DNA of 64,000 nucleotides from Candidatus Wallbacteria bacterium (GTDB lineage Bacteria > Muiribacteriota > JAQTZZ01): contig JAQTZZ010000002.1 in the NCBI GenBank assembly GCA_028687545.1, forward strand, positions 74,087 to 138,086, in the 5' to 3' direction. A model generated the notes under the pieces. That model saw only the letters and a program-made list of their open reading frames with translations. It made no database searches and was not told the DNA's origin. A program made the position numbers and the translations under genes. Positions within the stretch are counted from its first letter, which is position 1; every line of letters starts with the position of its first letter. Positions 1 to 64,000 of the stretch are shown here, piece by piece.

Positions 1-3000
1 TGTAATAGGTGACTGCCGGCTGGCCGTTCTGGTTCAATGCCAGCGAAGTGTTGACCTCGGGTGGTGCAATCCCCATGTCCGCTATAGTCCTGGTTTCCCA
101 GGTTCCGCCGACCAGTTCCGCGTATTTCAGGTGATGCGTCGTGGCGTCAATATAGGAAATGTGCGGCACATTGTTGCTGTCAATGGCGAGTGATGCTCCT
201 GTGCCGACTTCTCCTGTACCGTCGATCACCTGTTTGCTCCATGATGTGCCGTTGAATATGGCGTACTTCAGGTCCTGATTTGTTTTGTCGTAATAGGCAA
301 TGCGCGGGTTGTTGTTGCCGTCGATGGCCATAGAGCAGAATTGTCCGACATCGCCGCTCGAATCCACTGTGGAGATTCTCCACTGCAGCCCGTCGTAGGT
401 CGCATATTTCAGGTCGCCTGTGCCCTTGGCATAGTAAGATATGCACGGCCTGTCAAAGCTGTCGAGCTTGAGCGACGGGTACATGCCGTTGTCACCAGTG
501 CTGTCCACGAGCTGGTTGAACCACTGGAACCCGTTGTAGGATGCATATCTGAGATCACCGTTCGTGAGGTCGTAATAGGCGATATGCGGATATCCCTGCA
601 GATCGAGGCTGATCGAGGAAATGATTCCGACCATTCTGCCGACATTGTCTCCATCTACGACCATGCGATGGAACTGGCCGATCTGGTTGAAATTGTCTGT
701 ACTGCACATGACCTGGACCATAGCGTCAGCAAACTGCGGCACTCCGTCTTTAGTAAACATGGCTCTCAAGGTCACCATCTGGGGAGTAGTCGGTGCTGTG
801 AATACATTTCCCGTGTCAAGTGAACCATCACCCTGGAGCTTTGTCCAGGTGACTTCGGACGGATTGACGATTTCGTCGCTGCCGTTTGAGTAATGGGCAT
901 GCACTCTCAGCCCGTCTTCAGCATCGATTTCATTGGTGGAACCGGGCAGCACATATGACATCGCTGGTTCGACGCTGATGTTGTCGAGCTGGATCAGATT
1001 GCCTCTGGTGATATTCACATAAAGGTCTGCTATCATCTGAGAACCTTGCTCACTGTATGTGCAGGTGATGGTGGCATACCCTTCCGCAGGAGGAGCTTTA
1101 TACTCGTTGTTGTTGCGGATCTGTCCCTGTCCGTAAGTCACGTTCCAGGTAAGCTGGTCGTGGGTCAGGGTGGTTTCAGTTCCGTTCATGTAATGAGCCT
1201 TGACTACAAACGGTTCCAGCATGAAAGAACCGTTGGGCGGGACTCCAGTGGAGCAGGGGTCAATGCTGATGTACATCAGGTTGGAATTGGTATTCATGCC
1301 TACCGTGATTCCAAGATAGGCTTCAAAGGTCTGCCCGCCGGACGGGTATTTGCCGTTCAGGTAGGCATATGTATCGAAATCCGGAGCAGTGTAAATCCCG
1401 TTTGTGATGGTACCGACTGATTCAGTGCCATAGGTTTGCACGTTCCAGACCATCAGTTCAGGCGTGAGATTGCGTTGTTCACCTGTCATGGTATAGCCGT
1501 TCACTGTGATCAGACTGGCGATCTCGATTGAATCTCCTGCATTCACGAAGAGCGAGTATGGTGTGACATAGATGCCCTGCAGCTGATCCGGGTCTCCGGC
1601 TACGATGTGCAGGTAACCATAGAAATCCTGCTGATCCTCAGTATGTTTTACGGTCAGGTCGGCATAGCCCGTAGCATCAGCCACATATGCCCAGCCTTCA
1701 GAGGTGGTGAGGTAGCCTGTACCGTCCGTAATATACCACTGAAGATCAGAGGTGATTTCGCGGGTCTGGCCGTTCATCTGCATGCCTACCAGCTTCACAT
1801 CAGGGGAACTGAGCGTAAGGGTGGTATGTGGTGTAACGACCTTATACGAAGGTTCCAGGTAAATGCTGGTCAGAGTTTCGCTTTGTCCGGGTTCGCCGAA
1901 GTCAAAGCTTACATAAACGTCATATGGCGTGCTCGTCTGCGGGTCATAGTAGGTACCGCGGCAGCATCCGAATCCGCCCATCAGCGGCCCGTGGTAGATC
2001 TGGTTCTGGTCGATCCAGCCCTGTCCATACTGCAGCGACCAGTTATGGATCTGCGTATTGATCTCGACTGTGCTGCCTGTGCGAGTCATGCCTACCAGCT
2101 GCACTGTAGCGAGGTCAAAGGTGCCTCCCTGCGGCAGGGTGTGGTTGCCAGGCACAGCATATACGCTGTCAAGGTCATTCTGATTCCCGACATATACAGA
2201 AACATAAATGGAGAAGGTTTGACTATTGTATGTAAGGGTGGACTGCAGGCTCTGATAGCCTGTGACAGCAGAAGCATGGAAAACTTTGCTGGTCTGGTCG
2301 ACCCAGCTGCCTTCCCCGCAGCTGATGGTCCAGTCGGCTACTGTATAATTATCTGTAATCGGGACTGTGTCGTACATGCAGGTACCCTGGTTCATCCGGT
2401 AGCCAAAATAATAAAGGCTGGAAAGAGGGAAGGTTCCGGAAGACTGGACAGTGATCTGGTATGGCTCAACAGCCACCCACTGGATCTGGTTGGCATCAAA
2501 AACAGTGATCGTGGTATAGATATAGAAAGTTCCATAGGTCGGATCAACATACTGGGCTGAGAGCGAGGCTGATCCGCCGTAATTCGGGGGGACGTAGACA
2601 GGAGTCGCGCCTGAACTGTCGATCCACCCGTCTCCGTAATCCTTGGTCCAGTTCGTGATTTCTCCGGTCAGCTCGACTGTATCGTAGTTCATCTTCACAC
2701 CGATCGGCTGGACAGTGGATAAATCAAAATTATGCCCTGGAGTAGTCTGCAGGTTGTAAGGGCGGATCGTTACGTAATTAAGGGCATTAAAATTACTGGC
2801 TGTCGTATCCACATAAAGATAGATGTTAAAGTAATTGCTAGTGCCTGGCTCACACCATGTAGTGTACAATTCAGAATATCCGCCCATCATCGGTGCATGG
2901 TATGATCCCTGATAATCAATGAATCCGTTTCCGTAACTGAGGCTCCAGCCCTGCACTTCCACTGTGTAGGAACTGCCGTCCATCCTGTGGACTCTGCCTT

Positions 3001-5500
3001 TCACCTGGTTCATGGGATAGATATCGCCTGGATTCAGGTTAAGGTTGGCAGGTTCAGCCGACACATAGCTGACTGCATTGGGATTCTGGATATCGAGGCT
3101 GATGTAAATATCGTAATAGACGCTGTTGGACAGAAATGTACAATGCAGCGTGACATAGCCCTGAGCCGGAGTATGGTAGATGTTGTTCTCAATAGAGCCT
3201 TGGGCATAACTGGCGGAGTAAATATCCCAGCCCTGATTCACACCAGTCACTTCAGTCGTGCTGCCACTCATCGTTACGCCTACGAGATGCACTGTGTTCA
3301 GGTTAAAAGAAGTGTTGGGCCCGACAGTCAGATATTCCTGTTCAGCTCTCATGTAAGAAATCAGATTCGGGTCGCCTGCTGTGACAGTGAAAGGAAGCGA
3401 AACCGGGAAATGGTTCATGCTCGCATAGTCATAATAATCGGCGGTCAGGCTGCCGCTGGCTGCAGAGCCTGGAGCAGTATAGCAGTAACCGCTCACAGTG
3501 CCGCCGCCGTATGATACGGCCCAGCCTGAAATGTAGCCGTTGGTCTCTGTGATGGAGTTGTTTGCATCAAAAGCAGTGACTGTAATGTAGGACAGGTCGT
3601 ACGACTGTCCGGCACGGAGTGAAATGCTGCTCGGATCAGGTGTCACGTATGAGATCCCGCCTACCACATCGGCATAGGAAGAGATTGAAAAATAGAGATC
3701 ATAGCTGCCGTGCATCGGATTCATCCAGGTACCGGTCAGGCTGGTATAGCCTGGATCAATCGGAGCGTGGAAAATCCTGTTGGCGTCAACATAGCCTAAA
3801 CCTGAAGTAATGCGCCAGTTGGTGATTTCGCCTGAAATCTGCATCGGCTGATACAGCTTGTTGTAACCTGTGGCATGCAGGCTCTTCAGGTCAAAGGCTC
3901 CTGTGCCTGCAGGAATCATGGTCGAATATTCATCCAGCGATACATAATAAAGATCAGTGTCTGCACCGAGATAAATACTAAAATATGCATGGAAATAGGA
4001 ACCATTCTCATTATACTCACCCTGCAGGCAGACATTCTTGTTGTTCAGGGTGATGGGAATGCCTGAAGGCAGATAATAGCAGGTAGCCTGCTGCATCGGG
4101 TGCATTGGATCAGGTGACATTCTCTGGACCATTCCAGCGCCTTCGCCCTCTACGATCTTCCAGGTCAGATTATAAATCTCCATCGTAGTCTCGCTGGGTG
4201 ATGTGCCGCGATGCGCTATCACTTCCAGGGAGTCGCGATTATAGGTGAGTCCAGGACCCATATTAGGAGGAACCAGGCTGACCTGGTAAGGCACTACTTC
4301 CAGATAGCTGATATTCACCGGAGTCTGGGAAAGCACCTTGACTTGAGTCGAAACAGCATCCATATAGGCCAGCCTAGCCAGATTGTGGTTGTAATCAAAG
4401 CCGATGCTTGGCGCAAAAGTCTGGGTAGTATTGGCTATGACTTCTTTTGTCCAGCCTGAAAAAGTGTGGACAGCCATATACAGCGAATTCGGGAAATTAT
4501 TGTAAGCCAGATACTGGTGGTCGCCGCTGTAAAACAATGAGCAGTAATAGCTGCCAGCGCTGTTTGTCATGTCTGTGGCGTTGAAACTGTCGTCAATTGC
4601 CTCTGCAGTATCATAGCCGCCGTGGCAGCGCCGTTTGACCAGCATCAAAGTATGATTTGCCTTGGAAAAGTAAGAAAATGTCGGCCGCAGAGTGTGCTGG
4701 TGAGTGAGATAGTCATACCCTTCATCAACGTCCATGTCGAAATTCGGACCTACTCCTGTCACGACAGTTTCAGGCTGTGTCCAGGTCTTGGCTTCATCTG
4801 TCTGCTGATACTGCAGCTTCAGGTTGTTGTCTTCCACATATGCCACGAACAGCTGGCTTTTACCGATGTCGGGCAGCACACCATAATGGAGCACGGTTTT
4901 AGGGCCAAGTACAGCTTGTCCTGCCTGATGCAGGACTTCCACAGTCCAGGTTGTACCGTTGGTGCGGGCGAGTTTTACATTGTTTAACGTTGTATCAAGG
5001 TAAGAGATTGCAGGCTGTGTGATCTGGGTCTGCATGTCATAAGCCAGGCAGATGGAACTGCCTGTTCCCACAGAACTGTTTCCGCCGTTGTCGACAAGCT
5101 GAGGGTGAAATACGAGAGTTTCATAAGTATCCTTTGAAACATAGTTGTACCAGAGATCGCCGCTGGTAGCGTCTAAGTAACTGACATATGGCATTCCATT
5201 GTAGTCCAGATCCATTGAGGGATATTGTCCGAGATCCCTGCCGCTTACATAGGCAAGAGTCTGGTTGATCCATGTCTCTGAAGTTCTATCCCAATGGCTG
5301 CAGATCAGGCTTTTGGTGACATTATCATAATAAGCTACAGCTGAATCACCTGAAGAATTCATTTTCATTACCATGTGGGGAATTTGTGGTGTTTCAACCT
5401 GTGTGCTGATGACCGCGGTCGGGTTCCATGAAGTGGCGGCCTGCGCCTGCGGTACCAACAGTGCGACAATCAAAAGGACTGCCAGAAAAAGTGATCTCAT
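1..5500 (-). CDS. Giant secreted surface protein, >1833 aa with the C-terminus running off the window start. It has a signal peptide and beta-propeller-like YYDxxNxDLKYA repeats at both ends, with Big_2-like Ig repeats in the middle. Partial.
   Basis: The reverse-strand ATG at 5500..5498 is preceded by an AGGAGGAGGAAGA Shine-Dalgarno sequence. The N-terminus MRSLFLAVLLIVALLVPQAQA is a signal peptide. My by-eye translation stays open to position 1. No long minus-strand ORF is listed in the track here, consistent with an ORF that reaches the window edge. Repeats such as IAYYDLTNGDLRYASYNG and IAYYDKTNQDLKYAIFNG recur about every 50 aa. The plus-strand ORFs over this span look like antisense shadows. 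Confidence 0.6.
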   Translation of the reverse strand, partial: MRSLFLAVLLIVALLVPQAQAATSWNPTAVISTQVETPQIPHMVMKMNSSGDSAVAYYDNVTKSLICSHWDRTSETWINQTLAYVSGRDLGQYPSMDLDYNGMPYVSYLDATSGDLWYNYVSKDTYETLVFHPQLVDNGGNSSVGTGSSICLAYDMQTQITQPAISYLDTTLNNVKLARTNGTTWTVEVLHQAGQAVLGPKTVLHYGVLPDIGKSQLFVAYVEDNNLKLQYQQTDEAKTWTQPETVVTGVGPNFDMDVDEGYDYLTHQHTLRPTFSYFSKANHTLMLVKRRCHGGYDTAEAIDDSFNATDMTNSAGSYYCSLFYSGDHQYLAYNNFPNSLYMAVHTFSGWTKEVIANTTQTFAPSIGFDYNHNLARLAYMDAVSTQVKVLSQTPVNISYLEVVPYQVSLVPPNMGPGLTYNRDSLEVIAHRGTSPSETTMEIYNLTWKIVEGEGAGMVQRMSPDPMHPMQQATCYYLPSGIPITLNNKNVCLQGEYNENGSYFHAYFSIYLGADTDLYYVSLDEYSTMIPAGTGAFDLKSLHATGYNKLYQPMQISGEITNWRITSGLGYVDANRIFHAPIDPGYTSLTGTWMNPMHGSYDLYFSISSYADVVGGISYVTPDPSSISLRAGQSYDLSYITVTAFDANNSITETNGYISGWAVSYGGGTVSGYCYTAPGSAASGSLTADYYDYASMNHFPVSLPFTVTAGDPNLISYMRAEQEYLTVGPNTSFNLNTVHLVGVTMSGSTTEVTGVNQGWDIYSASYAQGSIENNIYHTPAQGYVTLHCTFLSNSVYYDIYISLDIQNPNAVSYVSAEPANLNLNPGDIYPMNQVKGRVHRMDGSSYTVEVQGWSLSYGNGFIDYQGSYHAPMMGGYSELYTTWCEPGTSNYFNIYLYVDTTASNFNALNYVTIRPYNLQTTPGHNFDLSTVQPIGVKMNYDTVELTGEITNWTKDYGDGWIDSSGATPVYVPPNYGGSASLSAQYVDPTYGTFYIYTTITVFDANQIQWVAVEPYQITVQSSGTFPLSSLYYFGYRMNQGTCMYDTVPITDNYTVADWTISCGEGSWVDQTSKVFHASAVTGYQSLQSTLTYNSQTFSIYVSVYVGNQNDLDSVYAVPGNHTLPQGGTFDLATVQLVGMTRTGSTVEINTQIHNWSLQYGQGWIDQNQIYHGPLMGGFGCCRGTYYDPQTSTPYDVYVSFDFGEPGQSETLTSIYLEPSYKVVTPHTTLTLSSPDVKLVGMQMNGQTREITSDLQWYITDGTGYLTTSEGWAYVADATGYADLTVKHTEDQQDFYGYLHIVAGDPDQLQGIYVTPYSLFVNAGDSIEIASLITVNGYTMTGEQRNLTPELMVWNVQTYGTESVGTITNGIYTAPDFDTYAYLNGKYPSGGQTFEAYLGITVGMNTNSNLMYISIDPCSTGVPPNGSFMLEPFVVKAHYMNGTETTLTHDQLTWNVTYGQGQIRNNNEYKAPPAEGYATITCTYSEQGSQMIADLYVNITRGNLIQLDNISVEPAMSYVLPGSTNEIDAEDGLRVHAHYSNGSDEIVNPSEVTWTKLQGDGSLDTGNVFTAPTTPQMVTLRAMFTKDGVPQFADAMVQVMCSTDNFNQIGQFHRMVVDGDNVGRMVGIISSISLDLQGYPHIAYYDLTNGDLRYASYNGFQWFNQLVDSTGDNGMYPSLKLDSFDRPCISYYAKGTGDLKYATYDGLQWRISTVDSSGDVGQFCSMAIDGNNNPRIAYYDKTNQDLKYAIFNGTSWSKQVIDGTGEVGTGASLAIDSNNVPHISYIDATTHHLKYAELVGGTWETRTIADMGIAPPEVNTSLALNQNGQPAVTYY

Positions 5501-5810
5501 TCTTCCTCCTCCTGAAATTTATAGAGAATATCTTTACTGCTTGAAAGAATTTTATCCAGGCCTGGCCTTGAAGTCAAGTCTGCTGTCGCAGGGCCAAAAC
5601 TCAGTATTTTCATGGGTTTTCAGTGCCAACGAATTTTCTGCATGTTCAGGGAGGACAGTGCAAATTTATATGCCGCACAATTTTTTTTGCTCAATTTGGT
5701 GACAGGTAATTCAATTGGTATTTAAAAGATTATATTAGTCTATTTAAATCATTTTGATCAATTTAATCAGGAAGGTGCCAAGGCCAGACACAGGGTTCTG
5801 CCCCTACGAT

Positions 5811-8800
5811 CTATGGCGCCCTGTAACCGTAATTCAGTTTACCCGCGTTCTCCATGTAAAACCAGTATCCCATCAAAGGGTCGAGGTTTTTCAGAGTGGA
5901 AAAAGTGAGCGCTGAATTATTCATGAAAGTGCGGAAACCTTCATTCCCTCCGTCAGCTGTATCCCGATAAAATCCCATGATGTATCTGCTTTTTCCGGAA
6001 ATCGGATTCTGATTGAAGACGCAGTCGATCACAGTATTTGTCTGCAGTTCGACAGTAGGCAGGCTGTTTGAAGCTGAGAGCCAGTAGCCGATCAGATTCC
6101 AGCCTGTGCCGAGCTGCAATTCCACTGTCTCTGAAATTGCAGTGCCGTCTGCGGTCAGGCTGCAGTCTGAAGTCGCGTACACCCAGTAGCCATGATAACC
6201 ATCCAGGGTGATGAGAGTGGAAAAATCCCGCAAGCCTTCGATGTTCATGTAAGTCCTGAATCCTTCATTGCCCTGGTCCGGCGGATTCCGGAAAAAAGCC
6301 ATCACATATTTCATCTGAGCTGTCTGATCAAAGATCACCTCGATCGAAGCTCTGCAGGGAGTAAGGCCGAGGGAAATCAGATTCCAGCCGTTTCTGATGG
6401 AAAACTGCCTGCTCATGATCCCGCCTGTAAAAACCGTAGAGACCGCAAGTTCTGCAGTGACAGAAGCGTCGTGCCCGTTAAATGCAGCACAGAGCGTAGT
6501 TTCCCCGCTCCAGGCCGGAGCTGTGAAAATGCCGGATTCCAGTGTTCCAGTGCCGGTCAGGATGCTCCAGGTGGGGATGATTTCTGCAGTGCTCCCATTG
6601 CTGAAGCCTGCCACAGCCAAGATGTTTTTAAGAGAATATTCAGTATATTCATTTAAAGTCAGCTCTGCCGGGGTCAGCTGCATAGAGACAGGCACGAGCG
6701 ATGAAAGAGCAGTCAGGCTGAGTTCAGCGGTCGCAGTAAATGAACCTTCTGAATAAGAGCAGAGAAGCACTGCGCTCCCGCCAAGCTGCGGAGCAGTGTA
6801 AACGGCCCCATTCACGCTGCCGTCTCCACTTTTTCTGGTCCAGGTCCCTGTCACTGCCGCGGTCGAACTGTCCGTATAATGGGCATTGACTGTGATCCCG
6901 CCAAGGTCAAAAGTCGCGGTTTCCACAGTGATCTGGGTCGCAGAAAGTGTGACCGCAGTAAGATGCTTCAGTGCCACTACTGTGAGTTCCGCTGTTTTGG
7001 TCAGCGAGGATTCGGTGTAAGAGCAGACCAGCATGCTCGTGCCTGGAGAGGAAGGAGTGTAAGCGCCGCCTGTGACTGCATTGCCGTCGCTTTTTTTAGT
7101 CCAGGAAACACTGGTGACTTTGGCGGTGGAACTGTCTGAATAATGGGCTGTCACTTCAATGCTGCTAAGATTGCAGGATAATTCGATGGTCACTGAAGCT
7201 GGATTGAGAGTGATCGAAGAGAGCTGTTTCCCCTGAGCAGCAGCAATGCTGAAATCAGCGGTTTTCGTGTATCCGCTTGCTGCTTCCTTGTAGGAACAGG
7301 TGAGCAGAGCGGTTTCAGTGGTGGCTGCGGCAGTATAAGTGCTGCCGGAGAGCCTTCCGCTGCCGGATTTGATGCTCCAGGTTCCAGTCACACTGGCTGT
7401 GGTAGTGTCTGAATATCTGGCTGTCACTGTGACTAAGCCTAGACTATAGGATGCACCGGCATTTACACTGGCACTGGCTGGATTCAGAGTGATCCGCGCT
7501 ATGGCTTTGGGACCGCTGTAATTGTTGGTGAAATTGATGCTTGAACCGCTCGTCTGGATGGAACTGAGCGAGACGTATGATGTGAGGGCGTAGAATGAAG
7601 AGCTGTTGGCACCGGAGCTGGGCAGCGTAGTGTTGAAAACTGTTTTATTGAGGCTGCCTGGGAATGCGTCGGCTGCAGTGCCTTCGTCCCCGCCCATTCC
7701 AAGGTGGCTTCCGCTGGTCCAGTCAGCTTCCACGACAGAGACGCCGTAATGGCTTGAGTTGTTATTGATCCCGCTCTCCCACTGCGTTGTCAGGATCTGC
7801 TCGTCCACATGCCAGACAAGCGCTCCGCTTCCAGGGATGCCTGAGTCGAAACCTGTCAGCTGCCTGTTTTCCAGCAGGAAATATTCAGTTCCATTGATCG
7901 CTGCCCTGATCACAGGATCTGTCGTTGATTCGATCGGAGTCAGCGAGAAATTCCCGGCATAAGCGCTGATGTCTGTCAGGTCGCACCAGCCCAGGAAATA
8001 CCTGCACCAGGCGCTGAGATAGGCCGGACTGCTGCCGTCATTGGTACTTATTCCGTTCCAGGATCCTCCGTCCATCAGGCACCATCTGCCGACAACTGAA
8101 TTTCCGTTGGCTGTGTCATACAGGTCAGGCAGGCCCAGGTCATGCCCGAATTCATGGCAGAGGATTCCGACCGGAGAGCTTTGCGCCTGCATGGTGTAAT
8201 TCTGGGCTTTGAAACCCGTAGAAATTATCTCCCCATGCGGCCCGCTTGGATTCTGGATTTCCCAGCGGTTGGACCAGATGTCGCCGGCATTCCTGGTGGC
8301 TTCCTGGGCATTGCCTGAATGCACGACCATCAGATGGTCCAGTATCCCGTCATTGTTTTTATCCAGCAGACTTTGATTGAAGCTGTAACTTTGTGCCTTG
8401 AGTTTATCGATAGCCTCTCTGGCCAGTTCATAGATATTGCCGTTATAATCGTCGGTATTGCTGACGCTGTCCGCAGCATACCAGTCATACGTGTGGGATG
8501 AAGTAACTATCGGAGCGTTCACAAATGTGACCTGCAGCTTGCCGTGAGAAACAGCTTCATAGTAAGCCACAAACCTGGTTTCTTTCTGATTCAGATCCTG
8601 GTTGATTGTATCTGTCATAGGTTTGTCCGTAAATCCGAAAGGCACCACCAGGATCACGCATTCGCCTGTCTGCGGGTCCTGGGATGTGAAGGCTCCCATT
8701 TTCGGGGCATGGTCAGGAATTCTCAGCGGCGCACGCCTGGAGCTCAATTCACTGTGGTAGAATTCTGGGTAAACGTCAGGTTTGGGTGGAGCAGGCAGAA

Positions 8801-8858
8801 TATCGGCAAAAATCAAGACGGAAAATTCAAGCAGGAACAGGATTAGCAGGAATCTCAT
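5811..8858 (-). CDS. M6-family (immune inhibitor A-like) zinc metalloprotease, secreted, with several Big_2-like Ig domains and two C-terminal tandem repeats of about 110 aa
   Basis: There is a signal peptide. The motif HEFGHDLGLPDLYD (HExxH plus a downstream D, as in InhA/M6) lies near nt 8143..8160. Repeated TGTWSIKSGSG...LTCSY-type Big_2 blocks follow. The C-terminus carries two copies of a GWNLI...NEGFRT(Y/F)MN repeat. Confidence 0.8.
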   Translation of the reverse strand: MRFLLILFLLEFSVLIFADILPAPPKPDVYPEFYHSELSSRRAPLRIPDHAPKMGAFTSQDPQTGECVILVVPFGFTDKPMTDTINQDLNQKETRFVAYYEAVSHGKLQVTFVNAPIVTSSHTYDWYAADSVSNTDDYNGNIYELAREAIDKLKAQSYSFNQSLLDKNNDGILDHLMVVHSGNAQEATRNAGDIWSNRWEIQNPSGPHGEIISTGFKAQNYTMQAQSSPVGILCHEFGHDLGLPDLYDTANGNSVVGRWCLMDGGSWNGISTNDGSSPAYLSAWCRYFLGWCDLTDISAYAGNFSLTPIESTTDPVIRAAINGTEYFLLENRQLTGFDSGIPGSGALVWHVDEQILTTQWESGINNNSSHYGVSVVEADWTSGSHLGMGGDEGTAADAFPGSLNKTVFNTTLPSSGANSSSFYALTSYVSLSSIQTSGSSINFTNNYSGPKAIARITLNPASASVNAGASYSLGLVTVTARYSDTTTASVTGTWSIKSGSGRLSGSTYTAAATTETALLTCSYKEAASGYTKTADFSIAAAQGKQLSSITLNPASVTIELSCNLSSIEVTAHYSDSSTAKVTSVSWTKKSDGNAVTGGAYTPSSPGTSMLVCSYTESSLTKTAELTVVALKHLTAVTLSATQITVETATFDLGGITVNAHYTDSSTAAVTGTWTRKSGDGSVNGAVYTAPQLGGSAVLLCSYSEGSFTATAELSLTALSSLVPVSMQLTPAELTLNEYTEYSLKNILAVAGFSNGSTAEIIPTWSILTGTGTLESGIFTAPAWSGETTLCAAFNGHDASVTAELAVSTVFTGGIMSRQFSIRNGWNLISLGLTPCRASIEVIFDQTAQMKYVMAFFRNPPDQGNEGFRTYMNIEGLRDFSTLITLDGYHGYWVYATSDCSLTADGTAISETVELQLGTGWNLIGYWLSASNSLPTVELQTNTVIDCVFNQNPISGKSRYIMGFYRDTADGGNEGFRTFMNNSALTFSTLKNLDPLMGYWFYMENAGKLNYGYRAP

Positions 8859-8911
8859 TTGAACAGCTCCGAATTTTTTTAGTAATTATAACTAAATTCA
8901 GTTAAAAGAAA

Positions 8912-8941
8912 AAGGGACTGTCTTTTGGACAGCCCCTTTTG
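8912..8941 (-). terminator. Rho-independent terminator downstream of the lipoprotein gene
   Basis: On the minus strand, an imperfect hairpin GGGGCTGTC-loop-GACAGTCCC is followed by a T-run, located 18 to 47 bp after the stop at 8959. Confidence 0.5.
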
Positions 8942-8958
8942 ACTTGCGATTCAGGAGA

Positions 8959-11220
8959 TCAGTATGTGAATGTCACTGTCTCGGGCAGCGGCTGCGTGGA
9001 GCCGTTGAATACAACTGAAGATGCAGGTGAAGTGCAGAGATGACCGGCAATGTAGAACTTGATGGGAGTGGTCTTCACTCCGCCGTTGCCAGTTCCGGCC
9101 GGGTCTTCTGTCAGCACGTTGAAAAGAGGTACTGCACCGGCTGCAGTGATCGTGGTCCTGCCGCAGAGCAGGGCTGAGGATCCGGCTGCAACGCTCAATG
9201 CATAAACCCTGTTTCCAGCTGCGCCGCTGCTGCCTGTGGTTGACAGGAACTGCTGGGTGCTGTTGTTGGAAGACTGGATTGCATTGGGTTTCGCTGTGGC
9301 GCTGGCTGCGGCTGAGGATTCGGTCGCATTGATCACGAAAGCGGAATAGTAATATGTAGTTCCGCCGGTGAGGCCTGTTTCAGCGGTAAAGCCATACCAG
9401 AGATTGGCATCGACTTCCCTGGACCAGACAAAGGTGCCGGCAGTTGCGCTGGCGGGTGCGGAAGTGGTTGATCTTCTGACCATCAGCTGGGTGCCGCCAT
9501 TGAGGTCTGTCGGGGTCTTGCAGTACAGGTCGATTTCAACGGAATCCCAGGGCAGGGCCACAAAGGTGGACACTGCGTTCGGTCCGGCTGTGATGCCGAC
9601 TGTGACTGTTGCAGTCTGGCCGCCATAGGTTGCGGTCAGCACTGCGTCACCGATTGTGGTCCAGGTATAGGTGGAGCCGCTGACTGTACCAACACCTGAG
9701 GTCTTGGTCCAGGTCGGGGTGACTGAGGCTGAGGAATCATCTGTGTAGAGTCCGAACACCATTACATTGCTCAGATCGTAACCTGTGGTGCCATTAGCAA
9801 GCTTCAGGCTGAGGGTCTGGAACATCTGCTCGATCATGATGCTGGAGAGATTCTTTTGCACATATTTGATTGATCCGCAGATTGTGTTGTATTTGGCTGT
9901 GGAATACATGTTGCTTCCGAAGACCACGTTGTAGGTATAGGTAGCATTGTTTGTGATCTTGCCATTGATGGTGTTGAACAGCGCGGCAGCCATGGTGGAA
10001 CTCAGATTCAGGCTCACTGTGTGGCTGCTGACTGTAAAGAGGTTCGAGCTAACATTGGTATAAGTGCTGGAACCGGTGGCACCGTCATTCTTATAGCTGA
10101 TCGTGACTTTTGCGTTATCAGGCACTGTGAAAGCATTGGTGGTGTGATTGTAACTGAGTGTGGAAAGTTCGACAGTCGCCCTGTTGGTGGCAGTGTAAAG
10201 CACGACTGTGAGCGAGGTCGAGAAGTCCTTGGTATTGCCTGTGGTATTGAGAGTGGCATTGAAGACAGGGGTGACATCAGATGCACTGTGCGGAATGTCG
10301 AAGGTCGGCAAGCCTGTAGCTGTGACTATGCCACTGCTCGGTGCACCCATGTTGATTGAAGTGCTGTTGATGGCTGTGACTGTGAGGTGCGGATACAGGT
10401 CTGAGTCTGTAATCACAGCTGTGTTGCCGGTCAGGGTAGTGGAGGCTGTAGTCGTTTCTAGTGTGGCATTGCTGGTGATTGTAGCCATGGTAAAAGTCGA
10501 GGTAGGAATGGCGATCTTGGCTACTTCGTCCATCAGAGTCGGCTTGACCATGTTGGCCAATGTGCAGAGGTTGCCAAGGCCTGTAGCTGTGTTGGCTGAT
10601 GCAGCGCAGTCCAGGTTGGAGTCTGCAAAGCCGAGACGGGCAGCCACAGTGGCCTGGGCCTGTGAAACAACCGCTTCTGTAATAGTGGTGGCATTGAAGT
10701 TCGAACCTTCCAGTTTGGTGGCGATTGCGCTGATCATTCCGTCGACAGTGGTGCAAGTGCTTAAATCAGCTCCTGTCATGCCTGCGCCTGTGTTCAGAAG
10801 AGCCATGGATGCGATTGTGGTGGCAGGGGTCATGGACATGTCCTGGCCGTCCTTGACGTCAGGCTGCACGTTCAGCATCATCTTGTCTATGCCGAGGAGT
10901 TTGTACTTGATAAAGTAAACATGGGGCAGATTGTCATAATCAATGGAAGATATGACTCTCACAGTATAACGGCCGGTTGTGGTATCTGTGAAAGTGGGGA
11001 GTCCGGACGCGATGTTCTGCTTATGGCCGTTCTTGTCCTGCACATAGCAGTAGAACCCGGTGACATCGGCTGAGGTAAGGTATGAGTTGTTGGCAATTCC
11101 CTTCAGGATCTTGGTGGCAATGCCGCCTTCGTCGCCGCCGCTGCCGAAGCAGCCGGTCATAGTCAAAAAGGCTGCTACGATGCCTGTGATTACAAACAGA
11201 CTTACTAATTTCTTGTTCAC
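8959..11220 (-). CDS. Large surface lipoprotein with Ig-like/FN3-like repeats, function unknown
   Basis: The N-terminus MNKKLVSLFVITGIVAAFLTMTGC is a signal peptide ending in a lipobox-like cysteine. The body is Thr/Ser-rich with Big_2-like segments such as VTPTWTKTSGVGTVSGSTYTWTT...TATVTVGIT. No catalytic motif was recognised. Confidence 0.5.
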   Translation of the reverse strand: MNKKLVSLFVITGIVAAFLTMTGCFGSGGDEGGIATKILKGIANNSYLTSADVTGFYCYVQDKNGHKQNIASGLPTFTDTTTGRYTVRVISSIDYDNLPHVYFIKYKLLGIDKMMLNVQPDVKDGQDMSMTPATTIASMALLNTGAGMTGADLSTCTTVDGMISAIATKLEGSNFNATTITEAVVSQAQATVAARLGFADSNLDCAASANTATGLGNLCTLANMVKPTLMDEVAKIAIPTSTFTMATITSNATLETTTASTTLTGNTAVITDSDLYPHLTVTAINSTSINMGAPSSGIVTATGLPTFDIPHSASDVTPVFNATLNTTGNTKDFSTSLTVVLYTATNRATVELSTLSYNHTTNAFTVPDNAKVTISYKNDGATGSSTYTNVSSNLFTVSSHTVSLNLSSTMAAALFNTINGKITNNATYTYNVVFGSNMYSTAKYNTICGSIKYVQKNLSSIMIEQMFQTLSLKLANGTTGYDLSNVMVFGLYTDDSSASVTPTWTKTSGVGTVSGSTYTWTTIGDAVLTATYGGQTATVTVGITAGPNAVSTFVALPWDSVEIDLYCKTPTDLNGGTQLMVRRSTTSAPASATAGTFVWSREVDANLWYGFTAETGLTGGTTYYYSAFVINATESSAAASATAKPNAIQSSNNSTQQFLSTTGSSGAAGNRVYALSVAAGSSALLCGRTTITAAGAVPLFNVLTEDPAGTGNGGVKTTPIKFYIAGHLCTSPASSVVFNGSTQPLPETVTFTY

Positions 11221-11584
11221 TCGTTTCCTCCTAAAAATCTTTGGTTGGGATTTCTCCCTGGTTTCCGTAAAATTCCTCTAGTGATCTACGCCATCACCTC
11301 CTCTGATTAATCAACTTTATCCTTAAATACTATTTGGGTTTGTGCCTTATTTTAGTATTCCAGTCTGTGCCTGTCAAAGATTTTTTTTACCGGAAACCGT
11401 GGGGAATTTTGGATTCGCAGGGGCACAGCGTACTTTGTCCTTATTTCAAGCCGTTTGAGGTTTACATGTTGGTATATTGGTATATTGGTATGTTGGTAAG
11501 ATTCTGTAACGGAAATTTCACTGCGTTCAATTTCCTAACAGACTCTATACCCGAGGTTCGAAGAACCGAGTGGGATATGTTGGT

Positions 11585-13114
11585 CTAGCGGCCATACTCC
11601 TCATGTACCGCCTTCTTCACTACCAGCCTGTAGTCCTTTACATAGCGCAAATGACCATTTTGATTAAAATACTTCAATATCAACTCTTTCATACCGGTTT
11701 CCACCTTGAGGAAAGGATAGCTTTCAAAGAAAGAGGAATATTTATGAGCAAGCCCGCCCTTGATCAGAAAACTGGTGGTGACAATTGAGTAGAAGCTCTC
11801 GGCCATCAGCGGGTTCCCGTCGATGAAAATTGCGATCCTCTCTGCTGAGCAGCTTGTATAAGGTTCCTTTCTAAGGCAGGCCGGGCTTTCCATTTTCTGG
11901 CAGAGGTCGCAGAGAACCGCGGGGTCGCCGGTAGAGCATTTGATTGAAATTGACTGAGGGGCTGCTTTTTCCAGCCGCTCCAGATTCTGGAAAACCCTGC
12001 GGCAGATGGGATCGTCAGTGTATTCGATCCTGACACCGGAAAAGTAGCAGAAAAAATAGGGGTCTTCCACGAAGTTGGAGATCATTTTGGAAAACAGCCG
12101 GAAGATCTCGTCGCCCGGGAGAGTGCCTGAATAAAGCTCATTGTCCCAGTAAATGATTTTTTCCAGCAGCTCGCGCGTGACTGTTCCCCTGCCCAGGATC
12201 GGGTTGATGCAGGAGGCATTCAGGAACACGATGTCTGCAGCGAGAGAAAACCTGATCAGGTCTGCCACGAAATCCCCGAACGCAGTCTCGCCTGAATATT
12301 TTTCAGTGATGAAATCGCTGAGGGATTCACCGAGCACTTCAGTAACTCCTTCGATGCCCAGGCGGATTTTCTCCTGCCCAAGCTTTTCCCTGAACACCAG
12401 ATCAGGCACCTGAGCGCTCAGTTCGATCAATCCGTGCTTTCTGGCTGCGGCTTTACCGCTCCCGTTGATCTCCAGTTCCACGCATCCCAGATATTTTCCT
12501 TCTCCGCCTGAATGACAGATCATGGTATGGCCTGAATAATAATCATCTTTGATCACCGTATGAGTATGCCCGCCGAGGATCAGGTCAATTTCAGGATGTG
12601 CTTCAGCGACCTGCTGGTCAGCCGGGAAACCGAGGTGCGAGAGCAGGACTAGAAAATCAGACTCAGCCTTCAGTTTTGGAAGATTGGCTGTCAGTGTTGC
12701 TTCAGGGTCTGAAAATGTATATTCAGGGTATTCAGGCTGGCCGCTGAGAATGCCTGGAAAACAGACTCCCAGCACCGCGATTCTGAATCCGTTCAGATTG
12801 AAAATCCTGGATACTGCACCGCCGTCATAGCCGATCGAGAGGTTGGAATTGAAAATGGTAAAATGCGCTTCCCTGAGCGATCCAGGAAGAGAGGCAGGCG
12901 CAATGTCCAGCTCATGGTTTCCAAGCACCATGGCGTCGTAGTTCAATAGATTCATCGAGATGATCGAATCAAGGCCCTGATTTTGGGTGGAAACGGAATC
13001 TCCGGCATCCAGCAGCAGGAATTTCTCCCGCTCTGATTTCAATACAGAAGCGATGTATGCAAAGGAGCCGACATTCCAATGCAGATCGCCTGTGTAGTAG
13101 ATTTTAAGCTTCAT
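11585..13114 (-). CDS. 5'-nucleotidase / UDP-sugar hydrolase family protein (calcineurin-like metallophosphoesterase plus 5'-nucleotidase C-terminal-like region)
   Basis: Metallophosphatase motifs are present in order: GDLH, LLDAGD, GNHELD and GGHTH. The length of 509 aa is typical of the family. Confidence 0.7.
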   Translation of the reverse strand: MKLKIYYTGDLHWNVGSFAYIASVLKSEREKFLLLDAGDSVSTQNQGLDSIISMNLLNYDAMVLGNHELDIAPASLPGSLREAHFTIFNSNLSIGYDGGAVSRIFNLNGFRIAVLGVCFPGILSGQPEYPEYTFSDPEATLTANLPKLKAESDFLVLLSHLGFPADQQVAEAHPEIDLILGGHTHTVIKDDYYSGHTMICHSGGEGKYLGCVELEINGSGKAAARKHGLIELSAQVPDLVFREKLGQEKIRLGIEGVTEVLGESLSDFITEKYSGETAFGDFVADLIRFSLAADIVFLNASCINPILGRGTVTRELLEKIIYWDNELYSGTLPGDEIFRLFSKMISNFVEDPYFFCYFSGVRIEYTDDPICRRVFQNLERLEKAAPQSISIKCSTGDPAVLCDLCQKMESPACLRKEPYTSCSAERIAIFIDGNPLMAESFYSIVTTSFLIKGGLAHKYSSFFESYPFLKVETGMKELILKYFNQNGHLRYVKDYRLVVKKAVHEEYGR

Positions 13115-13180
13115 TTCATTAGATTCTTCAAGCCTACAAACTTCAATCCACCAATTCAGTTTCTATTGTATGGTTTCCAC

Positions 13181-13214
13181 AAAAAAAGGGCACGGTTTCC
13201 CGTGCCCTTTTGGT
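13181..13214 (-). terminator. Strong rho-independent terminator (bidirectional hairpin) immediately 3' of giant gene A
   Basis: The sequence is AAAAAAAGGGCACGG-TTTC-CCGTGCCCTTTT. On the minus strand the hairpin is followed by TTTTTTT. The same element occurs again at 24402..24434. Confidence 0.8.
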
Positions 13215-16200
13215 TCACTCATGATTGTATTCGATTCTGGTCTTCTGTCTCTTCAGCAGTTCGTCCATCAGTTTGGTGTCCAGGATCCAGAAAGGCACCA
13301 GGATCGCCCTGGTATTGTTGGACTTGTCTGTGACAGAGATCTTGAGCAGTTCAGGTTCAAGCGGCAGTTGCTCGAAATCAAGGCGTGTGCTTTCCTTGAA
13401 CTGGGTGAAGAAGATGGCATGCTTATGGCCTGTGTTGTCTGTCATGATCGGGATATTCTCAGTCGGGAGATTGACCCAGGCCCCGTCCGGATCGGTAACG
13501 CCAGGCGTTTTCTTGACTTCGATCTTCACATTACCGGCGAAAGTCACAGGGAATACTCCATTGTGTCCCTCGATCAGGTTGTGGGAGATGAAAGGTGCAT
13601 TTTCAATACAATCGACATTGTCGCGGGCTTTGACTTCAAAAGCCACTCTCATGTCCTCGTCAATGCCTAGCACATTCGGCTTATTCGGAGTCAGGTCGCC
13701 AATGTACTGGCCGAAATCGAAAAACTCCGCTTTCATGTAGTTGTTGCCTGGCATCGGCTGATCCACGGCATCGAGGGAATACACATTCCTGTCGATGAAA
13801 TAGTCGAAGATGTCACGTGGCTTATCGACAGTCTCGTCATTCCCTTCCACCAGCCTGGGCTCATTTTTCCCGTCGCCTGTGACTATGATCCGGATCTTTC
13901 CGCGCTCGCTGGTGACGCTGTTGAGCGGATTCAGGCCTGTTCCGCCCCATTCCGTATTATCCACAAGGGCAGTCAGGCTGGGAGTGGTGGAATTGTCGAT
14001 TTTAATGCCGTTCATGCCCTCGTCCACGAATCCATATCTGGGATCCAGAAAGATGTCGTCCCTGTCATCGTCATTCACCTGATACTTGATCACCCTGCTC
14101 AGTTTGGGTATCACGACAGTGAATGACAGTTCAGGCGGGTCATTGTCGTGCACCATCAGCTTGGCAGCGTATTTCCAGGGGGCATTGGCATCGTCGCCTG
14201 CAGTTTCAGGCGGAATGATCGGAGTGCCGTTGGAATTGAGATAATTGCCCTTGCCGTCTGTGCCGTAAACATACCAGTAAAGGTAACTGGCATAGTTTTC
14301 CGGCAAAGGACCAACAGTTCTCTTTGGATTGTAAAGAAAGAGGAATCTGTGCATGTATTTCTGAAGTCCGCCTGTTTTCCCAGGCTGACTTACATGGTAG
14401 TAACTGGAATCATCAGGCGGATTATCCACTGAGCCGATAATACGGGTAAAATCGTCATCCAGCTTGCCGTCAACGTTCAGGTCTACCAGAGAACCTTCGG
14501 GTATCTGGACGCTCATGTCCAACTGGCTCTGGTAATCAGTGTAAACCGAGTCCACAGTGCGGTCCTGCAGCTGATCGAAACGCCTGTTCCCTGAGTTGGC
14601 GGTCGGGTTTTCGATCTGGACTCTGAGCTTGAAATCATCGGGCTTCAGCGCCACATTGGGATTGTTGTCCAGGACCACATACTGGATTTCCCTTGGGAAG
14701 AGGTCGGCTGTGGTGCCGCCGTCCGCGTAATCGTCAGTGACGTAATAATAAAGCGCAGGTCCTTCTTTATCCACGACTTCGATCTGATACCCGAAATCCT
14801 TGGAACCCGGGGTCCCGGTATCAATATCGTGATAGCTGGTATGCCTTGGCGTATCGCAGGTCAGGTCATAGTAATTAAACTTTGGGGGCACTACGTCCGG
14901 GACCTGGTCGCGGGGTTCCCATTTCACGCATGGGTAATCGAAATCCAGCCAGAGGTAATAGCAGGCGAATTTGGGATCAGGTGCGCCGGACAGAGGCATC
15001 ACAAATTTATACAGATTCTGCTGCGTCGTGAGATTCAGCTTGACTTTGAACACATGCCTGTCCGCAAAGTTCGGAGGATTCCAGGTGTCCCAGGCCACTG
15101 TCTCATCCAGAGGCCCGTCAGTGTTGTTCCTGTATTCCACCACTGTGTCGTCTGACAAATCTCCTTTTTCGAACATGGTCTGTGTCCAGCGGTAAATGGG
15201 GGTGCCTGAGCTGTTGTCGAAGATGAATGCACCTACCCACCACTGGTACTTGATCTCGCCCCAGTCCTTTTTCCTGTCGAGATGGGAGTTGCCTGCGCCA
15301 GGGTCGAGCTGCGATGTGCCGAAGATCCCGATCCCGTTATCATTGCTGACAGGAACATCAATCCCGTTATAGGGATAGTCCTCCAGAGTGGTCTTCTGGT
15401 CGCTGTTGATGTCAACTGATCCGCCTGGGACCAGGTCGCCCGGGTTGCCTGTCAGACAGGCGGCCTTATCATTGACGTCAGTGGCCAGAGAAGGTTTGTA
15501 GTTGTTGGGTTTAAGCCCGTCGCCTTTGTAGTTCCAGACGCCCACTCCGTCATAACTGTCCACCAGGGAAGTGGATCCGGCATCATGCAGATGGAACTGG
15601 TAATACTTGCCCCACTGCACATAGAATGTGGCGTAAATCGGGACTCCGGTATCCTCGTCCACCTGCTGCGGGGCATGGATGTTGACCTGGTGGATGTAAC
15701 CCGGGGTAGGAGCGTTTTCATTGCCCACATGTATCACATGCTCTGCGATGAAATTCATGTCTGAATTCTTCCAGGCAGCCGGAGGAGTTGATGGCGCATA
15801 TCCGCCCGGGAGGAAGCATTTCGCGTCTCTCCACTCGAACGGGCAGGAGCTGGAAGTGGCCATGGCGTAACCAAGAGATTTGCGCTGGTCGATGAAAGAG
15901 GGGAATTTCATTGTCTCATAATTGTAGCGCTGATATACGGCCAGAACCTGGACTTTGTAAATGCCGCGGTCTCTGAAGAGAATCTTGAATCCCTTGCGCT
16001 CGATCTGAGCCGCACCATTCACCATGTATAGATAATTGTCAGGCTCATTGGTAGCTGAGACGTCGATCTTGACGCCCTGTCCGGCACTGGTGAGCACATT
16101 CTGGGGCTGCCCGTCGATCGGAGGATTGACAAACGGATCGACTTTTTCGCCTGTGATTTTATTGCCGAGAGTGGCATTGGGCATCCAGAATTCATACAGT

Positions 16201-17530
16201 ACATTGCTGCTCTGGAGCACATCGATCACCCGGATATAATAGATCAGGCCTGGGCCTGCGTTCGTGCCCTCGATCAGTCCGATCGGGTAGCCGCCTGTGA
16301 ATCCGTTGGAACTCAAAGGCTGATGTGTCGAAAGCGTTGATTCGCCGTAATTGTTGTTTTTATTCAGGTAGTCACCGGCAAAAGAAGGCGGGTTTTCAAT
16401 GTAAAATGTATAAGCCAGGTCTTCTTTCAGATAGTCATCATTGGGTTTAGCCGGATCTTTGGGAGGCAATGGATTCGTGTTGTTGGAATCAGGATCCATG
16501 CAGACAAAATCCACATGTGAGATGTCATCGCCCGCAATCGGAGGGCCGGCTATGTTTACGACTGCAATGTCTGTATCTATTGCTCTCACATCCACCATGC
16601 TTGTGCTCATGTCGAGCACTGCGGGAGAACTGAAAAACGGGTCCCAGACCAGAGTGTTTCCCGCGTACCAGCCATAATCCTGGCGCTTCCAGATGTTCCC
16701 GCCCAGAAAGATCTTGAACATCAGGTAATGGTCTGCGATGTTGTTTTCCTTGACCCTCCAGACACTGTAATACCAGCCGTCGGAAAAGACGGAAGTCCAT
16801 CTTTTGGTCAGCTTGGCCTGCTGTGGAGTGGGAGGCGGTTCGCCAGGCTGTGGAACATATGTGTAATCATTGATGTCTTTGACCTGGTCCGGCGGCCACA
16901 AGGTATTGGGATCCCATCCCTGGGGTTTCAATTCCTGGGTTTTTATCCCATAGTAAACATTGCCCTGTCCGTCTGCAGCGATGGCTTCGATCGTACCCGG
17001 CACATTGTTCGGGATGGAAAAAGTCACTGAAGTGCCTGCTGTCAGTCCGATCATCTCGGTTCGATTGAAGGACCTGAGGTCAGGCTGCAGTTCGTACTTG
17101 ATGCCGCCCAGGCCGTCCCACTGGTCTGCCACGCACATGTCTATGGCATCAGAGTAATAAAACCAGTCTTCCTGGCTGTTCTTGGTGGCAGCTCCGATGG
17201 AGGAAGTATGGTCAGGCAGATTCACCTGCTGAGCGCTGCCGTCCATGGCAGTAGGCTTCGCGTATGACAGGCCGTCTACATCGGTTTCCACAGTTTCCAT
17301 CTGTCCGATTTTCAAGATCTCATCCGGAACAGTGGTATAGAAATATCTGCGGCCAGTGCAGCTCACTGCTATGTCCATCCTGCCTGTGGGAGAAACGTTG
17401 GGCTGGTCATTATAGTTTTCACCAGGAGGAGAGTCTCCGCAGGATGCGCCCAGAGCCTGATAGGTATAGTTGCACTGGAACAGATGGAAAACCTGCTCGA
17501 ATGCGTTGAACTGACTGGAATAAGGATCCC
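13181..17530. repeat. High-identity duplicated tract copy A (~97-98% nt identity to 24402..28770)
   Basis: Direct by-eye comparison of the first ~400 nt after the terminator shows only scattered substitutions. Protein identity is above 90% across the corresponding translation. Confidence 0.6.
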
Positions 17531-18299
17531 AGGAACCTGCGACAGCGATCGGCCTGTGAGGGTCATTGTAATAATCGTCCCAGAAAGTGAGGTCCCGCTC
17601 CTCGTAATTCTTGATCAGGGAATGCTGGCCACGTCCGTAATGGCCCCAGCCAATGTTATCGTTGCAGTGCATGAAAGTGAAGTAACCGTTGGGGAGCTGG
17701 GCAAAGCAGTTGGTGTCTATGTCGCAGCCATTGGGCACCAGGAGATTGCCGAAATCGTCTTTCCAGAAATTGGTGTTGAAATCAAAGGCCGAGCCCCATT
17801 GTCCCCCGCTTACCCACCATCTCCAGCCGTGGACATTGAATCCGTGTCCGAAATGGTTGTTCCAGTTGTTGGGATAAGAGCAATAGATCCATTGCCCGTT
17901 GATACCCATCACTACCCTGAAAAAAGTCCGGTTGACCAGAGTGGGGACATCGAATCCTTCAGCGGTCAGCCTGGCCAGCTCCGCAGGGGTGACGCGGGGC
18001 GGCCCGAAAGCAGTAGTCTTGTTGCAGAGGAGGTATACGTTGCTGAACATGTCGACAGCGATCGCCTTGCCTGAATCGCCCGGCATGAAGAGCCGTTTGG
18101 CCTTGGGGTCATTTCCCTGGTCCACAATAATGGTCTCTGTGCTCTCATGGAAAGGACCGTAAACTCCCTTGTTGATTCCATCGCCGACCAGAACATAGAC
18201 ATCGCCGTTGCGCTTGTAGATATCCTTATTGGAATATGTCGCTACTGCAAAAACCGCACTGCCTGCCATTAAGAGCAACAACAGAAAGATTTTCCTCAT
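13215..18299 (-). CDS. Giant secreted protein, paralog A (1694 aa), unknown function. A hypervariable cassette near the N-terminus sits in an otherwise conserved body.
   Basis: The reading frame is intact and a signal peptide MRKIFLLLLLMAGSAVFAVA is present. I recognised no known catalytic or sorting motif. It is about 90%+ identical over its C-terminal ~1400 aa to the ORF at 24434..29638. Confidence 0.7.
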   Translation of the reverse strand: MRKIFLLLLLMAGSAVFAVATYSNKDIYKRNGDVYVLVGDGINKGVYGPFHESTETIIVDQGNDPKAKRLFMPGDSGKAIAVDMFSNVYLLCNKTTAFGPPRVTPAELARLTAEGFDVPTLVNRTFFRVVMGINGQWIYCSYPNNWNNHFGHGFNVHGWRWWVSGGQWGSAFDFNTNFWKDDFGNLLVPNGCDIDTNCFAQLPNGYFTFMHCNDNIGWGHYGRGQHSLIKNYEERDLTFWDDYYNDPHRPIAVAGSWDPYSSQFNAFEQVFHLFQCNYTYQALGASCGDSPPGENYNDQPNVSPTGRMDIAVSCTGRRYFYTTVPDEILKIGQMETVETDVDGLSYAKPTAMDGSAQQVNLPDHTSSIGAATKNSQEDWFYYSDAIDMCVADQWDGLGGIKYELQPDLRSFNRTEMIGLTAGTSVTFSIPNNVPGTIEAIAADGQGNVYYGIKTQELKPQGWDPNTLWPPDQVKDINDYTYVPQPGEPPPTPQQAKLTKRWTSVFSDGWYYSVWRVKENNIADHYLMFKIFLGGNIWKRQDYGWYAGNTLVWDPFFSSPAVLDMSTSMVDVRAIDTDIAVVNIAGPPIAGDDISHVDFVCMDPDSNNTNPLPPKDPAKPNDDYLKEDLAYTFYIENPPSFAGDYLNKNNNYGESTLSTHQPLSSNGFTGGYPIGLIEGTNAGPGLIYYIRVIDVLQSSNVLYEFWMPNATLGNKITGEKVDPFVNPPIDGQPQNVLTSAGQGVKIDVSATNEPDNYLYMVNGAAQIERKGFKILFRDRGIYKVQVLAVYQRYNYETMKFPSFIDQRKSLGYAMATSSSCPFEWRDAKCFLPGGYAPSTPPAAWKNSDMNFIAEHVIHVGNENAPTPGYIHQVNIHAPQQVDEDTGVPIYATFYVQWGKYYQFHLHDAGSTSLVDSYDGVGVWNYKGDGLKPNNYKPSLATDVNDKAACLTGNPGDLVPGGSVDINSDQKTTLEDYPYNGIDVPVSNDNGIGIFGTSQLDPGAGNSHLDRKKDWGEIKYQWWVGAFIFDNSSGTPIYRWTQTMFEKGDLSDDTVVEYRNNTDGPLDETVAWDTWNPPNFADRHVFKVKLNLTTQQNLYKFVMPLSGAPDPKFACYYLWLDFDYPCVKWEPRDQVPDVVPPKFNYYDLTCDTPRHTSYHDIDTGTPGSKDFGYQIEVVDKEGPALYYYVTDDYADGGTTADLFPREIQYVVLDNNPNVALKPDDFKLRVQIENPTANSGNRRFDQLQDRTVDSVYTDYQSQLDMSVQIPEGSLVDLNVDGKLDDDFTRIIGSVDNPPDDSSYYHVSQPGKTGGLQKYMHRFLFLYNPKRTVGPLPENYASYLYWYVYGTDGKGNYLNSNGTPIIPPETAGDDANAPWKYAAKLMVHDNDPPELSFTVVIPKLSRVIKYQVNDDDRDDIFLDPRYGFVDEGMNGIKIDNSTTPSLTALVDNTEWGGTGLNPLNSVTSERGKIRIIVTGDGKNEPRLVEGNDETVDKPRDIFDYFIDRNVYSLDAVDQPMPGNNYMKAEFFDFGQYIGDLTPNKPNVLGIDEDMRVAFEVKARDNVDCIENAPFISHNLIEGHNGVFPVTFAGNVKIEVKKTPGVTDPDGAWVNLPTENIPIMTDNTGHKHAIFFTQFKESTRLDFEQLPLEPELLKISVTDKSNNTRAILVPFWILDTKLMDELLKRQKTRIEYNHE

Positions 18300-18403
18300 T
18301 GTTCCGCTCCCCCCTGAATTTTATTTACAGTCAGATTTTTTTCCGTTTTGTGCACTATCAATGTTTACTCCGATTTTTTGGAATCGTTTCATTTGCTGCC
18401 CGG

Positions 18404-19366
18404 TCAGGACTTGAGATTATCCTTCAGGTACTGCAGGACTGCAGCCTTGAATTTGGGATTTATTTCACTCGCTCCGATCAGGGATTCAACAACTTCGTAA
18501 GTCAGGTCCTGGCTTTCGCTCTGTATGAATTCGGAAAAGTCGGGCCTGGCCATTGGAGAACTTTTTTTCGCGATCAGTTCCGAAAGATAAGACATGGTAA
18601 AGGTCTTGATCTTGTCTTCAGGGCTCATTTTCTGGCCTTCTGCCAAATTAGGCTCTCCCACAGACATCATGTTCACCCGCTCGTAATTGGCAGTGAGTTT
18701 ACCGGAATCTGAAGATCCGGATGGGAGCAGATTCTCATAAACCCCGCTGTTCAGGACCAGCTTGATCCCTTTTTTATCTGCAACTGTTTTCAGGGCAGTC
18801 TTGATTTCAGCAAGAATCCTGGAAGTTAACTGGGCAGCTTCCCCGGTGGTGTAGAATTCCACTGAAGATTCCGACTGCTTTAACTGCAATTGCTCACTGT
18901 TCAGTTTCAGAGTTTCCAGTTCCAGTGAATCCAGCTTGTCCTGATATGGCTTCATGGCACGCTCAGCCTCGTCGTGAAACTGGAGATTCAGCTTGGCAAT
19001 GTCCACTTTGCCGGTCATTTTTTTCTGCTGCTCTTCAAAGAGGCTGCTTTTCATGCCGAGAATCCTGCTGCAGGTCTGGTTTTTCTCAGCTGCCAGATCA
19101 TTCAGCCTCTTGGCAATTTCTTCATTCCGCGTCTTATTCCTGGCTTTCAGCCTGTCTTTTTCGACGCTGCGGGTTTTCCTGGCTTCTTCAATCGCACTGA
19201 CAGTCAGTTTTCCCTCTACCGGACGCAGAAAAGTCCCTGCTTCAGGATAATAATAAAGAATTGTCATGGGATGATAATAAAAAGCCAGGTTCAGATTGAT
19301 GGTTCCGACAGGTTCAGCGAGCAGGGTTGAACACACCATCAACAATGTCAGGACTGAATATTTCAT
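18404..19366 (-). CDS. Skp/OmpH-like periplasmic chaperone paralog (320 aa, coiled-coil rich), upstream of giant gene A
   Basis: It has a signal peptide. A post-signal motif EPVGTINLNLAFYYHP resembles the Skp N-terminal beta-strand. A long K/E/Q-rich coiled coil follows. The segment VADKKGIKLVLNS resembles the Skp C-terminal AKKGY..ILD segment. The 4-bp ATGA overlap with the upstream ORF suggests translational coupling. Confidence 0.45.
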   Translation of the reverse strand: MKYSVLTLLMVCSTLLAEPVGTINLNLAFYYHPMTILYYYPEAGTFLRPVEGKLTVSAIEEARKTRSVEKDRLKARNKTRNEEIAKRLNDLAAEKNQTCSRILGMKSSLFEEQQKKMTGKVDIAKLNLQFHDEAERAMKPYQDKLDSLELETLKLNSEQLQLKQSESSVEFYTTGEAAQLTSRILAEIKTALKTVADKKGIKLVLNSGVYENLLPSGSSDSGKLTANYERVNMMSVGEPNLAEGQKMSPEDKIKTFTMSYLSELIAKKSSPMARPDFSEFIQSESQDLTYEVVESLIGASEINPKFKAAVLQYLKDNLKS

Positions 19367-20235
19367 CTTGCTTCCTCCTTATTAAGGGCATTAACGAGCA
19401 TTTCCTGCAGTTCAGAAGCGAATTTATATTTTTCAAAAATTCCCTGCAAAATCTCCAGGGAATAATCAGCTCCACCATAGACGATGAATTTATCCCTGTC
19501 AGTCAAGCTGTTTAACCTGAATTTAAATCCCTGGCTCATGAAATATGAAAATCTCTGCCTTTCCTGTTCAGTAAAACTGTCTTTGTCCAGGGCGCACAGA
19601 TCGTTGATATGGTAAATCACAGAAGCGGCAGAATTGATACTTCCGGGATAAAATATGATCCTCTCGACCTGATGCGCCTTTTTAACCTTGCTGATCCCTT
19701 CATTAATATCCGTCCAGATCTGTTTTCTGATTTTTTTCTGCTCTTCCTGCGTCGCTGAATATGCTGAAAAACTCTTCATGATTTTATCGATTTTTCCGCC
19801 TACTTCAATCAGTTTCTTCAAAAGTACACTCTGCAGGGCAAGATATTTTTTCTCTTGTTCTGAACTTGGTTTTCCTGTTTCAGTTTTTCTGTATTGATTT
19901 ACAAGGTCTGATCTCTGAATTTCGATCCCCTGTTTCTCCTTGATCAGGGTATTAAGCTCTTTTTTCAGTTCATTGTCTCCCTGCTCGGAATTTGCGATGA
20001 AATCCCTGCGGACATAGGCAAGGCTGGCCTGGCTGAATTCGTTGTTTTTCAGCGATTTGAGCGAAATGAACCCGTCAGTGTCAGGCAGATAGAAGAAAAC
20101 TGTGTAAGGGTGGAGCCTGTAAAGCAAAGCCAGATCCACACTGCCGAAATCAGCACAGGCTGGAAAGATGACAGCCAAAACAGCGGCGAAAAAGAGCCTT
20201 TTCATATTTTCCCTTTCCGACTGAGTCATGCTCAT
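19363..20235 (-). CDS. Second Skp/OmpH-like chaperone paralog (290 aa), first gene of the operon
   Basis: It has a signal peptide. The motif DFGSVDLALLYRLHPY parallels the N-terminal motif of the neighbouring paralog. A coiled-coil region and a KKAHQVERIIFYPGS segment follow. Confidence 0.4.
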   Translation of the reverse strand: MSMTQSERENMKRLFFAAVLAVIFPACADFGSVDLALLYRLHPYTVFFYLPDTDGFISLKSLKNNEFSQASLAYVRRDFIANSEQGDNELKKELNTLIKEKQGIEIQRSDLVNQYRKTETGKPSSEQEKKYLALQSVLLKKLIEVGGKIDKIMKSFSAYSATQEEQKKIRKQIWTDINEGISKVKKAHQVERIIFYPGSINSAASVIYHINDLCALDKDSFTEQERQRFSYFMSQGFKFRLNSLTDRDKFIVYGGADYSLEILQGIFEKYKFASELQEMLVNALNKEEAR

Positions 20236-20309
20236 TTCATGCCGACAAAGATACAGAAACTGAAATGCGTCAATAATTTCGGCATTTCATGTATCAGAAA
20301 ACTGACTAA

Positions 20310-20338
20310 ATTCTATCCGCGATTCTATGATCTGTCAA
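20310..20338 (-). promoter_or_regulatory. Sigma70-type promoter (TTGACA-N17-TAGAAT) for the Skp-like/Skp-like/giant operon A
   Basis: On the minus strand, TTGACA (plus-strand 20333..20338) is followed by a 17-nt spacer GATCATAGAATCGCGGA and then TAGAAT (plus-strand 20310..20315). The whole ~65 bp element is conserved upstream of operon B at 31640..31707. Confidence 0.5.
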
Positions 20339-20437
20339 CTAAATCTGGCATGTTTTACTGCCAATTCCGGGGGCAGTCAGGATCATGGCAGATCCTTCAG
20401 ATCTCTGTCATGGTATAATTAAAATTTAAAGGCTTCA

Positions 20438-21700
20438 ATGTTATGTTTGAAATGCAGGAGATCTCCAGTGCCTGGTAAGGTCAAAAATCTTTTTCTGCTG
20501 CTCACTTTTGTGACTGTTCTGCATTTTATCGTGTTTTCCTGGCTAATGAATGTCGTCCCCCTGCTGAGCGGGATTTCCGGTTATGACTGGCCGACTATGC
20601 TGCTCCTGCTTCTCGGAAATCTCTGGTTTGTTTTCTGCGGCTTGAAGTATCAGGAAAACCAGGAAGACTTCCGCTGGAGCCTGTATCTTTCCGGCTACCT
20701 GCTCCTGCTGGTTTTTCTCTTCCTGCTGAATCGAAGACTTCTGTTGTTCCTGATGGGGGTCTTTCTCTATTCCGGGATGTATCACAACAGGAATCGGACA
20801 GTTTATCTCTTCATTTTCCTGTTTTCTCTCATTGCATTCAGCGCTTACTGGGTTTCAGGATGTCTGCTCTTATCTTTCATCTACGCTGTTTTAAGCGGGC
20901 TATGGGAACGCCTGAGCAGCGGGTTTGAAAAAGTGCTGGCCTTGTCGGGCGGACTGATTCTGCTGCTGGTGATTTTCCCGCTGCTTAACCTGCTTTTCCA
21001 GTATCAGCCCCAGACCCTGATCAATGCCTGCAGTCCGGAAATATGGAATGCCATGCAACTGAGTGCAGTCACAGCATTGATCTCGACTCTGATCATTCTA
21101 GTACTGGGTGTCCCGCTTGCCTATATCATGGCCAGGAACGATTTCAGGCTGAAAGCCGCAGTCGATGCTTTGATCGACCTGCCGATCATGGTTCCTCAGA
21201 CAGCGGCAGGAATCGCCATTCTGGTCCTGGTCGGCCCTAAAACACCTCTGGGAGACTTTTTAGCTCAGCAATTCGGAATGTCTTTTGCCGGAACAGCCAT
21301 CGGCATTATCTGCTGCCAGATCTTTGTCAGTTTCCCATTTCTGGTACGGTCTGCGATCAATGCCTTTGAAGCGGTGGACGCGAAATTCGAAAATGCCAGC
21401 CGCTCGCTGGGTGCATCTGCAGCCCTGACTTTTTTCCGGATCACCCTGCCACTTGCCGCGCCTGGGATTTTCAACGGCTGCATCCTGAGTTTTTCCAGGG
21501 CTCTCTCCGAAGCAGGCAGCCTGATGATCGTAGCTTACAGGCCGAGCACGATCCCGATCATGATCGATGACACATTCAATCAGTTCGGCATGCGGGAGGC
21601 TGCCCCGATCACAGTAGTGTTTGTGGGCATCTGCTTCTGGGGGTTCATTTCCCTGAAGTGGCTTTATGAAAACCAGAAGAGAAGGCTGAAACAAGCTTGA
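20438..21700 (+). CDS. ABC transporter permease, molybdate/tungstate/sulfate (CysTW/ModB/WtpB) type, with an extra N-terminal membrane domain of about 170 aa
   Basis: The C-terminal half carries the BPD-transporter fold and EAA-loop region ENASRSLGASAALTFFRITLPLAAPGI. The N-terminal 170 aa are hydrophobic. The true start codon is uncertain. Confidence 0.7.
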   Translation: MLCLKCRRSPVPGKVKNLFLLLTFVTVLHFIVFSWLMNVVPLLSGISGYDWPTMLLLLLGNLWFVFCGLKYQENQEDFRWSLYLSGYLLLLVFLFLLNRRLLLFLMGVFLYSGMYHNRNRTVYLFIFLFSLIAFSAYWVSGCLLLSFIYAVLSGLWERLSSGFEKVLALSGGLILLLVIFPLLNLLFQYQPQTLINACSPEIWNAMQLSAVTALISTLIILVLGVPLAYIMARNDFRLKAAVDALIDLPIMVPQTAAGIAILVLVGPKTPLGDFLAQQFGMSFAGTAIGIICCQIFVSFPFLVRSAINAFEAVDAKFENASRSLGASAALTFFRITLPLAAPGIFNGCILSFSRALSEAGSLMIVAYRPSTIPIMIDDTFNQFGMREAAPITVVFVGICFWGFISLKWLYENQKRRLKQA

Positions 21701-21716
21701 TGTTACTGGAGGAAAT

Positions 21717-22661
21717 TTGAACAAATTCTTCGACGAACCGTTTCTGCCGGTGATGGGAAGCTGGTTCGACGGTTTTCCGTTAGCCCTGATCTCCCTGCTT
21801 CTGATAGCAGGGATGATATTCATGATAAATCTGCGGAATGCATGGCTGCAGCGGGCGAGGCGGGCCGTCCAGACCATCTCCCTGCTGGTTTTTGCCCTTT
21901 TCGTGTATCAATGCCTCTGCCTGATGCGGCTTTTCATGTTCGGGCTCGGCGAAATCGGAAAAAACGACCTGGTTTCATTCTCCCAGCTGAGCCTGTTTGC
22001 CGTAGTCGGAGGATTCTCGTTTTTTGCGGGACGCATTTTCTGCGGCTGGGTCTGCCCGCTTGGATTTCTGCAGGAAATAGTGAATTCAATCTCCCCGGTG
22101 AAAGGAAAAGCTGCTAAACTGATCCTCCTAACAGCATTGTTCTGCACAGCCCTGGTCACCATGCTCAGAACCTTGCCGGCTAATGAATTTGCAGTGGAAT
22201 ATGTCACTGCTGTCTTCGCCTTTCTGATGATGATCAGCCTTTTCCTGCTCCTGATCAGCCCGGCCCTGGAGCAGGCTCTGATGAACTTCCGTTATGTACC
22301 GATGTTCGTATATAGTGCGCTGAGCCTCTTGGGTATTTATTTCAGTGACGCCTGGTGCTCGCTCTATGGCTTTGAGGCAGACACCTCCTCACTGATCTCG
22401 CTCTGCATTGTCCTGTCAGCCTCGTTTATCGTGGCCACTCCCTGGTGCAGATTCATGTGCCCGACAGGTCTGTTTCTGGCTCTTATCGGAAAAGACGCTT
22501 TCTACAGGCTTAAGCTGGGCCATCTGCCTCCGATACACGAACCATGCAGGCAAGCCTGTCCGTCAGGCGCGATCAGTGAGCAGGGTATAGACTGCCTGCT
22601 CTGCATAAGCTGTGGAACCTGCAAGGAAACCTGCGGTTCGAAGTACGGTTTTTTCAAGTAA
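21717..22661 (+). CDS. NapH/MauN/FixG-family 4Fe-4S polyferredoxin-like integral membrane protein
   Basis: The diagnostic CxxCP motifs FCGWVCPLGFLQE and WCRFMCPTGLF are present. The C-terminal tail CRQACPSGAI...CLLCISCGTCKETC is a ferredoxin-type cluster. Multiple TM helices are predicted. Confidence 0.7.
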   Translation: MNKFFDEPFLPVMGSWFDGFPLALISLLLIAGMIFMINLRNAWLQRARRAVQTISLLVFALFVYQCLCLMRLFMFGLGEIGKNDLVSFSQLSLFAVVGGFSFFAGRIFCGWVCPLGFLQEIVNSISPVKGKAAKLILLTALFCTALVTMLRTLPANEFAVEYVTAVFAFLMMISLFLLLISPALEQALMNFRYVPMFVYSALSLLGIYFSDAWCSLYGFEADTSSLISLCIVLSASFIVATPWCRFMCPTGLFLALIGKDAFYRLKLGHLPPIHEPCRQACPSGAISEQGIDCLLCISCGTCKETCGSKYGFFK

Positions 22662-22672
22662 TAAATCTGGCT

Positions 22673-23605
22673 CTATTTTAAGATTTCAAGCGGGACGTTT
22701 TTTGATCCGCCAGGTGCAGGATCAAAGAAATTCTTCTCAACCAGGTCTGAGCGTGACAGGAGCATCCTTCCAAATTTCAATGCTGTTCCGCGGTCAGGGG
22801 CATCATTCGGAATTGTGAACGCATACCTGATAGGCCCGCCTGTCAGGGAGACCGTATTTTTACCGCTGCCTGTCACTTCAGTGGTAACCTGGGAATAGAA
22901 CTGGGCCTCCATAGTGCTTCCCATATTGATCCTGTCAGGCAGCCGGATGAACTTGAGATGATACTTCTTGGCGGATGATTCATAGATGAAGGCATAATCC
23001 AGCGAATAGTTCTGAAGCCTGGGAACAAGCTGAGACTCAGTCTGGCAGACATTGTCAGGTCGGCAATTGGCTTTAAGCATAACAGCGATGCTTCTGCCTC
23101 CCAGTTTCTCCCGATAGACTATGTCTGCAAGCTCCCAGCAGAACAGGGTGCGGTATCCAGCAGGTTCAAGGTTGGGATCGACACGCCCGAATTTCACATC
23201 CGGCCTGGCAAGGATTTCATACCAGTTGTCAGCTGTCAGCTCTGTTCCATATTGAGAGTGCTCTCCGTATGCGACAGTCATCCTGCTTCCTGCAAAATCA
23301 GCATACCAGTCTGTGAATTCAGGGATCAGCAGTCGTTCAATCACCACATAATCCGCCACTGCGATGACGTCAGCTCTGCGTTTCAGTTCAGTAATCTTCC
23401 GGCAGGCGGCAAAACTGCCTGAAGGCTCAAGCACTATCTCCACACCCGGTTCTCCTGCCTCGAACTCAGCTTTCATGTCCTTCATCAGAGCGGTCAGGCT
23501 GCTGGCATGAAAGACAACCAGTTTTTTCTTTTCTCCGCATCCCTGGCAGAGAGTGAAAAAAGCCAGAGTCAGCAGAAGCAGCAGGCGTTTTCCCGAAAGG
23601 TTCAT
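22673..23605 (-). CDS. Periplasmic substrate-binding protein of a molybdate/tungstate (ModA/WtpA/TupA-like) ABC transporter
   Basis: It has a signal peptide. The N-terminus LVVFHASSLTALMKDMKAEFE...GVEIVLEPSGSFAACRKI is typical of ModA/WtpA-type PBPs. It is a paralog (~55% aa identity) of 31772..32716. Confidence 0.65.
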   Translation of the reverse strand: MNLSGKRLLLLLTLAFFTLCQGCGEKKKLVVFHASSLTALMKDMKAEFEAGEPGVEIVLEPSGSFAACRKITELKRRADVIAVADYVVIERLLIPEFTDWYADFAGSRMTVAYGEHSQYGTELTADNWYEILARPDVKFGRVDPNLEPAGYRTLFCWELADIVYREKLGGRSIAVMLKANCRPDNVCQTESQLVPRLQNYSLDYAFIYESSAKKYHLKFIRLPDRINMGSTMEAQFYSQVTTEVTGSGKNTVSLTGGPIRYAFTIPNDAPDRGTALKFGRMLLSRSDLVEKNFFDPAPGGSKNVPLEILK

Positions 23606-23707
23606 AATTACCCCTTGAAATCATTATCAGTATGACATTTTAGCCTCTGCCATATCAAGTAGTAATTTGGAGGTGTTTTCCTGTATAATTGATTTCACAA
23701 GGCCAAC

Positions 23708-24403
23708 ATGACGATGAAGATATTTCTGACCCTGTTTTTTTTTCTGCTTTTTTCTGGAACTTCGAATTCATGTTCAGCCTATAATTTCAGAAACTCGACC
23801 TTCAACGACATCAAGCGAGCCTCAGCAAAATCGTTTTTCAAGATCATTTCCAGCATCAATGGATTCGAAAAATGCGGCACAGCCGAGCTTGAGTCCCTGA
23901 AGTCCCGCTGGAGCGATGTCTCAGTATCCTGGACCCTTTTCCAGACCAAAGTGGAAAACTGGCTCAGGCTGATCCCTGATGAAACTTCCGTGAAAGACTG
24001 GAATGCCGCGTTGGGAGAATTTCAGCGGATTATCGGAAAAATACACGGAGAAATTGCAGCAGGAAGCGGGGAAACAGCGCTCAGCGAGATGACTGGACTC
24101 AAGATCGATCTGCTGCTTTTTTTTCATTTCAATCCCCTGGATACATCCAGGGATGCGGCAAAAACCGGGGACCGCGGTACTATGATCATAGTTTTTTCGG
24201 ATGTATCCTGGTTTAAAGATGAACTGCCGCCTGAACTTGTGTTGTTTCAAAAGAAAATCGGGGAACTGTACAAAAATTTTGATGAGCCGCACAGGAAATC
24301 CTTCCTGGAATGGAAAGAAGATCACAGAATTGTTCTGAAAAAAGTGCTGGCTGATTATTTCGAACATCACAGCTGGCTGAGACGGTCAGGGGAAAATCCT
24401 TAA
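23708..24403 (+). CDS. Small secreted protein of unknown function (231 aa), paralog of 32713..33375
   Basis: It has a signal peptide. The conserved core LFQTKVENWLRLIPDE is shared with the copy-B paralog. Confidence 0.45.
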   Translation: MTMKIFLTLFFFLLFSGTSNSCSAYNFRNSTFNDIKRASAKSFFKIISSINGFEKCGTAELESLKSRWSDVSVSWTLFQTKVENWLRLIPDETSVKDWNAALGEFQRIIGKIHGEIAAGSGETALSEMTGLKIDLLLFFHFNPLDTSRDAAKTGDRGTMIIVFSDVSWFKDELPPELVLFQKKIGELYKNFDEPHRKSFLEWKEDHRIVLKKVLADYFEHHSWLRRSGENP

Positions 24404-24434
24404 AAAGGGCACGGTTTCCCGTGCCCTTTTGGTT
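24402..24434. terminator. Bidirectional rho-independent terminator between the small secreted protein gene (+) and giant gene B (-). It is the same sequence as 13181..13214.
   Basis: The sequence AAAAAGGGCACGG-TTTC-CCGTGCCCTTTT lies between two convergent stop codons. Confidence 0.8.
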
Positions 24435-27400
24435 CACTCATGATTGTATTCGATTCTGGTCTTCTGTCTCTTCAGCAGTTCGTCCATCAGTTTGGTGTCC
24501 AGGATCCAGAAAGGCACCAGGATCGCCCTGGTATTGTTGGATTTGTCTGTGACAGAGATCTTGAGCAGTTCAGGTTCCAGCGGCAGTTGCTCGAAATCAA
24601 GGCGTGTGCTTTCCTTGAACTGCGTGAAGAAGATGGCATGCTTATGGCCTGTGTTGTCTGTCATGATCGGGATATTCTCAGTCGGGAGATTGATCCAGGC
24701 CCCGTCCGGATCGGTAACGCCAGGTGTTTTCTTGACTTCGATCTTCACATTACCGGCGAATGTCACAGGGAACGCTCCATTGTGTCCCTCGATCAGGTTG
24801 TGGGAGATGAATGGCTGGTTCTCGATGCAGTCCACATTATCCCTGGCCTTGACTTCGAATGCCACTCTCATGTCCTCGTCTATGCCTAGCACATTCGGTT
24901 TGTCAGGAGTCTTGTCTCCTATGTACTGACTGAAATCGAAAAACTCCGCTTTCATGTAGTTGTTACCCGGCATCGGCTGATCAATTGCATCGAGAGAATA
25001 TACATTCTTGTCGATAAAGTAATCGAAGATGTTCAGGGGTTTGTCGACAGTCTCGTCATTCCCATCAACCAGCCTGGGCTCATTTTTCCCGTCGCCTGTG
25101 ACTATGATCCGGATTTTTCCGCGCTCGCTGGTGCCGTTGTTAAGCGGATTCAGTCCGGTCCCGCCCCATTCCGTATTATCCACAAGGGCAGTCAGGCCTG
25201 GAGTGGTGGAGTCGTCGATTCTGGTGCCGCCCATGCCTTCATCCCCGAATCCATATTTCGGTTCCAGGAAGATGTCATCCCTGTCGTCATCCGCCACCTG
25301 ATACTTGATCACTCTGTTCAGTTTGGGAATTACGACAGTGAATGACAGTTCAGGCGGGTCATTGTCGTGTACCAGCAGCTTGGCAGCATACTTCCATGGG
25401 GCAATCGGATCTACTGCCTCACCTGCAGCTTCCGGAGGTATGATCGGAGTGCCGTTGGAATTGAGGTAATTGCCCTTGCCGTCTGTGCCGTAGACATACC
25501 AGTAAAGGTAACTGGCATAGTTTTCAGGCAGCGGACCCACGGTGTCTTTTGGGTTGTATAGATAGAGGAATCTATGCATGTATCTCATGAGTCCGCCCAA
25601 TTTTCCGGGCTGGCTCACATGGTAGTAACTGGAATCATCAGGAGGGGTATCCACTGACCCGATCAGAAGTGCGAAATCATCATCTATCTTGCTGTCACCG
25701 CTCAGGTCTACCAGGGAACCTTCAGGGATCTGGACGCTGGTATCAAGCTGGCTCTGGTAATCAGTGTAAACCGAGTCCACTGTGCGGTCCTGCAGCTGGT
25801 CGAAACGCCTGTTCCCTGAGTTGGCGGTCGGGTTTTCGATCTGGACCCTGAGCTTGAAATCATTGGGCTTCAGTGCCACATTGGGATTGTTGTCCAGGAC
25901 CACATACTGGATTTCCCTTGGGAAGAGGTCGGCTGTGGTGCCGCCGTCCGCGTAATCATCAGTGACGTAATAATATAGAGCCGGGCCCTCTGTATCCACG
26001 ACTTCGATCTGATACCCGAAATCCTTGGAATTCGGGGAGGCTGTGTCTATGTCATGATAGCTGGTATGCCTCTTGGTATCGCAAGTCAGGTCATAGTAAT
26101 TATACTTTGGAGGTACGACATCAGGAACCTGGTCGCGGGGTTCCCATTTCACGCACGGGTAATCGAAATCCAGCCAGAGATAATAGCAGGCGAATTTGGA
26201 ATCAGGTGCGCCGGACAGAGGCATCACAAATTCAAACAGCTTCTGCTGGGGTGTGAGATTCAGCTTGACTTTGAATACTTGCCTGTCCGCGAAGTTCGGA
26301 GGATTCCAGGTGTCCCAGGGCACTGTCTCGTCCAGCGGCCCATCTGTATTGTTCCTGTATTCCACCACTGTGTCGTCTGACAAATCTCCTTTTTTGATCA
26401 TGGTCTGTGTCCAGCGATAGATGGGCGTACCTGAACTGTTATCAAAGATGAAGGCACCCACATACCAGTGGTATTGGATTTCGCCCCAGTCCTTTTTCCT
26501 GTCTAGATGGGAGTTACCTGCGCCAGGGTCGAGCTGAGATGTGCCGAAGATTCCGGTGCCATTATCGTTGCTGACAGGAACGTCAATCCCATTATAGGGA
26601 TAGTCCTCCAGAGTGGATTTTCCGTCACTGTTGATGTCAGCGCTTCCGCCTGCGACCAGGTCGCCCGGGCTGCCGGTCAGACAGGCAGCCTTGTCGTTGA
26701 TGTCAGTGTTCACAGAAGGTTTGTAATTGTTGGGCTTCCGGCCGTCTCCGCCTGGCGATGGCTTGTCGTAGTTCCAGATGCCCACACCATCATAACTGTC
26801 CACTTTGGATGTGATCGATGCGTCTCCTAAATGGTACTGGAAATACTTGCCCCACTGCACATAAAATGTGGCGTAAATAGGGACTCCGGTATCCTCGTCC
26901 ACCTGCTGCGGGGCATGGATATTGACCTGATGGATGTAACCCGGGGTAGGCGCATTTTCGTTGCCAACATGCACCACGTGTTCTGCGATGAAGTTCATAT
27001 TGGATTTTTTCCAGGCATCCGGAGGATTTGACGGAGTGTAACCTCCGGGCAGGAAGCAGGCAGCGCTTCTCCAGTCAATTGTGGAAAAACAGGAGGTGGC
27101 CATGGCATAACCGAGGGAAACGCGCTCATCAATGAAAGAAGGATATTTCATGGTTTCATAATTATAGCGCTGATATACTCCCATCACCTGGATTTTGTAA
27201 ATGCCGCGGTCCCTGAAGAGAATCTTGAATCCCTTGCGCTCGATCTGGGGCTGGCCGCTGACCAGATACAAATAGTTGTCAGGCTCGTTGGTTACCTTGA
27301 TGTCAATCTTCACGCCCTGGCCGGCATTGGTCAGCACATTCTGGGGCTGGCCGTCGATCACAGGAGTGACAGTCGGATCTACTTTCTCACCTGTGACTTT

Positions 27401-28770
27401 GTTGCCGCTCGTGGCATTTGGCATCCAGAACTCATAAAGCACATTGTTGCTCTGCAGCACATCGATCACCCGCACATAGTAAATCAGACCAGGCCCTGCA
27501 TTCGTGCCCTCGATCAGTCCGATCGGGTAGCCGCCTGTGAATCCGTTGAAATTCACCGGCTGATGGTTCTTGAGTGTCTGTTCTCCGTAATTGTTGTTTT
27601 TGTTCAGCCGGTCGCCTGCGAAGGAAGGCGGGTTTTCAATGTAATAATCGCACCATTGGTCTTCAGGAACATAGTCGTCATTGGGTTTGGTCGGATCCTT
27701 GGGCTGGATCGGATTCATGCTTCCGTCAGTGAGCGCGAAATCCACATGTGATATGTCGTCGCCTGCGATCGGAGGTCCTGCGATATTGACCACAGCAATA
27801 TCCAAATCCAGTTTTCTAACATCGATCCCTGAACTCAGGTCCAAGACTGCTCCATGACTGAACTGAGGATCCCAGACCACCTGGTTTCCTGCCATCCAGC
27901 CATAATCCTGGCGCAGGTATAAATTGCCACCGATGAAAATCTTGAACATCAGGTAATGGTCTGCAATATTGTTTTCCTTGACCCTGTATACACGGTAATA
28001 CCAGCCGTCAGACAGTACGGAGACCCATCTTTTTGTCAGAGCTGCCTGTGCAGGTGTGGGGGGAGGATCACCGGGCAGCGGAACATAGGTGTAATCCTGC
28101 AAGTTCTTGATCTGATCAGGAGGCCAGGCAGTGTCCGGATTCCAGCCTGCAGGTTTCTGTTCCTGGGTCCTGATTCCATAATAAATATTCCCGTTCCCGT
28201 CGGCTGCGATGGTTTCGATTGTACCTGGAATTGTGGCAGGAATTGAGAAATTCATCGTATTGTCCTCAGTGGGGCTTCCTGAGAGGCCTCCGCTGGGGTC
28301 GATCTGGTAACCGCCGATCATCTTGGAGCGATTGAAAGAGCGGAGGTCAGGCAATAGTTCGTATTTGATGCCGCCCAGCCCGTCCCACTGGTCGCAGACA
28401 GCCATTTGAGGGGATTCCGAATAATAAAACCAGTCAGAGCTGCGGTCCTTGGTAGCTGCGCCGATGGAGATCGTTCTGTCAGGAAGGTTGCACTGGACGA
28501 AAGCGGCAGTCATGGCAGTAGGCTTCATATAGCCAATTCCCTGGGCATCCGTTTCCACTGTTTCCATCTGGCCGATCTTCAGGATTTCGTCTGGAATCGT
28601 GGTATAGAAATACCGGCGGCCTGTGCAGCTCACTGCGATGTCCATGTGGCCTGTGGGGCTGACGATCGGCTGTTTGTCATAGTTTTCTCCCGGAGGGGAA
28701 TCGCCGCAGGATGCTCCCAATGCCTCATAAGAGTAATTACATTGAAACAGGTGAAAAACCTGTTCAAATG
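24402..28770. repeat. High-identity duplicated tract copy B
   Basis: See the matching tract at 13181..17530. Confidence 0.6.
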
Positions 28771-29638
28771 CGCTGAATTGCCCGGAATATGGGTCCCATG
28801 TTCCTGCAACAGTAATCGGCCGGTGACTGTCGTTATAATAATCATCCCAGAAGGTCAGGTCCCGTTCCAGATAATTATCGAGTCTGGCAAACTGGGAACA
28901 CATGAAGGAAACAGCATAATAATGCTGGACATGCATCGCAGTCTGGTAACCATTAGGCAGAATCGCATGGTTATTTGTATCAAAGCCATAGCCGTTAGGC
29001 ACCAGCAGATTTCCGAAATCGTCCTTGAAAACAGGCCCGCCATAGGTATGGGCGGCAATGAACAGAGGCGGGGCTACTGCGCCGCCCCAGAAGTCTCCGT
29101 ATGTCGAAAATCCGCATTGCGGCCAGCGCAGGCATCTGTTCTGATAATTATCGTAATAATGGCCGAAGTGGGTGCCACTGCCTCCACCAAGATTCCACCA
29201 GTTGACTCCATAGCCGGCATACAGCCACTCTCCGTTCGGCTGCATCACACAACGGTAAAAGTTCCTGCCGATCAGAATTGCAGGATCGTAACCTTCTGCA
29301 GTAAGCCTAGCCAGCTCAGCGGGTGTGACGCGCGGAGTCTGGAAATCCGTTGTCTTGTTGCAGAGCAGGTAGACATTGTTGAACATGTCGACAGCGATCG
29401 CCTTGCCGGAATCTCCGGGCATGAAAAGACGCTTGGCCTTGGGGTCTGAACCATTGTCCACGATGACTGTCTCTGAGCTTTCAGTGAAAGGCCCGTAAAC
29501 GCCTTTGTTTAGCCCGTCTCCGACCAGAATGTAAACCTGGCCGTTCCTTTTATAAATCTCGCTGTTGGCATAAGAAGGCGCACAATATCCGCTATAAACG
29601 ATTAGAAACAGGAGAAACAATACAAGGATTTTCTTCAT
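24434..29638 (-). CDS. Giant secreted protein, paralog B (1734 aa), unknown function
   Basis: It has a signal peptide MKKILVLFLLFLIVYSGYCA. The last ~60 aa are identical to paralog A, and the C-terminal 1400 aa are above 90% identical. The N-proximal segment is divergent. Confidence 0.7.
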   Translation of the reverse strand: MKKILVLFLLFLIVYSGYCAPSYANSEIYKRNGQVYILVGDGLNKGVYGPFTESSETVIVDNGSDPKAKRLFMPGDSGKAIAVDMFNNVYLLCNKTTDFQTPRVTPAELARLTAEGYDPAILIGRNFYRCVMQPNGEWLYAGYGVNWWNLGGGSGTHFGHYYDNYQNRCLRWPQCGFSTYGDFWGGAVAPPLFIAAHTYGGPVFKDDFGNLLVPNGYGFDTNNHAILPNGYQTAMHVQHYYAVSFMCSQFARLDNYLERDLTFWDDYYNDSHRPITVAGTWDPYSGQFSAFEQVFHLFQCNYSYEALGASCGDSPPGENYDKQPIVSPTGHMDIAVSCTGRRYFYTTIPDEILKIGQMETVETDAQGIGYMKPTAMTAAFVQCNLPDRTISIGAATKDRSSDWFYYSESPQMAVCDQWDGLGGIKYELLPDLRSFNRSKMIGGYQIDPSGGLSGSPTEDNTMNFSIPATIPGTIETIAADGNGNIYYGIRTQEQKPAGWNPDTAWPPDQIKNLQDYTYVPLPGDPPPTPAQAALTKRWVSVLSDGWYYRVYRVKENNIADHYLMFKIFIGGNLYLRQDYGWMAGNQVVWDPQFSHGAVLDLSSGIDVRKLDLDIAVVNIAGPPIAGDDISHVDFALTDGSMNPIQPKDPTKPNDDYVPEDQWCDYYIENPPSFAGDRLNKNNNYGEQTLKNHQPVNFNGFTGGYPIGLIEGTNAGPGLIYYVRVIDVLQSNNVLYEFWMPNATSGNKVTGEKVDPTVTPVIDGQPQNVLTNAGQGVKIDIKVTNEPDNYLYLVSGQPQIERKGFKILFRDRGIYKIQVMGVYQRYNYETMKYPSFIDERVSLGYAMATSCFSTIDWRSAACFLPGGYTPSNPPDAWKKSNMNFIAEHVVHVGNENAPTPGYIHQVNIHAPQQVDEDTGVPIYATFYVQWGKYFQYHLGDASITSKVDSYDGVGIWNYDKPSPGGDGRKPNNYKPSVNTDINDKAACLTGSPGDLVAGGSADINSDGKSTLEDYPYNGIDVPVSNDNGTGIFGTSQLDPGAGNSHLDRKKDWGEIQYHWYVGAFIFDNSSGTPIYRWTQTMIKKGDLSDDTVVEYRNNTDGPLDETVPWDTWNPPNFADRQVFKVKLNLTPQQKLFEFVMPLSGAPDSKFACYYLWLDFDYPCVKWEPRDQVPDVVPPKYNYYDLTCDTKRHTSYHDIDTASPNSKDFGYQIEVVDTEGPALYYYVTDDYADGGTTADLFPREIQYVVLDNNPNVALKPNDFKLRVQIENPTANSGNRRFDQLQDRTVDSVYTDYQSQLDTSVQIPEGSLVDLSGDSKIDDDFALLIGSVDTPPDDSSYYHVSQPGKLGGLMRYMHRFLYLYNPKDTVGPLPENYASYLYWYVYGTDGKGNYLNSNGTPIIPPEAAGEAVDPIAPWKYAAKLLVHDNDPPELSFTVVIPKLNRVIKYQVADDDRDDIFLEPKYGFGDEGMGGTRIDDSTTPGLTALVDNTEWGGTGLNPLNNGTSERGKIRIIVTGDGKNEPRLVDGNDETVDKPLNIFDYFIDKNVYSLDAIDQPMPGNNYMKAEFFDFSQYIGDKTPDKPNVLGIDEDMRVAFEVKARDNVDCIENQPFISHNLIEGHNGAFPVTFAGNVKIEVKKTPGVTDPDGAWINLPTENIPIMTDNTGHKHAIFFTQFKESTRLDFEQLPLEPELLKISVTDKSNNTRAILVPFWILDTKLMDELLKRQKTRIEYNHE

Positions 29639-29747
29639 TACTCCGCTCCCCCTATCGATAATTTTTCATCTTCTAGAGTATCCGTGCAATTTATTAGTAT
29701 TATTATTATATTACTTTCCTTAGTCGCCATTGTTTCGTCAGGCAGTG

Positions 29748-30716
29748 TCACTTCGCTTTCAAACTATCCTTCAGGTATTGGATTACAGCAGCCTTGAATT
29801 TAGGGCTGATCTCGCTGTTATCAAGGAGCGCGGATACCACATCAACAGTAAGATCATGGCTCTCACCCAGAATGAATTCGTTTAAATCCTCTCTTTTGAA
29901 GGGTAATCTTTTTTCGCTGAAACCGGAGATGAAAGACTTGATGAAGATTTTTGCTCCTTCGTCAGGTCCCGCTTTATCGTCTTTATGAGTCTTCGGTTCT
30001 CCGCTCACGACCATGTTCATCCTGTCATAATCCCCACCCGCGTTTCCGGGGGATGTGGTCTTTTCTGAGCTGAATTCATTATCATAAAAACTGCTGTTCA
30101 GAATCAGCTGGATTCCGCTCTTCCCTGCAACTTTTTTCAGAGTATCCTTGATTTCGGCCATTATCTGGTCGATCTCCCTGGAAGTTTCAGCAGGAGAATA
30201 AAACTCCACCAGAAATTCGGAGTTTATCAATTTTTCCTGCTCGGATTTAAGTTCATCAGATTGAATTTCAATGGAATCCAGCTTCTTCTGATAAGGGCTC
30301 AAGGCCCGTTCCATTTCCTCATGCTGTTTCAGGGTGTTGGTTAATTCCGAAGGATTGGAGCTGGCAGCTTTCTGCTGCTGCTCCCAGATACTGCTCTGTT
30401 CTCCCAGGATTCTGATGCTGAGCCGGTTTTTTTCCTCATCCAGAGCATTGAGTTTTTTCTTTATTTCTTCCTGTTTCGATTTGTTTTTGGCTCTGATTCT
30501 CTCCTGTTCCAGTTTCCGGTTTTTTAAAGTGTCCGCTATCACCGAATCCGTGAGTCTGCCCTCGATCGGCCGCATGAAAGTGTGGAACTCAGGATAATAA
30601 TAAAGCAGCACTTGAGGATGATAATAAAACGCCAGGTTAAGATCGACAGTGCCGACCGGCTCGGTCAAGGCAGCAAAGATGGCAGCCAGTAAAAAAATGA
30701 TGGAAAGGTATTTCAT
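29748..30716 (-). CDS. Skp/OmpH-like chaperone paralog (322 aa), upstream of giant gene B
   Basis: It is about 50% identical to 18404..19366 and carries the same EPVGTVDLNLAFYYHP motif. A coiled coil is present, as is the segment VAGKSGIQLILNS. Confidence 0.45.
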   Translation of the reverse strand: MKYLSIIFLLAAIFAALTEPVGTVDLNLAFYYHPQVLLYYYPEFHTFMRPIEGRLTDSVIADTLKNRKLEQERIRAKNKSKQEEIKKKLNALDEEKNRLSIRILGEQSSIWEQQQKAASSNPSELTNTLKQHEEMERALSPYQKKLDSIEIQSDELKSEQEKLINSEFLVEFYSPAETSREIDQIMAEIKDTLKKVAGKSGIQLILNSSFYDNEFSSEKTTSPGNAGGDYDRMNMVVSGEPKTHKDDKAGPDEGAKIFIKSFISGFSEKRLPFKREDLNEFILGESHDLTVDVVSALLDNSEISPKFKAAVIQYLKDSLKAK

Positions 30717-31570
30717 CGTGATTCCTCCTGTTTGAACGTATTGATAAGAATTTCCTGCAATTCCGAGGAAACCTTGTATTTTTCAAAAAGTATCCTCACT
30801 GCTTCCCAGGTATAATCAGCCCCGCCGCACAGAATAAAATTTTCCCTGCCTGCTAAAAAATTCTGCCTGAAATAAAACCCGTATTTCATGAAATTGTTAA
30901 ATTTTCCCCGTTCCTGATCATTGAAATTATCCTTATCAGGATTGCAGAGCTCCAGGATGGGAAATTTATAGCAGTTTTCAGCTCTGGAGGGGGCTCCGGG
31001 ATAAAATATCAGTTTTTCCAGTTTACAGGATTTTTTTAACCGGGTAAGAGCAGCCAATACATCGTCCTTGATCTGTTTCCTCAATTTATCCTGCTCATCT
31101 TTGCCTGCCAGATAAAAGGAACCGAGTTTTACAGTCAAAGTATCGATTTTTCCGATGTTTTTACTGATTTGTTCTCGATTTTTCTCCCTTTCCAAAAGAT
31201 AACCTTTTTCTGTTTCAGTTGAGGCTTTTGAGCCGCTGGCAGCTTGATCACGCCGGTATCTTTCGAAAAGTTCGAGATTCTTGGATTCCAGCAGCTTGTT
31301 TTCTTTTTCCAGTCCTTTGATCTGCTGAAGTGCTTGTGCTCCCATCCTCTCTACGTCGGTAACCATATCCGAGTGAAGATAAACAAGATTCTGGATACTG
31401 AACTCGTTGTTTTTCAAGAATTTGGCTGTTATAAATCCATCGTTTTCAGGCAGATAGAAGAAAATGTTGTAAGGGTGAAACCTGAGCAGCAAAGCCAGAT
31501 CCACACTGCCGAAATCAGCGCAGGCTGGAAAGATGGCAGTTAAAACAGCGGCTAGAAAGAGCCTTTTCAT
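30713..31570 (-). CDS. Second Skp/OmpH-like paralog (285 aa) of operon B
   Basis: It is a paralog of 19363..20235 and carries the same DFGSVDLALLLRFHPY motif. It overlaps the downstream gene by 4 bp (ATGA). Confidence 0.4.
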   Translation of the reverse strand: MKRLFLAAVLTAIFPACADFGSVDLALLLRFHPYNIFFYLPENDGFITAKFLKNNEFSIQNLVYLHSDMVTDVERMGAQALQQIKGLEKENKLLESKNLELFERYRRDQAASGSKASTETEKGYLLEREKNREQISKNIGKIDTLTVKLGSFYLAGKDEQDKLRKQIKDDVLAALTRLKKSCKLEKLIFYPGAPSRAENCYKFPILELCNPDKDNFNDQERGKFNNFMKYGFYFRQNFLAGRENFILCGGADYTWEAVRILFEKYKVSSELQEILINTFKQEESR

Positions 31571-31671
31571 ATTTTTCCTTTCCGGAGGAGAAGTGATTTG
31601 TCCCCCTGATATGTAAATAAATCAAGGCCAAATAAAATCCCGGCATTTCCTGGATCTGGAAACTATCAGTA

Positions 31672-31700
31672 ATTTTATCCGCGATCCTGCTATCTGTCAA
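31672..31700 (-). promoter_or_regulatory. Sigma70-type promoter (TTGACA-N17-TAAAAT) for operon B
   Basis: On the minus strand, TTGACA (plus-strand 31695..31700) is followed by a 17-nt spacer GATAGCAGGATCGCGGA and then TAAAAT (plus-strand 31672..31677). The flanking sequence is conserved with copy A. Confidence 0.5.
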
Positions 31701-31771
31701 CTAAGCCCAAAGATAACTATTTACCAAATATTGTGGTCTCGGGTAAAAGATAATGTTAAACTTTAAACGGA

Positions 31772-32716
31772 ATGAGAAAATCAACCGGATTTTTTTACCT
31801 CTTGATTTTAGCCGGGACTCTGCTTTGCAAGGGCTGCGGGGACTCTCCCCAGGTGATTGTCTTTCATGCCGGCAGCCTTTCCAGGCTGATGTCTGATCTG
31901 AAAGCCGGATTCGAAGCCGCTAATCCCGGGGTGGAAGTCATCCTGGAGGCCTCAGGAAGCATCCCTGCCTGCCGTAAAACCTCTGAGCTGCATCGCCAGG
32001 CAGACATCATCGCAGTCTCGGATTCTCAGGTAATTGAAAGACTGCTTTATCCGAAGTTTTCTGACTGGTCCCTTGTTTTCGCAGGAAATAAAATGGGAAT
32101 AGCCTATGGGGAACATTCGAAATACGGCGAAGAAATTAATTCAGACAACTGGTTTGAAATCCTCTCCCGCAAGGACGTGAAACTTGGACGGGCCGATCCT
32201 GACCTTGATCCCTGCGGCTATCGCACGCTTTTCTGCTGGAAGCTATCAGACGTTTTCTATCAGGAAAAGCTTGCCGGGAAAAGCATCGCCGCCTCACTTG
32301 AAGCGAACTGCCCTCCGGCAAACATGCGGCCGTTCGAGCTGGAACTGGTGGCACTCCTGCAGAGCTATGCTTTGGATTACGTTTTCATCTATGAATCGAT
32401 CGCCAGGCAGTTCAATCTGAAGTTTGTGGACCTTCCGGATAAAATCAATCTGGGTACCACCACAGAAGCCGCTTTTTATTCCAGCGTGGATTTCCAAGTA
32501 AACGGAGGCGGGGAGAAGGAATTTACAGTCTCTGGGCAACAGATCTGTTATGCCTTCACGATCCCTGAAAGTGCTCCCCACCCGCAATTGGCCCTCAAAT
32601 TCGGTGAATTCATGCTGAAAAGCAGGGAAATCTCCGACAACTTCTATCAGACAGTGGAAGCAGCCTCGCTGCACCCCGAAAATCTTCCTCGTGAACTGAG
32701 GAAACTGCTGCCATGA
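31772..32716 (+). CDS. Molybdate/tungstate-type ABC substrate-binding protein (copy B)
   Basis: It has a signal peptide with a lipobox-like LCKGC. The segment VIVFHAGSLSRLMSDLKAGFEAANPGVEVILEASGS matches the type. It is a paralog of 22673..23605. Confidence 0.65.
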   Translation: MRKSTGFFYLLILAGTLLCKGCGDSPQVIVFHAGSLSRLMSDLKAGFEAANPGVEVILEASGSIPACRKTSELHRQADIIAVSDSQVIERLLYPKFSDWSLVFAGNKMGIAYGEHSKYGEEINSDNWFEILSRKDVKLGRADPDLDPCGYRTLFCWKLSDVFYQEKLAGKSIAASLEANCPPANMRPFELELVALLQSYALDYVFIYESIARQFNLKFVDLPDKINLGTTTEAAFYSSVDFQVNGGGEKEFTVSGQQICYAFTIPESAPHPQLALKFGEFMLKSREISDNFYQTVEAASLHPENLPRELRKLLP

Positions 32717-33375
32717 AAAGCCGGATTCTCATGCTGTGCGCCGTTTTTCTGCTGAGAATTGCTTCAGCCTGTCCGGCTTACACAGTGATGGATTCAACCA
32801 ACAATGACATGAAGGCGGCTTCAGCCAAACTATACTGGAGCGTGATCTTCTCGCTGAACAAATATGAGACCGGAACTTCGGAAGCGTCAGTTTTCAGAAC
32901 TAACTGGGATCAGCTTTCCTCTGTCTGGATGTTGTTTCAGACTAAGCTCGAAAACTGGCTGCGCCTGCTGCCTGAAGATCTGGGGCGGAAGGACTGGGAA
33001 AACGCCCTGAAGTCATTCTCTGATAACATCCAGACCATTAGAACCCAGATCGCGGCAGGCAGCCTGGAAATTTCGCTGGCAACAGCAGCCGAACTCAAAA
33101 CAGAACTCCTGCTTTTTTATCATTGCAATCCCCTGGACGGGGCAAAATATGCAGCTGAAACAGGCGATAAATTGCTGCTTGCAAAAGTGGCTGCGAATCT
33201 CTCCCTTCTCAAGGACCTCCCTGAACCATTGCTTGAATTCCGGAAACACCTGAATAGTCTTTATGAGAATTTCGACGATGCGCACTGCAGGGAATTTCTT
33301 GTCTGGAGGGAATCTCAAAGAATAAATCTGAAGAAGGAGTTGAGCGCTTACTTTGAAAAGCACAGCTGGTATTGA
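32713..33375 (+). CDS. Small secreted protein of unknown function (copy B)
   Basis: It has a signal peptide and the motif LFQTKLENWLRLLPED. It overlaps the upstream gene by 4 bp. Confidence 0.45.
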   Translation: MKSRILMLCAVFLLRIASACPAYTVMDSTNNDMKAASAKLYWSVIFSLNKYETGTSEASVFRTNWDQLSSVWMLFQTKLENWLRLLPEDLGRKDWENALKSFSDNIQTIRTQIAAGSLEISLATAAELKTELLLFYHCNPLDGAKYAAETGDKLLLAKVAANLSLLKDLPEPLLEFRKHLNSLYENFDDAHCREFLVWRESQRINLKKELSAYFEKHSWY

Positions 33376-34588
33376 CAGAATCGCAGCCGCTTTAGTCGTG
33401 CTGATACTGATCCACCTGCTTGTCTTTCCTCAGGTGATCGAAAAAATTCCCTTGCCAGGAGGAAAGACTGCCACAGACTGGCCGCTGGTGATGGTTGTAT
33501 TCTGCGCCAATCTCTTTTTTTTACTCTCCGGTTCCCTGCAGAGTGGAAGGCGCGGTTTCAGCTGGGAAATCTTTTTGTGCACTTATCTTCTACTGTTCGT
33601 GCTGATTTTCGTCCTGGCCGGGCGAGTGCTGTTCTTTGTGCTTTCGATATTTATGCTCTCAGGCTTGTATCATGACAAGCGCAAGCTGGGCTACCTTTTC
33701 CTGTTCCTGGCCTCGGTTCTGCTGGTATCAGCTTACTGGATCCCTGCTTTTATCTTATTTTCATTTCTTTACTACATTGTCCTGGAAACTGCCGGCAGAG
33801 TGGAAAATACCATGGAGAAGATATTCCTGGGCATCGGAATCTTACTTCTGCTCCTGCTGCTTTTCCCATTGATCAACCTGCTCTTTCAGTTCCAGGCGCA
33901 GACGCTTGTCGCATCCTTTTCTCCGGCACTGAAAGAGGCCCTGTTTACCAGTTGCCTGACCAGCGCGGTCTCCACGATCCTGATCCTTTTATTCGGTATA
34001 CCGCTCGCTTACATCATGGCCAGAAAGGAATTCGGCTGTAAACCTGTGATCGACGCGCTGATCGACCTGCCGATCATGGTTCCCCAGACTGCAGCGGGGA
34101 TAGCGATCCTGGTGCTGCTGGGGCCGAATACCCCGCTGGGAGAATTCTTTTCCGGATGTTTCGGTCTCTCTTTTGCCGGGAGCTATCTCGGGATCATCGC
34201 CTGCCAGATGTTCGTGAGCAGTCCTTTCCTGCTGCGTTCCGCGATCCATGCCTTCTCTGGAGTAGACCGCAGGCTGGAGAATGTCAGCCGTTCGCTCGGT
34301 GCGAAACCCCTGGCCACATTTCTCCGCGTCTCGCTGCCCCTGGCTTCTGCCGGTATCTTCAACGGCTGCATCCTCTGCTTTTCCAGAGCCATCTCCGAAG
34401 CCGGCAGCCTGATGATAGTCGCCTACAGGCCGGCCACAATCCCGATTCTGATCGACGACAACTTTTCCCGCTTCGGAGTGCGTGAAGCGGCTCCACTCTC
34501 AGTGCTGTTCATAATCATCTGCCTCTGGGGTTTCATAGTTTTGAAATGGCTTTATGAGACCAGGAAGAAGGCGGTGCTGCTGCCGTGA
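33353..34588 (+). CDS. ABC permease (ModB/WtpB-type) with an N-terminal membrane extension (copy B)
   Basis: It is a paralog of 20438..21700 and carries the EAA-loop region ENVSRSLGAKPLATFLRVSLPLASAGI. Confidence 0.7.
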   Translation: MKSTAGIDRIAAALVVLILIHLLVFPQVIEKIPLPGGKTATDWPLVMVVFCANLFFLLSGSLQSGRRGFSWEIFLCTYLLLFVLIFVLAGRVLFFVLSIFMLSGLYHDKRKLGYLFLFLASVLLVSAYWIPAFILFSFLYYIVLETAGRVENTMEKIFLGIGILLLLLLLFPLINLLFQFQAQTLVASFSPALKEALFTSCLTSAVSTILILLFGIPLAYIMARKEFGCKPVIDALIDLPIMVPQTAAGIAILVLLGPNTPLGEFFSGCFGLSFAGSYLGIIACQMFVSSPFLLRSAIHAFSGVDRRLENVSRSLGAKPLATFLRVSLPLASAGIFNGCILCFSRAISEAGSLMIVAYRPATIPILIDDNFSRFGVREAAPLSVLFIIICLWGFIVLKWLYETRKKAVLLP

Positions 34589-34604
34589 CGGAGAAAAATC
34601 CCAG

Positions 34605-35576
34605 ATGAACATCAGCTATCCGATCAAAAAACTCATGTCTGAACCGCTGCTTCCCATCAAAGGCAGCTGGATCGATGCCTTTCCTCTCTTACTGGTGTTC
34701 GGAATTTTACTTCTAGCTGCATTCCTCTTAGCCAGGAAAACCAGTTTCCACGAAATCCTGCGGAATCTCTGCCGGATCATGACTGCCTTCATTTTCGTAT
34801 TCTTTCTCTTCAAGTGCCTCTGCATCGTCAAGCTTGCAGCTTTCGGATTTTCCGAGATCGGCAAGGACGACCTGATCTCATTTTCCATGCTCTGGCTGAT
34901 CGCGGTCGTGGGCTCCGCGACTTTCCTGTTTGGCCGGATTTTCTGCGGTTTTCTCTGCCCGGTAGGGTTTCTGCAGGAAATATCCGGACGCTTTTCTCCG
35001 CTGAAACAAAGCTTCACGAAAAAAATCTATCTTTCCCTGCTTCTGATTCTGTCATCTCTGCTTCTCTATGAAGTCTGGCCTGCCAATGAGTTCGCCTTTG
35101 AATTCGTGATTGCCATCCTGAGCTTTATCATGGTGGGGATAGCGCTGCTGGTTCAATTCAGGCCTGATCTGGAACCTGCCCTGTTGAAAGCGAAGTATCC
35201 GATCCTGGCGGTCTACCTCTTCATCAGCGTGCTGGGAATCTATTTCAGTGAGGTCTGGTGCACCCTGTATGGAGCTGAAATCGACTATTCTTCGATCATT
35301 TCACTGCCCCTGGTGATTCTGGCCGCCCTGGCTGTCGGCATGCCATACTGCCGCTATGTCTGCCCGACCGGTTTTTTCCTGGCCCTCTGCAGTAAAACTT
35401 CTTTGTACTCCATCCACGGCAATTGCATTGACTGCGGCATGCCCTGCGGGAAAATATGTCCTTCAGGCGCTCTTTTCAAGGGAAAAATCGATCCCCTGCT
35501 CTGCATCTCATGCGGACGCTGCATAAAGAACTGCACTGCAGAATACAGAAGGCGAGACGGAAAACCGGATGTTTAA
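34605..35576 (+). CDS. NapH/MauN-family 4Fe-4S membrane protein (copy B)
   Basis: It carries FCGFLCPVGFLQE, YCRYVCPTGFF and a C-terminal ferredoxin-like cysteine cluster. I chose the start at 34605 (MNISYPIKK...) because it aligns with the copy-A N-terminus and sits 11 nt after a GGAG. The track ORF begins earlier, at 34554. Confidence 0.65.
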   Translation: MNISYPIKKLMSEPLLPIKGSWIDAFPLLLVFGILLLAAFLLARKTSFHEILRNLCRIMTAFIFVFFLFKCLCIVKLAAFGFSEIGKDDLISFSMLWLIAVVGSATFLFGRIFCGFLCPVGFLQEISGRFSPLKQSFTKKIYLSLLLILSSLLLYEVWPANEFAFEFVIAILSFIMVGIALLVQFRPDLEPALLKAKYPILAVYLFISVLGIYFSEVWCTLYGAEIDYSSIISLPLVILAALAVGMPYCRYVCPTGFFLALCSKTSLYSIHGNCIDCGMPCGKICPSGALFKGKIDPLLCISCGRCIKNCTAEYRRRDGKPDV

Positions 35577-36882
35577 ATGGCTCCTGATACCGCTTCTGCT
35601 CCTTTCCTGTACCGCTCAGGCAGCCGCAATTCCAGCTGACGATTCACCCTGGTACATGGCAGGAGGCGGCCCGGGCAAGGAAAACTGCACGAATCTGAAT
35701 TTTGATACACTCGAACTGCTCTGGACTTTTTCGCCAGGCCTGCATGTCTGGGAATACAGAAAAAGGATGAGCGTCTGGTCGGAATCAGTGGTTGCCGGAA
35801 CTGTCTCAGGCAGGCCCCTGCTTTTCTGCGGCAGCTATGATCACAATCTCTATTGCCTTGACGCCCGGACTGGCGCAAAGGTCTGGCGCTTCTCCACCGG
35901 CCTGCCGATCAACTCCTCCCCCTTGCTGATCGATTCCCAAAATGGGACCCGAGTATTCGTGGTTTCCACTGACAGGGTGGCCTACTGCCTGGATGCAGGT
36001 ACAGGCAGTAAAATCTGGTCCAGAGAGATCTATCCCTGGACTTTCACGGCTTTCGACGGCATCTTCCCTTCCCCGATCTCTGGTTCAGTGGGAAAGCGGG
36101 AACGCATTTTTCTCTCTGCCTGGTATGCGGACAACAAGCCGGTCAGGCCTGAACAGGCCGGCGTCGTTTTCTGCCTGGACCCTGAAACCGGGAGCACGGT
36201 CTGGATGAAGGCTGTCGGGAAAAGTCCCCTGTATTCGCCGGCCTTTATCAAGAAGGGTGACGGCGGCTGCCTGTACATCACTTCCGAAGACGGCAACATC
36301 TATTGTTTTGACGCAGAAAACGGCAGCCTGCTCTGGAAACACACCACTGCAGTCAATATGTCGTCTTCGCCAATGGTTGCAGCGACTCCGCAAAGGCGGC
36401 TTTACTCGGGAAACCTATTCGGGGTCTACTATGCACTTGACGCGGATTCCGGGGAGGAAATCTGGACATGCAAAATGGGAATGCAATGCATTTACCCGGG
36501 AGCATTGACCGGTTTGGGTGGAACTGTCCGCCTCTTTGTCGCGAATTTTGACCGCAATCTATATTGTCTCGACGCCAGGGAAGGCACAGTTTTATGGAAA
36601 TTCCAAACCGGAAAGTACAATGCAAGTTCACCGCTTTTGATCAATTTCAAGGGGGAGCAGGCTGTAGTTTTCCCATCACTGGATAACTCGCTTTATGTAG
36701 TACGGGCTTCAGACGGGAGCAGGATCTGGGAATACCGGATGGGAGAACGGCTCTGGGCTTATGATACAAGAGGGTGGACGCTCTGGCCGTCTCCGGTGGC
36801 TGTCAGGCTCGAAGGGAGAGCCCTTCTTCTGTTACCATGGTATGATGGGAAGATATATGCATTCAGTGCCGGTGCCGGCTGA
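35569..36882 (+). CDS. Secreted PQQ-like beta-propeller repeat protein (BamB-like fold)
   Basis: It has a signal peptide. Repeats such as LYCLDARTGAKVWRF, AYCLDAGTGSKIWSREI, IYCFDAENGSLLWKH and LYCLDAREGTVLWKF recur. It overlaps the upstream gene by 8 bp. Confidence 0.7.
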   Translation: MFKWLLIPLLLLSCTAQAAAIPADDSPWYMAGGGPGKENCTNLNFDTLELLWTFSPGLHVWEYRKRMSVWSESVVAGTVSGRPLLFCGSYDHNLYCLDARTGAKVWRFSTGLPINSSPLLIDSQNGTRVFVVSTDRVAYCLDAGTGSKIWSREIYPWTFTAFDGIFPSPISGSVGKRERIFLSAWYADNKPVRPEQAGVVFCLDPETGSTVWMKAVGKSPLYSPAFIKKGDGGCLYITSEDGNIYCFDAENGSLLWKHTTAVNMSSSPMVAATPQRRLYSGNLFGVYYALDADSGEEIWTCKMGMQCIYPGALTGLGGTVRLFVANFDRNLYCLDAREGTVLWKFQTGKYNASSPLLINFKGEQAVVFPSLDNSLYVVRASDGSRIWEYRMGERLWAYDTRGWTLWPSPVAVRLEGRALLLLPWYDGKIYAFSAGAG

Positions 36883-36979
36883 TTATTTCGCGCTGTACAG
36901 CTGGTGGAAACAAACGGGGGAAAATCCCTGATTGCTTTGATTTGACTGCATTTCAATAGTTTAGTATCATCAATCATGC

Positions 36980-39900
36980 GTGAAATTATGTTGGTTGTTC
37001 AACGGAGCCTCTCAGATGACTGAATTAGATAAAAATCCACATCATGCCGTCAATGAGCAGATACGTTTACTGCTGCAATCCGAAGATGAGACTGAACGCA
37101 AGCAGGCGATCATCCAGCTCGCCAAAAAACCGAGCCGCGAAAATTTCCTGACGCTGCAGAAAATAGCTGATTTCGATGAATCGGTCGAAGTGCGGTTTTA
37201 TGCCAAAAAAGCCTTGAATGTTCTGAAAAGCAGAATCACTCCCAAATTGTCCGAAAAGAAAACCGCCTATTTCAGTCCTGCTGAAATCGAGAATTTTTTT
37301 GAAGGAAAGACCGAAAGCAGCCAGGCGGTACCGATCATTCAACACCTGGTCAATACTGGTTTGAAAGAAAAGCTCCCGGAGTTGATCACTGTATTGAACC
37401 GGGAAAAAGATTCCAACATCCTGGCTGCCCTGCTGATTGCAATCGGCAAATTCGGATCAGAGAGCGAAATTAAAACTATCGCCCCGTTTCTCTCCCACGA
37501 AATTCCCAGAGTCAGGGCCAACGCAATCGACGCGCTGGAAATGATCGGCAGCGAGCGGGCCTATCCTTTTGTGATCTCGAAACTGGAGGATGCCGACAAC
37601 CGAGTCCGAGCCAACGCGGTACGGTTCGTAAGGGAACTCGGCGGAGTGAACACTCTGAAAATACTGCGCACCATGGCCGGTTCTCCCGGTGTCGCGATGC
37701 GCGCCTCGGCAGCCTATGTGCTGCAGTATTTCCCCACTCAGGAAAACATGGAAACTGTATTGACATTATTCAATGACCGCGATCTGACTGTCAGGAACAA
37801 TGCGCTTAAAACCCTGCTGATCTTTAAAAAGAAAGGAGTGGGGAAAGCGGAAGAGATCTTGAAAAAGCTGGGCAAAGAGGCAGAAATAAAAGCGGAAAGC
37901 CTGGAAGAGATCGAACATGAAACGCAGGACACTGCCGAGACAAGGGACAGGCTGAAGACCGTATTGAACAGTTCAGACCCGGGGATGCGGCTGAAAGCGA
38001 TAGTGGATACAGTGGAAAAAGGCTCAGGCGGAGCAATACTGCTGGAGCATCTTTCAAAAGAAAATGATCACAAGGCAATCGCCACTATCATTATCGGTCT
38101 GGGAAAACTCCAGTATCGGAAGGCACTTCCGGTGCTGGTAAAATATCTTAAATCAAAAGATGCACGCTGCCGGGCAAATGCTGTTGAGGCAATCAGGTTA
38201 ATCAATGATAAAGACAAATTAAAGGAAATAATCCCGCTTTTGAAGGATGAGAACAACCGGACCCGGGCGAACTCGATCCTGGCTTTGAAAGATGAGAAAA
38301 ACGCCGGAATCTATGCCTCGCTGCTTGAGATGGTCAAATCTGAAACGAAAGAGATGCAGCTGTCCGTGATCTACGTCATCATGGAGCTTGAAGATCTGGA
38401 TTACTATGAATTTCTGCTCGAACTTGAAAGGTCAGGGCATCCGGAAGTCTCGAAAAAAGCACGCGACAGCATTAAAACACTGGAAAGTCAGGGCATAAAA
38501 GTTCTGATAAAAACGGAAACCGAACGCTCGAGCCGGGTGTTCCGGATCTATGTCAGTTCGACCTTCAGCGACCTCAGGGAAGAGAGGGAAGCGCTCCAGG
38601 CGAAAGTTTTCCCGAAGTTGAGTAAGCTCTGCCGGCAGCATGGCTATCGTTTTCAGGCTGTCGACCTGCGCTTTTTGATTACGGAAGAAGATGCAATAGA
38701 CCAGCAGACGATGAAGATCTGTTTATCCGAAATCAAACGCTGCCAGGCAGTCTCCCCCAGGCCTAATTTCATGATTCTTCTCGGTGACCGCTATGGCTGG
38801 CGGCCGCTTCCTGCCGAGATACCGGAAAGTGAATATTATAAAATTTCGGAAAAGCTCCGCGTGAAAATAAAAATGGGTAAATTCACGGCCGAAGACCTGA
38901 AACTGCTTGATTCATGGTATAAACGCGACCTGAACGCTTTATCCAAAAAAAAGGATTCTGAAACCTTATGGGTATTGCAGCAGCGGACAGGCGAATATGC
39001 AGAATTGAAATGCTGGGAGAAAGTTGAACAGAGGCTTTCTCATATCTTGAGACAGGCGACAGGAGATTTCCAGGGGGATCGACGCCTGTTTTATAATGTC
39101 TCAGCCGTTGCGCAGGAAATTGTCAAGGGTGCCCTGGAACACAGCAAAAACGCCAAAAAGCATGTATTCTGCTTTTTCAGGAAAATATCCAATCTGGATG
39201 ATCTGAAAATAGACTTGCGCTCAAAGAAATCACAAGTTAAAGATTTTGTTGATACTGATGCGGGAGGTGCCTTTGATCAGGAATCCCATGGCCTGTCGGA
39301 TTCACTCAAGAACATGTTGTACAAGACCCTGCCTCAAAACATCTTTGAATACGATGCCAGATGGGAAAAAGGCAAGCTGACGACCGGCCATATCGATAAA
39401 ATGTGCCGGGATGTTTATCAGGCGCTGTCCTGCGTCATCCTGGATAAAATAGCGCATGACGTCAAACTTACCCCGCTCGCCAAAGAAATCATTAACCATG
39501 AAAATTTCCGCTTGAAAATAGCAAAAAACTTTACCGGGCGGGGGGAATACCGGAAGTTCATCGCGGATTATCTGAAACCTGATGTAGAGCCAAAGGCACC
39601 CCTGGCGATTTACGGGCAAGCAGGCAGCGGAAAATCCGCTTTACTGGCTCAGTCGATCTCCGATGCGATTGAAAAATATGGTAGAAATACGGAGCAGAGC
39701 ACGTTTGTTGTAATCCATAGGTTTTTAGGGAACACGCCCGATTCATCGACTCTTCACTCATTACTGGAAAGCCTCTGCCGCCAGATAGCCCATCATTATG
39801 GCATTGATGAAAAATCGATCCCTTGTGATGATGACGGCCTGGAAATGAAATTCCTGGAATTACTGAGATCAGCTACTGCCAGAAAACCGCTGCTCCTGTT

Positions 39901-41767
39901 TCTGGACGCTCTGGATCAACTGCCGAATGATAACCATGCCCATGAATTGAGATGGTTGCCTCCCGAAATTCCGGAAAACGTCAGGTTGGTGGTCTCGACA
40001 TCTGCCGGCGCGATCACGGCAAACGACAAGTCCAGGGATGATTCAGAAAGTTGCCTGGAGCATCTGAAGAAAAAGATCCCTCAGGAAAACATCAAAGAAC
40101 TGCAAAATATGCCAGCCAGTGAAGGCTCGCTTCTGCTGGATTGCTGGTTAAAAAAAGCCGGCCGCCAATTGACGGGAGAACAGCGCTCCCTGATTCTGGA
40201 TAATTTCAAAAGGAACGGCAATCCCCTTTATTTGAAAATTGCCTTTGGGGAAGCCAGACGCTGGAAATCATTTACAAAGCCTGAAGAAATAAAGTTGAGC
40301 GCTGACCTGGCCGGCATCATCAAAGACCTGTTTAAGCGCCTGTCTCTGCCCCAGAACTGCGGAGAAATGATTGTCTCCCGCATACTTGGTTATCTTGCCG
40401 CAGGCCGCAATGGATTATCCGAAGAAGAGCTTTTGGAGATTCTGGCTGCTGATCCTGATTTTTATGGTTATCTTGACAGCCAGCTGCATTTAAGACTGCA
40501 AAAGTCCATAGAGAAAAAACAGATCCCGTTCGTGGTCTGGGCACGGCTTCATTTTGAACTCGCTCCCTATCTTTTAGAAAGCATGATCGGTGGATCATAC
40601 CTGCTGACTTTCCTGCACAGGCAGTTCAGCATGGCCGCAAAAGAAATGTATCTTTCGGGTCAGGATAGAAAGAAGCTGCATCAGGTTCTGGCCGGATATT
40701 TCGAGAATAATCCGGGAATGGATGACAGGAAATTTGACGAACTGCCCTGGCAGCTGTGCCGGGCTGAGAACTGGTCAGGCCTGAAAGATTGTATTACAGA
40801 TCTCTCTATGTTTAAAAAATTCCTGCTGGAGGGAAGAAGATCCGAATTGACAGGTTACTGGGCTTCTCTTGCCGGCAGATTCGATATGGTCCAGTCATAC
40901 AATCTGATGATCGAAAATCATGAAAACACTTCTCCTGCAGCCGCCGACTTCGCACTTTTAATAAATCAGACTGCCTCTTTCCTGCAAGATAATGCAAGAT
41001 ATGAAGGAGCTGAATCACTTTTCCGCAAAGCTCTGTCAATACAGGAAAAGGAAGTGGGGTCAGAACACCCTGACACAGCCCTCAGCCTGAACAATCTTGC
41101 CACTCTGCTTAAAAATAAAGGTGACTATGGTGGAGCGGAACTGCTTTACTATAGGGCTCTGGCGATCTGGGAAAAGGCCTTGGGCCCGGATCACCCGAAC
41201 ACGGCCCTCAGCCTGAACGATCTTGCAATGCTGCTTTACAATAAAGGGGACTATGAAGGTGCTGAGCCCCTTTTACGCAAGGCTCTGGCAATCAGGGAAA
41301 AGTCATTGGGTCCCGAGCACCCGGATACTGCCCTGAGTCTGAACAATTTTGCCATGCTGCTTTACAATAAAGAGGACTATCAGGAAGCTGAACCCCTTTT
41401 GCGCAAGGCCTTGGCGATCTGGGAAAAAGTTCTGGGACCGGAGCACCCAGATACCGCTCGAAGCCTGGACAATCTGGCAGGGCTTTTGAAAAATAAGGGA
41501 AGCTATTGCGAAGCTGAGCCGCTTTACCGCAGGGCTCTGGCAATCAGGGAGAAGGTATTGGATCCCGAACACCCTGATACCGCTCTCTCCCTCCACAATC
41601 TTGCGACTCTGCTTGTGACAATGGGAGACAATCTGGGAGCGGAACCCCTTTATCGCAGAGCTCTGATAATCTGGGAAAAGGTGCTGACCCCTGACCATCC
41701 ATGGACACGAGCTGCCAGAAACAATCTGGATTCTCTGTTACAGCGAAAGCAAAAAGGCACTGTTTGA
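36980..41767 (+). CDS. STAND-class NTPase: N-terminal PBS-lyase-type HEAT repeats, a DUF4062-like domain, a NACHT/NB-ARC-like P-loop NTPase, and C-terminal kinesin-light-chain-type TPR repeats
   Basis: HEAT units with VRxxAxxAL cover about aa 20-500. The segment SRVFRIYVSSTFSDLREEREAL...MILLGDRYGWRP lies around nt 38531..38820. Walker A GQAGSGKS is at 39614..39637. Walker B LLLFLDALDQL is near 39890. Six or more units of the form LGPEHPDTALSLNNLA..LL.NKGDY..AEPLYRRALAI.EK run to the C-terminus. Confidence 0.8.
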   Translation: MKLCWLFNGASQMTELDKNPHHAVNEQIRLLLQSEDETERKQAIIQLAKKPSRENFLTLQKIADFDESVEVRFYAKKALNVLKSRITPKLSEKKTAYFSPAEIENFFEGKTESSQAVPIIQHLVNTGLKEKLPELITVLNREKDSNILAALLIAIGKFGSESEIKTIAPFLSHEIPRVRANAIDALEMIGSERAYPFVISKLEDADNRVRANAVRFVRELGGVNTLKILRTMAGSPGVAMRASAAYVLQYFPTQENMETVLTLFNDRDLTVRNNALKTLLIFKKKGVGKAEEILKKLGKEAEIKAESLEEIEHETQDTAETRDRLKTVLNSSDPGMRLKAIVDTVEKGSGGAILLEHLSKENDHKAIATIIIGLGKLQYRKALPVLVKYLKSKDARCRANAVEAIRLINDKDKLKEIIPLLKDENNRTRANSILALKDEKNAGIYASLLEMVKSETKEMQLSVIYVIMELEDLDYYEFLLELERSGHPEVSKKARDSIKTLESQGIKVLIKTETERSSRVFRIYVSSTFSDLREEREALQAKVFPKLSKLCRQHGYRFQAVDLRFLITEEDAIDQQTMKICLSEIKRCQAVSPRPNFMILLGDRYGWRPLPAEIPESEYYKISEKLRVKIKMGKFTAEDLKLLDSWYKRDLNALSKKKDSETLWVLQQRTGEYAELKCWEKVEQRLSHILRQATGDFQGDRRLFYNVSAVAQEIVKGALEHSKNAKKHVFCFFRKISNLDDLKIDLRSKKSQVKDFVDTDAGGAFDQESHGLSDSLKNMLYKTLPQNIFEYDARWEKGKLTTGHIDKMCRDVYQALSCVILDKIAHDVKLTPLAKEIINHENFRLKIAKNFTGRGEYRKFIADYLKPDVEPKAPLAIYGQAGSGKSALLAQSISDAIEKYGRNTEQSTFVVIHRFLGNTPDSSTLHSLLESLCRQIAHHYGIDEKSIPCDDDGLEMKFLELLRSATARKPLLLFLDALDQLPNDNHAHELRWLPPEIPENVRLVVSTSAGAITANDKSRDDSESCLEHLKKKIPQENIKELQNMPASEGSLLLDCWLKKAGRQLTGEQRSLILDNFKRNGNPLYLKIAFGEARRWKSFTKPEEIKLSADLAGIIKDLFKRLSLPQNCGEMIVSRILGYLAAGRNGLSEEELLEILAADPDFYGYLDSQLHLRLQKSIEKKQIPFVVWARLHFELAPYLLESMIGGSYLLTFLHRQFSMAAKEMYLSGQDRKKLHQVLAGYFENNPGMDDRKFDELPWQLCRAENWSGLKDCITDLSMFKKFLLEGRRSELTGYWASLAGRFDMVQSYNLMIENHENTSPAAADFALLINQTASFLQDNARYEGAESLFRKALSIQEKEVGSEHPDTALSLNNLATLLKNKGDYGGAELLYYRALAIWEKALGPDHPNTALSLNDLAMLLYNKGDYEGAEPLLRKALAIREKSLGPEHPDTALSLNNFAMLLYNKEDYQEAEPLLRKALAIWEKVLGPEHPDTARSLDNLAGLLKNKGSYCEAEPLYRRALAIREKVLDPEHPDTALSLHNLATLLVTMGDNLGAEPLYRRALIIWEKVLTPDHPWTRAARNNLDSLLQRKQKGTV

Positions 41768-41845
41768 GTCAGCACCGCTTTCAGACAACTTTATTAGTTT
41801 TCTAAACTCTGATAAAATGTCATAAAAAATTAATCCGGAAAAAAT

Positions 41846-44800
41846 ATGCCTTCTAAAATTGTCTCTCAGAATCTCTCGATCATGATCACCGACATCCAGG
41901 GATTTTCTAATACTACAACCTCCAGTTCCCGTTCGGAGATTGTGGATCTGATCCGCAGGCACAAACAGCTGATGGTGCCGGTAATTGAATTTTACAAGGG
42001 CCGGATCTACAAGACCATGGGTGATGCTTTTCTGTGCGGCTTCAACAGTGCAACAGATGCAGTGGTCTGTGCCCTGATCGTCCAGCTGGTGCTCAAAGAA
42101 TTCAATGACCGGCTGCATGACGAGAGCAAGCAGATGCTGATCAGGGTTGTAATCAACTCCGGAGACGTGACCATCGAGGAAAACGATGTTTTCGGCGATG
42201 CGGTTAATATAGCGGCCAGGATGGAAGCCCTGCCCTGCTTTCCTGGCGGTTCGATCGGCATCAGTGAATCCACATATCTTCTAATGAATCGCAGTGAAAT
42301 AGTGTCTGAAAAGATCGGGCCGATGGAGCTTAAAGGCATTACCGAACCTGTGACCGTCTACCAGGTACCTGTGGCGAAACAGAAACTTACTTCAATTCCC
42401 AGGCATCTGCTGGAACTGATAGAATCAGTGTTCGATTCCAAGGATGCGAATCCTGAGACAGTCAAGCAGTGGAATGAGTCGATCCGCAATTTTCTGGGTG
42501 CCAAGCCTGAATCCGTATCCGGCCCGTCGAAAATTCAGGAAACACCCGACAAACTCAAGCTGAAAGCCGTCAAATCAGGGACAACCCATGTTGAAAAAAC
42601 AACCCATCCTCCGGAGGTACAGAAGGCGGTTCCGGAAGCTAAGGGCGGCAAAAAGAGTTTCAGAGACCTGAAAAATGAAGCTGATCCGCTCCAGGGGTTG
42701 ATCTCAGACCCATTCAGCGGAAAAAAAGGCAAAGAAGGAATTGCGGTGAAACGGGTGGGGAATGCGGAAATTTCTCAGCCTCATGTTGCTGTTAAGCCTC
42801 CCCGTACTCCAAATATTACCAGAGACCAGAAACCAGCTCAACCAAAACCCGCCGAAGCTGAACCCTTCGGAATGCAGAAGCTGCTGTTTCTGCTGGGTCT
42901 GCTTTCCCTGAGCCTCTGCCTGATTTTTTTCATGGTCCAGTACAGAAATGATCCCCGCCTCAACCTTCGTTTATATTCTTTCGGCCTGATCAGCAAGAAT
43001 TACGCAACTTCCCGAATTTCAGCGGAATTCCCTTTCCAGAATCCCGACATGCGCATTTTCATCATCAAATCCCTGATCGAAATAAAAGCTGACCCCAAAG
43101 AAGTGCTGCTGCTGATTTTTTCATCCCTGAAAGATCAGGCTGCCCAGGTTGCGGATTTCGCTGCCAAAAAATTGGATGATTATCTGAGAAACGACCCTGC
43201 TGCTTTTTCCGCACTGCTTCTTCTGCAGAAACACCGCAACCCGGATCTGGCTTCACAGGCTGCTCAAAAAATCAGATCAATCGGAGCCGATGATTTAGGG
43301 AAAATTCTCTCAAATTCGCTGAACAGCCAGGATCCTCTGGTCAGGGCAATGGCTTTGAAAGCTTATGCCGGCAGATCCGATGCACAGCAGGTGAGCCGGA
43401 AATTCCTGAGCGATGCCGATCCCCAGGTCAGGCTAGCTGCGCTCGACACCTGTTCAGGTTCGGACAGCAGTGAAACCACTGCCTCGGCACTGGCCGAATG
43501 CCTGGCCGACCCTGACACTGAAGTCCGAAAAGCAGCTGTGACTGCGCTGAAGCATTTCATCAGTTTTCCGTCATCTCTGGCCGCAACTCTGATCAAGGCC
43601 GTCAAAAGCGATGATCCGCAGGTGCGCCTGCTGGCGGTTTCCGCGCTGGGAACCGCCGGCTGCAACAGCAGCGAAGTTATTGCATCTCTAAAGGAAGCCA
43701 TGTCCGATCCAAATAAGCAGATCAATCTCCAGGCAATCCGTTCACTCCAGATGCTGGGAAATGCCCAGACCTCCCTGCCTGAAATGATCAAGGCTCTTTC
43801 GGACAAGAATCAAAAAATCAGCGGTTCCGCTTCAGAAACTCTTGCCAGCCTTCTTGCCAGCGAGGCGGCAATTCCATCGCTTGCGAACTGTATTTCAGAT
43901 CCCGATCACAGCGTCAGACTGTATGCGGCGAATGCCCTGGGAAATTTCGGCAAATCCGCATTGTCTGCTTATCCGATGCTCCTGGATGGTCTGAAAAACT
44001 GCGAATCATCAGATCTGAAATGCTTCACAGATGCGCTCAGCAAAATAGGCAGTGATGAGCCGGGCACAATTCCATATCTTACAAAAGCCCTTTCAGAAAA
44101 TTCCCAGCGCTTGCGTTTATTCGTGATCGACACACTTGGGCATTACGGTAAAGCTGCCAGCGATACGGCAGTTCAGCTGACACCACTTTATGCTGACGGC
44201 AGCAGGGAACTGCGTGGCCAGATTCTTAATACCCTTGGGGAAATCGAACCTGATTTCAAGATCTCCTTTTCCCTCATTTCCAAAGCTCTCACGGACAAGG
44301 ACGATTCCTTGCGCACTCAAGCGGAAGAAGTCCTGAAAAAACTGGCCGTCTCCACTGATGCGCTTCCATTGCTGCTGGAATCGCTCTCTCATAAAGACCA
44401 GACGATCCGTGCCACTGCTGCTTCAACGATCGGATTCTCGAACCAGGACCTGAAACCCGCCATACCTTTGTTGACAAACTGCCTAGCAGACCCGATAAAA
44501 ACCGTGAAAGACAATGCCGCAGCCTCGCTTATCAGAATTGGCGGACCCGCGGTTTCTTACCTTGGTGCAAAATTGCAGAGTTCGGACAACGCTGAAATCA
44601 AATTAGTGCTGGAGGTTCTGGACCGCTTTGGAGACCAGGCAGGAAGCGCAGTCCAGGCGATAGTTCCGAAGCTTAACGACCCTGATCTCGAAATCCGCCG
44701 GCTCTGCCTCAAAATCCTGGGAAACGTCCAGTCAGGACCTGAGTGCATTCCCGCTGTAATACAATTGTTAAAGGATAATGACCCTGAGGTCTGCCGGCTG

Positions 44801-45229
44801 GCAATCAAAGCTCTGGAAAAAAACGGAAGCACTTCTGCTGCGGCTATCCCGGAACTCACAGCCTCGCTTTCAAGTTCAGATCCTTATTTACGCCGTCTGG
44901 CCATTAAAGCCCTGGATTCCATTGACATTGACAAGAAAATAACAGGCACAACCCTGATCAGGGCACTCAACGGCAGCGACTCGTATTTGAGGGAATATGC
45001 GGATGAAGCTCTGACCCGCATGGATAAAAATCCTCAACTGGCGGTTGCCGCTTATGGAATAGCGCTGCATGACAGCGATCCATTTGTCAGAACCTATGCC
45101 GCCAAAGCCCTGAGCAGGTTCGGATCTGGATCCAGGGAATTTATTCCCGTTCTTCAGGAGATGGCTAAGAGCGACGAGAGTTTCACTGTCCGCAGCGCAG
45201 CCCAGGAAGCACTGAAAACGATCAAATAA
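41846..45229 (+). CDS. Class III adenylate/guanylate cyclase catalytic domain fused to a TM helix and a long array of PBS-lyase HEAT repeats
   Basis: The N-terminal 175 aa carry IMITDIQGFSNTT...YKTMGDAFLCGF...GDAVNIAARMEAL, the class III cyclase signature. A hydrophobic helix LLFLLGLLSLSLCLIFFMV lies near nt 42880..42945. At least 15 DPxxxVRxxAxxALG HEAT units follow. Confidence 0.75.
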   Translation: MPSKIVSQNLSIMITDIQGFSNTTTSSSRSEIVDLIRRHKQLMVPVIEFYKGRIYKTMGDAFLCGFNSATDAVVCALIVQLVLKEFNDRLHDESKQMLIRVVINSGDVTIEENDVFGDAVNIAARMEALPCFPGGSIGISESTYLLMNRSEIVSEKIGPMELKGITEPVTVYQVPVAKQKLTSIPRHLLELIESVFDSKDANPETVKQWNESIRNFLGAKPESVSGPSKIQETPDKLKLKAVKSGTTHVEKTTHPPEVQKAVPEAKGGKKSFRDLKNEADPLQGLISDPFSGKKGKEGIAVKRVGNAEISQPHVAVKPPRTPNITRDQKPAQPKPAEAEPFGMQKLLFLLGLLSLSLCLIFFMVQYRNDPRLNLRLYSFGLISKNYATSRISAEFPFQNPDMRIFIIKSLIEIKADPKEVLLLIFSSLKDQAAQVADFAAKKLDDYLRNDPAAFSALLLLQKHRNPDLASQAAQKIRSIGADDLGKILSNSLNSQDPLVRAMALKAYAGRSDAQQVSRKFLSDADPQVRLAALDTCSGSDSSETTASALAECLADPDTEVRKAAVTALKHFISFPSSLAATLIKAVKSDDPQVRLLAVSALGTAGCNSSEVIASLKEAMSDPNKQINLQAIRSLQMLGNAQTSLPEMIKALSDKNQKISGSASETLASLLASEAAIPSLANCISDPDHSVRLYAANALGNFGKSALSAYPMLLDGLKNCESSDLKCFTDALSKIGSDEPGTIPYLTKALSENSQRLRLFVIDTLGHYGKAASDTAVQLTPLYADGSRELRGQILNTLGEIEPDFKISFSLISKALTDKDDSLRTQAEEVLKKLAVSTDALPLLLESLSHKDQTIRATAASTIGFSNQDLKPAIPLLTNCLADPIKTVKDNAAASLIRIGGPAVSYLGAKLQSSDNAEIKLVLEVLDRFGDQAGSAVQAIVPKLNDPDLEIRRLCLKILGNVQSGPECIPAVIQLLKDNDPEVCRLAIKALEKNGSTSAAAIPELTASLSSSDPYLRRLAIKALDSIDIDKKITGTTLIRALNGSDSYLREYADEALTRMDKNPQLAVAAYGIALHDSDPFVRTYAAKALSRFGSGSREFIPVLQEMAKSDESFTVRSAAQEALKTIK

Positions 45230-45761
45230 AGCGCTTTCTTCCGAGGAAAATCACTGCCAATAACAGCAGTATCGCCAGGAATGCGTTGTATTCCTTATTC
45301 CGCACCGCAAGTTTCAGAGAAAATTTCGACTTGGCATAGGAATGAATCTTAGGAAAAAAAAGGGGAACTTGATTACTGTAATTCTCGAAATCGCTCCCGA
45401 AAAAACGTCGCAGATCGCTCTCTTCCTGCCGCATTTTTGGCAGATAGGCACAGCTAAAAGCTATGCAAAAACCAAGGATCAGAGAAACCGGAAGCAGCAG
45501 GACTGAAAATCCGAACCCCATCATGAAACTGCCGAAGTAAAGAGGATTTCTGGTCAGGGAGTAAGGCCCGCTCCTGGCGAGCTCTCGATTCTTGGAAATG
45601 GTCCCTGCCGCCCAGAAGCGTGTCAGTAATCCGGATAAAATCAGTAAAATTGCGGGTTTTCTAAGTTTCTCTTTCCGATAGCAAAATAAAATCAAGACAA
45701 ACAGGGCACCCAGGAACTTCCTGAAAAAATTTAATTGCCTGTAGGTCGGTTTTTTCATCAC
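45222..45761 (-). CDS. Isoprenylcysteine carboxyl methyltransferase (ICMT/PEMT)-family membrane methyltransferase
   Basis: The motif SGPYSLTRNPLYFG is present, together with a multi-TM profile. Confidence 0.6.
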   Translation of the reverse strand: MMKKPTYRQLNFFRKFLGALFVLILFCYRKEKLRKPAILLILSGLLTRFWAAGTISKNRELARSGPYSLTRNPLYFGSFMMGFGFSVLLLPVSLILGFCIAFSCAYLPKMRQEESDLRRFFGSDFENYSNQVPLFFPKIHSYAKSKFSLKLAVRNKEYNAFLAILLLLAVIFLGRKRFI

Positions 45762-45776
45762 AATCCAGTCCTCTGT

Positions 45777-46451
45777 TTACATTCTGCCGTCTGTTTCTCC
45801 ATGCGCCAGCATCAGGCCTCTGATGTCCCAGCCCGGAAAGCTTTCACAGGCTGCACGCAGCGTGCCACCTGTGGTGATAACATCATCAATTATAATGATC
45901 CTGCGTTTTTCCGGCAAACTTTCTGCCGGATTCAACCTGAAAGCCCCTGCGGGATTAGTAAGCCTTTGTGATCTGCCCAGCCTGACCTGCCGTTCTGTCC
46001 TGCGGGTTTTTAAAAGCAGGGGCCTGACCTGATATCCTGATGCGGCCAGCAGGGCAAGGATCGGGGAAAGATGATCCTGCTCAGGGTTTCCTGCACCACA
46101 GAAAGGTGGAATCCCGGCCAGCAGGGTCTCCTTTTCTTCTTCACCCAGCATCCGCTTGAAGATCCCGGCCATTAATGGCGCAAGCTTGAATTTTCCCCTG
46201 AATTTATAAGAAATTATCATCTTCCTGACTGTGCCGTCATAGGGATAGGCATAACTGGCTTCGTGCCCGTCAACCTGGATTCTACCCGGATTGAATTCCC
46301 GTTCGAGTGCTGTGAGACATTCCATACAGACAATCCTGTCCGGCGGGAGACGGACATCGCAACCAGGGCATTTCAAGGGGAAAAGAAAATTCAGAAACGA
46401 GTGGCAGGCTGAGCACAGTTCCTGCATCACCTGATGATGCCGCGACTGCAA
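45777..46451 (-). CDS. comF: ComF-family phosphoribosyltransferase-domain protein
   Basis: An N-terminal Cys4 zinc ribbon (CSACHS...CPGCD) is followed by the PRTase motif RRIIIIDDVITTGGTL. Confidence 0.7.
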   Translation of the reverse strand: MQSRHHQVMQELCSACHSFLNFLFPLKCPGCDVRLPPDRIVCMECLTALEREFNPGRIQVDGHEASYAYPYDGTVRKMIISYKFRGKFKLAPLMAGIFKRMLGEEEKETLLAGIPPFCGAGNPEQDHLSPILALLAASGYQVRPLLLKTRRTERQVRLGRSQRLTNPAGAFRLNPAESLPEKRRIIIIDDVITTGGTLRAACESFPGWDIRGLMLAHGETDGRM

Positions 46452-47185
46452 TTTTTGATGAAATCGATCAGATAACAGACCAGCTCTTCGTGCCCCAGCT
46501 CTTTTTCCAGGATTTTAAGCGCCTGAGTATTGTTGAGGCCTGAGCGGAACAAATATCTGTAAGCTTTTTTCAAGGTTGAAAGATCCCGTGGCGACAATCC
46601 GGCTCTTTTCAGACCGATCGTATTCAGTCCGCAGATCTCGGCAGGATTGCCGTCGCAGGTGACAAAAGGGACCACATCCTGCACCACTTTGCAGAGTCCT
46701 CCGATAATCGCAAGTTTGCCTACCCGGCAGAACTGATGAATCGCCGCCAGTCCCCCGATCACCACATTGTCCTCAATGGTGACATGGCCTCCCATGGTTC
46801 CGGAATTGGCTATGATCACATTGTTTCCAACCTTGCAGTGATGGGCGATATGGGAATAAGCCATGATCAGATTGTCGTTACCGATTTCAGTGGGTGTGCC
46901 GTCAGCAGGAGACGCATTGATAGTCACATATTCCCTGATGCTGTTGTTGTCCCCGATCTGGACAAAACTCTCTTCTCCTTTATAAGCCAGAGCCTGAGTG
47001 ATGTTGCCGATCACGGCGCCGGGATGAATCTTGTTGTTTCTGCCGATCCTGGTATGTCCTATGATCACCGCGTGATATCCGATTTCGCTGTGATCCCCTA
47101 TTTCGACGGAATCCCCGATCACTGCACCATAGCCGATCTTCACCCCTCGACCTATCTGGGCTTTTTTCGAGATATCAGCTTTCAT
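46427..47185 (-). CDS. lpxA: Acyl-ACP--UDP-N-acetylglucosamine O-acyltransferase
   Basis: Hexapeptide repeats run throughout: IGRGVKIGYGAVIGDSVEIGDHSEIGYHAVI. The protein is about 250 aa. The gene sits in a conserved lpxD-fabZ-lpxA context. Confidence 0.85.
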   Translation of the reverse strand: MKADISKKAQIGRGVKIGYGAVIGDSVEIGDHSEIGYHAVIIGHTRIGRNNKIHPGAVIGNITQALAYKGEESFVQIGDNNSIREYVTINASPADGTPTEIGNDNLIMAYSHIAHHCKVGNNVIIANSGTMGGHVTIEDNVVIGGLAAIHQFCRVGKLAIIGGLCKVVQDVVPFVTCDGNPAEICGLNTIGLKRAGLSPRDLSTLKKAYRYLFRSGLNNTQALKILEKELGHEELVCYLIDFIKNCSRGIIR

Positions 47186-47194
47186 GATCGTCCC

Positions 47195-48472
47195 TCAGCT
47201 CCCTGCATCTACCAGGGAAAACATCAGTTCCCCTGATGCCACAAGTTTTTCATTAACTCTGGCCTCTCCCAGCACCTTACCCATATTTCCCTTCACCTTC
47301 AGCACATGAACGGTCAGTTCGAGGCAGTCCCCAGGGATCACAGGCTGACGGAATCTGACATTGTCGATTCCTGTGAAATATGGAAGCTTTCCCGCGTGTT
47401 GTGTCTGGGAAAGCATGAAAGCACAGGAGACCTGAGCCATGGCTTCGATGATCAGAACTCCCGGCATCACAGGCTGCTGAGGAAAATGACCGTTGAAAAA
47501 GCTCTCATTCGCTGTGACATTTTTGATTCCAACGGCTTTCTTTCCATCCACTATCTCAATGATCCTGTCTACCAGCAGAAAGGGAAAGCGGTGCGGAAGA
47601 ATTTTCTTGATGTCGTTGATGTTCCAGTTGACAAGGTTCTTGCGGCTCAATAAATCGGTTCTCAGCTGCCTGACCAGTTGGACATTGTGGGCATGCCCTG
47701 TCTTGAAGGCTATCACATGTCCGATAATGGGGCGACCGAGAAGATAGAGGTCTCCCAGCACATCCAGAATCTTGTGTCTGACAAATTCATCGGGATACCG
47801 CAGGTCAGGGTTGAGAATTTTATCTTCTGAGAGTGCTACAGTATTATCAAGAGATGCACCGAGAGCCTGTCCTTTTTTCTTTAATTCCTCGTAATCCGTT
47901 ACAAATCCGAATGTGCGGGCACCATTGATCTCCTCGATGAAACCTGCTTCGCTGCTCTCATAATCTACATGCTGCACAGCGATCTTCGGATGAGGATAGT
48001 CGATGGTGAAAGAAACCCGCAGGTTTTTATGTGGTATCACCAGTATTTTCTTGTCGTTTTTTGACACCTCATAAAACTTTTCCACTTTGAACACCGGCTG
48101 TTCGACTTCAGATTCATGGATGCCGGCTTTGAGTATCGCTTCCACGAACGGACGGGAACTTCCGTCAAGAGCAGGCGGTTCGTTCCCCGAGATTTTTACG
48201 GTCACATTGTAAATGTTCATTCCAGCGAATGCCGAAAGCACATGTTCAACCGTATGGACTTTAACATCACCTAAACCAAGCGTGGTCCCGCGCTCGATTC
48301 CGACTACATTCTCTACTATAGCCTTGATCTCAGGCTGCCCGGGCAGGTCCATCCGGATGAACTTGACGCCCGAATCCGGTGGAGCAGGTTCGAAAATGAC
48401 TTCAGTCGGATTTCCCGTGTGCAGCCCCTTGCCGGACAGTTTTATCGGTTCCTTGATTGTTTTCTGCTTCAT
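47195..48472 (-). CDS. lpxC: Bifunctional UDP-3-O-acyl-GlcNAc deacetylase / 3-hydroxyacyl-ACP dehydratase (LpxC-FabZ fusion)
   Basis: The N-terminal LpxC signatures are KLSGKGLHTGNP and KTGHAHNVQLV. The C-terminal FabZ hotdog region is ILPHRFPFLLVDRIIE...GHFP...PVMPGVL. Confidence 0.9.
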   Translation of the reverse strand: MKQKTIKEPIKLSGKGLHTGNPTEVIFEPAPPDSGVKFIRMDLPGQPEIKAIVENVVGIERGTTLGLGDVKVHTVEHVLSAFAGMNIYNVTVKISGNEPPALDGSSRPFVEAILKAGIHESEVEQPVFKVEKFYEVSKNDKKILVIPHKNLRVSFTIDYPHPKIAVQHVDYESSEAGFIEEINGARTFGFVTDYEELKKKGQALGASLDNTVALSEDKILNPDLRYPDEFVRHKILDVLGDLYLLGRPIIGHVIAFKTGHAHNVQLVRQLRTDLLSRKNLVNWNINDIKKILPHRFPFLLVDRIIEIVDGKKAVGIKNVTANESFFNGHFPQQPVMPGVLIIEAMAQVSCAFMLSQTQHAGKLPYFTGIDNVRFRQPVIPGDCLELTVHVLKVKGNMGKVLGEARVNEKLVASGELMFSLVDAGS

Positions 48473-48718
48473 TGAAGATCCTTTCGGAGAGAGAAAAATA
48501 CTATGAGGCTCTTACGGATTCCTGTCTGTTAGAGCCTCATGTCCTGACATGATGATCGTCAGGACTCGGGTCTTGAAGAACTCCTTAGATCCCACTCTGA
48601 AGAGCCACTTGCAAACTTGTTTGTTAGTGGCTCTCATCCCAAAGCCTTTGGCTTTGGGACGCTACGGGGATTAGGAGTTGTAACAAAACCTTCGCGGGGC
48701 TCAGGTTTTTAACAACTC

Positions 48719-49444
48719 CTAGAAATTATATCCAAAACTCGCCATAAAGCCACGATTATTTTTGAAATTTTCCCTGTCCCTCAAATCCAGTTTCCAGTAT
48801 TCGAATTTTATGCCATTCAGGCTTACTCTGGCTCCCGCATCCAGGATCCCGGAAGACTCTATTCCTGCCAGCAGCTCACAGCAAGCGAAAAGCTTTTTTT
48901 CCAGCCCCAGAAACTGTCTTTTCTCGCAGGCCTTGAAACCTGAGAGATGGGAAAAAACTTCCTTGGGCTGGAAAATCTTCCCTGCGAGTTCGGGGTCCTT
49001 GAAATTTCCTTCCTTTAATACTCCACCATGAAGCCGTAATCCCAGCAAATTGATGGTTTTGGAAGCAGTCAAAAAAAATCCTTTTTCCACCCCTGGGTCG
49101 TTAAGATCCAGAAGGCCTGCAGCCAGCGCAGGAAAAAAAGCGGATTCCGGCAGGAACCCGAGCTTCAAACCAATGATTCCCGGATCTGAATACTGCCTCT
49201 TTTTAAATGAGACTTCCAGGTAACGGAAAAATTTCTGAGAAATCACGAAATTGCTGAGATTGTTGTATCTGAAATAGCTGATCCCCTCGTCAGGATAAGC
49301 GTTAGGAATACCCAGAAAGCCTGAGATTCCCCTGTATGACACCGCTTCGGCTGAATGGATGCAGCAGAGAAAAAAACACAAGCATAACCGCAGGAAAATT
49401 ATGCGAAAATCAGTCTTCCTTCTTTTCTGAAAAAATCTTTTCAA
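48719..49444 (-). CDS. Putative small outer-membrane beta-barrel protein (241 aa) inserted between lpxD and lpxC-fabZ
   Basis: It has a signal peptide and ends in FMASFGYNF, a C-terminal aromatic OMP signature. It overlaps the lpxD stop by 35 bp. No catalytic assignment was possible. Confidence 0.35.
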   Translation of the reverse strand: MKRFFQKRRKTDFRIIFLRLCLCFFLCCIHSAEAVSYRGISGFLGIPNAYPDEGISYFRYNNLSNFVISQKFFRYLEVSFKKRQYSDPGIIGLKLGFLPESAFFPALAAGLLDLNDPGVEKGFFLTASKTINLLGLRLHGGVLKEGNFKDPELAGKIFQPKEVFSHLSGFKACEKRQFLGLEKKLFACCELLAGIESSGILDAGARVSLNGIKFEYWKLDLRDRENFKNNRGFMASFGYNF

Positions 49445-50441
49445 GTCTGGCTATCCTTTTCAGAAGCTCCGGCAACCTTTTGAGAGCAGCCTTGATCTTG
49501 GTCTCTTCCTGATGCGGCCTGGCCGGGAATCCCGAAACAAATGATCCCGGAGGCAGGCAATGAGTGACAACCGTTCTAGCTGCCAGCACTGAGTTCGCAC
49601 CGACAGTCAGATGACCGACAACGCCACTCTGGGCGGCCATGGTCACATTGTTCTCGAGCGTAGCGCTGCCTGCGATACCGCTTTGGGCAACGATCAGGCA
49701 GTTCCGGCCGACCTTGACGTTGTGCGCGATCTGGATCAGATTGTCCAGTTTGCTGCCGGCACCGATCACGGTATTCCCGACCGTACCCCTGTCGACTGTG
49801 GAATTAGCCCCGATCTCTACATTATCCTCAATCACCACTCCGCCCACATGAGGGATTTTCAGATGTGTTTCCTGAAATCTGGTATATCCGAATCCATCGC
49901 TGCCGATGACTGTTCCGGAATGCAGAATCACCTGAGAGCCAATTTTAACGTTTTTCAGAATGGTGACACGTGGATAAATCCGCGTCCGCTCACCAATTGT
50001 CACACCGCTGCCGATATAAACTTGAGCTTCCAGAATGCAGCCTGGGCCGATCTCAGCCCCAGCCTCGATCACTGCATAAGGACCGATGAAACAATTTTTA
50101 CCGATTCTGGATTCTTTGGAAATCACGGCTGTGGGATGGATGGAGGGCTGGATCTTCTCCTGCGGATAGAAGAGATTGATCATATCGGCAAAAGCAAGAT
50201 ATGCGTTCTTGCAGATTATGCAGGGTTTACCGCTTTCCAGCAGAGGCAGGCCTTCTTCAAGAAGAAGGGCAGAAGCTTTCGAATCATCTACCAGTTTGTA
50301 ATATTTACTGCTGACGACAAAACTCAAATCGCCATCAATTGCATCCTGCAGACTGGCAAGACCGCTGATTTTCTGCTCAGGACAGCCAATCAGCTTTCCC
50401 TTGACAGCTTCCGCAACCTCTCTCAGGGTAATTTCCATCAT
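49410..50441 (-). CDS. lpxD: UDP-3-O-acylglucosamine N-acyltransferase
   Basis: It has an LpxD-like N-terminal domain (MMEITLREVAEAVKGKLIG...) followed by extensive hexapeptide repeats. The protein is about 340 aa and follows skp. Confidence 0.85.
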   Translation of the reverse strand: MMEITLREVAEAVKGKLIGCPEQKISGLASLQDAIDGDLSFVVSSKYYKLVDDSKASALLLEEGLPLLESGKPCIICKNAYLAFADMINLFYPQEKIQPSIHPTAVISKESRIGKNCFIGPYAVIEAGAEIGPGCILEAQVYIGSGVTIGERTRIYPRVTILKNVKIGSQVILHSGTVIGSDGFGYTRFQETHLKIPHVGGVVIEDNVEIGANSTVDRGTVGNTVIGAGSKLDNLIQIAHNVKVGRNCLIVAQSGIAGSATLENNVTMAAQSGVVGHLTVGANSVLAARTVVTHCLPPGSFVSGFPARPHQEETKIKAALKRLPELLKRIARLEKIFSEKKED

Positions 50442-50456
50442 CCTCTGCCCCGTATG

Positions 50457-50981
50457 CTATTTCGGGCTTTTGGGAGCGGTTTTTGGGGCTTCTTTGTTGA
50501 TGATCGAGATCACCTCGTCGGTCAGATCTTCCCCGCCGAAATAAACAGCGTTCCTGTCCAGGATTGCAGTATAGCCCTTCTTCGCTCCAAGATCCTTGAT
50601 CACGATGTCGATCTCTTTCTTGAGCTTCTCGTATTCATTGAACTGCATTTCCTTCAGTTTTCCGGTAAGATCCTGACCCATATCCTGATATTCCTGAAGT
50701 TTGTCCATGATCTTCTTGCGCTCGGTTTTTTTCAGATCATCAGACAGAGTGGGTTCCTTTTTATCATATGCCTCTTTCAGACCGGCGATTTCAGTTTTGT
50801 TTGTGTCAAGCTTCTTCTGCCAGTCGTCAGTCCTCTTTTTCAGATCTGCGTTTACCGCATCTGTCTTATAATAAGCAGAAAAAACTTTTTCATAATCCAC
50901 ATACCCGATCTTCAGGTCTGCCGCCTGCAACACCAGAGCACCCATGAAAACGATCCAGATTGCTGACAAACACTTTTTCAT
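50457..50981 (-). CDS. skp: Periplasmic chaperone Skp/OmpH (canonical, 174 aa)
   Basis: It has a signal peptide, the beta-strand KIGYVDYEKVF, a coiled coil, and the segment LGAKKGYTAILDRNAVYFGGEDLTDEVI. It lies between the Omp85 gene and lpxD. Confidence 0.8.
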   Translation of the reverse strand: MKKCLSAIWIVFMGALVLQAADLKIGYVDYEKVFSAYYKTDAVNADLKKRTDDWQKKLDTNKTEIAGLKEAYDKKEPTLSDDLKKTERKKIMDKLQEYQDMGQDLTGKLKEMQFNEYEKLKKEIDIVIKDLGAKKGYTAILDRNAVYFGGEDLTDEVISIINKEAPKTAPKSPK

Positions 50982-51007
50982 TAAAGCCTCCCTCTTGCTT
51001 ATTTGAA

Positions 51008-52687
51008 TTAAAATGAATCGCCCATCGAGAAATAAGTTCTTCCGCCCCTGCCGTTGTTTCCTTTGCCGTAATCGAGACGGATCTGGCCGATCGGGCTTTT
51101 CACCGACACTCCCAAGCCTACACCGCTCTTATTCAGGCTGAAATGGTTTTCAATTTCCTTGTTCACGTCGCCCGCATCATAGAACAGGATGCCTGTGAAT
51201 TTGTCGGTGAACATATGCCTGAATTCAGTATTCGAATACAGCATTTCACGGCCTGAATATTCCCTGTTTTTATAGCCTCTGAGATTGGAAGATCCACCGA
51301 GGCCGAACAGCTCGTACTCAGGCACGTCGCCTGAAGTCAGGTCGATGATGCCGTAACTCAACCTGGTTGCCACCACATTTTTCGGTTTGACCTGGAAATA
51401 TCTCCTCAGCATGCCCTGGTAAGTGGAATAATTGTTGGGGCCCATCAGGAAACCGCCAGTTTTGGTGATGCCGATCGAATCCATCAGGCCTGAAGTAGGC
51501 TGGAACGGGTTGTCACGGGTATCCCTGGAAACCTCAAAACCGAGGCTCTGGAGATGCTCGTCTCCATATAAATATCCCGGAATATTGGCATCAATGGACA
51601 CCTTCTCGTCCCTGAAGGTGACTGTGCCGGTCGTGAAGTAAGCGAGCTTCTTGCCGACGCTGACGGCACCGCCTTTTCTGCTCTCGTCGTAATTGCCCAC
51701 CAGGCTTCCATTATTATCATACTGCTCACGGTTGATCTTGGTGTTGTAAAGGTTTAACCCTACAGCTACCGGTTTCCTCCGAAACCATGGTTCCATGAAT
51801 CCAAGTTCATAGCTCGAAACTCCGCCGAATTCCGTCTTGACATTCAGGGTTTGTCCCCTGCCCTGGAAGTTCTTTTTGGCGACCTGCACGAATCCCACAA
51901 AGCCGTTTGAAGAACTGTAGCCACCTCCAAAGGAAGCCTGACCGGTTCTCTGCTCTGTCACACTCACTACCAGGATCACGTCATCCGGATTCTTACCCTT
52001 CAGATGGGAGGGTTTGACTGTTTCGAAGTAACCAAGATTGAACACTTTCTGCAGGCTCTTCCTGATTTTATGGGCGTTATAGACATTCCCGGGCTTGATT
52101 TCGAATTCGCGCAGGATGACCCAGTCCTTGGTACTGTCGCTTCCTTCCACCCGGATTTCTTCCAGCTTTCCCTCAACAATCGAAAGCTTCAGGCTGGCGC
52201 CCTCCGCATCAACTTTGACATCGCTGACCTGCGACAATACATAACCTTTGTCCTTATAAAAATCATTGATTCGTTTGACGTCGGCATTGAACAGCGGAAT
52301 ATTGAAAATGTTGCCGATTTTAGTCTTGATCAGTTTGTTCAGTTCAACCAGGGGAACCACTTTGTTCCCGATCACGTCGATGCTCTTGACTATGGCGTTT
52401 TCCTTGACCTTGAAGATCAGGTATTTTCCCCCATCCAGATCCTCGATTTCAGCTCCCACGTTTGAGAAGTAACCGAGTTCATAAATCAGCTTCATGTTGT
52501 CCTGGATCAGTTCTTCGGTCAGTTCGCTGCCGAGCTTGGCTTTCACCGCCAGCAGTACTACATCCTTATCCACAAGTGTGTTGCCGATCACCCCGATCTT
52601 CTGAAGGGTGTTTGCGGCAAAGACTGGAATTGCAAATAATGTCAGCAAAACTGCAATTCTGATGATGCATTTCCGATTATCCCTCAC
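51008..52687 (-). CDS. Omp85-family outer membrane protein assembly factor (short BamA/TamA-like, 559 aa)
   Basis: It has a signal peptide and POTRA-like N-terminal domains. The C-terminal beta-barrel ends in ...RTYFSMGDSF. It lies directly downstream of tamB and upstream of skp. Confidence 0.75.
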   Translation of the reverse strand: MRDNRKCIIRIAVLLTLFAIPVFAANTLQKIGVIGNTLVDKDVVLLAVKAKLGSELTEELIQDNMKLIYELGYFSNVGAEIEDLDGGKYLIFKVKENAIVKSIDVIGNKVVPLVELNKLIKTKIGNIFNIPLFNADVKRINDFYKDKGYVLSQVSDVKVDAEGASLKLSIVEGKLEEIRVEGSDSTKDWVILREFEIKPGNVYNAHKIRKSLQKVFNLGYFETVKPSHLKGKNPDDVILVVSVTEQRTGQASFGGGYSSSNGFVGFVQVAKKNFQGRGQTLNVKTEFGGVSSYELGFMEPWFRRKPVAVGLNLYNTKINREQYDNNGSLVGNYDESRKGGAVSVGKKLAYFTTGTVTFRDEKVSIDANIPGYLYGDEHLQSLGFEVSRDTRDNPFQPTSGLMDSIGITKTGGFLMGPNNYSTYQGMLRRYFQVKPKNVVATRLSYGIIDLTSGDVPEYELFGLGGSSNLRGYKNREYSGREMLYSNTEFRHMFTDKFTGILFYDAGDVNKEIENHFSLNKSGVGLGVSVKSPIGQIRLDYGKGNNGRGGRTYFSMGDSF

Positions 52688-52707
52688 TGTTCCCCCTCGT
52701 TTTTTTG

Positions 52708-55700
52708 CTAAAAGGAAATACTGTAATTAAGGCCGTACCGGTATTCCTGCTTGTAATCATCGTAGATTCCATCCAGGTACAGGTGTTTATTGGTTTTGTA
52801 CTTGAGCTCGAACTGCTGGTCTTCTTCGTATCTTCTAATTGCTTTGTAATAGCGGAGATAAACTCTGTCATTCAGTGACTTGCCCAGCCTGAGGTCAAGG
52901 CTTTCCGGGTTGAATTTTTCACTCCCGCTCTCGATGTCGAATTCTTCGAGTTCAAGTTCCTTGGCAATGTTATCTCCGACTTTGCCCATCAGTTGTTCGC
53001 TGAGATTGAATTTCAGTGCTTCCCTGAAACGGGAATCGCTCCACTGATCGTCTCCAAGGGAACCCAGAGTGCTGCCGGTAATCATCTTCTGCAGCTTGTC
53101 CTTTTCCATTTCATTGGTTGAATAGGCGGAAACCTGGAGATTGCTGAGAGGGCCATTCACAGACAGATAGACATCATTTCCCTGGATTTTCTTGTAGGCT
53201 GTCAGGTTCAGGAAAAGATTGGTATCGCCTTCGATGAAGCTTTCATTGCGTGAAAGGACGATTTCATGCTCCTTTCCTTTTAAATCATGTTCAGGATCAA
53301 GATATTTATACTTTGCATCAAAGGGTTTATCGCGCTGCTTCAAATCGATCACCTTTTCCCTTTTGCTGCCGTCTTCTTTTGATTTGGCAAGCGTCTGATA
53401 GTACGCCTTTCCTGTAACAATATCAAACCTGTGATTGAAATAATTCACAGTTCCTCTCACAAGTTTGACATCGCCTGAAGCGGTAATGCCTGGATAGTCT
53501 TCGCCGGTCAGAAAGAATGAACCGGAAACCTCAATATTGAAAAACTGGTTTTTGACCCAGACATTCTGTCCGGCACGCAATTCCAGCTTGAATCTGAGCG
53601 GTGAGAGATTCACCCGGTCGAGATTGACGTCTTCGCCGGTCTTCAACACAATCTTGCAGTCGTCCAGTTCGGCTTCCCCGGTCAAATGCCAGCCGGTTTT
53701 TTCGTGAGTCAGGTAGAAAGAGCTGGTGCCTTTGATACTTTCACCGTTGTAATCGGTCGCAAACTCCAATTGCCCGTGGTTCTGCATCAGATTGCCCTTC
53801 AAAACAATTCCTGGAAGTTTATCAAAAGAGGTTATTTTTTTCAAATATCCGCAGTCAAGATCGAAGCTTCCAGACAGTGAGTCCCCGGCCATTTTCAAAG
53901 AAACCCATTCTTTATCCAACTGCCTGTCCGAAAGACTGAGGGTAAAATCTTCAAGAGTCAGGTCGTTTTGCAGGCAAAGTTCCCCCTGCAGTGTGAAATT
54001 CTGATTTTTTAGCTTAATACCTCTTAACCAAAACTTGTCTTTGGAAAGAGAAATTTTCAGGTTACCCTTCCAGCCTGAGAATACAGGATTATCTGAACCG
54101 AAATCATCAACCAGGACATCACCTTTTGCGATCCTGCCGGACAAAATAAAACTGCCCGCAGAGTTGCCCCCGTATTTCACATCAGAGAGCCGCAGCGAAA
54201 CTTCCCCTGTAGCCAGATCAGTGGAAAATGCCAGCACTCCATCAGTAGTGAAAGAGAATTTTTCGAAACTGAGCCTGGCGTTCTCAAACTTCAATCCCAT
54301 GGATCTCAATCCGGTATCGTTCCTGATTATTATCTGTCCCAGATTTTTGATGCTGCCGCCATCCGGCAGAAGCGCTTCAAAAGACGCCAGGGTCGTACTC
54401 TGCTCGTCTCCTTTCCCGGATAAAGTCAATTCTCTGAATCCCTGACCTTTGAATTTCCCGTCCTTGAGTACAATCTTGAAATCCACATCGCCTATCTTTG
54501 ATTGACGGCCTTTCATGGTGATCAGACCCTTGATCCTGTCAGCGGTAATTCCGTATCTCTGAAAAATATCCCGCAGCATCGGCGCAATGATCACATAATC
54601 ATTCATCCTGAAATTCATGCCCCATTCTGATCGCTTCATCTCGTACTGCCCATTGAATTCTGCTGTTTCAATCTTCCCGTCTATTTCAACGGAATCCCGG
54701 CTGACCTGGGCTTTTGCAACAATTCCGTAATCCGGGATTCTTACTTCAGCGGAGACTTGCGGGTTCGATAAATTTCCATAGGCCTCGCCGCTGATTTCTG
54801 CCATCCCTCCGAATCCGAGATCCTTGAGATACCGGATCAGGTCGCATTTTCCGGCCCAGGAAAAATTCAGGTGATTGCCGGAGAGTCCGAGCTGCCCCGA
54901 CAATTCGCCTTTCCCGAATCGATTATTTACCGTCGATCTGCCGATTTCCAGATCCAGGCCCAGGGTTTTAAAATTCAGGCCTCCGGACAGAGGCTCTGTG
55001 AAAACAGGGAGTGCCAGAGTGTAATCCGAGCGGACAGAGATCCCTTTCCCTGGAAGACTTTCACCGGACCAGACGGCGGTCAGGCACCTGGACTTCACAG
55101 CTCCCTTGAATCTGGGCAGGCTGTTCAAGTCCAACTGAAACGGAAAATGTTCAGCCCCAAGCAACAGATCGCTTTCCAGCAGGAACTTCCCGGCTTTTCC
55201 TTTGACCGTGCCGTCCAGGGAGAGAAAATTGAAAGAGCTGTTTTGAGCTCTGAATGTCAGATCCGCACCGGCAGCCGGGGTCACCGATACCTCACCGCTC
55301 AGCAGAATTTCCCAGGCCCTGGAAAGCAGGAACGAAGATTTGGCCAGCGATAATTTCCCCTCCTTGTAACTGAATGCAAGTTCCATGTTCTCCAGCATAT
55401 TCGAATAAATCTCCCCGGCATCCAGGGACAGTCTGCCGGAAAATTCCTTGATCTTCCCACCTGTGCTTTTTACTTCCACCTCACATCTTCCGAGCCCCTT
55501 GAGAGTCGTTGTCAGGTTGTCCGGGAAAAAAGCCTGAAAATCTGCCAGATTAATCCTGGGGGAAGTGACCTTGAACAAGAAATCCTTTTCCTTCTGAATT
55601 CCTTTGATTCTGAGTTGAGAGTAACAATATTTCCCGTCCAGATCGAAATTCAGTCCAGTCGGTGTGATTCCAACTTCTCCGGTCAGTTCCCTGAATTCAT

Positions 55701-56466
55701 TTCCAAAGATTGAAGCATCGGCCCCGCTGACGTGTAATTCGAGGTTCCAGCGGTTTTTATCGATCAAATCAGCCAGAAATCCGTTGAATTTTCCGTTGGC
55801 ATGTCCTCTGTGCATGACAATCCTTGCGTCGAACAGATGGAAAAGCGATTGATCAGAGAGGAGTGAAACGTCGTTCAATTCGAACTCGCCATCCAGCCCC
55901 CAGTTGCCTGGCCCGGTGAAAAGCGCTTTCACTTTGTTGCCTGAACTGTCTGTGAGACGAACCTGTCCTTCCCACCTTTCCTTTGAAAAGAACACCTCCA
56001 GGAAGCATGAATGAAGTCTGAAGGTCCTCTCCTTTAAACTGCAGACTACGGTAAAATCGGTCAGCAGGAGATGACGGATGTAGCGGTAAAATTGAGTCAG
56101 ATCCACAGCAGGAACATTACCCTTGTCATCCATGAACAGCTCACCGCCTGTAACCAGCAGCCGGCTGATGATCAGTTCGCGGCGGGAGGATAGAAAGCTC
56201 AAGTCGATTCTGGCTTCCCGCCCTTTCATCACTACAACTTCCCGGGAATCGGTGATGATAAAATCTTCCAGGAACACGCCCCTGGTATAGGAAAATCCGC
56301 TTTTTGTGTAAAACAACCCGACTTTGAATTTGGAGGTGAGAGTTTCCTTGACCTTGGAGATAACATATCCGGCGATCCGGTCGCTTCCGATCAGGGAAAG
56401 GATCACCGCAGAAAGCAGCAGTACTCCCAGGGCAAAAAATAAGAATCGCTTGAACTTATTTCTCAT
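52708..56466 (-). CDS. tamB: TamB/AsmA-like translocation-and-assembly module protein (1252 aa)
   Basis: It has an N-terminal TM anchor and a very long beta-rich body. A TamB-type C-terminal domain ends in ...GLNYSISF. It is adjacent to the Omp85 gene. Confidence 0.65.
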   Translation of the reverse strand: MRNKFKRFLFFALGVLLLSAVILSLIGSDRIAGYVISKVKETLTSKFKVGLFYTKSGFSYTRGVFLEDFIITDSREVVVMKGREARIDLSFLSSRRELIISRLLVTGGELFMDDKGNVPAVDLTQFYRYIRHLLLTDFTVVCSLKERTFRLHSCFLEVFFSKERWEGQVRLTDSSGNKVKALFTGPGNWGLDGEFELNDVSLLSDQSLFHLFDARIVMHRGHANGKFNGFLADLIDKNRWNLELHVSGADASIFGNEFRELTGEVGITPTGLNFDLDGKYCYSQLRIKGIQKEKDFLFKVTSPRINLADFQAFFPDNLTTTLKGLGRCEVEVKSTGGKIKEFSGRLSLDAGEIYSNMLENMELAFSYKEGKLSLAKSSFLLSRAWEILLSGEVSVTPAAGADLTFRAQNSSFNFLSLDGTVKGKAGKFLLESDLLLGAEHFPFQLDLNSLPRFKGAVKSRCLTAVWSGESLPGKGISVRSDYTLALPVFTEPLSGGLNFKTLGLDLEIGRSTVNNRFGKGELSGQLGLSGNHLNFSWAGKCDLIRYLKDLGFGGMAEISGEAYGNLSNPQVSAEVRIPDYGIVAKAQVSRDSVEIDGKIETAEFNGQYEMKRSEWGMNFRMNDYVIIAPMLRDIFQRYGITADRIKGLITMKGRQSKIGDVDFKIVLKDGKFKGQGFRELTLSGKGDEQSTTLASFEALLPDGGSIKNLGQIIIRNDTGLRSMGLKFENARLSFEKFSFTTDGVLAFSTDLATGEVSLRLSDVKYGGNSAGSFILSGRIAKGDVLVDDFGSDNPVFSGWKGNLKISLSKDKFWLRGIKLKNQNFTLQGELCLQNDLTLEDFTLSLSDRQLDKEWVSLKMAGDSLSGSFDLDCGYLKKITSFDKLPGIVLKGNLMQNHGQLEFATDYNGESIKGTSSFYLTHEKTGWHLTGEAELDDCKIVLKTGEDVNLDRVNLSPLRFKLELRAGQNVWVKNQFFNIEVSGSFFLTGEDYPGITASGDVKLVRGTVNYFNHRFDIVTGKAYYQTLAKSKEDGSKREKVIDLKQRDKPFDAKYKYLDPEHDLKGKEHEIVLSRNESFIEGDTNLFLNLTAYKKIQGNDVYLSVNGPLSNLQVSAYSTNEMEKDKLQKMITGSTLGSLGDDQWSDSRFREALKFNLSEQLMGKVGDNIAKELELEEFDIESGSEKFNPESLDLRLGKSLNDRVYLRYYKAIRRYEEDQQFELKYKTNKHLYLDGIYDDYKQEYRYGLNYSISF

Positions 56467-57827
56467 TAGAAATTGTATTTAATTCCAAGATAAAGCTGGT
56501 CTTTACGGCTGAAATCCTCGACTTTGAGAATCACTCCAAAATTTTGTGAAAAAGGATAACTGCAGGCTATCCGGTACAGCCAGTCCCTGTCGCTGACCAG
56601 ACTCAATTCCCAGTCCAGATCGAAGATCAAGGTCTCCAGCTTTAAGCTGGGTCCTCCGTCCGCATAACCAAGCAACCGCGTATAACCGTTTTCCTTCCTG
56701 CCGATCAGAAACCCCGGCTCCCTGCGGCTGTTAATATCTGAGATGCCGGCTTCCAGATTATTTCTGCCTGCAGACAGCCTCCAGCCGATATCGGTCTGAT
56801 AATCGCCGTCGGAAGGGGATTGAAAAACGCTGCAGTTCCATCTGTTCTTTAATCCAAGGTCCTGGCCGAGGAACTGGTTAACCTTGCCTGTGGCACTCTT
56901 CAGGTTCTCCGCGGTTTCCGTGATTGCGCTTTTCAACTTGTCGTTCACCGCCAGTTTCTCGGTTTCCCTCAGAATCACATCCAGTCTGCCGGAAATGCTC
57001 AATAAATCTTCAGCGAATTTGGATTTATCCCCCTCCTTGACCGGGAAATCCAGCTGAGCCAGAAACAGCGCGAATCTCTTGCTGATTTCCTGGAGGTTTT
57101 TCAGGCTCTGCCCGATCTCGCTCTGATTGCTCTTTAAAGTGCCGTCAGCGCGGGTGAGGAATGTATTGAGGTTGTTCATGGTCTTGTCCAGCTGCTTCTG
57201 AGCCTCAGTGATCACTCCGTTCAAGTTTTCAGACACTACGGCCAGATTGTCGGCTGTTTTCCTGATCCGGTCCTTGAATTCCACATCTGAAACGAGCTGG
57301 TTGATTTCATTCATCAGGTCTGAGAATTTGTCCAGAGATGTTTCAAATTTTTCATAGGCATCTACGAGCAGAAGCGGGTCCCTTCCCCTGATGGAGTCTT
57401 CATTCTGGATAAATTCCTTCCCGATCCCTGCTCCCCGGATACTGACATATTTCTCGCCCAGAAGTCCGGTGGTGTCGATGAAAATATCCACATTCCTGGG
57501 TATTTTGAATTTCTTGTCGATTGAAAGCACGACTACCACTTCACTGTTGGGAATTTCGGTTTCCGCCTCCCTCAGGTAAATATTCTTGACTGTCCCTACG
57601 CGGACGCCGAGATATTCTGCAAAGCTTCCAGTCTGAAGCCCGTTGATCTGCCTGAAAATCACGAAAACCTTGTAATCCTCCTGTAAACTGAAATCACCCA
57701 GAATGAAAACAAAGCCGGTCAGCACCAGCAGCGCAGCGGTAAAAAAAGCTCCCACCAGGAGGCTGTCAGTTTTTAAAGCCATGCAGGAACTCACGAATTT
57801 CGGGTATTTCGGAATTGAAAAAGGCAT
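56466..57827 (-). CDS. MCE/MlaD-domain protein with a long coiled-coil and C-terminal extension (453 aa)
   Basis: An N-terminal TM helix is followed by the MCE domain (YKVFVIFRQINGLQTGSFAEYLGVRVGTVKNI...). It overlaps the mlaF-like gene. Confidence 0.6.
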   Translation of the reverse strand: MPFSIPKYPKFVSSCMALKTDSLLVGAFFTAALLVLTGFVFILGDFSLQEDYKVFVIFRQINGLQTGSFAEYLGVRVGTVKNIYLREAETEIPNSEVVVVLSIDKKFKIPRNVDIFIDTTGLLGEKYVSIRGAGIGKEFIQNEDSIRGRDPLLLVDAYEKFETSLDKFSDLMNEINQLVSDVEFKDRIRKTADNLAVVSENLNGVITEAQKQLDKTMNNLNTFLTRADGTLKSNQSEIGQSLKNLQEISKRFALFLAQLDFPVKEGDKSKFAEDLLSISGRLDVILRETEKLAVNDKLKSAITETAENLKSATGKVNQFLGQDLGLKNRWNCSVFQSPSDGDYQTDIGWRLSAGRNNLEAGISDINSRREPGFLIGRKENGYTRLLGYADGGPSLKLETLIFDLDWELSLVSDRDWLYRIACSYPFSQNFGVILKVEDFSRKDQLYLGIKYNF

Positions 57828-58497
57828 TTTTTCCCATCAGATGCTTGATCTTCCCTTCATGATGCAGCCCAACTCTGTCTGCTATCCGGTAAGCGCTGTA
57901 CAAATCATGTGTTACCGCCAGACAGGAAACGCTTCCCTGCCTTGATAATTTTACTATCAATTCATTGATCCCCGCAACCCTTTCCGGGTCGAGGCCGACC
58001 GTAGGTTCATCGAACAGGATCAGTTCCGGCTCTGTAATGATCGTCCGCGCCATCGCCACCCTCCGCTTCATGCCACCCGACAATTCAGCCGGGTACAGGG
58101 TGGAAAATTTCGAGAGCGTAAATCCGACGAGTGTTTTATCCACCCTGTCCCTGATCTCATGCTCATTTAAATCCGTGTGTGCTCTAAGCGGCAGGGCAAT
58201 ATTCTCAAACACATTCAGGAAATCGAACAAAGCTCCGGACTGAAAGACCATTCCTATTTTCATCCTGCTCTTTCTTGAACCAGATCCGGTCGGGCAGAGT
58301 TCCTGATCCTTGAAACTGATTTTTCCCTGGTCTGGTGCAATCAAGCCCATCACGCATTTGAGCAGAACGCTCTTCCCGCATCCAGATGGCCCCAGGATCA
58401 CCACGATCTCAGCCGGGGAAAGTTCCAGGGAAACACCCTGCAGTACCGGTTTTCCGGCAAAGGATTTAAAAACATCCGCTATCTGCAAAAAAGACAC
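57766..58497 (-). CDS. ABC transporter ATP-binding protein, MlaF-like
   Basis: Walker A is GPSGCGKS. The ABC signature is LSGGMKRRVAMAR. Walker B is LILFDEPTVGLD. Confidence 0.75.
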   Translation of the reverse strand: MSFLQIADVFKSFAGKPVLQGVSLELSPAEIVVILGPSGCGKSVLLKCVMGLIAPDQGKISFKDQELCPTGSGSRKSRMKIGMVFQSGALFDFLNVFENIALPLRAHTDLNEHEIRDRVDKTLVGFTLSKFSTLYPAELSGGMKRRVAMARTIITEPELILFDEPTVGLDPERVAGINELIVKLSRQGSVSCLAVTHDLYSAYRIADRVGLHHEGKIKHLMGKNAFFNSEIPEIREFLHGFKN

Positions 58498-58498
58498 G

Positions 58499-59638
58499 TT
58501 ATTTACCGTTTTCTTTTGTTTCAGCCGTTCCGAGTTCGATTACTTCCAGGCTGGAACCGGCTGATTCACTAGTGCCGGTAAGATCTTTTCCGCTTCCTGA
58601 GCCAACCGGATTTTCAAGATTAGGGAGTACAGAAACCAGCTGTGGGATTCCGGAGGGAATCCAGTTTTTGCCCTCTACCTGCCATTTCTGCGACAAAAGA
58701 GTCACCCGCTCGGATTCCCGCAGCAGGAAAAGAATCAATCCGCTCTTTTCAAAGTCATAGACTGAGAGGAGAAGTGAAACCGTCCAGCCGCGGGGAAACT
58801 TCGCGAGCATGAACTCCTGCAGCTCCCGGCTGAAATTCCCGGCGTACCCCGCTGGAGCGATCCGGCTGAAGCCTGCATAATCCTTCCCGTCCAGAGCCTT
58901 TAAAAATTCAGAGGCCCGGTCTTTCAAAAGATCAGGGCCCGGCAGTATTTCTTTCAGTTCATCCCGGTCTTCCCGTGAAAAAAGGTTCCGCCGCTCTTCT
59001 GGCGAACAGAGCTTCCAGTAACCGGTCCCGCTGATTCCGAGTAAAAGTATCAGGAACAGCATGGTTTTTAAAGGAAATTTCCAGCTCTTTCTGACGGGTG
59101 GCGCAACCTGGGCCTGCGGATTATCATCTTCCACCGCCGCTTCAGGCTGCACGGGATTTTCCAAGGGTGAGGTCACTTCAGGTTGAGCTGCTTTCACTGT
59201 CCTTTTGGGACCGTTTTTGTCGAGCAGCTCAATCGCCGCAATGGCTTCATCCTCAGCAGCGCTCTCTGCGAATTTTTCCAGCACCCTGGTCAGTTCCGCC
59301 TTTGGGAGTCCTGAATTTGTCAGTGCGTGCAAGGTATTGAGACGCACGGTTCTGTCAGGGGAATCAAGACCTTCCTCCAGTCCCTCGGCTGCTTTCTGAA
59401 GGCTGGTGGAATGTTTTGCCTCCCCATCCAGGCCCAGTTTTTCGATCTTTTCCAGATTGCGGGTGGCCTTCCTGACGAAAAAGTTCAGAGCCTTGTCATT
59501 TTTTCCGATGATTTTCTGCAGTTCTGCATAGAGAATCTTGAGACGATCCGGGTCAAGGCTTTCCAGTTTGGCGATTTCGATGATCGCAGCCCGCAGTTTG
59601 TCAGGATCAGTGCTTTTTAATTGTTCCAGAAGGTCCAT
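58499..59638 (-). CDS. Hypothetical membrane protein with an N-terminal HEAT-like helical repeat region
   Basis: It has one predicted TM helix (MLFLILLLGISGTGYW). No recognisable catalytic motifs were found. Confidence 0.35.
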   Translation of the reverse strand: MDLLEQLKSTDPDKLRAAIIEIAKLESLDPDRLKILYAELQKIIGKNDKALNFFVRKATRNLEKIEKLGLDGEAKHSTSLQKAAEGLEEGLDSPDRTVRLNTLHALTNSGLPKAELTRVLEKFAESAAEDEAIAAIELLDKNGPKRTVKAAQPEVTSPLENPVQPEAAVEDDNPQAQVAPPVRKSWKFPLKTMLFLILLLGISGTGYWKLCSPEERRNLFSREDRDELKEILPGPDLLKDRASEFLKALDGKDYAGFSRIAPAGYAGNFSRELQEFMLAKFPRGWTVSLLLSVYDFEKSGLILFLLRESERVTLLSQKWQVEGKNWIPSGIPQLVSVLPNLENPVGSGSGKDLTGTSESAGSSLEVIELGTAETKENGK

Positions 59639-59671
59639 GCCAGAAGTTTATCATAAAAAAAGATCAATAAG

Positions 59672-59712
59672 AAACAAAAAATAAGGGGCGCAGCTGGCTG
59701 CGCCCCTTATTG
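59672..59712 (-). terminator. Rho-independent terminator downstream of the pilin-like gene
   Basis: On the minus strand the hairpin GGGGCGCAGC..GCTGCGCCCC is followed by TTATTTTTTG. Confidence 0.65.
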
Positions 59713-59733
59713 GATTACTGGTATTTTTTACGA

Positions 59734-60621
59734 TCAATACTCGCCAGGTCTTCTCATCTTGGTGTTGCTTTTGGACTGCACAGCCAGGTTGTGGCGGGAG
59801 TCTGAATAACACGTAGCAGCCCAGGGCGGGTTGATCGAAGCATCTGCCATGCGGACATAAATATCGGCTTCAAAAGACTTGCAGCCTGCGCCGCTGTTTC
59901 TGCCGACCAGCAGGCTGACGAAGTTGTAGATGCCGTTAAGCGTGCCTGCTGTCACTCCAGTGGCAGGTTCCTGAAGAGTCAGGGATCCGATGCAGCCTGC
60001 CACCGGGTCGCCTGTCGCACCCTTGCCCGTATCGTTTGAGGAGCTGTCGCCCACAGTAAACGTGATCAGAGATGTAAGATTATTGTCGTAGCCGCTCTTG
60101 AATTGAAAATCAGCCCCTGAGGCCTTTGCCTGGGCCGGAAATTTCGGAGTCTTGCTGAAATAGATCGTGATCACGTCGCCGTTGTCGAGCAGGCCGTTTC
60201 CATTGACATCGCCGGATTGGGCCGCGTCTGAAATCGCGAGCGGCGGCAGGTAGGAAACAATCAGGTTATCCCTGTTGACCGGGTCCATGACGTCTCCAGC
60301 CACTTTGCCGTCCGGTCCGTTGGACATGATGATACCGTCTGTAGGCACGATCGAATACTGGTTTCCCCAGGGGTCTCTTTTGTTTTCAGTCAGGTATCTC
60401 GGCACCAGCCAGTCCAGATTCTCGCATTTCCTGGATTCCTGAGCCTGGAAACGGACGATCGCATCGCGGACTCCGTTCATGGAACTCTGGGCTGTAGAAA
60501 TTCTGGCCCTGGTGGCCATGTCGCCCAATTCAGGGAGCAGCACTGCGATCAAAATTCCGATGATCGCAACGACGATCATCAATTCAACTAGTGAGAAGCC
60601 TTTGACTCTGCGAAACATCAT
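59734..60621 (-). CDS. Type IV pilin / T2SS pseudopilin-like protein with prepilin N-terminal methylation motif (295 aa)
   Basis: The N-terminus KGFSLVELMIVVAIIGILIAVLLPE carries the G|FxxxE prepilin peptidase site followed by a hydrophobic helix. A later segment DVNGNGLLDNGDVITIYF resembles a dockerin/EF-hand Ca-binding loop. Confidence 0.65.
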   Translation of the reverse strand: MMFRRVKGFSLVELMIVVAIIGILIAVLLPELGDMATRARISTAQSSMNGVRDAIVRFQAQESRKCENLDWLVPRYLTENKRDPWGNQYSIVPTDGIIMSNGPDGKVAGDVMDPVNRDNLIVSYLPPLAISDAAQSGDVNGNGLLDNGDVITIYFSKTPKFPAQAKASGADFQFKSGYDNNLTSLITFTVGDSSSNDTGKGATGDPVAGCIGSLTLQEPATGVTAGTLNGIYNFVSLLVGRNSGAGCKSFEADIYVRMADASINPPWAATCYSDSRHNLAVQSKSNTKMRRPGEY

Positions 60622-60823
60622 ACAACCTCCTGCTGACTTTGATTGTTGAATGTATTAAAGCAGATTGAATGCCAGATTGCAACGATCGGAACAACAAAAT
60701 GTCAGATTCTTAGCAGTGCAAGGTTTTCCTGGTTTATTTACGATTCCACCATGCAGTGGCAGAACAGGCTCTGCCTTATCGATTTGTTGCATTCTAAAAC
60801 ACCTGAACCGGATTGTTCGAATT

Positions 60824-61777
60824 TCAGTGTCCCGTTTTGCAACAGACCCTTTGAAATCGGTTAAAATCCAATTTTCTGGCTAATTCCAGCACATAATAAA
60901 AACCGGCAGGATCTGCCTGTCCCAGACCTGTGATCCCGAAAGCAGTGCCGTGCGTCACTGAGAGTCTCAGATAAGGAAGCCCCAGCGTAATGTTGGCTCC
61001 GCTCAATCCGTGTACGAGCTTGAAAGGCGTCAATCCCTGATCGTGATACAGGGCGAGGTAGCAGTCTGCTTTTGTTTTGAAGAAGGTGTCCGGTACCAGG
61101 GGTCCGCAGGCGGAAATGCCTTCGTGCTCCGCGAGCCTGATCGCTTCGCTGACCAGGAATTCCTCTCTGCCCATCAGGCCGTTCTCGCCGGCGTGCGGAT
61201 TAAGGCCCAGGACTCCGATCGGCTTTTTCCCGCTGGCCATGCCGCTGGCTGCGATGATCCGTAATTTTTCCAGTATCAGCCCGGTAGTGATCAAACCTGG
61301 AACAAGCGAGAGAGGCACATGCACAGTGCAGAGCCCCATTGAAAATTTTTCCCCGTGGAAAAACATCAGCACAGCATCAACCCCGGCTCTGTCCCTGAGA
61401 TAATCAGTATGCCCGAGCTGCCGGATCCCGGCCTTGTGCCAGGCTTCCTTGGAAACAGGCATGGTCACCAGGATCGCACCGGGATTAATTTCCACGATCC
61501 CGACAGCTTCTGCCAGGCAGGCGAAGGACAGGCGCCCTGCTTCAGCCTGCACTTTCCCGGGCTTGATTTTCTGTTTCTGCTCTATCCCGGACAAATAGAT
61601 TCCAGGTCTGACTTTACCGTCCCAGGCAGGCAGCTTCGAAGCGAGAAATCCGGTAGAAGCGCAAAGAACAAAGCAGTCCTGCCCAGTATCTGCAACTTTA
61701 AGCCAGAGATTCAGGATTTCAGGACCGATCCCTGCCGGATCGCCCATTGTGATCACGATCAGTTTCGATTTTTTCAT
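60824..61777 (-). CDS. pdxA: 4-hydroxythreonine-4-phosphate dehydrogenase
   Basis: The N-terminus LIVITMGDPAGIGPEI matches, and the HGTAFGITG region and a length of about 317 aa fit PdxA. Confidence 0.85.
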   Translation of the reverse strand: MKKSKLIVITMGDPAGIGPEILNLWLKVADTGQDCFVLCASTGFLASKLPAWDGKVRPGIYLSGIEQKQKIKPGKVQAEAGRLSFACLAEAVGIVEINPGAILVTMPVSKEAWHKAGIRQLGHTDYLRDRAGVDAVLMFFHGEKFSMGLCTVHVPLSLVPGLITTGLILEKLRIIAASGMASGKKPIGVLGLNPHAGENGLMGREEFLVSEAIRLAEHEGISACGPLVPDTFFKTKADCYLALYHDQGLTPFKLVHGLSGANITLGLPYLRLSVTHGTAFGITGLGQADPAGFYYVLELARKLDFNRFQRVCCKTGH

Positions 61778-62003
61778 TCATCCACTCTATAAAATTAACT
61801 TGAGTTTGGCAAATTTTTATGGTGTGCAGCCAGATATTTGTCGAAAACCTTGATTTGTGGCGGGTCCTGTCCTGGCATCTGAAGCTGTTGAAAAACCCTC
61901 CGGGTTTTGTTACAGCTTCGGACGCCTGGCCACCCCACAAGGGCTTCAGCAGCATGATATGGAAAATTTGCCAAAGTCGAGAATTAAAATAAGTCTGGCA
62001 AAT

Positions 62004-63014
62004 TCAGCTGCAGCAAGCTGTTACCATGATCAGCTCATAAAACTCGGCAGGTAGGTCAAATCCGATCTGCGGATAAATGATGTTGCTGATACTGCCGGCA
62101 ATTTTTTTCAGCTTCACAGCATCCTTTTCCGTCGTGACAATGGTCTGTCCTGAAAGGCCGCTCAGGTCTGCTTTTGAATACTTGTGATGATCCGGGAAAA
62201 CCCTTTTTCCAGCCAGCTTGATGCCGGAACCTGAGAGCAGACGGTCAAAGGATTCTGGATTGCCGATTCCGCAGATTGATTCCGCCTCTGCGGGTGGCTG
62301 CACGGTTTCGGAATTGAGATTTTTCCAGCACCTGACTGCAGTGCAGGCGCGGAAAATCCTGATCCCTGGGCTGATCCCTCTGATCAGGCCTTCCAGATAT
62401 ATAAGCCAGGCCGGGTCTGCCAGTTCGCACCTTGTCAGTACAGCTACCCTGGCCCGTCTGAAGGCAGTCAGCGGTTCGCGCAAAAGGCCTGTCGGCAGCA
62501 GCTGGTAACTTTCCATGGGAGAGGTGGAGTCTATCGTCAGTATGTCCAGGTCGCGGTGCAGGCGGTAATACTGGAACCCGTCGTCCAGAAGCAGGCAGTC
62601 GGGCTTCAGCTGCCGGTATCTCTTCAGGCCAGCCAGGCGATTTTTCCCGATCAGCACAGGAATTCCGGTCCGCTCTGCCAGCATCACAGGCTCATCCCCG
62701 TATTGATCCGGATCTGCTCCTGGTTCAAGCTTGTGGTTGCCTCGCAATCCGGCTTTATACCCCCTGGACAGAATCACAATGTTGAGACCTTTTTTTGTGA
62801 GATATTCCCCGATTTCGGCGGTCAGCGTTGTTTTACCGGTTCCGCCCGCATGCAGATTGCCTATGCTGATCACAGGCCGGTTGACCTTCCTGTACCTCAG
62901 GCTGTGATAAAACCGGTCCAGAAGATAGAGCCCAAAATAGAGTCTGCTGGAAATGCTCTGGAAGAATGGATTGTCAAAAATCAGCCAGGATCTGGAGACC
63001 ATGCTGCAAGTCAA
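62004..63014 (-). CDS. lpxK: Tetraacyldisaccharide 4'-kinase
   Basis: A P-loop ISIGNLHAGGTGKTTL is followed by ILSRGYK, characteristic of LpxK. Confidence 0.8.
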   Translation of the reverse strand: MTCSMVSRSWLIFDNPFFQSISSRLYFGLYLLDRFYHSLRYRKVNRPVISIGNLHAGGTGKTTLTAEIGEYLTKKGLNIVILSRGYKAGLRGNHKLEPGADPDQYGDEPVMLAERTGIPVLIGKNRLAGLKRYRQLKPDCLLLDDGFQYYRLHRDLDILTIDSTSPMESYQLLPTGLLREPLTAFRRARVAVLTRCELADPAWLIYLEGLIRGISPGIRIFRACTAVRCWKNLNSETVQPPAEAESICGIGNPESFDRLLSGSGIKLAGKRVFPDHHKYSKADLSGLSGQTIVTTEKDAVKLKKIAGSISNIIYPQIGFDLPAEFYELIMVTACCS

Positions 63015-63064
63015 TCAAACGCTTTACTTTTTGTCAATTATTCAGCGGTTGCCGGAAAATCCCG

Positions 63065-63997
63065 TTAAAGAATCCCGTTCTTCAGTATGAAATCCGCGAT
63101 CGCCTCACCTGCAATCTTATGTCCCTTGTTGTTGGGATGGATCTGTTGCACTGAGTTCGGGTCACGGCAAACATCTTGGCCCTTCATGCCGCGGAAATTC
63201 TCAAGCAGATCGAGATAAGGCACTCTGTTTTCAAGACAGAATTTTTTCAGCAGCTCGTGCAGGCAAGCCTCGGGATTCCGGCTGTAATCATCGAGGTTTT
63301 GAAATACAGGGAAATGAACGATCAGAAGAGGGATTTGCTTTTTCTTGACCAAATCCACAATCTGCTGAAGACTTTTTTTATTTTTTTCTGTCACAGGGTG
63401 GTAATAATCCACGCTCAGCTGAATCCCAAAATGCTTTGCCATTTTTTCAAGGTTAAGAAAAAGCAGGGCCAGGAAATGCGAGTGATCAAATACAAAAAAA
63501 TTGAATCTGCCGAAATCCACGATCAGCGGGATGCAGATTGAATTTAAATACTCTATTTCGATGCGGTCTGAATAATGGTGATGTGCTAACGGCGGCGTCA
63601 GATCATTGTTCACAAAGGCCAGCACGATCAGGTCAGGATTGGTTTTAAATCCCCACTTTTTGAGATATATTCTTTCCTGGCAGGAGTTCCAGCCGCCCAC
63701 ACCTGCGTTCATGACCACCACTTTTCCATAGCCGGATTCTTTTATCAGCACCCGCTCCATTGATTTTGTAAATCCATCCTCAAACAGGACTGCTTGTTCA
63801 GTCACAGAATCACCAACTACCAGCACTTTTTTCCGTGCGGTTTTAAGCCGCTCCTCAAGTTTCCCGTTTTCCGTCCAGATTCCCAATTCATTGTATACTC
63901 CGTTGGCTGGATTTCTGCGGTAAATAATGTCTCGGTCTGTGATGTACGCATTTTCACAATCGAGATAACAATTGTCTCCTTTATTGAGTATGATCAC
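63065..63997 (-). CDS. SGNH/GDSL-family hydrolase; the N-terminus may extend beyond the window end
   Basis: A block I motif VVGDSVT is present, with later GxND-like blocks. The apparent GTG start is 3 nt from the sequence end and the frame stays open upstream, so the gene is possibly truncated. Confidence 0.5.
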   Translation of the reverse strand: MIILNKGDNCYLDCENAYITDRDIIYRRNPANGVYNELGIWTENGKLEERLKTARKKVLVVGDSVTEQAVLFEDGFTKSMERVLIKESGYGKVVVMNAGVGGWNSCQERIYLKKWGFKTNPDLIVLAFVNNDLTPPLAHHHYSDRIEIEYLNSICIPLIVDFGRFNFFVFDHSHFLALLFLNLEKMAKHFGIQLSVDYYHPVTEKNKKSLQQIVDLVKKKQIPLLIVHFPVFQNLDDYSRNPEACLHELLKKFCLENRVPYLDLLENFRGMKGQDVCRDPNSVQQIHPNNKGHKIAGEAIADFILKNGIL

Positions 63998-64000
63998 ATG

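What the first reader, a model, noticed from the sequence alone, without database searches (positions are those of the whole stretch)
36980..41767. 1595 aa STAND NTPase with an unusual HEAT - DUF4062-like - NACHT - KLC-type TPR architecture
The central P-loop (GQAGSGKS, then LLLFLDALD) together with C-terminal kinesin-light-chain-type TPRs marks a STAND (NB-ARC/NACHT-like) signalling ATPase. A VFRIYVSSTFSDLREEREAL...LLGDRYGWRP block precedes the NTPase. I recognise this as DUF4062-like, a domain recurrently fused to the N-terminus of bacterial and eukaryotic STAND NTPases. About 500 aa of PBS-lyase HEAT repeats lie upstream of that. Related DUF4062-NACHT-TPR proteins are candidate defence or programmed-response sensors. 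The N-terminal HEAT extension and the genomic pairing with a cyclase (next finding) are not something I know to be described.
Basis: partly seen in the sequence, partly recalled or inferred. Interest (0 to 1): 0.7.

Follow-up and report, generated by a model that had tools for sequence, protein, structure and literature searches.

The report
HEAT-capped NADase-type bacterial NLR protein
This gene from an uncultured Wallbacteria genome encodes a large NLR-like switch protein whose effector is a TIR-like NAD+-cleaving domain (DUF4062/NIR). The kind is known; two things are unusual: a 500-residue HEAT-repeat cap in front of that effector, and a nucleotide-cyclase gene next door that recurs in its few close relatives.

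Summary
The true start is probably the ATG at 37016, giving 1583 aa. This is NCBI MDD2714537.1 from a Candidatus Wallbacteria MAG.

DUF4062 is no longer of unknown function. Three 2026 preprints show it is a TIR-like NADase ("NIR") that acts as effector of Avs2, Swarozyc, Evangelion, Vulcan and Vesta, and of human TEP1. Here the catalytic Glu (E713, aligned to TEP1 E1008) and 45 of 49 family-invariant NIR-core residues are kept.

The DUF4062-NACHT core belongs to a large prokaryotic family, with 537 relatives in GTDB representative genomes. In that family the NIR domain sits at the extreme N-terminus.

The HEAT cap is rare. I found five clusters among 1.84 billion representatives; the three other full-length members carry WD40 instead of TPR.

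A co-oriented class III cyclase gene lies directly next to three of those five. Among 78 uncapped relatives, two have a cyclase within 10 kb (Fisher p = 0.001).

The surroundings are housekeeping genes, not a defence island.

Verdict: a new variant of a known kind, most likely a ligand-triggered NAD+-depleting NLR. The link to cyclic-nucleotide signalling is possible but unproven.

The parts
36942..36970 (+). Promoter-like site TTGACT-17-TATCAT upstream of the NLR gene
   Evidence: Best match (10 of 12) in the consensus scan of 36600-45500. The scan found no more sites than shuffled sequence gives, so this is weak evidence.
37016..41767 (+). NLR-like gene, probable true CDS (1583 aa; the mechanical ORF starts at the GTG at 36980, 1595 aa). 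NCBI MDD2714537.1, Candidatus Wallbacteria MAG.
37037..37870 (+). HEAT solenoid block 1 (ORF residues ~20-297)
   Evidence: Pfam HEAT_2, HEAT_PBS and HEAT_EZ. AF2 model mad7b39fe5000 is all-helical here, with block-mean pLDDT mostly 80-97.
37928..38488 (+). HEAT solenoid block 2 (ORF residues ~317-503), separated from block 1 by a low-confidence acidic linker
   Evidence: Pfam HEAT_2 and HEAT. AF2 pLDDT ~90-98. The whole ~500-aa module is 41-65% identical to the caps of P0122 and P0124 and to the HEAT module of P0207, which lacks NIR.
38525..39199 (+). NIR / DUF4062 TIR-like domain (ORF residues ~516-740), including a family-specific ~90-residue inserted subdomain (~616-705)
   Evidence: PF13271 at 46.7 bits. 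Matches the solved human TEP1 TIR-like domain 11gz_A at E 8e-11 with this protein and 3.6e-15 with the family consensus. AF2 core model has pLDDT 85.7.
39116..39118 (+). Codon of E713 (E701 counting from the ATG), the putative catalytic glutamate in SAVAQEI
   Evidence: Aligns with the second Glu of TEP1 SVTEME, which is E1008. The chain numbering was checked against R908, R954 and R976.
39530..40309 (+). NACHT nucleotide-binding domain (ORF residues ~851-1110). Walker A GQAGSGKS at 39614-39637; Walker B LLLFLDALD at 39890-39916.
   Evidence: Pfam NACHT, AAA_16 and NPHP3_N. Motifs checked. Foldseek matches Apaf-1, CED-4, NLRC4, NLRP3 and MalT.
40310..40939 (+). Helical and winged-helix domains of the STAND module (ORF residues ~1111-1320)
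   Evidence: HTH_NWD1 at 20.4 bits, below its cut-off. AF2 secondary structure. Conserved across the family.
40940..41764 (+). C-terminal KLC/NPHP3-type TPR array, six to seven repeats (presumed sensor)
   Evidence: TPR_10 258 bits, TPR_12 250 bits, TPR_NPHP3 215 bits
41846..45229 (+). Downstream co-oriented gene (1127 aa, MDD2714538.1). It has a class III nucleotide cyclase domain (residues 8-173), a ~170-residue low-complexity linker, one predicted TM helix (residues 346-364, nt 42881-42937) and ~700 residues of HEAT repeats. Candidate functional partner.
   Evidence: Guanylate_cyc 69 bits and HEAT_2 251 bits. Catalytic set D16, D60, K56, D114, N121, R125 read from alignments to solved cyclases. 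Hydropathy. No + strand terminator-like site in the 78-bp gap.

Best explanation
The gene encodes a cytoplasmic NLR-like STAND ATPase of the prokaryotic family that is homologous to eukaryotic NWD1, NPHP3 and TEP1. Its order of parts is: HEAT solenoid cap (~500 aa), NIR/DUF4062 TIR-like NADase domain, helical linker, NACHT NTPase with helical and winged-helix domains, and an NPHP3/KLC-type TPR array.

Shown here: the identity of each domain; intact Walker A and B motifs; retention of the catalytic Glu (E713) and of R604; the rarity and recurrence of the HEAT cap; and the recurrence of an adjacent cyclase gene.

Inferred by analogy with Avs2-NIR, Swarozyc and Apaf-1/NLR mechanisms:
1. The resting protein is autoinhibited.
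2. A protein ligand of phage or stress origin binds the TPR array, and possibly the HEAT cap.
3. Binding permits nucleotide exchange and NACHT-driven oligomerisation.
4. [quoted passage not shown]
5. The result is growth arrest or abortive infection.

The HEAT cap most likely acts as a second recognition, adaptor or autoinhibitory module, comparable to the TROVE-vWA region that precedes NIR in TEP1.

The downstream cyclase-TM-HEAT gene is probably co-transcribed. It is a candidate partner that would couple the switch to cAMP signalling. That coupling is the least certain step.
For: Domains: Pfam hits above cut-off for HEAT_2, DUF4062, NACHT, NPHP3_N, TPR_NPHP3 and TPR_10/12.

NIR domain: it matches the solved TEP1 TIR-like domain at E 8e-11 and 3.6e-15. 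E713 aligns to catalytic E1008 and R604 to R976. Of the family-invariant positions, 45/49 in the NIR core and 12/13 in the C-terminal part are kept, as are 46/47 in NACHT.

STAND module: the AF2 core model has pLDDT 85.7 and pTM 0.85. Its best solved-structure matches are Apaf-1, CED-4, NLRC4, NLRP3 and MalT.

Biochemistry from the literature: DUF4062/NIR hydrolyses NAD+ to ADPR and nicotinamide, depends on the conserved Glu, and is the effector of Avs2, Swarozyc, Vulcan, Vesta, Evangelion and TEP1. [quoted passage not shown]

HEAT cap: it is conserved at 41-65% identity in P0122, P0124 and P0207, and at 35-45% over the longer stretches aligned in P0123 and P0161. Separate ~505-521-aa HEAT genes sit directly upstream of uncapped NIR-NACHT genes in L035, L037 and L047, and in L037 the stop and start codons overlap.

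Cyclase: a directly adjacent, co-oriented cyclase is present here, at P0123 (L081-L083) and at P0124 (L086; in L087 the same gene is cut by the contig end). Among 78 uncapped loci, 2 have a cyclase within 10 kb (p = 0.001, or 0.01 if the two orthologous TPR-S cyclases are counted once). The window's cyclase keeps all catalytic residues. Kibby et al. list cNMP cyclases among domains fused to bacterial NACHT proteins.
Against: - No experiment exists on this protein or on any prokaryotic member of this NWD1/NPHP3-like subfamily.
- Full-length human NWD1, NWD2 and NPHP3, which share this architecture, showed no NADase activity in vitro.
- The protein departs from residues conserved in 91-99% of the family near the active site: T710V, E711A, K704F, and DLRWG changed to DLRFL. 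The NIR domains of clade members P0122 (34/49 invariants) and P0161 (21/49) are visibly degenerating.
- No PADLOC NLR or Avs model matches.
- The neighbours are LPS and outer-membrane biogenesis and transporter genes, with no defence or mobile-element genes and no compositional anomaly.
- A 500-aa N-terminal cap is atypical for effectors that must cluster after oligomerisation.
- AF2 gave no defined HEAT-NIR arrangement (pTM 0.39).
- The cyclase domain is 60-65% identical to a lineage-wide 'cyclase+RDD' family that sits in unrelated contexts. The HEAT regions of the two adjacent proteins share only generic repeat similarity.
- The cyclase's HEAT region may lie outside the membrane.
Confidence: 0.5

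Rival explanations
1. It is a non-immune signalling STAND. The protein would be a housekeeping or environmental-response switch of Wallbacteria that works with the adjacent adenylate cyclase. The NACHT-TPR-HEAT parts would integrate a cellular cue. The output would be regulated NAD+/ADPR turnover and/or control of cAMP synthesis, not abortive infection.
For: The context is chromosomal and housekeeping, with native composition. The cyclase domain belongs to a conserved lineage-typical family, at 60-65% identity. The same HEAT module is fused in this lineage to RDD, PilT, WG-repeat and TPR modules, and the cyclase family is fused to RDD, which suggests a shared signalling network. Eukaryotic relatives NWD1 and NPHP3 have non-immune roles and showed no detectable NADase activity. 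No defence HMM matches.
Against: Every bacterial DUF4062 system tested experimentally so far is an anti-phage NADase, and NIR genes are enriched near defence genes. The family has a patchy distribution across bacterial and archaeal phyla, typical of conflict systems. C-terminal sensors are swapped between close relatives: TPR here, WD40 in P0122, P0123 and P0161. In L081 the neighbourhood includes FGE-sulfatase-type genes and an ORF with a weak, below-cut-off Mrr match (E 0.002), which has a conflict-system flavour.
Confidence: 0.25
2. The NIR domain is a scaffold rather than an enzyme. In the HEAT-capped clade it would have lost or be losing NADase activity and would serve only as an oligomerisation or adaptor domain. 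The HEAT cap would then be the real output, recruiting the cyclase or another partner.
For: There are substitutions at otherwise 91-99% conserved positions next to the catalytic Glu and in the BB-loop region: T710V, E711A, K704F, W565F, G566L. The decay is stronger in the clade members P0122 and P0161, while their NACHT domains stay better conserved. The position of NIR is internal rather than N-terminal.
Against: E713 and R604 are retained, as are 45/49 core invariants, which is within the range of uncapped family members (minimum 31, median 49). P0123, also HEAT-capped, keeps 49/49. TEP1 is an active NADase although its NIR domain is internal, at residues 886-1113.
Confidence: 0.12
3. The cyclase neighbour is coincidental. 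The NLR would act alone, and the cyclase-TM-HEAT gene would simply be the next gene in a lineage rich in cyclases and HEAT proteins.
For: Only two independent arrangements support the link: this one, and the orthologous TPR-S cyclases of L081 and L086. The cyclases in the two arrangements are barely related (23% identity, E 1e-4) and lie on opposite sides of the NLR. The closest relative, P0122, has a different, unknown 662-aa gene downstream. P0001 and the 78 uncapped relatives lack cyclases nearby. The cyclase HMM was built from these same sequences, so background detection may be under-sensitive.
Against: Three of five clade loci have a directly adjacent, co-oriented cyclase, against 2 of 78 with a cyclase anywhere within 10 kb. 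The TPR-S cyclase stays adjacent although its NLR partners have diverged to 39% identity. The gaps are short: 78 bp here, 72 bp in L086 and 284 bp in L081. No terminator-like site lies in the gap here.
Confidence: 0.35

Closest known systems
NIR/DUF4062-containing NLR-like and Avs proteins, e.g. PsAvs2 (Le Mouellic et al., bioRxiv 10.64898/2026.09.04.749371)
   Same: A DUF4062/NIR effector with a conserved catalytic Glu, a central STAND NTPase and a C-terminal TPR-type repeat sensor. The expected output is hydrolysis of NAD+ to ADPR and nicotinamide.
   Different: Here NIR is not N-terminal but preceded by a ~500-aa HEAT solenoid. NIR carries a ~90-residue insert typical of the NWD1-like family. 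The NTPase scores as NACHT/NPHP3_N, and no PADLOC Avs or NLR model matches. The gene is not in a defence island, and there is an adjacent cyclase gene.
Eukaryotic NWD1, NWD2, NPHP3 and TEP1 (NIR-NACHT-WD40 or TPR)
   Same: The same core order, with specific Pfam hits to NPHP3_N, TPR_NPHP3 and (weakly) HTH_NWD1. There is direct sequence similarity to the solved TEP1 TIR-like domain. TEP1 and NPHP3 also carry sizeable regions N-terminal to NIR.
   Different: This protein is prokaryotic. Its N-terminal region is HEAT rather than TROVE-vWA or coiled coil. Only TEP1 has shown NADase activity. The biological roles (vault, cilia) are unrelated to anything inferable here.
Vulcan (NIR fused directly to C-terminal HEAT repeats; same preprint)
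   Same: NIR and HEAT repeats combined in one protein. In Vulcan the HEAT repeats are the presumed sensor of a phage protein.
   Different: Vulcan has no NTPase and its HEAT repeats are C-terminal. Here HEAT is N-terminal and a full NACHT-TPR module follows.
Bacterial NACHT (bNACHT) defence proteins (Kibby et al., bioRxiv 10.1101/2022.07.19.500537)
   Same: NACHT with an N-terminal effector and a C-terminal repeat sensor. That survey lists NAD+-targeting domains (TIR, SIR2, DrHyd) and cNMP cyclases as NACHT-fused domains, and places TEP1 in clade 16.
   Different: The tested bNACHTs are enterobacterial proteins of other clades. The clade of this protein was not determined. The cyclase here is a separate gene, not a fusion.
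Pycsar (PycC cyclase plus a cNMP-activated effector)
   Same: The neighbour's class III cyclase domain gives a weak PycC hit (E 1.6e-9).
   Different: No cNMP-binding effector is adjacent. The substrate-specifying residues K56 and D114 look adenylate-type. The closest relatives are lineage-typical cyclase+RDD proteins.

Membership tests
STAND NTPase, NACHT type | Walker A (GxxxxGK[ST]) and Walker B (hhhhDxxD) motifs | tested here: met
   GQAGSGKS at residues 879-886 and LLLFLDALD at 971-979. G879, G882, G884, K885, D976 and D979 are invariant or nearly so in 120 homologues.
STAND NTPase, NACHT type | Profile match to NACHT above the curated threshold | tested here: met
   PF05729 at 37.4 bits (cut-off 26.7); also AAA_16 at 40.2 (32.6) and NPHP3_N at 33.7 (24.8).
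STAND NTPase, NACHT type | NBD followed by helical and winged-helix domains, with a fold resembling solved STAND proteins | tested here: met
   AF2 model with pLDDT 85.7. Foldseek probability 1.00 to Apaf-1, CED-4, NLRC4, NLRP3 and MalT; ORC/Cdc6 also match as the neighbouring AAA+ group.
STAND NTPase, NACHT type | C-terminal superstructure-forming repeats | tested here: met
   Six TPR_10/TPR_12 repeats plus TPR_NPHP3.
DUF4062 / NIR TIR-like NADase | Profile match to PF13271 above threshold | tested here: met
   46.7 bits against 24.7. The match stops at profile position 68 of 82 because of a family-specific insert.
DUF4062 / NIR TIR-like NADase | Homology to a solved NIR domain | tested here: met
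   Human TEP1 TIR-like domain 11gz_A: E 8.3e-11 with this protein and 3.6e-15 with the family consensus.
DUF4062 / NIR TIR-like NADase | Catalytic glutamate (TEP1 E1008, PsAvs2 E108, KpSwz E97) | tested here: met
   E713 in SAVAQEI aligns with the second Glu of TEP1 SVTEME. It is conserved in 117 of 120 family members. The neighbouring residues are altered (T710V, E711A).
DUF4062 / NIR TIR-like NADase | NAD+ hydrolase activity | not testable with these tools
   Needs a biochemical assay. Full-length human NWD1, NWD2 and NPHP3 were inactive in vitro.
DUF4062 / NIR TIR-like NADase | Effector placed at the extreme N-terminus of the NLR (the usual arrangement, not strictly defining) | tested here: not met
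   NIR starts at residue ~516. In nearly all of 120 homologues it starts at residue ~2-23.
Known anti-phage NLR/Avs systems (PADLOC models) | Match to an Avs, NLR or bNACHT defence HMM | tested here: not met
   Only the generic HEAT-ARM and HEAT_CxxC models match.
Known anti-phage NLR/Avs systems (PADLOC models) | Location in a defence island or mobile element | tested here: not met
   Neighbours are an ABC transporter, Fer4 and PQQ-propeller genes, LpxA, LpxC-FabZ, TamA/B, MlaD, PdxA and LpxK. Gene GC is 0.48 against 0.495 for the window. Only the NLR and the cyclase were scanned with PADLOC.
Known anti-phage NLR/Avs systems (PADLOC models) | Protection against phage | not testable with these tools
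   Requires heterologous expression and phage challenge.
NWD1/NPHP3/TEP1-like NLR family | Family-specific profiles around the NACHT domain (NPHP3_N, HTH_NWD1, TPR_NPHP3) | tested here: met
   NPHP3_N at 33.7 (cut-off 24.8) and TPR_NPHP3 at 215 (cut-off 100). HTH_NWD1 at 20.4 is below its cut-off of 27.
Vulcan | NIR fused directly to C-terminal HEAT repeats without an NTPase | tested here: not met
   HEAT is N-terminal here and a NACHT-TPR module follows.
Pycsar (for the neighbouring cyclase) | PycC-type cyclase with an adjacent cNMP-binding effector | tested here: not met
   The PycC hit is weak (35 bits). No cNMP-binding domain was found in the NLR or the flanking genes. The closest relatives are cyclase+RDD proteins.

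The most novel reading that the evidence does not exclude
HEAT-capped NIR-NACHT proteins and class III nucleotide cyclases form a previously undescribed two-gene module in which an NLR-type switch is coupled to cyclic-nucleotide signalling. In one direction, the cyclase would relay or amplify NLR activation, perhaps by sensing the NADase product. In the other, it would gate the NLR in response to an envelope or extracellular cue read by its own repeat domain. The non-orthologous replacement of the cyclase partner (TPR-S cyclase upstream in two loci, cyclase-TM-HEAT downstream here) would then reflect selection for the function rather than shared ancestry.
Probability: 0.2. Interest if true: 0.75.

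Novelty: new variant of a known kind. Interest (0 to 1): 0.5.

Why it matters
NIR/DUF4062 was recognised as an NADase only in 2026. The prokaryotic NIR-NACHT family found here is the closest bacterial and archaeal counterpart of human NWD1, NWD2, NPHP3 and TEP1, and none of its members has been tested.

A variant whose effector is capped by a conserved HEAT module raises a question: how can an internal TIR-like domain be activated by oligomerisation? The same problem exists for TEP1.

The recurrent cyclase neighbour gives a concrete, testable lead for crosstalk between NLR-type sensors, NAD+ cleavage and cAMP signalling in a little-studied candidate phylum.

If the pairing proves coincidental and the protein behaves as a standard NADase NLR, it is simply one more member of a large known class.

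Tried and rejected
- PADLOC and NCBIfam scans of both proteins gave only generic repeat hits and a weak PycC hit.
- A metagenome-contig scan with a HEAT+NIR alignment returned only HEAT-only relatives and no new fusions.
- AF2 of HEAT+NIR, run to look for a docking or autoinhibitory interface, gave confident domains but no defined arrangement (pTM 0.39). The NIR part was poorly modelled from a shallow alignment. A first alignment for this job (A3) was discarded because MAFFT misaligned NIR-NACHT sequences onto the HEAT region.
- A Pfam scan at E <= 10 of the unassigned middle domain of the TPR-S cyclases and of the window cyclase's linker found nothing. My guess that the middle domain is SLOG-like is therefore unsupported, and I dropped it.
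- The 662-aa gene downstream of the closest relative P0122 has no Pfam hit and no similarity to the window's cyclase.
- The context of P0001, the closest uncapped core, has no HEAT gene and no cyclase.
- The context of the canonical cyclase+RDD gene (P0382) has no NLR nearby.
- The HEAT regions of the NLR and of the cyclase share only repeat-level similarity. The idea that one was copied from the other is rejected.
- The idea that this NIR domain is broadly degenerate is rejected for this protein (45/49 invariants), though not for P0122 and P0161.
- The source genome is not among the GTDB representatives; the best hit there is 45% identical.
Full report
**1. Is the feature real?**

The window has an uninterrupted 1595-codon ORF at 36980..41767 on the + strand. 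The GTG at 36980 is probably not the start, for three reasons:
- The ATG at 37016 is preceded by GGAG at the right distance.
- The best sigma-70-like site in the region, TTGACT-17-TATCAT at 36942-36970, would leave no leader for the GTG.
- Public gene calls use the ATG, giving 1583 aa.

An exact-sequence look-up identifies the protein as NCBI MDD2714537.1, 'tetratricopeptide repeat protein', from a Candidatus Wallbacteria MAG contig of 221,925 bp. The next gene is MDD2714538.1, 'HEAT repeat domain-containing protein'. I use ORF (GTG) numbering below; subtract 12 for ATG numbering.

**2. Domain architecture**

Pfam supports the following:
- HEAT_2, HEAT and HEAT_PBS over residues ~25-470.
- DUF4062 at 522-610 (46.7 bits, cut-off 24.7).
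- NACHT at 875-1056 (37.4, cut-off 26.7), with AAA_16 and NPHP3_N.
- A sub-threshold HTH_NWD1 hit at 1112-1229.
- TPR_NPHP3 and six TPR_10/TPR_12 repeats running to the C-terminus.

An AlphaFold2 model of residues 516-1320, built on 45 homologues, is confident (pLDDT 85.7, pTM 0.85). Its best solved-structure matches are Apaf-1, CED-4, NLRC4, NLRP3 and MalT. The Walker A motif (GQAGSGKS) and Walker B motif (LLLFLDALD) sit on family-invariant positions. The protein has no hydrophobic segment and is presumably cytoplasmic.

**3. What DUF4062 is now known to be**

A full-text search found three 2026 preprints.
- Osinski et al. (10.64898/2026.05.01.722283) show DUF4062 is a TIR-like NADase producing ADPR and nicotinamide. 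It is the effector of the Swarozyc defence system and is active in human TEP1, with catalytic E1008.
- Le Mouellic et al. (10.64898/2026.09.04.749371) rename it NIR. [quoted passage not shown] They describe Vulcan (NIR plus C-terminal HEAT) and Vesta. They note NIR in NWD1, NWD2, TEP1, TTC41 and NPHP3.
- Ibarra-Chavez et al. describe Evangelion.

So the DUF4062-NACHT-TPR core is a described kind.

**4. Is the NIR domain here likely to be active?**

The domain matches the solved TEP1 TIR-like domain 11gz_A directly (E 8.3e-11). With the family consensus, the alignment extends through the active-site helix (E 3.6e-15).

I fixed the chain numbering at chain position 1 = residue 894. With that offset, the three arginines named in the paper (R908, R954, R976) all fall on Arg in the chain. 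E1008 is then the second Glu of SVTEME. It aligns with the second Glu of the family motif SATEQE, which reads SAVAQE in this protein.

E713 is thus retained, and it is conserved in 117 of 120 homologues. R604, the equivalent of R976, is also retained.

Of the positions that are at least 95% conserved in 120 homologues, this protein keeps 45/49 in the NIR core, 12/13 in the C-terminal part of NIR and 46/47 in NACHT.

There are departures close to the active site: T710V, E711A, K704F, and DLRWG changed to DLRFL. Their effect is unknown. This family also carries a ~90-residue inserted subdomain between the RYGW strand and the catalytic helix. That insert explains why the Pfam match stops at profile position 68 of 82.

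**5. The family and how unusual the HEAT cap is**

The core (516-1320) has 713 word-index hits at E <= 1e-10 and 537 relatives in GTDB representative genomes. These span many bacterial and archaeal phyla at 37-45% identity. This is a patchy, HGT-like spread.

C-termini vary: none (~780 aa), WD40 or TPR. In nearly all of these proteins NIR begins at residue ~2-23.

An exhaustive HMMER search of 1.84 billion representatives with residues 13-1200 found only a handful that also align over the HEAT region:
- The protein itself.
- P0122: 63% identical, WD40 C-terminus, from the same SRA run. Its contig has a tetranucleotide correlation of 0.92 with the window, so it is probably a paralogue in the same or a sister genome.
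- P0123: 45% identical, WD40.
- P0124: 54% identical, a fragment.
- P0161: 35% identical, WD40, with a badly degenerate NIR domain.

The ~500-aa HEAT module is itself a recognisable unit. It occurs alone or fused to WG-repeat, RDD, PilT or TPR modules, mainly in Riflebacteria and Wallbacteria. A metagenome scan found only such HEAT-only relatives.

In three uncapped loci (L035, L037, L047) a separate ~505-521-aa HEAT plus zinc-ribbon gene sits directly upstream of the NIR-NACHT gene. In L037 its stop overlaps the next gene's start. That HEAT protein is of a different type, but it shows that HEAT plus NIR-NACHT recurs as a pairing.

AF2 models the cap as two helical solenoid blocks (about ORF residues 20-297 and 317-503) joined by an acidic linker. 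It gives no defined position for the cap relative to NIR (pTM 0.39).

**6. The cyclase neighbour**

The next gene lies 78 bp downstream on the same strand, and no + strand terminator-like site falls in the gap. It encodes:
- a class III cyclase domain (residues 8-173),
- a low-complexity linker,
- one predicted TM helix (residues 346-364),
- ~700 residues of HEAT repeats.

Alignment to solved cyclases shows the full catalytic set: D16, D60, N121 and R125. K56 and D114, read by me as the adenine-specifying pair, are also present. An active adenylate cyclase is therefore plausible.

Its cyclase domain is 60-65% identical to a lineage-typical cyclase+RDD family. That family sits in unrelated housekeeping contexts.

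The adjacency recurs. P0123 (L081-L083) and P0124 (L086/L087) each have a TPR-S/MAP3K_TRAF_bd plus Guanylate_cyc gene directly upstream on the same strand, with gaps of 284 and 72 bp. Those two cyclases are orthologues (56% identity), although their NLR partners have diverged to 39%. They are almost unrelated to the window's cyclase (23% identity, E 1e-4).

The flanks of the other two clade loci are only partly informative. L080 (P0122) has 270 bp upstream and an unknown 662-aa gene downstream. L085 (P0161) has an oppositely oriented 404-aa gene upstream, and the contig ends downstream.

A cyclase HMM run over six-frame ORFs finds a cyclase within +/-10 kb in only 2 of 78 uncapped loci, and neither is directly adjacent and co-oriented. 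Fisher's exact test gives p = 0.001, or 0.01 if the orthologous pair is counted once.

Three caveats apply. The numbers are tiny. The HMM was built from these same sequences. Wallbacteria and Riflebacteria may be rich in cyclases.

Kibby et al. list cNMP cyclases among domains fused to bacterial NACHT proteins, so a NACHT-cyclase connection has precedent as a fusion.

**7. Context**

Within the 64-kb window the neighbours are two paralogous transporter/Fer4 clusters with giant unknown proteins, a PQQ beta-propeller, an ICMT/PEMT-type methyltransferase, LpxA, LpxC-FabZ, Omp85/TamA, TamB, MlaD, PdxA and LpxK. There are no integrases or recognised defence genes, and no GC anomaly. PADLOC has no NLR or Avs hit for this protein. 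The defence role is therefore inferred from homology only.

**8. Interpretation**

The best-supported reading is an autoinhibited NLR-like switch. Its TPR array, and perhaps its HEAT cap, bind a trigger. Its NACHT domain then oligomerises, and its NIR domains deplete NAD+.

The main uncertainties are these:
- Whether NIR is catalytically competent in this subfamily. Human NWD1, NWD2 and NPHP3 were inactive in vitro, and the relatives P0122 and P0161 show decay.
- Whether the role is immune or physiological.
- Whether the cyclase is a true partner.

TEP1 shows that an internal NIR domain can be an active NADase, so the cap does not exclude activity.

I rate this a new variant of a known kind, of moderate interest. 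The interest lies in the conserved HEAT cap and in the recurrent, non-orthologous cyclase neighbour, neither of which is mentioned in the text of the papers I could read.

Noticed in passing
window 13215-23605 and 24434-36882: Two paralogous gene clusters. Giant proteins of 1694 and 1734 aa are 79% identical and have no Pfam hit. Each is followed by pairs of unknown ~320- and ~290-aa proteins (46-48% identity) and by an ABC-type solute-binding protein, a permease and a Fer4_5 membrane protein (43-55% identity). The second cluster ends with a PQQ beta-propeller gene just upstream of the NLR.
   Followed up: partly
L080 270-5519 (P0122), same SRA run SRR22315507: A HEAT-NIR-NACHT-WD40 paralogue, 63% identical over residues 9-1186, on a contig whose tetranucleotide profile correlates at 0.92 with the window. 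Its NIR domain is degenerating: SSTFSDL is changed to ISTF-DL, SATEQE to SAASRE, and 34 of 49 invariants remain. Its NACHT domain is better kept at 42 of 47.
   Followed up: partly
L035 455-1969, L037 10-1575, L047 1148-2668: Separate ~505-521-aa genes encoding PBS-lyase-type HEAT repeats plus a C-terminal Cys-rich (zinc-ribbon-like) region. Each lies directly upstream of an uncapped NIR-NACHT gene. In L037 the stop codon overlaps the next start (ATGA).
   Followed up: partly
L081 5153-7072; L086 543-2399: The TPR-S/MAP3K_TRAF_bd plus cyclase proteins next to P0123 and P0124 have an unassigned ~200-residue middle domain with no Pfam hit even at E <= 10. Their cyclase motifs are atypical: NTWGDG instead of K-T-x-G-D, and FGVHVARAARIE lacks the transition-state Asn. 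They may make a different nucleotide or be non-catalytic.
   Followed up: partly
L081 13624-23620: Downstream of P0123 lie a 106-aa ORF, two FGE-sulfatase-domain genes and a gene called at 7526 aa with FGE-sulfatase, fn3 and PQQ domains. Upstream of the cyclase is a 575-aa ORF with a weak, below-cut-off Mrr_cat hit (E 0.002). FGE-sulfatase domains are described as variable 'antigen-receptor-type' modules in bacterial conflict systems.
   Followed up: no
window 41846-45229; P0381-P0500: The neighbour's cyclase domain belongs to a highly conserved (60-65% identity) 'class III cyclase + RDD membrane domain' family of ~425 aa that looks characteristic of Riflebacteria, Wallbacteria and Muiribacteria. 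The NLR's HEAT module also occurs fused to RDD in this lineage, which hints at a cyclase/RDD/HEAT domain network.
   Followed up: partly
window 47195-48472 (-): A fused LpxC-FabZ (FabA-like) bifunctional gene sits in an LPS and outer-membrane biogenesis neighbourhood (LpxA, Omp85/TamA, TamB, MlaD, LpxK). This indicates a diderm envelope for this Wallbacteria MAG.
   Followed up: no
P0114 (1039 aa, JGI): A family member that carries a canonical TIR domain (PF13676) N-terminal to DUF4062 and has no recognisable P-loop by a simple motif search. It would be a double TIR-like arrangement.
   Followed up: no

Follow-up and report, generated by a model that had tools for sequence, protein, structure and literature searches.

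The window analyzed here, a 64-kb stretch of DNA from a Candidatus Wallbacteria bacterium, encodes what is probably a stand-alone class III adenylate cyclase of the receptor type, tethered to the membrane in a reversed receptor topology and independent of the STAND gene located directly upstream. A cyclase domain, a transmembrane (TM) helix and HEAT repeats are joined here in one polypeptide, a combination that is new for an otherwise known kind of enzyme. A preliminary description of this DNA had instead grouped the cyclase and the STAND protein as a two-gene signalling or defence module, a proposal that is disfavoured by the gene neighbourhoods of relatives of both proteins. The features assigned to the two genes and to the gap between them are as follows.

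36980..41767, + strand: neighbouring NLR-like STAND protein of 1595 aa, judged to lie outside the system of the cyclase (Pfam HEAT_2, DUF4062, NACHT and TPR_NPHP3)
41768..41845, + strand: AT-rich intergenic gap of 78 nt between the STAND and cyclase genes (sequence read directly)
41846..45229, + strand: whole gene for the putative class III adenylate cyclase, membrane-tethered and with HEAT repeats in its C-terminal region (intact ORF, 1127 aa)
41867..42364, + strand: catalytic domain, aa 8-173 (Pfam PF00211 match)
42365..42499, + strand: conserved post-catalytic segment, aa ~174-218 (subfamily alignment A2, AF2)
42500..42871, + strand: K/P/E-rich linker, predicted disordered, aa ~219-342 (composition, AF2)
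42881..42943, + strand: single transmembrane helix, aa 346-366, LLFLLGLLSLSLCLIFFMVQY (Kyte-Doolittle, AF2)
42944..45226, + strand: predicted extracytoplasmic all-alpha region, aa 367-1127 (HEAT_2, HEAT-unit HMM, AF2)

The cyclase protein is identical to P0001, named 'HEAT repeat domain-containing protein [Candidatus Wallbacteria bacterium]', which forms a singleton cluster. The start codon is correctly placed, since the N-terminus MPSKIVSQNLSIMITD lines up with the N-termini of close homologues. At its 3' end the gene meets a convergent LmtA/ICMT-like methyltransferase gene, with an overlap of 8 bp at the cyclase stop, in agreement with the convergent arrangement described earlier. Codon usage and GC3 of both the cyclase and STAND genes were typical of the window, and therefore composition gave no signal of a horizontally acquired island for either gene.

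Catalytic domain and family context

Residues 8-173 scored 69 bits (E 5e-19) for the Pfam family Guanylate_cyc (PF00211), whose cutoff is 21.9, and sequence matches among PDB entries included 3mr7 (E 4e-21) and Ma1120 (E 1e-10). The AF2 model of the domain had a pLDDT of 87.5 and superimposed on Ma1120 (4wp8) with a Foldseek TM score of 0.92 and an rmsd of 1.5-1.8 A; all of the top 50 Foldseek PDB matches were class III cyclases. The candidate catalytic set consists of D16 and D60 for metal binding, K56 and D114 as the adenine-specifying pair, and N121 and R125 for transition-state stabilization. D16 is found within TDIQG and D60 within GDAF, both aligning to Asp residues of 3mr7 and Ma1120, while N121 and R125 are found within GDAVNIAARME. 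K56, D114, N121 and R125 align to K101, D157, A164 and R168 of Ma1120, an enzyme in which K and D specify ATP; an N-R pair is the usual transition-state pair (PMC4215837).

A check of the metal-binding Asp and transition-state residues had been proposed as a way of recognizing a pseudo-cyclase. All six canonical residues were present and, together with R100, were invariant across the 14 sequences of alignment A2, a subfamily at 47-65% identity. An intact catalytic set indicates that the protein is not a pseudo-cyclase, and its invariance across the subfamily points to selection for enzymatic function. The residues are of the adenylate-cyclase type and the enzyme is apparently active, with cAMP the product suggested by this residue set. 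Directly after the catalytic domain the subfamily carries the motif PLDKQKLxxIPxRLLxLVE, represented here by VAKQKLTSIPRHLLELIE, in which Q179 and P185 do not vary among the A2 sequences and L188 is conserved in at least 90% of them. AF2 placed helices at 186-198 and 203-218 in this segment, and the phmmer matches of close relatives reached aa 200-243.

Relatives at 47-65% identity (P0197-P0216) were recovered by an exhaustive HMMER search, which was needed because a word-index search with the full protein returned only the protein itself and cyclase-domain matches at 26-43% identity and missed the close subfamily. These relatives carry an N-terminal cyclase followed by membrane modules, e.g. 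RDD or a single TM helix with an EF-hand-like segment. Among the best 149 representatives of the family, 146 have the cyclase at the N-terminus, 131 of these 146 have a hydrophobic segment after it, and none has HEAT units. Homologue searches found no orthologue of the whole cyclase-TM-HEAT protein. The best non-self match of the word-index search, P0002, was rejected as a counterpart: its HEAT region precedes its cyclase, the reverse of the arrangement here, and its 10-kb contig carries no STAND neighbour. The only other orders of cyclase and HEAT seen in that search were an N-terminal HEAT region with a C-terminal cyclase (P0002 and P0005) and kinase-cyclase-HEAT (P0058 and P0062). Nothing was found in the literature on architectures combining a cyclase with HEAT repeats. 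Gene neighbourhoods of the close cyclase subfamily differed from one another (LuxE/LuxC/radical SAM; peptidase U32/AcrB; Zn-ribbon), and none was shared with the window.

Comparison with characterized enzymes places the protein close to Ma1120 of Mycobacterium avium (PDB 4wp8/4wp9) and 3mr7 of Silicibacter pomeroyi in fold and catalytic core (Foldseek TM 0.85-0.92), with the K/D adenine-specifying pair and the Arg in common. Ma1120 lacks the canonical Asn (PMC4215837), whereas the window cyclase has N121. Furthermore, Ma1120 and 3mr7 are soluble catalytic domains or occur with other partner domains, while in the window protein the catalytic domain is followed by a conserved helix and then by the long disordered tether, the TM helix and a HEAT region of ~730 aa. 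Its part order of catalytic domain, linker, TM segment(s) and variable module is that of the 'class 3 adenylate cyclase/TolB-like protein/TPR' proteins P0004, P0007 and P0008, and is also that of the closer subfamily P0197-P0214, whose tails are RDD or EF-hand-like; the catalytic domains of the closest subfamily members are 47-65% identical to its own, and these members also have the PLDKQKL...LLxLVE helix. The best reading is that the window cyclase belongs to a large uncharacterized group in which the cyclase comes first and is followed by a membrane anchor and an outer module that varies; it differs from the best 149 representatives of this group in that only here is the outer module composed of HEAT repeats.

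Tether, membrane span and HEAT array

The segment at aa 181-342, which includes the conserved helices, contains K21, P18 and E14 among its 162 residues. AF2 confidence fell to a pLDDT of ~30 over aa 218-343, where no secondary structure was modelled, and the linker, ~125 aa in length, is not conserved among cyclase relatives. It is followed by a hydrophobic helix at aa 346-366, for which the Kyte-Doolittle mean over 19 residues is 2.83 (AF2 helix at 343-365). Kyte-Doolittle analysis of the entire cyclase protein detected no second membrane span, the only other signals being two marginal 19-residue windows (peak 1.77) within the folded cyclase domain.

Beyond the helix, Pfam HEAT_2 matched 10 stretches (E 8.5e-76), a self-trained HEAT-unit HMM identified 17 units from aa 488 to 1124, and the AF2 model was helical from ~aa 400 to 1126 with 42 helices. 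The earlier count of 15 or more HEAT repeats is thus right, as is the order of an N-terminal catalytic domain, a single hydrophobic helix and a long HEAT array. The HEAT region alone as query recovered only generic HEAT proteins at 23-34% identity and no informative orthologue; these matches included Peptidase_M56 (BlaR1-type)-HEAT proteins, a precedent for membrane-anchored HEAT arrays.

Because there is a single membrane span, the HEAT array is predicted to be located outside the cytoplasm, in the periplasm, with the catalytic domain on the cytoplasmic side. This topology, drawn from hydropathy and single-span logic, is consistent with the presumed cytoplasmic location of the catalytic domain in the preliminary description. 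The charges flanking the helix are ambiguous, with four K/R on the N-terminal side and three on the C-terminal side.

The upstream STAND gene and alternative readings

The STAND protein consists of an N-terminal HEAT region, a DUF4062/NIR (TIR-like) domain, a NACHT domain, a winged helix and TPRs of the NPHP3/kinesin-light-chain type. Pfam scores were 46.7 bits for DUF4062 (cutoff 24.7) and 37.4 for NACHT (cutoff 26.7), a Walker A motif (GQAGSGKS) is present, and the STAND core has more than 700 homologues at 38-48% identity. DUF4062, or NIR, is a TIR-like NADase effector domain (bioRxiv 10.64898/2026.09.04.749371; 10.64898/2026.05.01.722283). Human NWD1, NWD2 and NPHP3 showed no activity in vitro (bioRxiv 10.64898/2026.05.01.722283). 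The NIR region matched the TIR-like crystal structure of TEP1 (11gz_A) with E 1.6e-11 by sequence and 7.9e-19 by profile, the aligned part being the N-terminal half of the domain; both alignments end before TEP1 E1008, and the Glu of the SAxxQE motif, a candidate for the catalytic Glu of the NADase, is conserved in at least 90% of 21 homologues. In its DUF4062 domain, NACHT-type NTPase and C-terminal TPR the protein resembles NIR-containing NLR-like/Avs-type defence proteins and the eukaryotic NWD1, NPHP3 and TEP1, and its homologues are patchily distributed across bacteria and archaea, as described for NIR proteins (bioRxiv 10.64898/2026.09.04.749371). It differs from them in an extra HEAT region of ~500 aa before NIR and an insertion of ~85 aa within the NIR domain before the conserved SAxxQE motif. 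The STAND protein is thus read as self-contained, an NLR-like protein with its own effector-type NIR domain and predicted NADase activity. It should be cytoplasmic, since hydropathy analysis detected no hydrophobic segment.

According to the preliminary description, the two genes would form a co-transcribed module in which the STAND protein senses a trigger and switches on cyclic-nucleotide (cNMP) synthesis, possibly via HEAT-HEAT contact, or in which the order is reversed. This reading is considered unlikely. In its favour, the genes are on the same strand as had been stated (the gap being 78 nt, not the 79 bp given), the window has no other HEAT, STAND or cyclase gene, and STAND-fused cyclases are known. 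Cyclase domains fused to STAND NTPases exist in, e.g., M. tuberculosis Rv0386; unlike that one-polypeptide type, the cyclase and NTPase here occupy separate ORFs divided by a stop codon and the gap. Neither a + strand terminator-like site nor a promoter-like site was detected within the gap, in a scan in which counts of promoter-like and terminator-like sites were near those in shuffled sequence; an Rfam scan of 36000-46500 yielded no riboswitch and no match in the gap. The shared strand, short distance and lack of a terminator-like site make co-transcription, and therefore some functional coupling, possible.

The lack of conserved pairing argues the other way. Because the cyclase-TM-HEAT protein is without an orthologue, the exact pair was testable only through more distant relatives of each gene, and among these no adjacent cyclase was present at any of 78 genome loci of STAND-core homologues and no STAND core at any of 80 metagenome loci of cyclase relatives. 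Any class III cyclase within 10 kb was found at only 3 of the 78 STAND loci, at distances of 1.2 to 8.6 kb, and the closest STAND relatives have other neighbours. The two genes are thus essentially never neighbours elsewhere, the outcome named in advance as counting against a module. The two proteins were also said to share the same repeat type; both do match PF13646, but specific similarity between their HEAT regions was limited to one HSP by direct BLASTP (37% identity over 73 aa, E 3.6e-5), which is generic. The suggested HEAT-HEAT pairing is disfavoured because the regions are predicted on opposite sides of the membrane, that of the cyclase lying beyond its single span. In addition, no cNMP-binding gene and no CRP-like match were found within the window, and the statement that no effector gene was evident is answered by the effector-type DUF4062/NIR domain of the STAND protein itself (bioRxiv 10.64898/2026.09.04.749371). 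The position of the cyclase beside the STAND gene looks accidental, and the two are best read as independent genes that may share a transcript. A more specific form of coupling is very improbable, in which an NLR-like NIR-NACHT protein and a membrane cyclase are co-transcribed and act together: periplasmic HEAT repeats might, e.g., detect envelope damage or phage attachment, with a resulting rise in cAMP priming or gating the NADase-bearing STAND protein in the cytoplasm, or a STAND oligomer might recruit the disordered cytoplasmic tether of the cyclase. If true, this would represent an undescribed, lineage-specific link of cAMP signalling to NLR-type immunity.

Two further readings concern the cyclase itself. 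The protein could be a scaffold or pseudo-enzyme in which the HEAT array is the functional part, e.g. as an envelope scaffold, with a cyclase domain that has a regulatory role or is inactive. The solenoid does account for two thirds of the protein, and the gene abuts a cluster for lipid A and outer-membrane biogenesis (LmtA-like, comF-like, lpxA, lpxC-fabZ, lpxD, skp, bamA, tamB and mlaD). However, this cluster is convergent on the opposite strand, cyclase relatives are not located beside envelope genes, and the canonical, subfamily-wide invariant catalytic residues make such a role quite improbable. It is most doubtful of all that the enzyme is a Pycsar-like antiviral cyclase producing a cyclic pyrimidine or cAMP upon infection to activate a cNMP-dependent effector. 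The class III-type fold is a point of likeness to Pycsar, the gene adjoins an NLR-like defence-type gene, and PADLOC matched the protein weakly to PycC models (E 1.6e-9, 35 bits; E 3e-5). These matches cover the models only in part and are no stronger than any class III cyclase would be expected to give. Furthermore, K56/D114 is an adenine-specifying pair (PMC4215837), the TM and HEAT architecture differs from Pycsar, the gene is flanked by those for the STAND protein and the methyltransferase, with no adjacent cNMP-binding effector, and close cyclase relatives are found in unrelated housekeeping contexts.

Proposed mode of action and significance

The preferred reading remains a stand-alone membrane-tethered adenylate cyclase, and the fallback offered in the preliminary description, a regulatory cyclase, fits the evidence. 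Class III cyclases require homodimerization. The N-terminal catalytic domain would homodimerize in the cytoplasm and convert ATP to cAMP, and a disordered tether of ~125 residues would lead from it to the one membrane-spanning helix. This helix would place a solenoid of ~730 residues, roughly 20 HEAT repeats, into the periplasm, where it would most likely bind proteins or ligands, acting as a sensor or scaffold. Since the tether is long and disordered, control of the catalytic domains through dimerization, clustering or localization is more likely than a rigid conformational relay.

Given that the adjacency looks accidental, the protein is a lineage-specific signalling enzyme and not part of a new two-gene defence system. 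The apparent pair of a STAND sensor and a cyclic-nucleotide generator represents two separate genes of known kinds, and does not qualify as a new cNMP defence system. With its HEAT-NIR-NACHT-TPR architecture, the STAND neighbour is an addition to the recently described NADase family of NIR (DUF4062) proteins. These findings further suggest that members of a large uncharacterized group of N-terminal cyclases can carry a very large HEAT solenoid predicted to lie outside the cytoplasm, a kind of periplasmic sensor that is as yet unstudied.

Domain layout and catalytic residues of the cyclase

The open reading frame at 41846-45229 (+) is intact and encodes a protein of 1127 aa. An identical database protein, named 'HEAT repeat domain-containing protein [Candidatus Wallbacteria bacterium]', is a singleton cluster from a 222-kb MAG contig. 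Pfam, hydropathy, AlphaFold2 and repeat HMM analyses bore out the preliminary description of the ORF, its domains and its neighbours in all material respects, and the following features were assigned within the protein.

aa 8-173: class III cyclase domain (Guanylate_cyc; Pfam 69 bits versus a cutoff of 21.9)
42365-42499 (+), aa 174-218: post-catalytic helix, marking the close subfamily of database relatives P0197-P0214
aa 346-366: hydrophobic helix LLFLLGLLSLSLCLIFFMVQY (Kyte-Doolittle 19-residue mean 2.83)
ten stretches: HEAT_2 (Pfam E 8.5e-76)

The helix at aa 346-366 is the only strongly hydrophobic segment detected by hydropathy analysis, and a K/P/E-rich stretch separates it from the cyclase domain. 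In the full-length AlphaFold2 model aa 218-343 are unstructured (pLDDT ~30), while the C-terminal part, from ~aa 400 to the end, is all helical with 42 helices. A repeat HMM built from the units of this protein located 17 HEAT units at aa 488-1124. The gene 3' of the cyclase is convergent, and a 78-nt gap separates the cyclase from the upstream STAND ORF.

Among solved structures, 3mr7 (E 4e-21) and Ma1120 of Mycobacterium avium (E 1e-10) match best. In residue-level alignment D16 and D60 correspond to the metal-binding Asp residues of these structures, K56 and D114 to K101 and D157 of Ma1120, and N121 and R125 to its A164 and R168. Class III adenylate cyclases owe their selectivity for ATP to the K and D, and their transition-state pair is usually N-R (PMC4215837). 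All six residues, together with R100, are invariant in an alignment of 14 close relatives. The spacing D16-K56-D60-D114-N121-R125 is 40, 4, 54, 7, and 4 residues, which matches the canonical pattern of Rv1625c (D256, K296, D300, D365, N372, and R376), except for a shorter arm region. The AlphaFold2 model of aa 1-220 (mean pLDDT 87.5) was compared with the PDB using Foldseek; the top 50 matches were all class III cyclases, and the model superposed on Ma1120 with a TM score of 0.92 and an rmsd of 1.5-1.8 A. The catalytic residues are thus intact according to both the alignments and the 14-sequence invariance, speaking against a pseudo-cyclase. By every available sequence criterion the enzyme is predicted to be catalytically competent, and its predicted product, by inference, is cAMP.

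The STAND protein and its relationship to the cyclase

The neighbouring STAND protein (36980-41767, +) comprises the following, in order.

aa ~25-470: HEAT_2 repeats
aa 522-610: DUF4062
aa 851-1056: NACHT/AAA_16, with Walker A motif GQAGSGKS
after NACHT/AAA_16: NWD1-like winged helix
after the winged helix: NPHP3/kinesin-light-chain-type TPRs

DUF4062 is a TIR-like NADase effector that goes by the name NIR; besides human TEP1, it occurs in the Swarozyc, Vulcan, Vesta, and Evangelion systems and in NLR-like proteins, Avs among them (bioRxiv 10.64898/2026.05.01.722283, 10.64898/2026.09.04.749371, 10.64898/2026.06.25.731849); the human NIR-NACHT proteins NWD1, NWD2, and NPHP3 are inactive in vitro (bioRxiv 10.64898/2026.05.01.722283). 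Against the crystal structure of the TIR-like domain of TEP1 (11gz_A), the NIR region scored E 1.6e-11 by sequence and 7.9e-19 by family profile. In 21 homologues a Glu within a conserved SAxxQE motif reaches at least 90% conservation; it is a candidate for the catalytic Glu, the alignments to TEP1 stopping short of E1008. More than 700 homologues of the STAND core (38-48% identity) are distributed patchily over bacteria and archaea, with C-termini of WD40, TPR, or no repeats. The STAND architecture is self-contained in a single protein, and its effector-type domain occupies the usual position. The earlier remark that no effector is evident must be revised, as this protein itself bears an effector-type NIR domain.

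In the STAND protein the HEAT repeats precede the NADase-type domain, and an ~85-aa insertion lies within the NIR domain. The STAND core as query returned no self match, unlike the cyclase, and the source record may lack a gene call for this ORF. Defence-like neighbours were observed for two relatives (L162 5069-6109, -; L163 13791-19867, +): P0195 (DUF4062-NACHT-HEAT) adjoins a TIR_2/ThsB-like gene, and downstream of P0077 (DUF4062-NACHT-WD40) lie a C11 peptidase and two dynamin-like GTPases.

The preliminary description proposed that the STAND protein and the cyclase could form a two-gene defence or signalling module. The genes are on the same strand and close together, with no terminator-like site in the 78-nt gap, consistent with a link; promoter-like and terminator-like sites in the region are about as frequent as in shuffled sequence. 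However, genomic context at other loci argues against coupling. A NIR-NACHT core profile yielded 78 loci in genomes, totalling 1.32 Mb with flanks of up to 10 kb per side, among which a cyclase HMM detected class III cyclases in three: one 8.6 kb away, one 3.7 kb upstream with one gene between, and a truncated, non-N-terminal one 1.2 kb downstream. None of the 78 loci had an adjacent cyclase, none of the three cyclases had the TM-HEAT architecture, and their rate, about two per Mb, is what would be expected as background in cyclase-rich phyla. Conversely, the STAND core was absent from all 80 metagenome loci of cyclase relatives (672 kb; seven from the close subfamily), and the close cyclase relatives have unrelated gene neighbourhoods. 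Individual inspection of the closest STAND relatives showed instead the TIR_2 gene (P0195) or the C11 peptidase and dynamin-like GTPases (P0077) beside them.

Both proteins have HEAT_2 repeats; direct comparison gave a single 73-aa HSP of 37% identity, and the shared type is just the ordinary bacterial HEAT_2 one. The window yielded no cNMP-binding or CRP-like gene, and PADLOC PycC matches of the cyclase were weak and partial. The exact pair is not traceable elsewhere because the cyclase-TM-HEAT protein has no orthologue. Taken as a whole, the module is not supported, and any real functional coupling of the two proteins is very improbable.

Elsewhere in the window, two giant paralogues (13215-18299, -, and 24434-29638, -; 1694 and 1734 aa, 79% identical over ~1720 aa) matched nothing in Pfam or NCBIfam. 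Two ORFs of 285-322 aa, likewise without a match, follow each of them, and each adjoins an ABC permease, a Fer4_5 membrane iron-sulfur protein, and an SBP_bac_11 binding protein (flanking genes at 18404-24403 and 29748-36882), an arrangement that looks like a duplicated ~11-kb module.

Predicted membrane topology and possible regulation

An independent, active, membrane-tethered adenylate cyclase is the reading we hold with good confidence; its specific regulatory mode is much less certain. A single span places the two large domains of the protein on opposite sides of the membrane. Since the cyclase domain needs ATP it should be cytoplasmic, which predicts a periplasmic HEAT array; the charges flanking the helix (four K/R on the N-terminal side, three on the C-terminal side) are not decisive for topology. 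The source organism is diderm, as lpxA, lpxC-fabZ, lpxD, skp, bamA, and tamB all lie within the window. The STAND protein has no hydrophobic segment (hydropathy maximum 1.21) and so should be cytoplasmic.

Class III cyclases require dimerisation to form active sites. The protein is best read as an adenylate cyclase of the receptor type: its cytoplasmic N-terminal domains would have to dimerise to build active sites, and a protein or an envelope component would be the ligand of its periplasmic HEAT solenoid. The solenoid and cyclase would be linked by a disordered tether of ~125 residues and one helix, making a rigid conformational relay unlikely; control of dimerisation, clustering, or localisation would be more plausible.

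The convergent gene (45222-45761, -) overlaps the cyclase stop by 8 bp. Its product resembles methyltransferases of the ICMT type and Leptospira LmtA, the O-methyltransferase for lipid A 1-phosphate (62.7 bits, far under the cutoff of 325). The gene stands at the head of an envelope cluster of comF-like, lpxA, lpxC-fabZ fusion, lpxD, skp, bamA, tamB, and mlaD genes.

Relatives of the cyclase

A word-indexed homologue search found no protein of the same architecture. The nearest match, P0002 (Ozemobacteraceae), has the reverse order, HEAT first and cyclase last, and no STAND neighbour. With aa 1-480 as query, exhaustive HMMER searching of 1.84 billion representatives gave 36,298 matches, of which the best 150 were listed. 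About 20 representatives (P0197-P0216) were 47-65% identical over aa 4-243, a region that extends beyond the Pfam cyclase model to include the conserved post-catalytic helix PLDKQKLxxIPxRLLxLVE, which could be a dimerisation or regulatory element. All begin with the cyclase, which a variable linker connects to membrane modules: RDD domains in many (Pfam-confirmed on contigs L082 and L085), a single TM helix with a short EF-hand-like tail in others, and a Zn-ribbon with a multi-TM region in one. Among the best 149 of the 36,298 matches, 146 had an N-terminal cyclase, followed in 131 by hydrophobic segment(s) and in none by HEAT units. More distant matches carry TPR or TolB-like regions beyond the TM helix (e.g. 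P0004 and P0007, annotated 'class 3 adenylate cyclase/TolB-like protein').

On metagenome contig L113 (2-2490), ORFs matching the family cyclase occur in tandem on one strand: one of 580 aa with a C-terminal cyclase domain, then a subfamily cyclase split over two overlapping frames. A Zn_ribbon_8 gene adjoins the cyclase genes of P0197 (L080 2233-2619, -) and P0002 (L001 5011-5412, -); it is absent from the window, the two contigs are unrelated, and the adjacency may be coincidence.

A separate search with the HEAT region returned generic relatives only (23-34% identity), several of them membrane proteins of the Peptidase_M56 (BlaR1) type that carry HEAT repeats at the C-terminus. BlaR1 has an external sensor domain, and by analogy these proteins suggest a precedent for HEAT arrays beyond a membrane anchor. 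The cyclase-TM helix-HEAT combination was absent both among proteins returned from the 5.8-billion-cluster word-indexed database and among the best 150 HMMER matches. With its N-terminal cyclase and membrane anchor, the window protein belongs to a large, uncharacterised set of membrane-tethered cyclases that start with the catalytic domain, within which the HEAT solenoid as outer module is so far unique to it. Class III cyclases and HEAT repeats are known, as are NIR-NACHT proteins; within the scope of these searches the cyclase-TM-HEAT combination is new.
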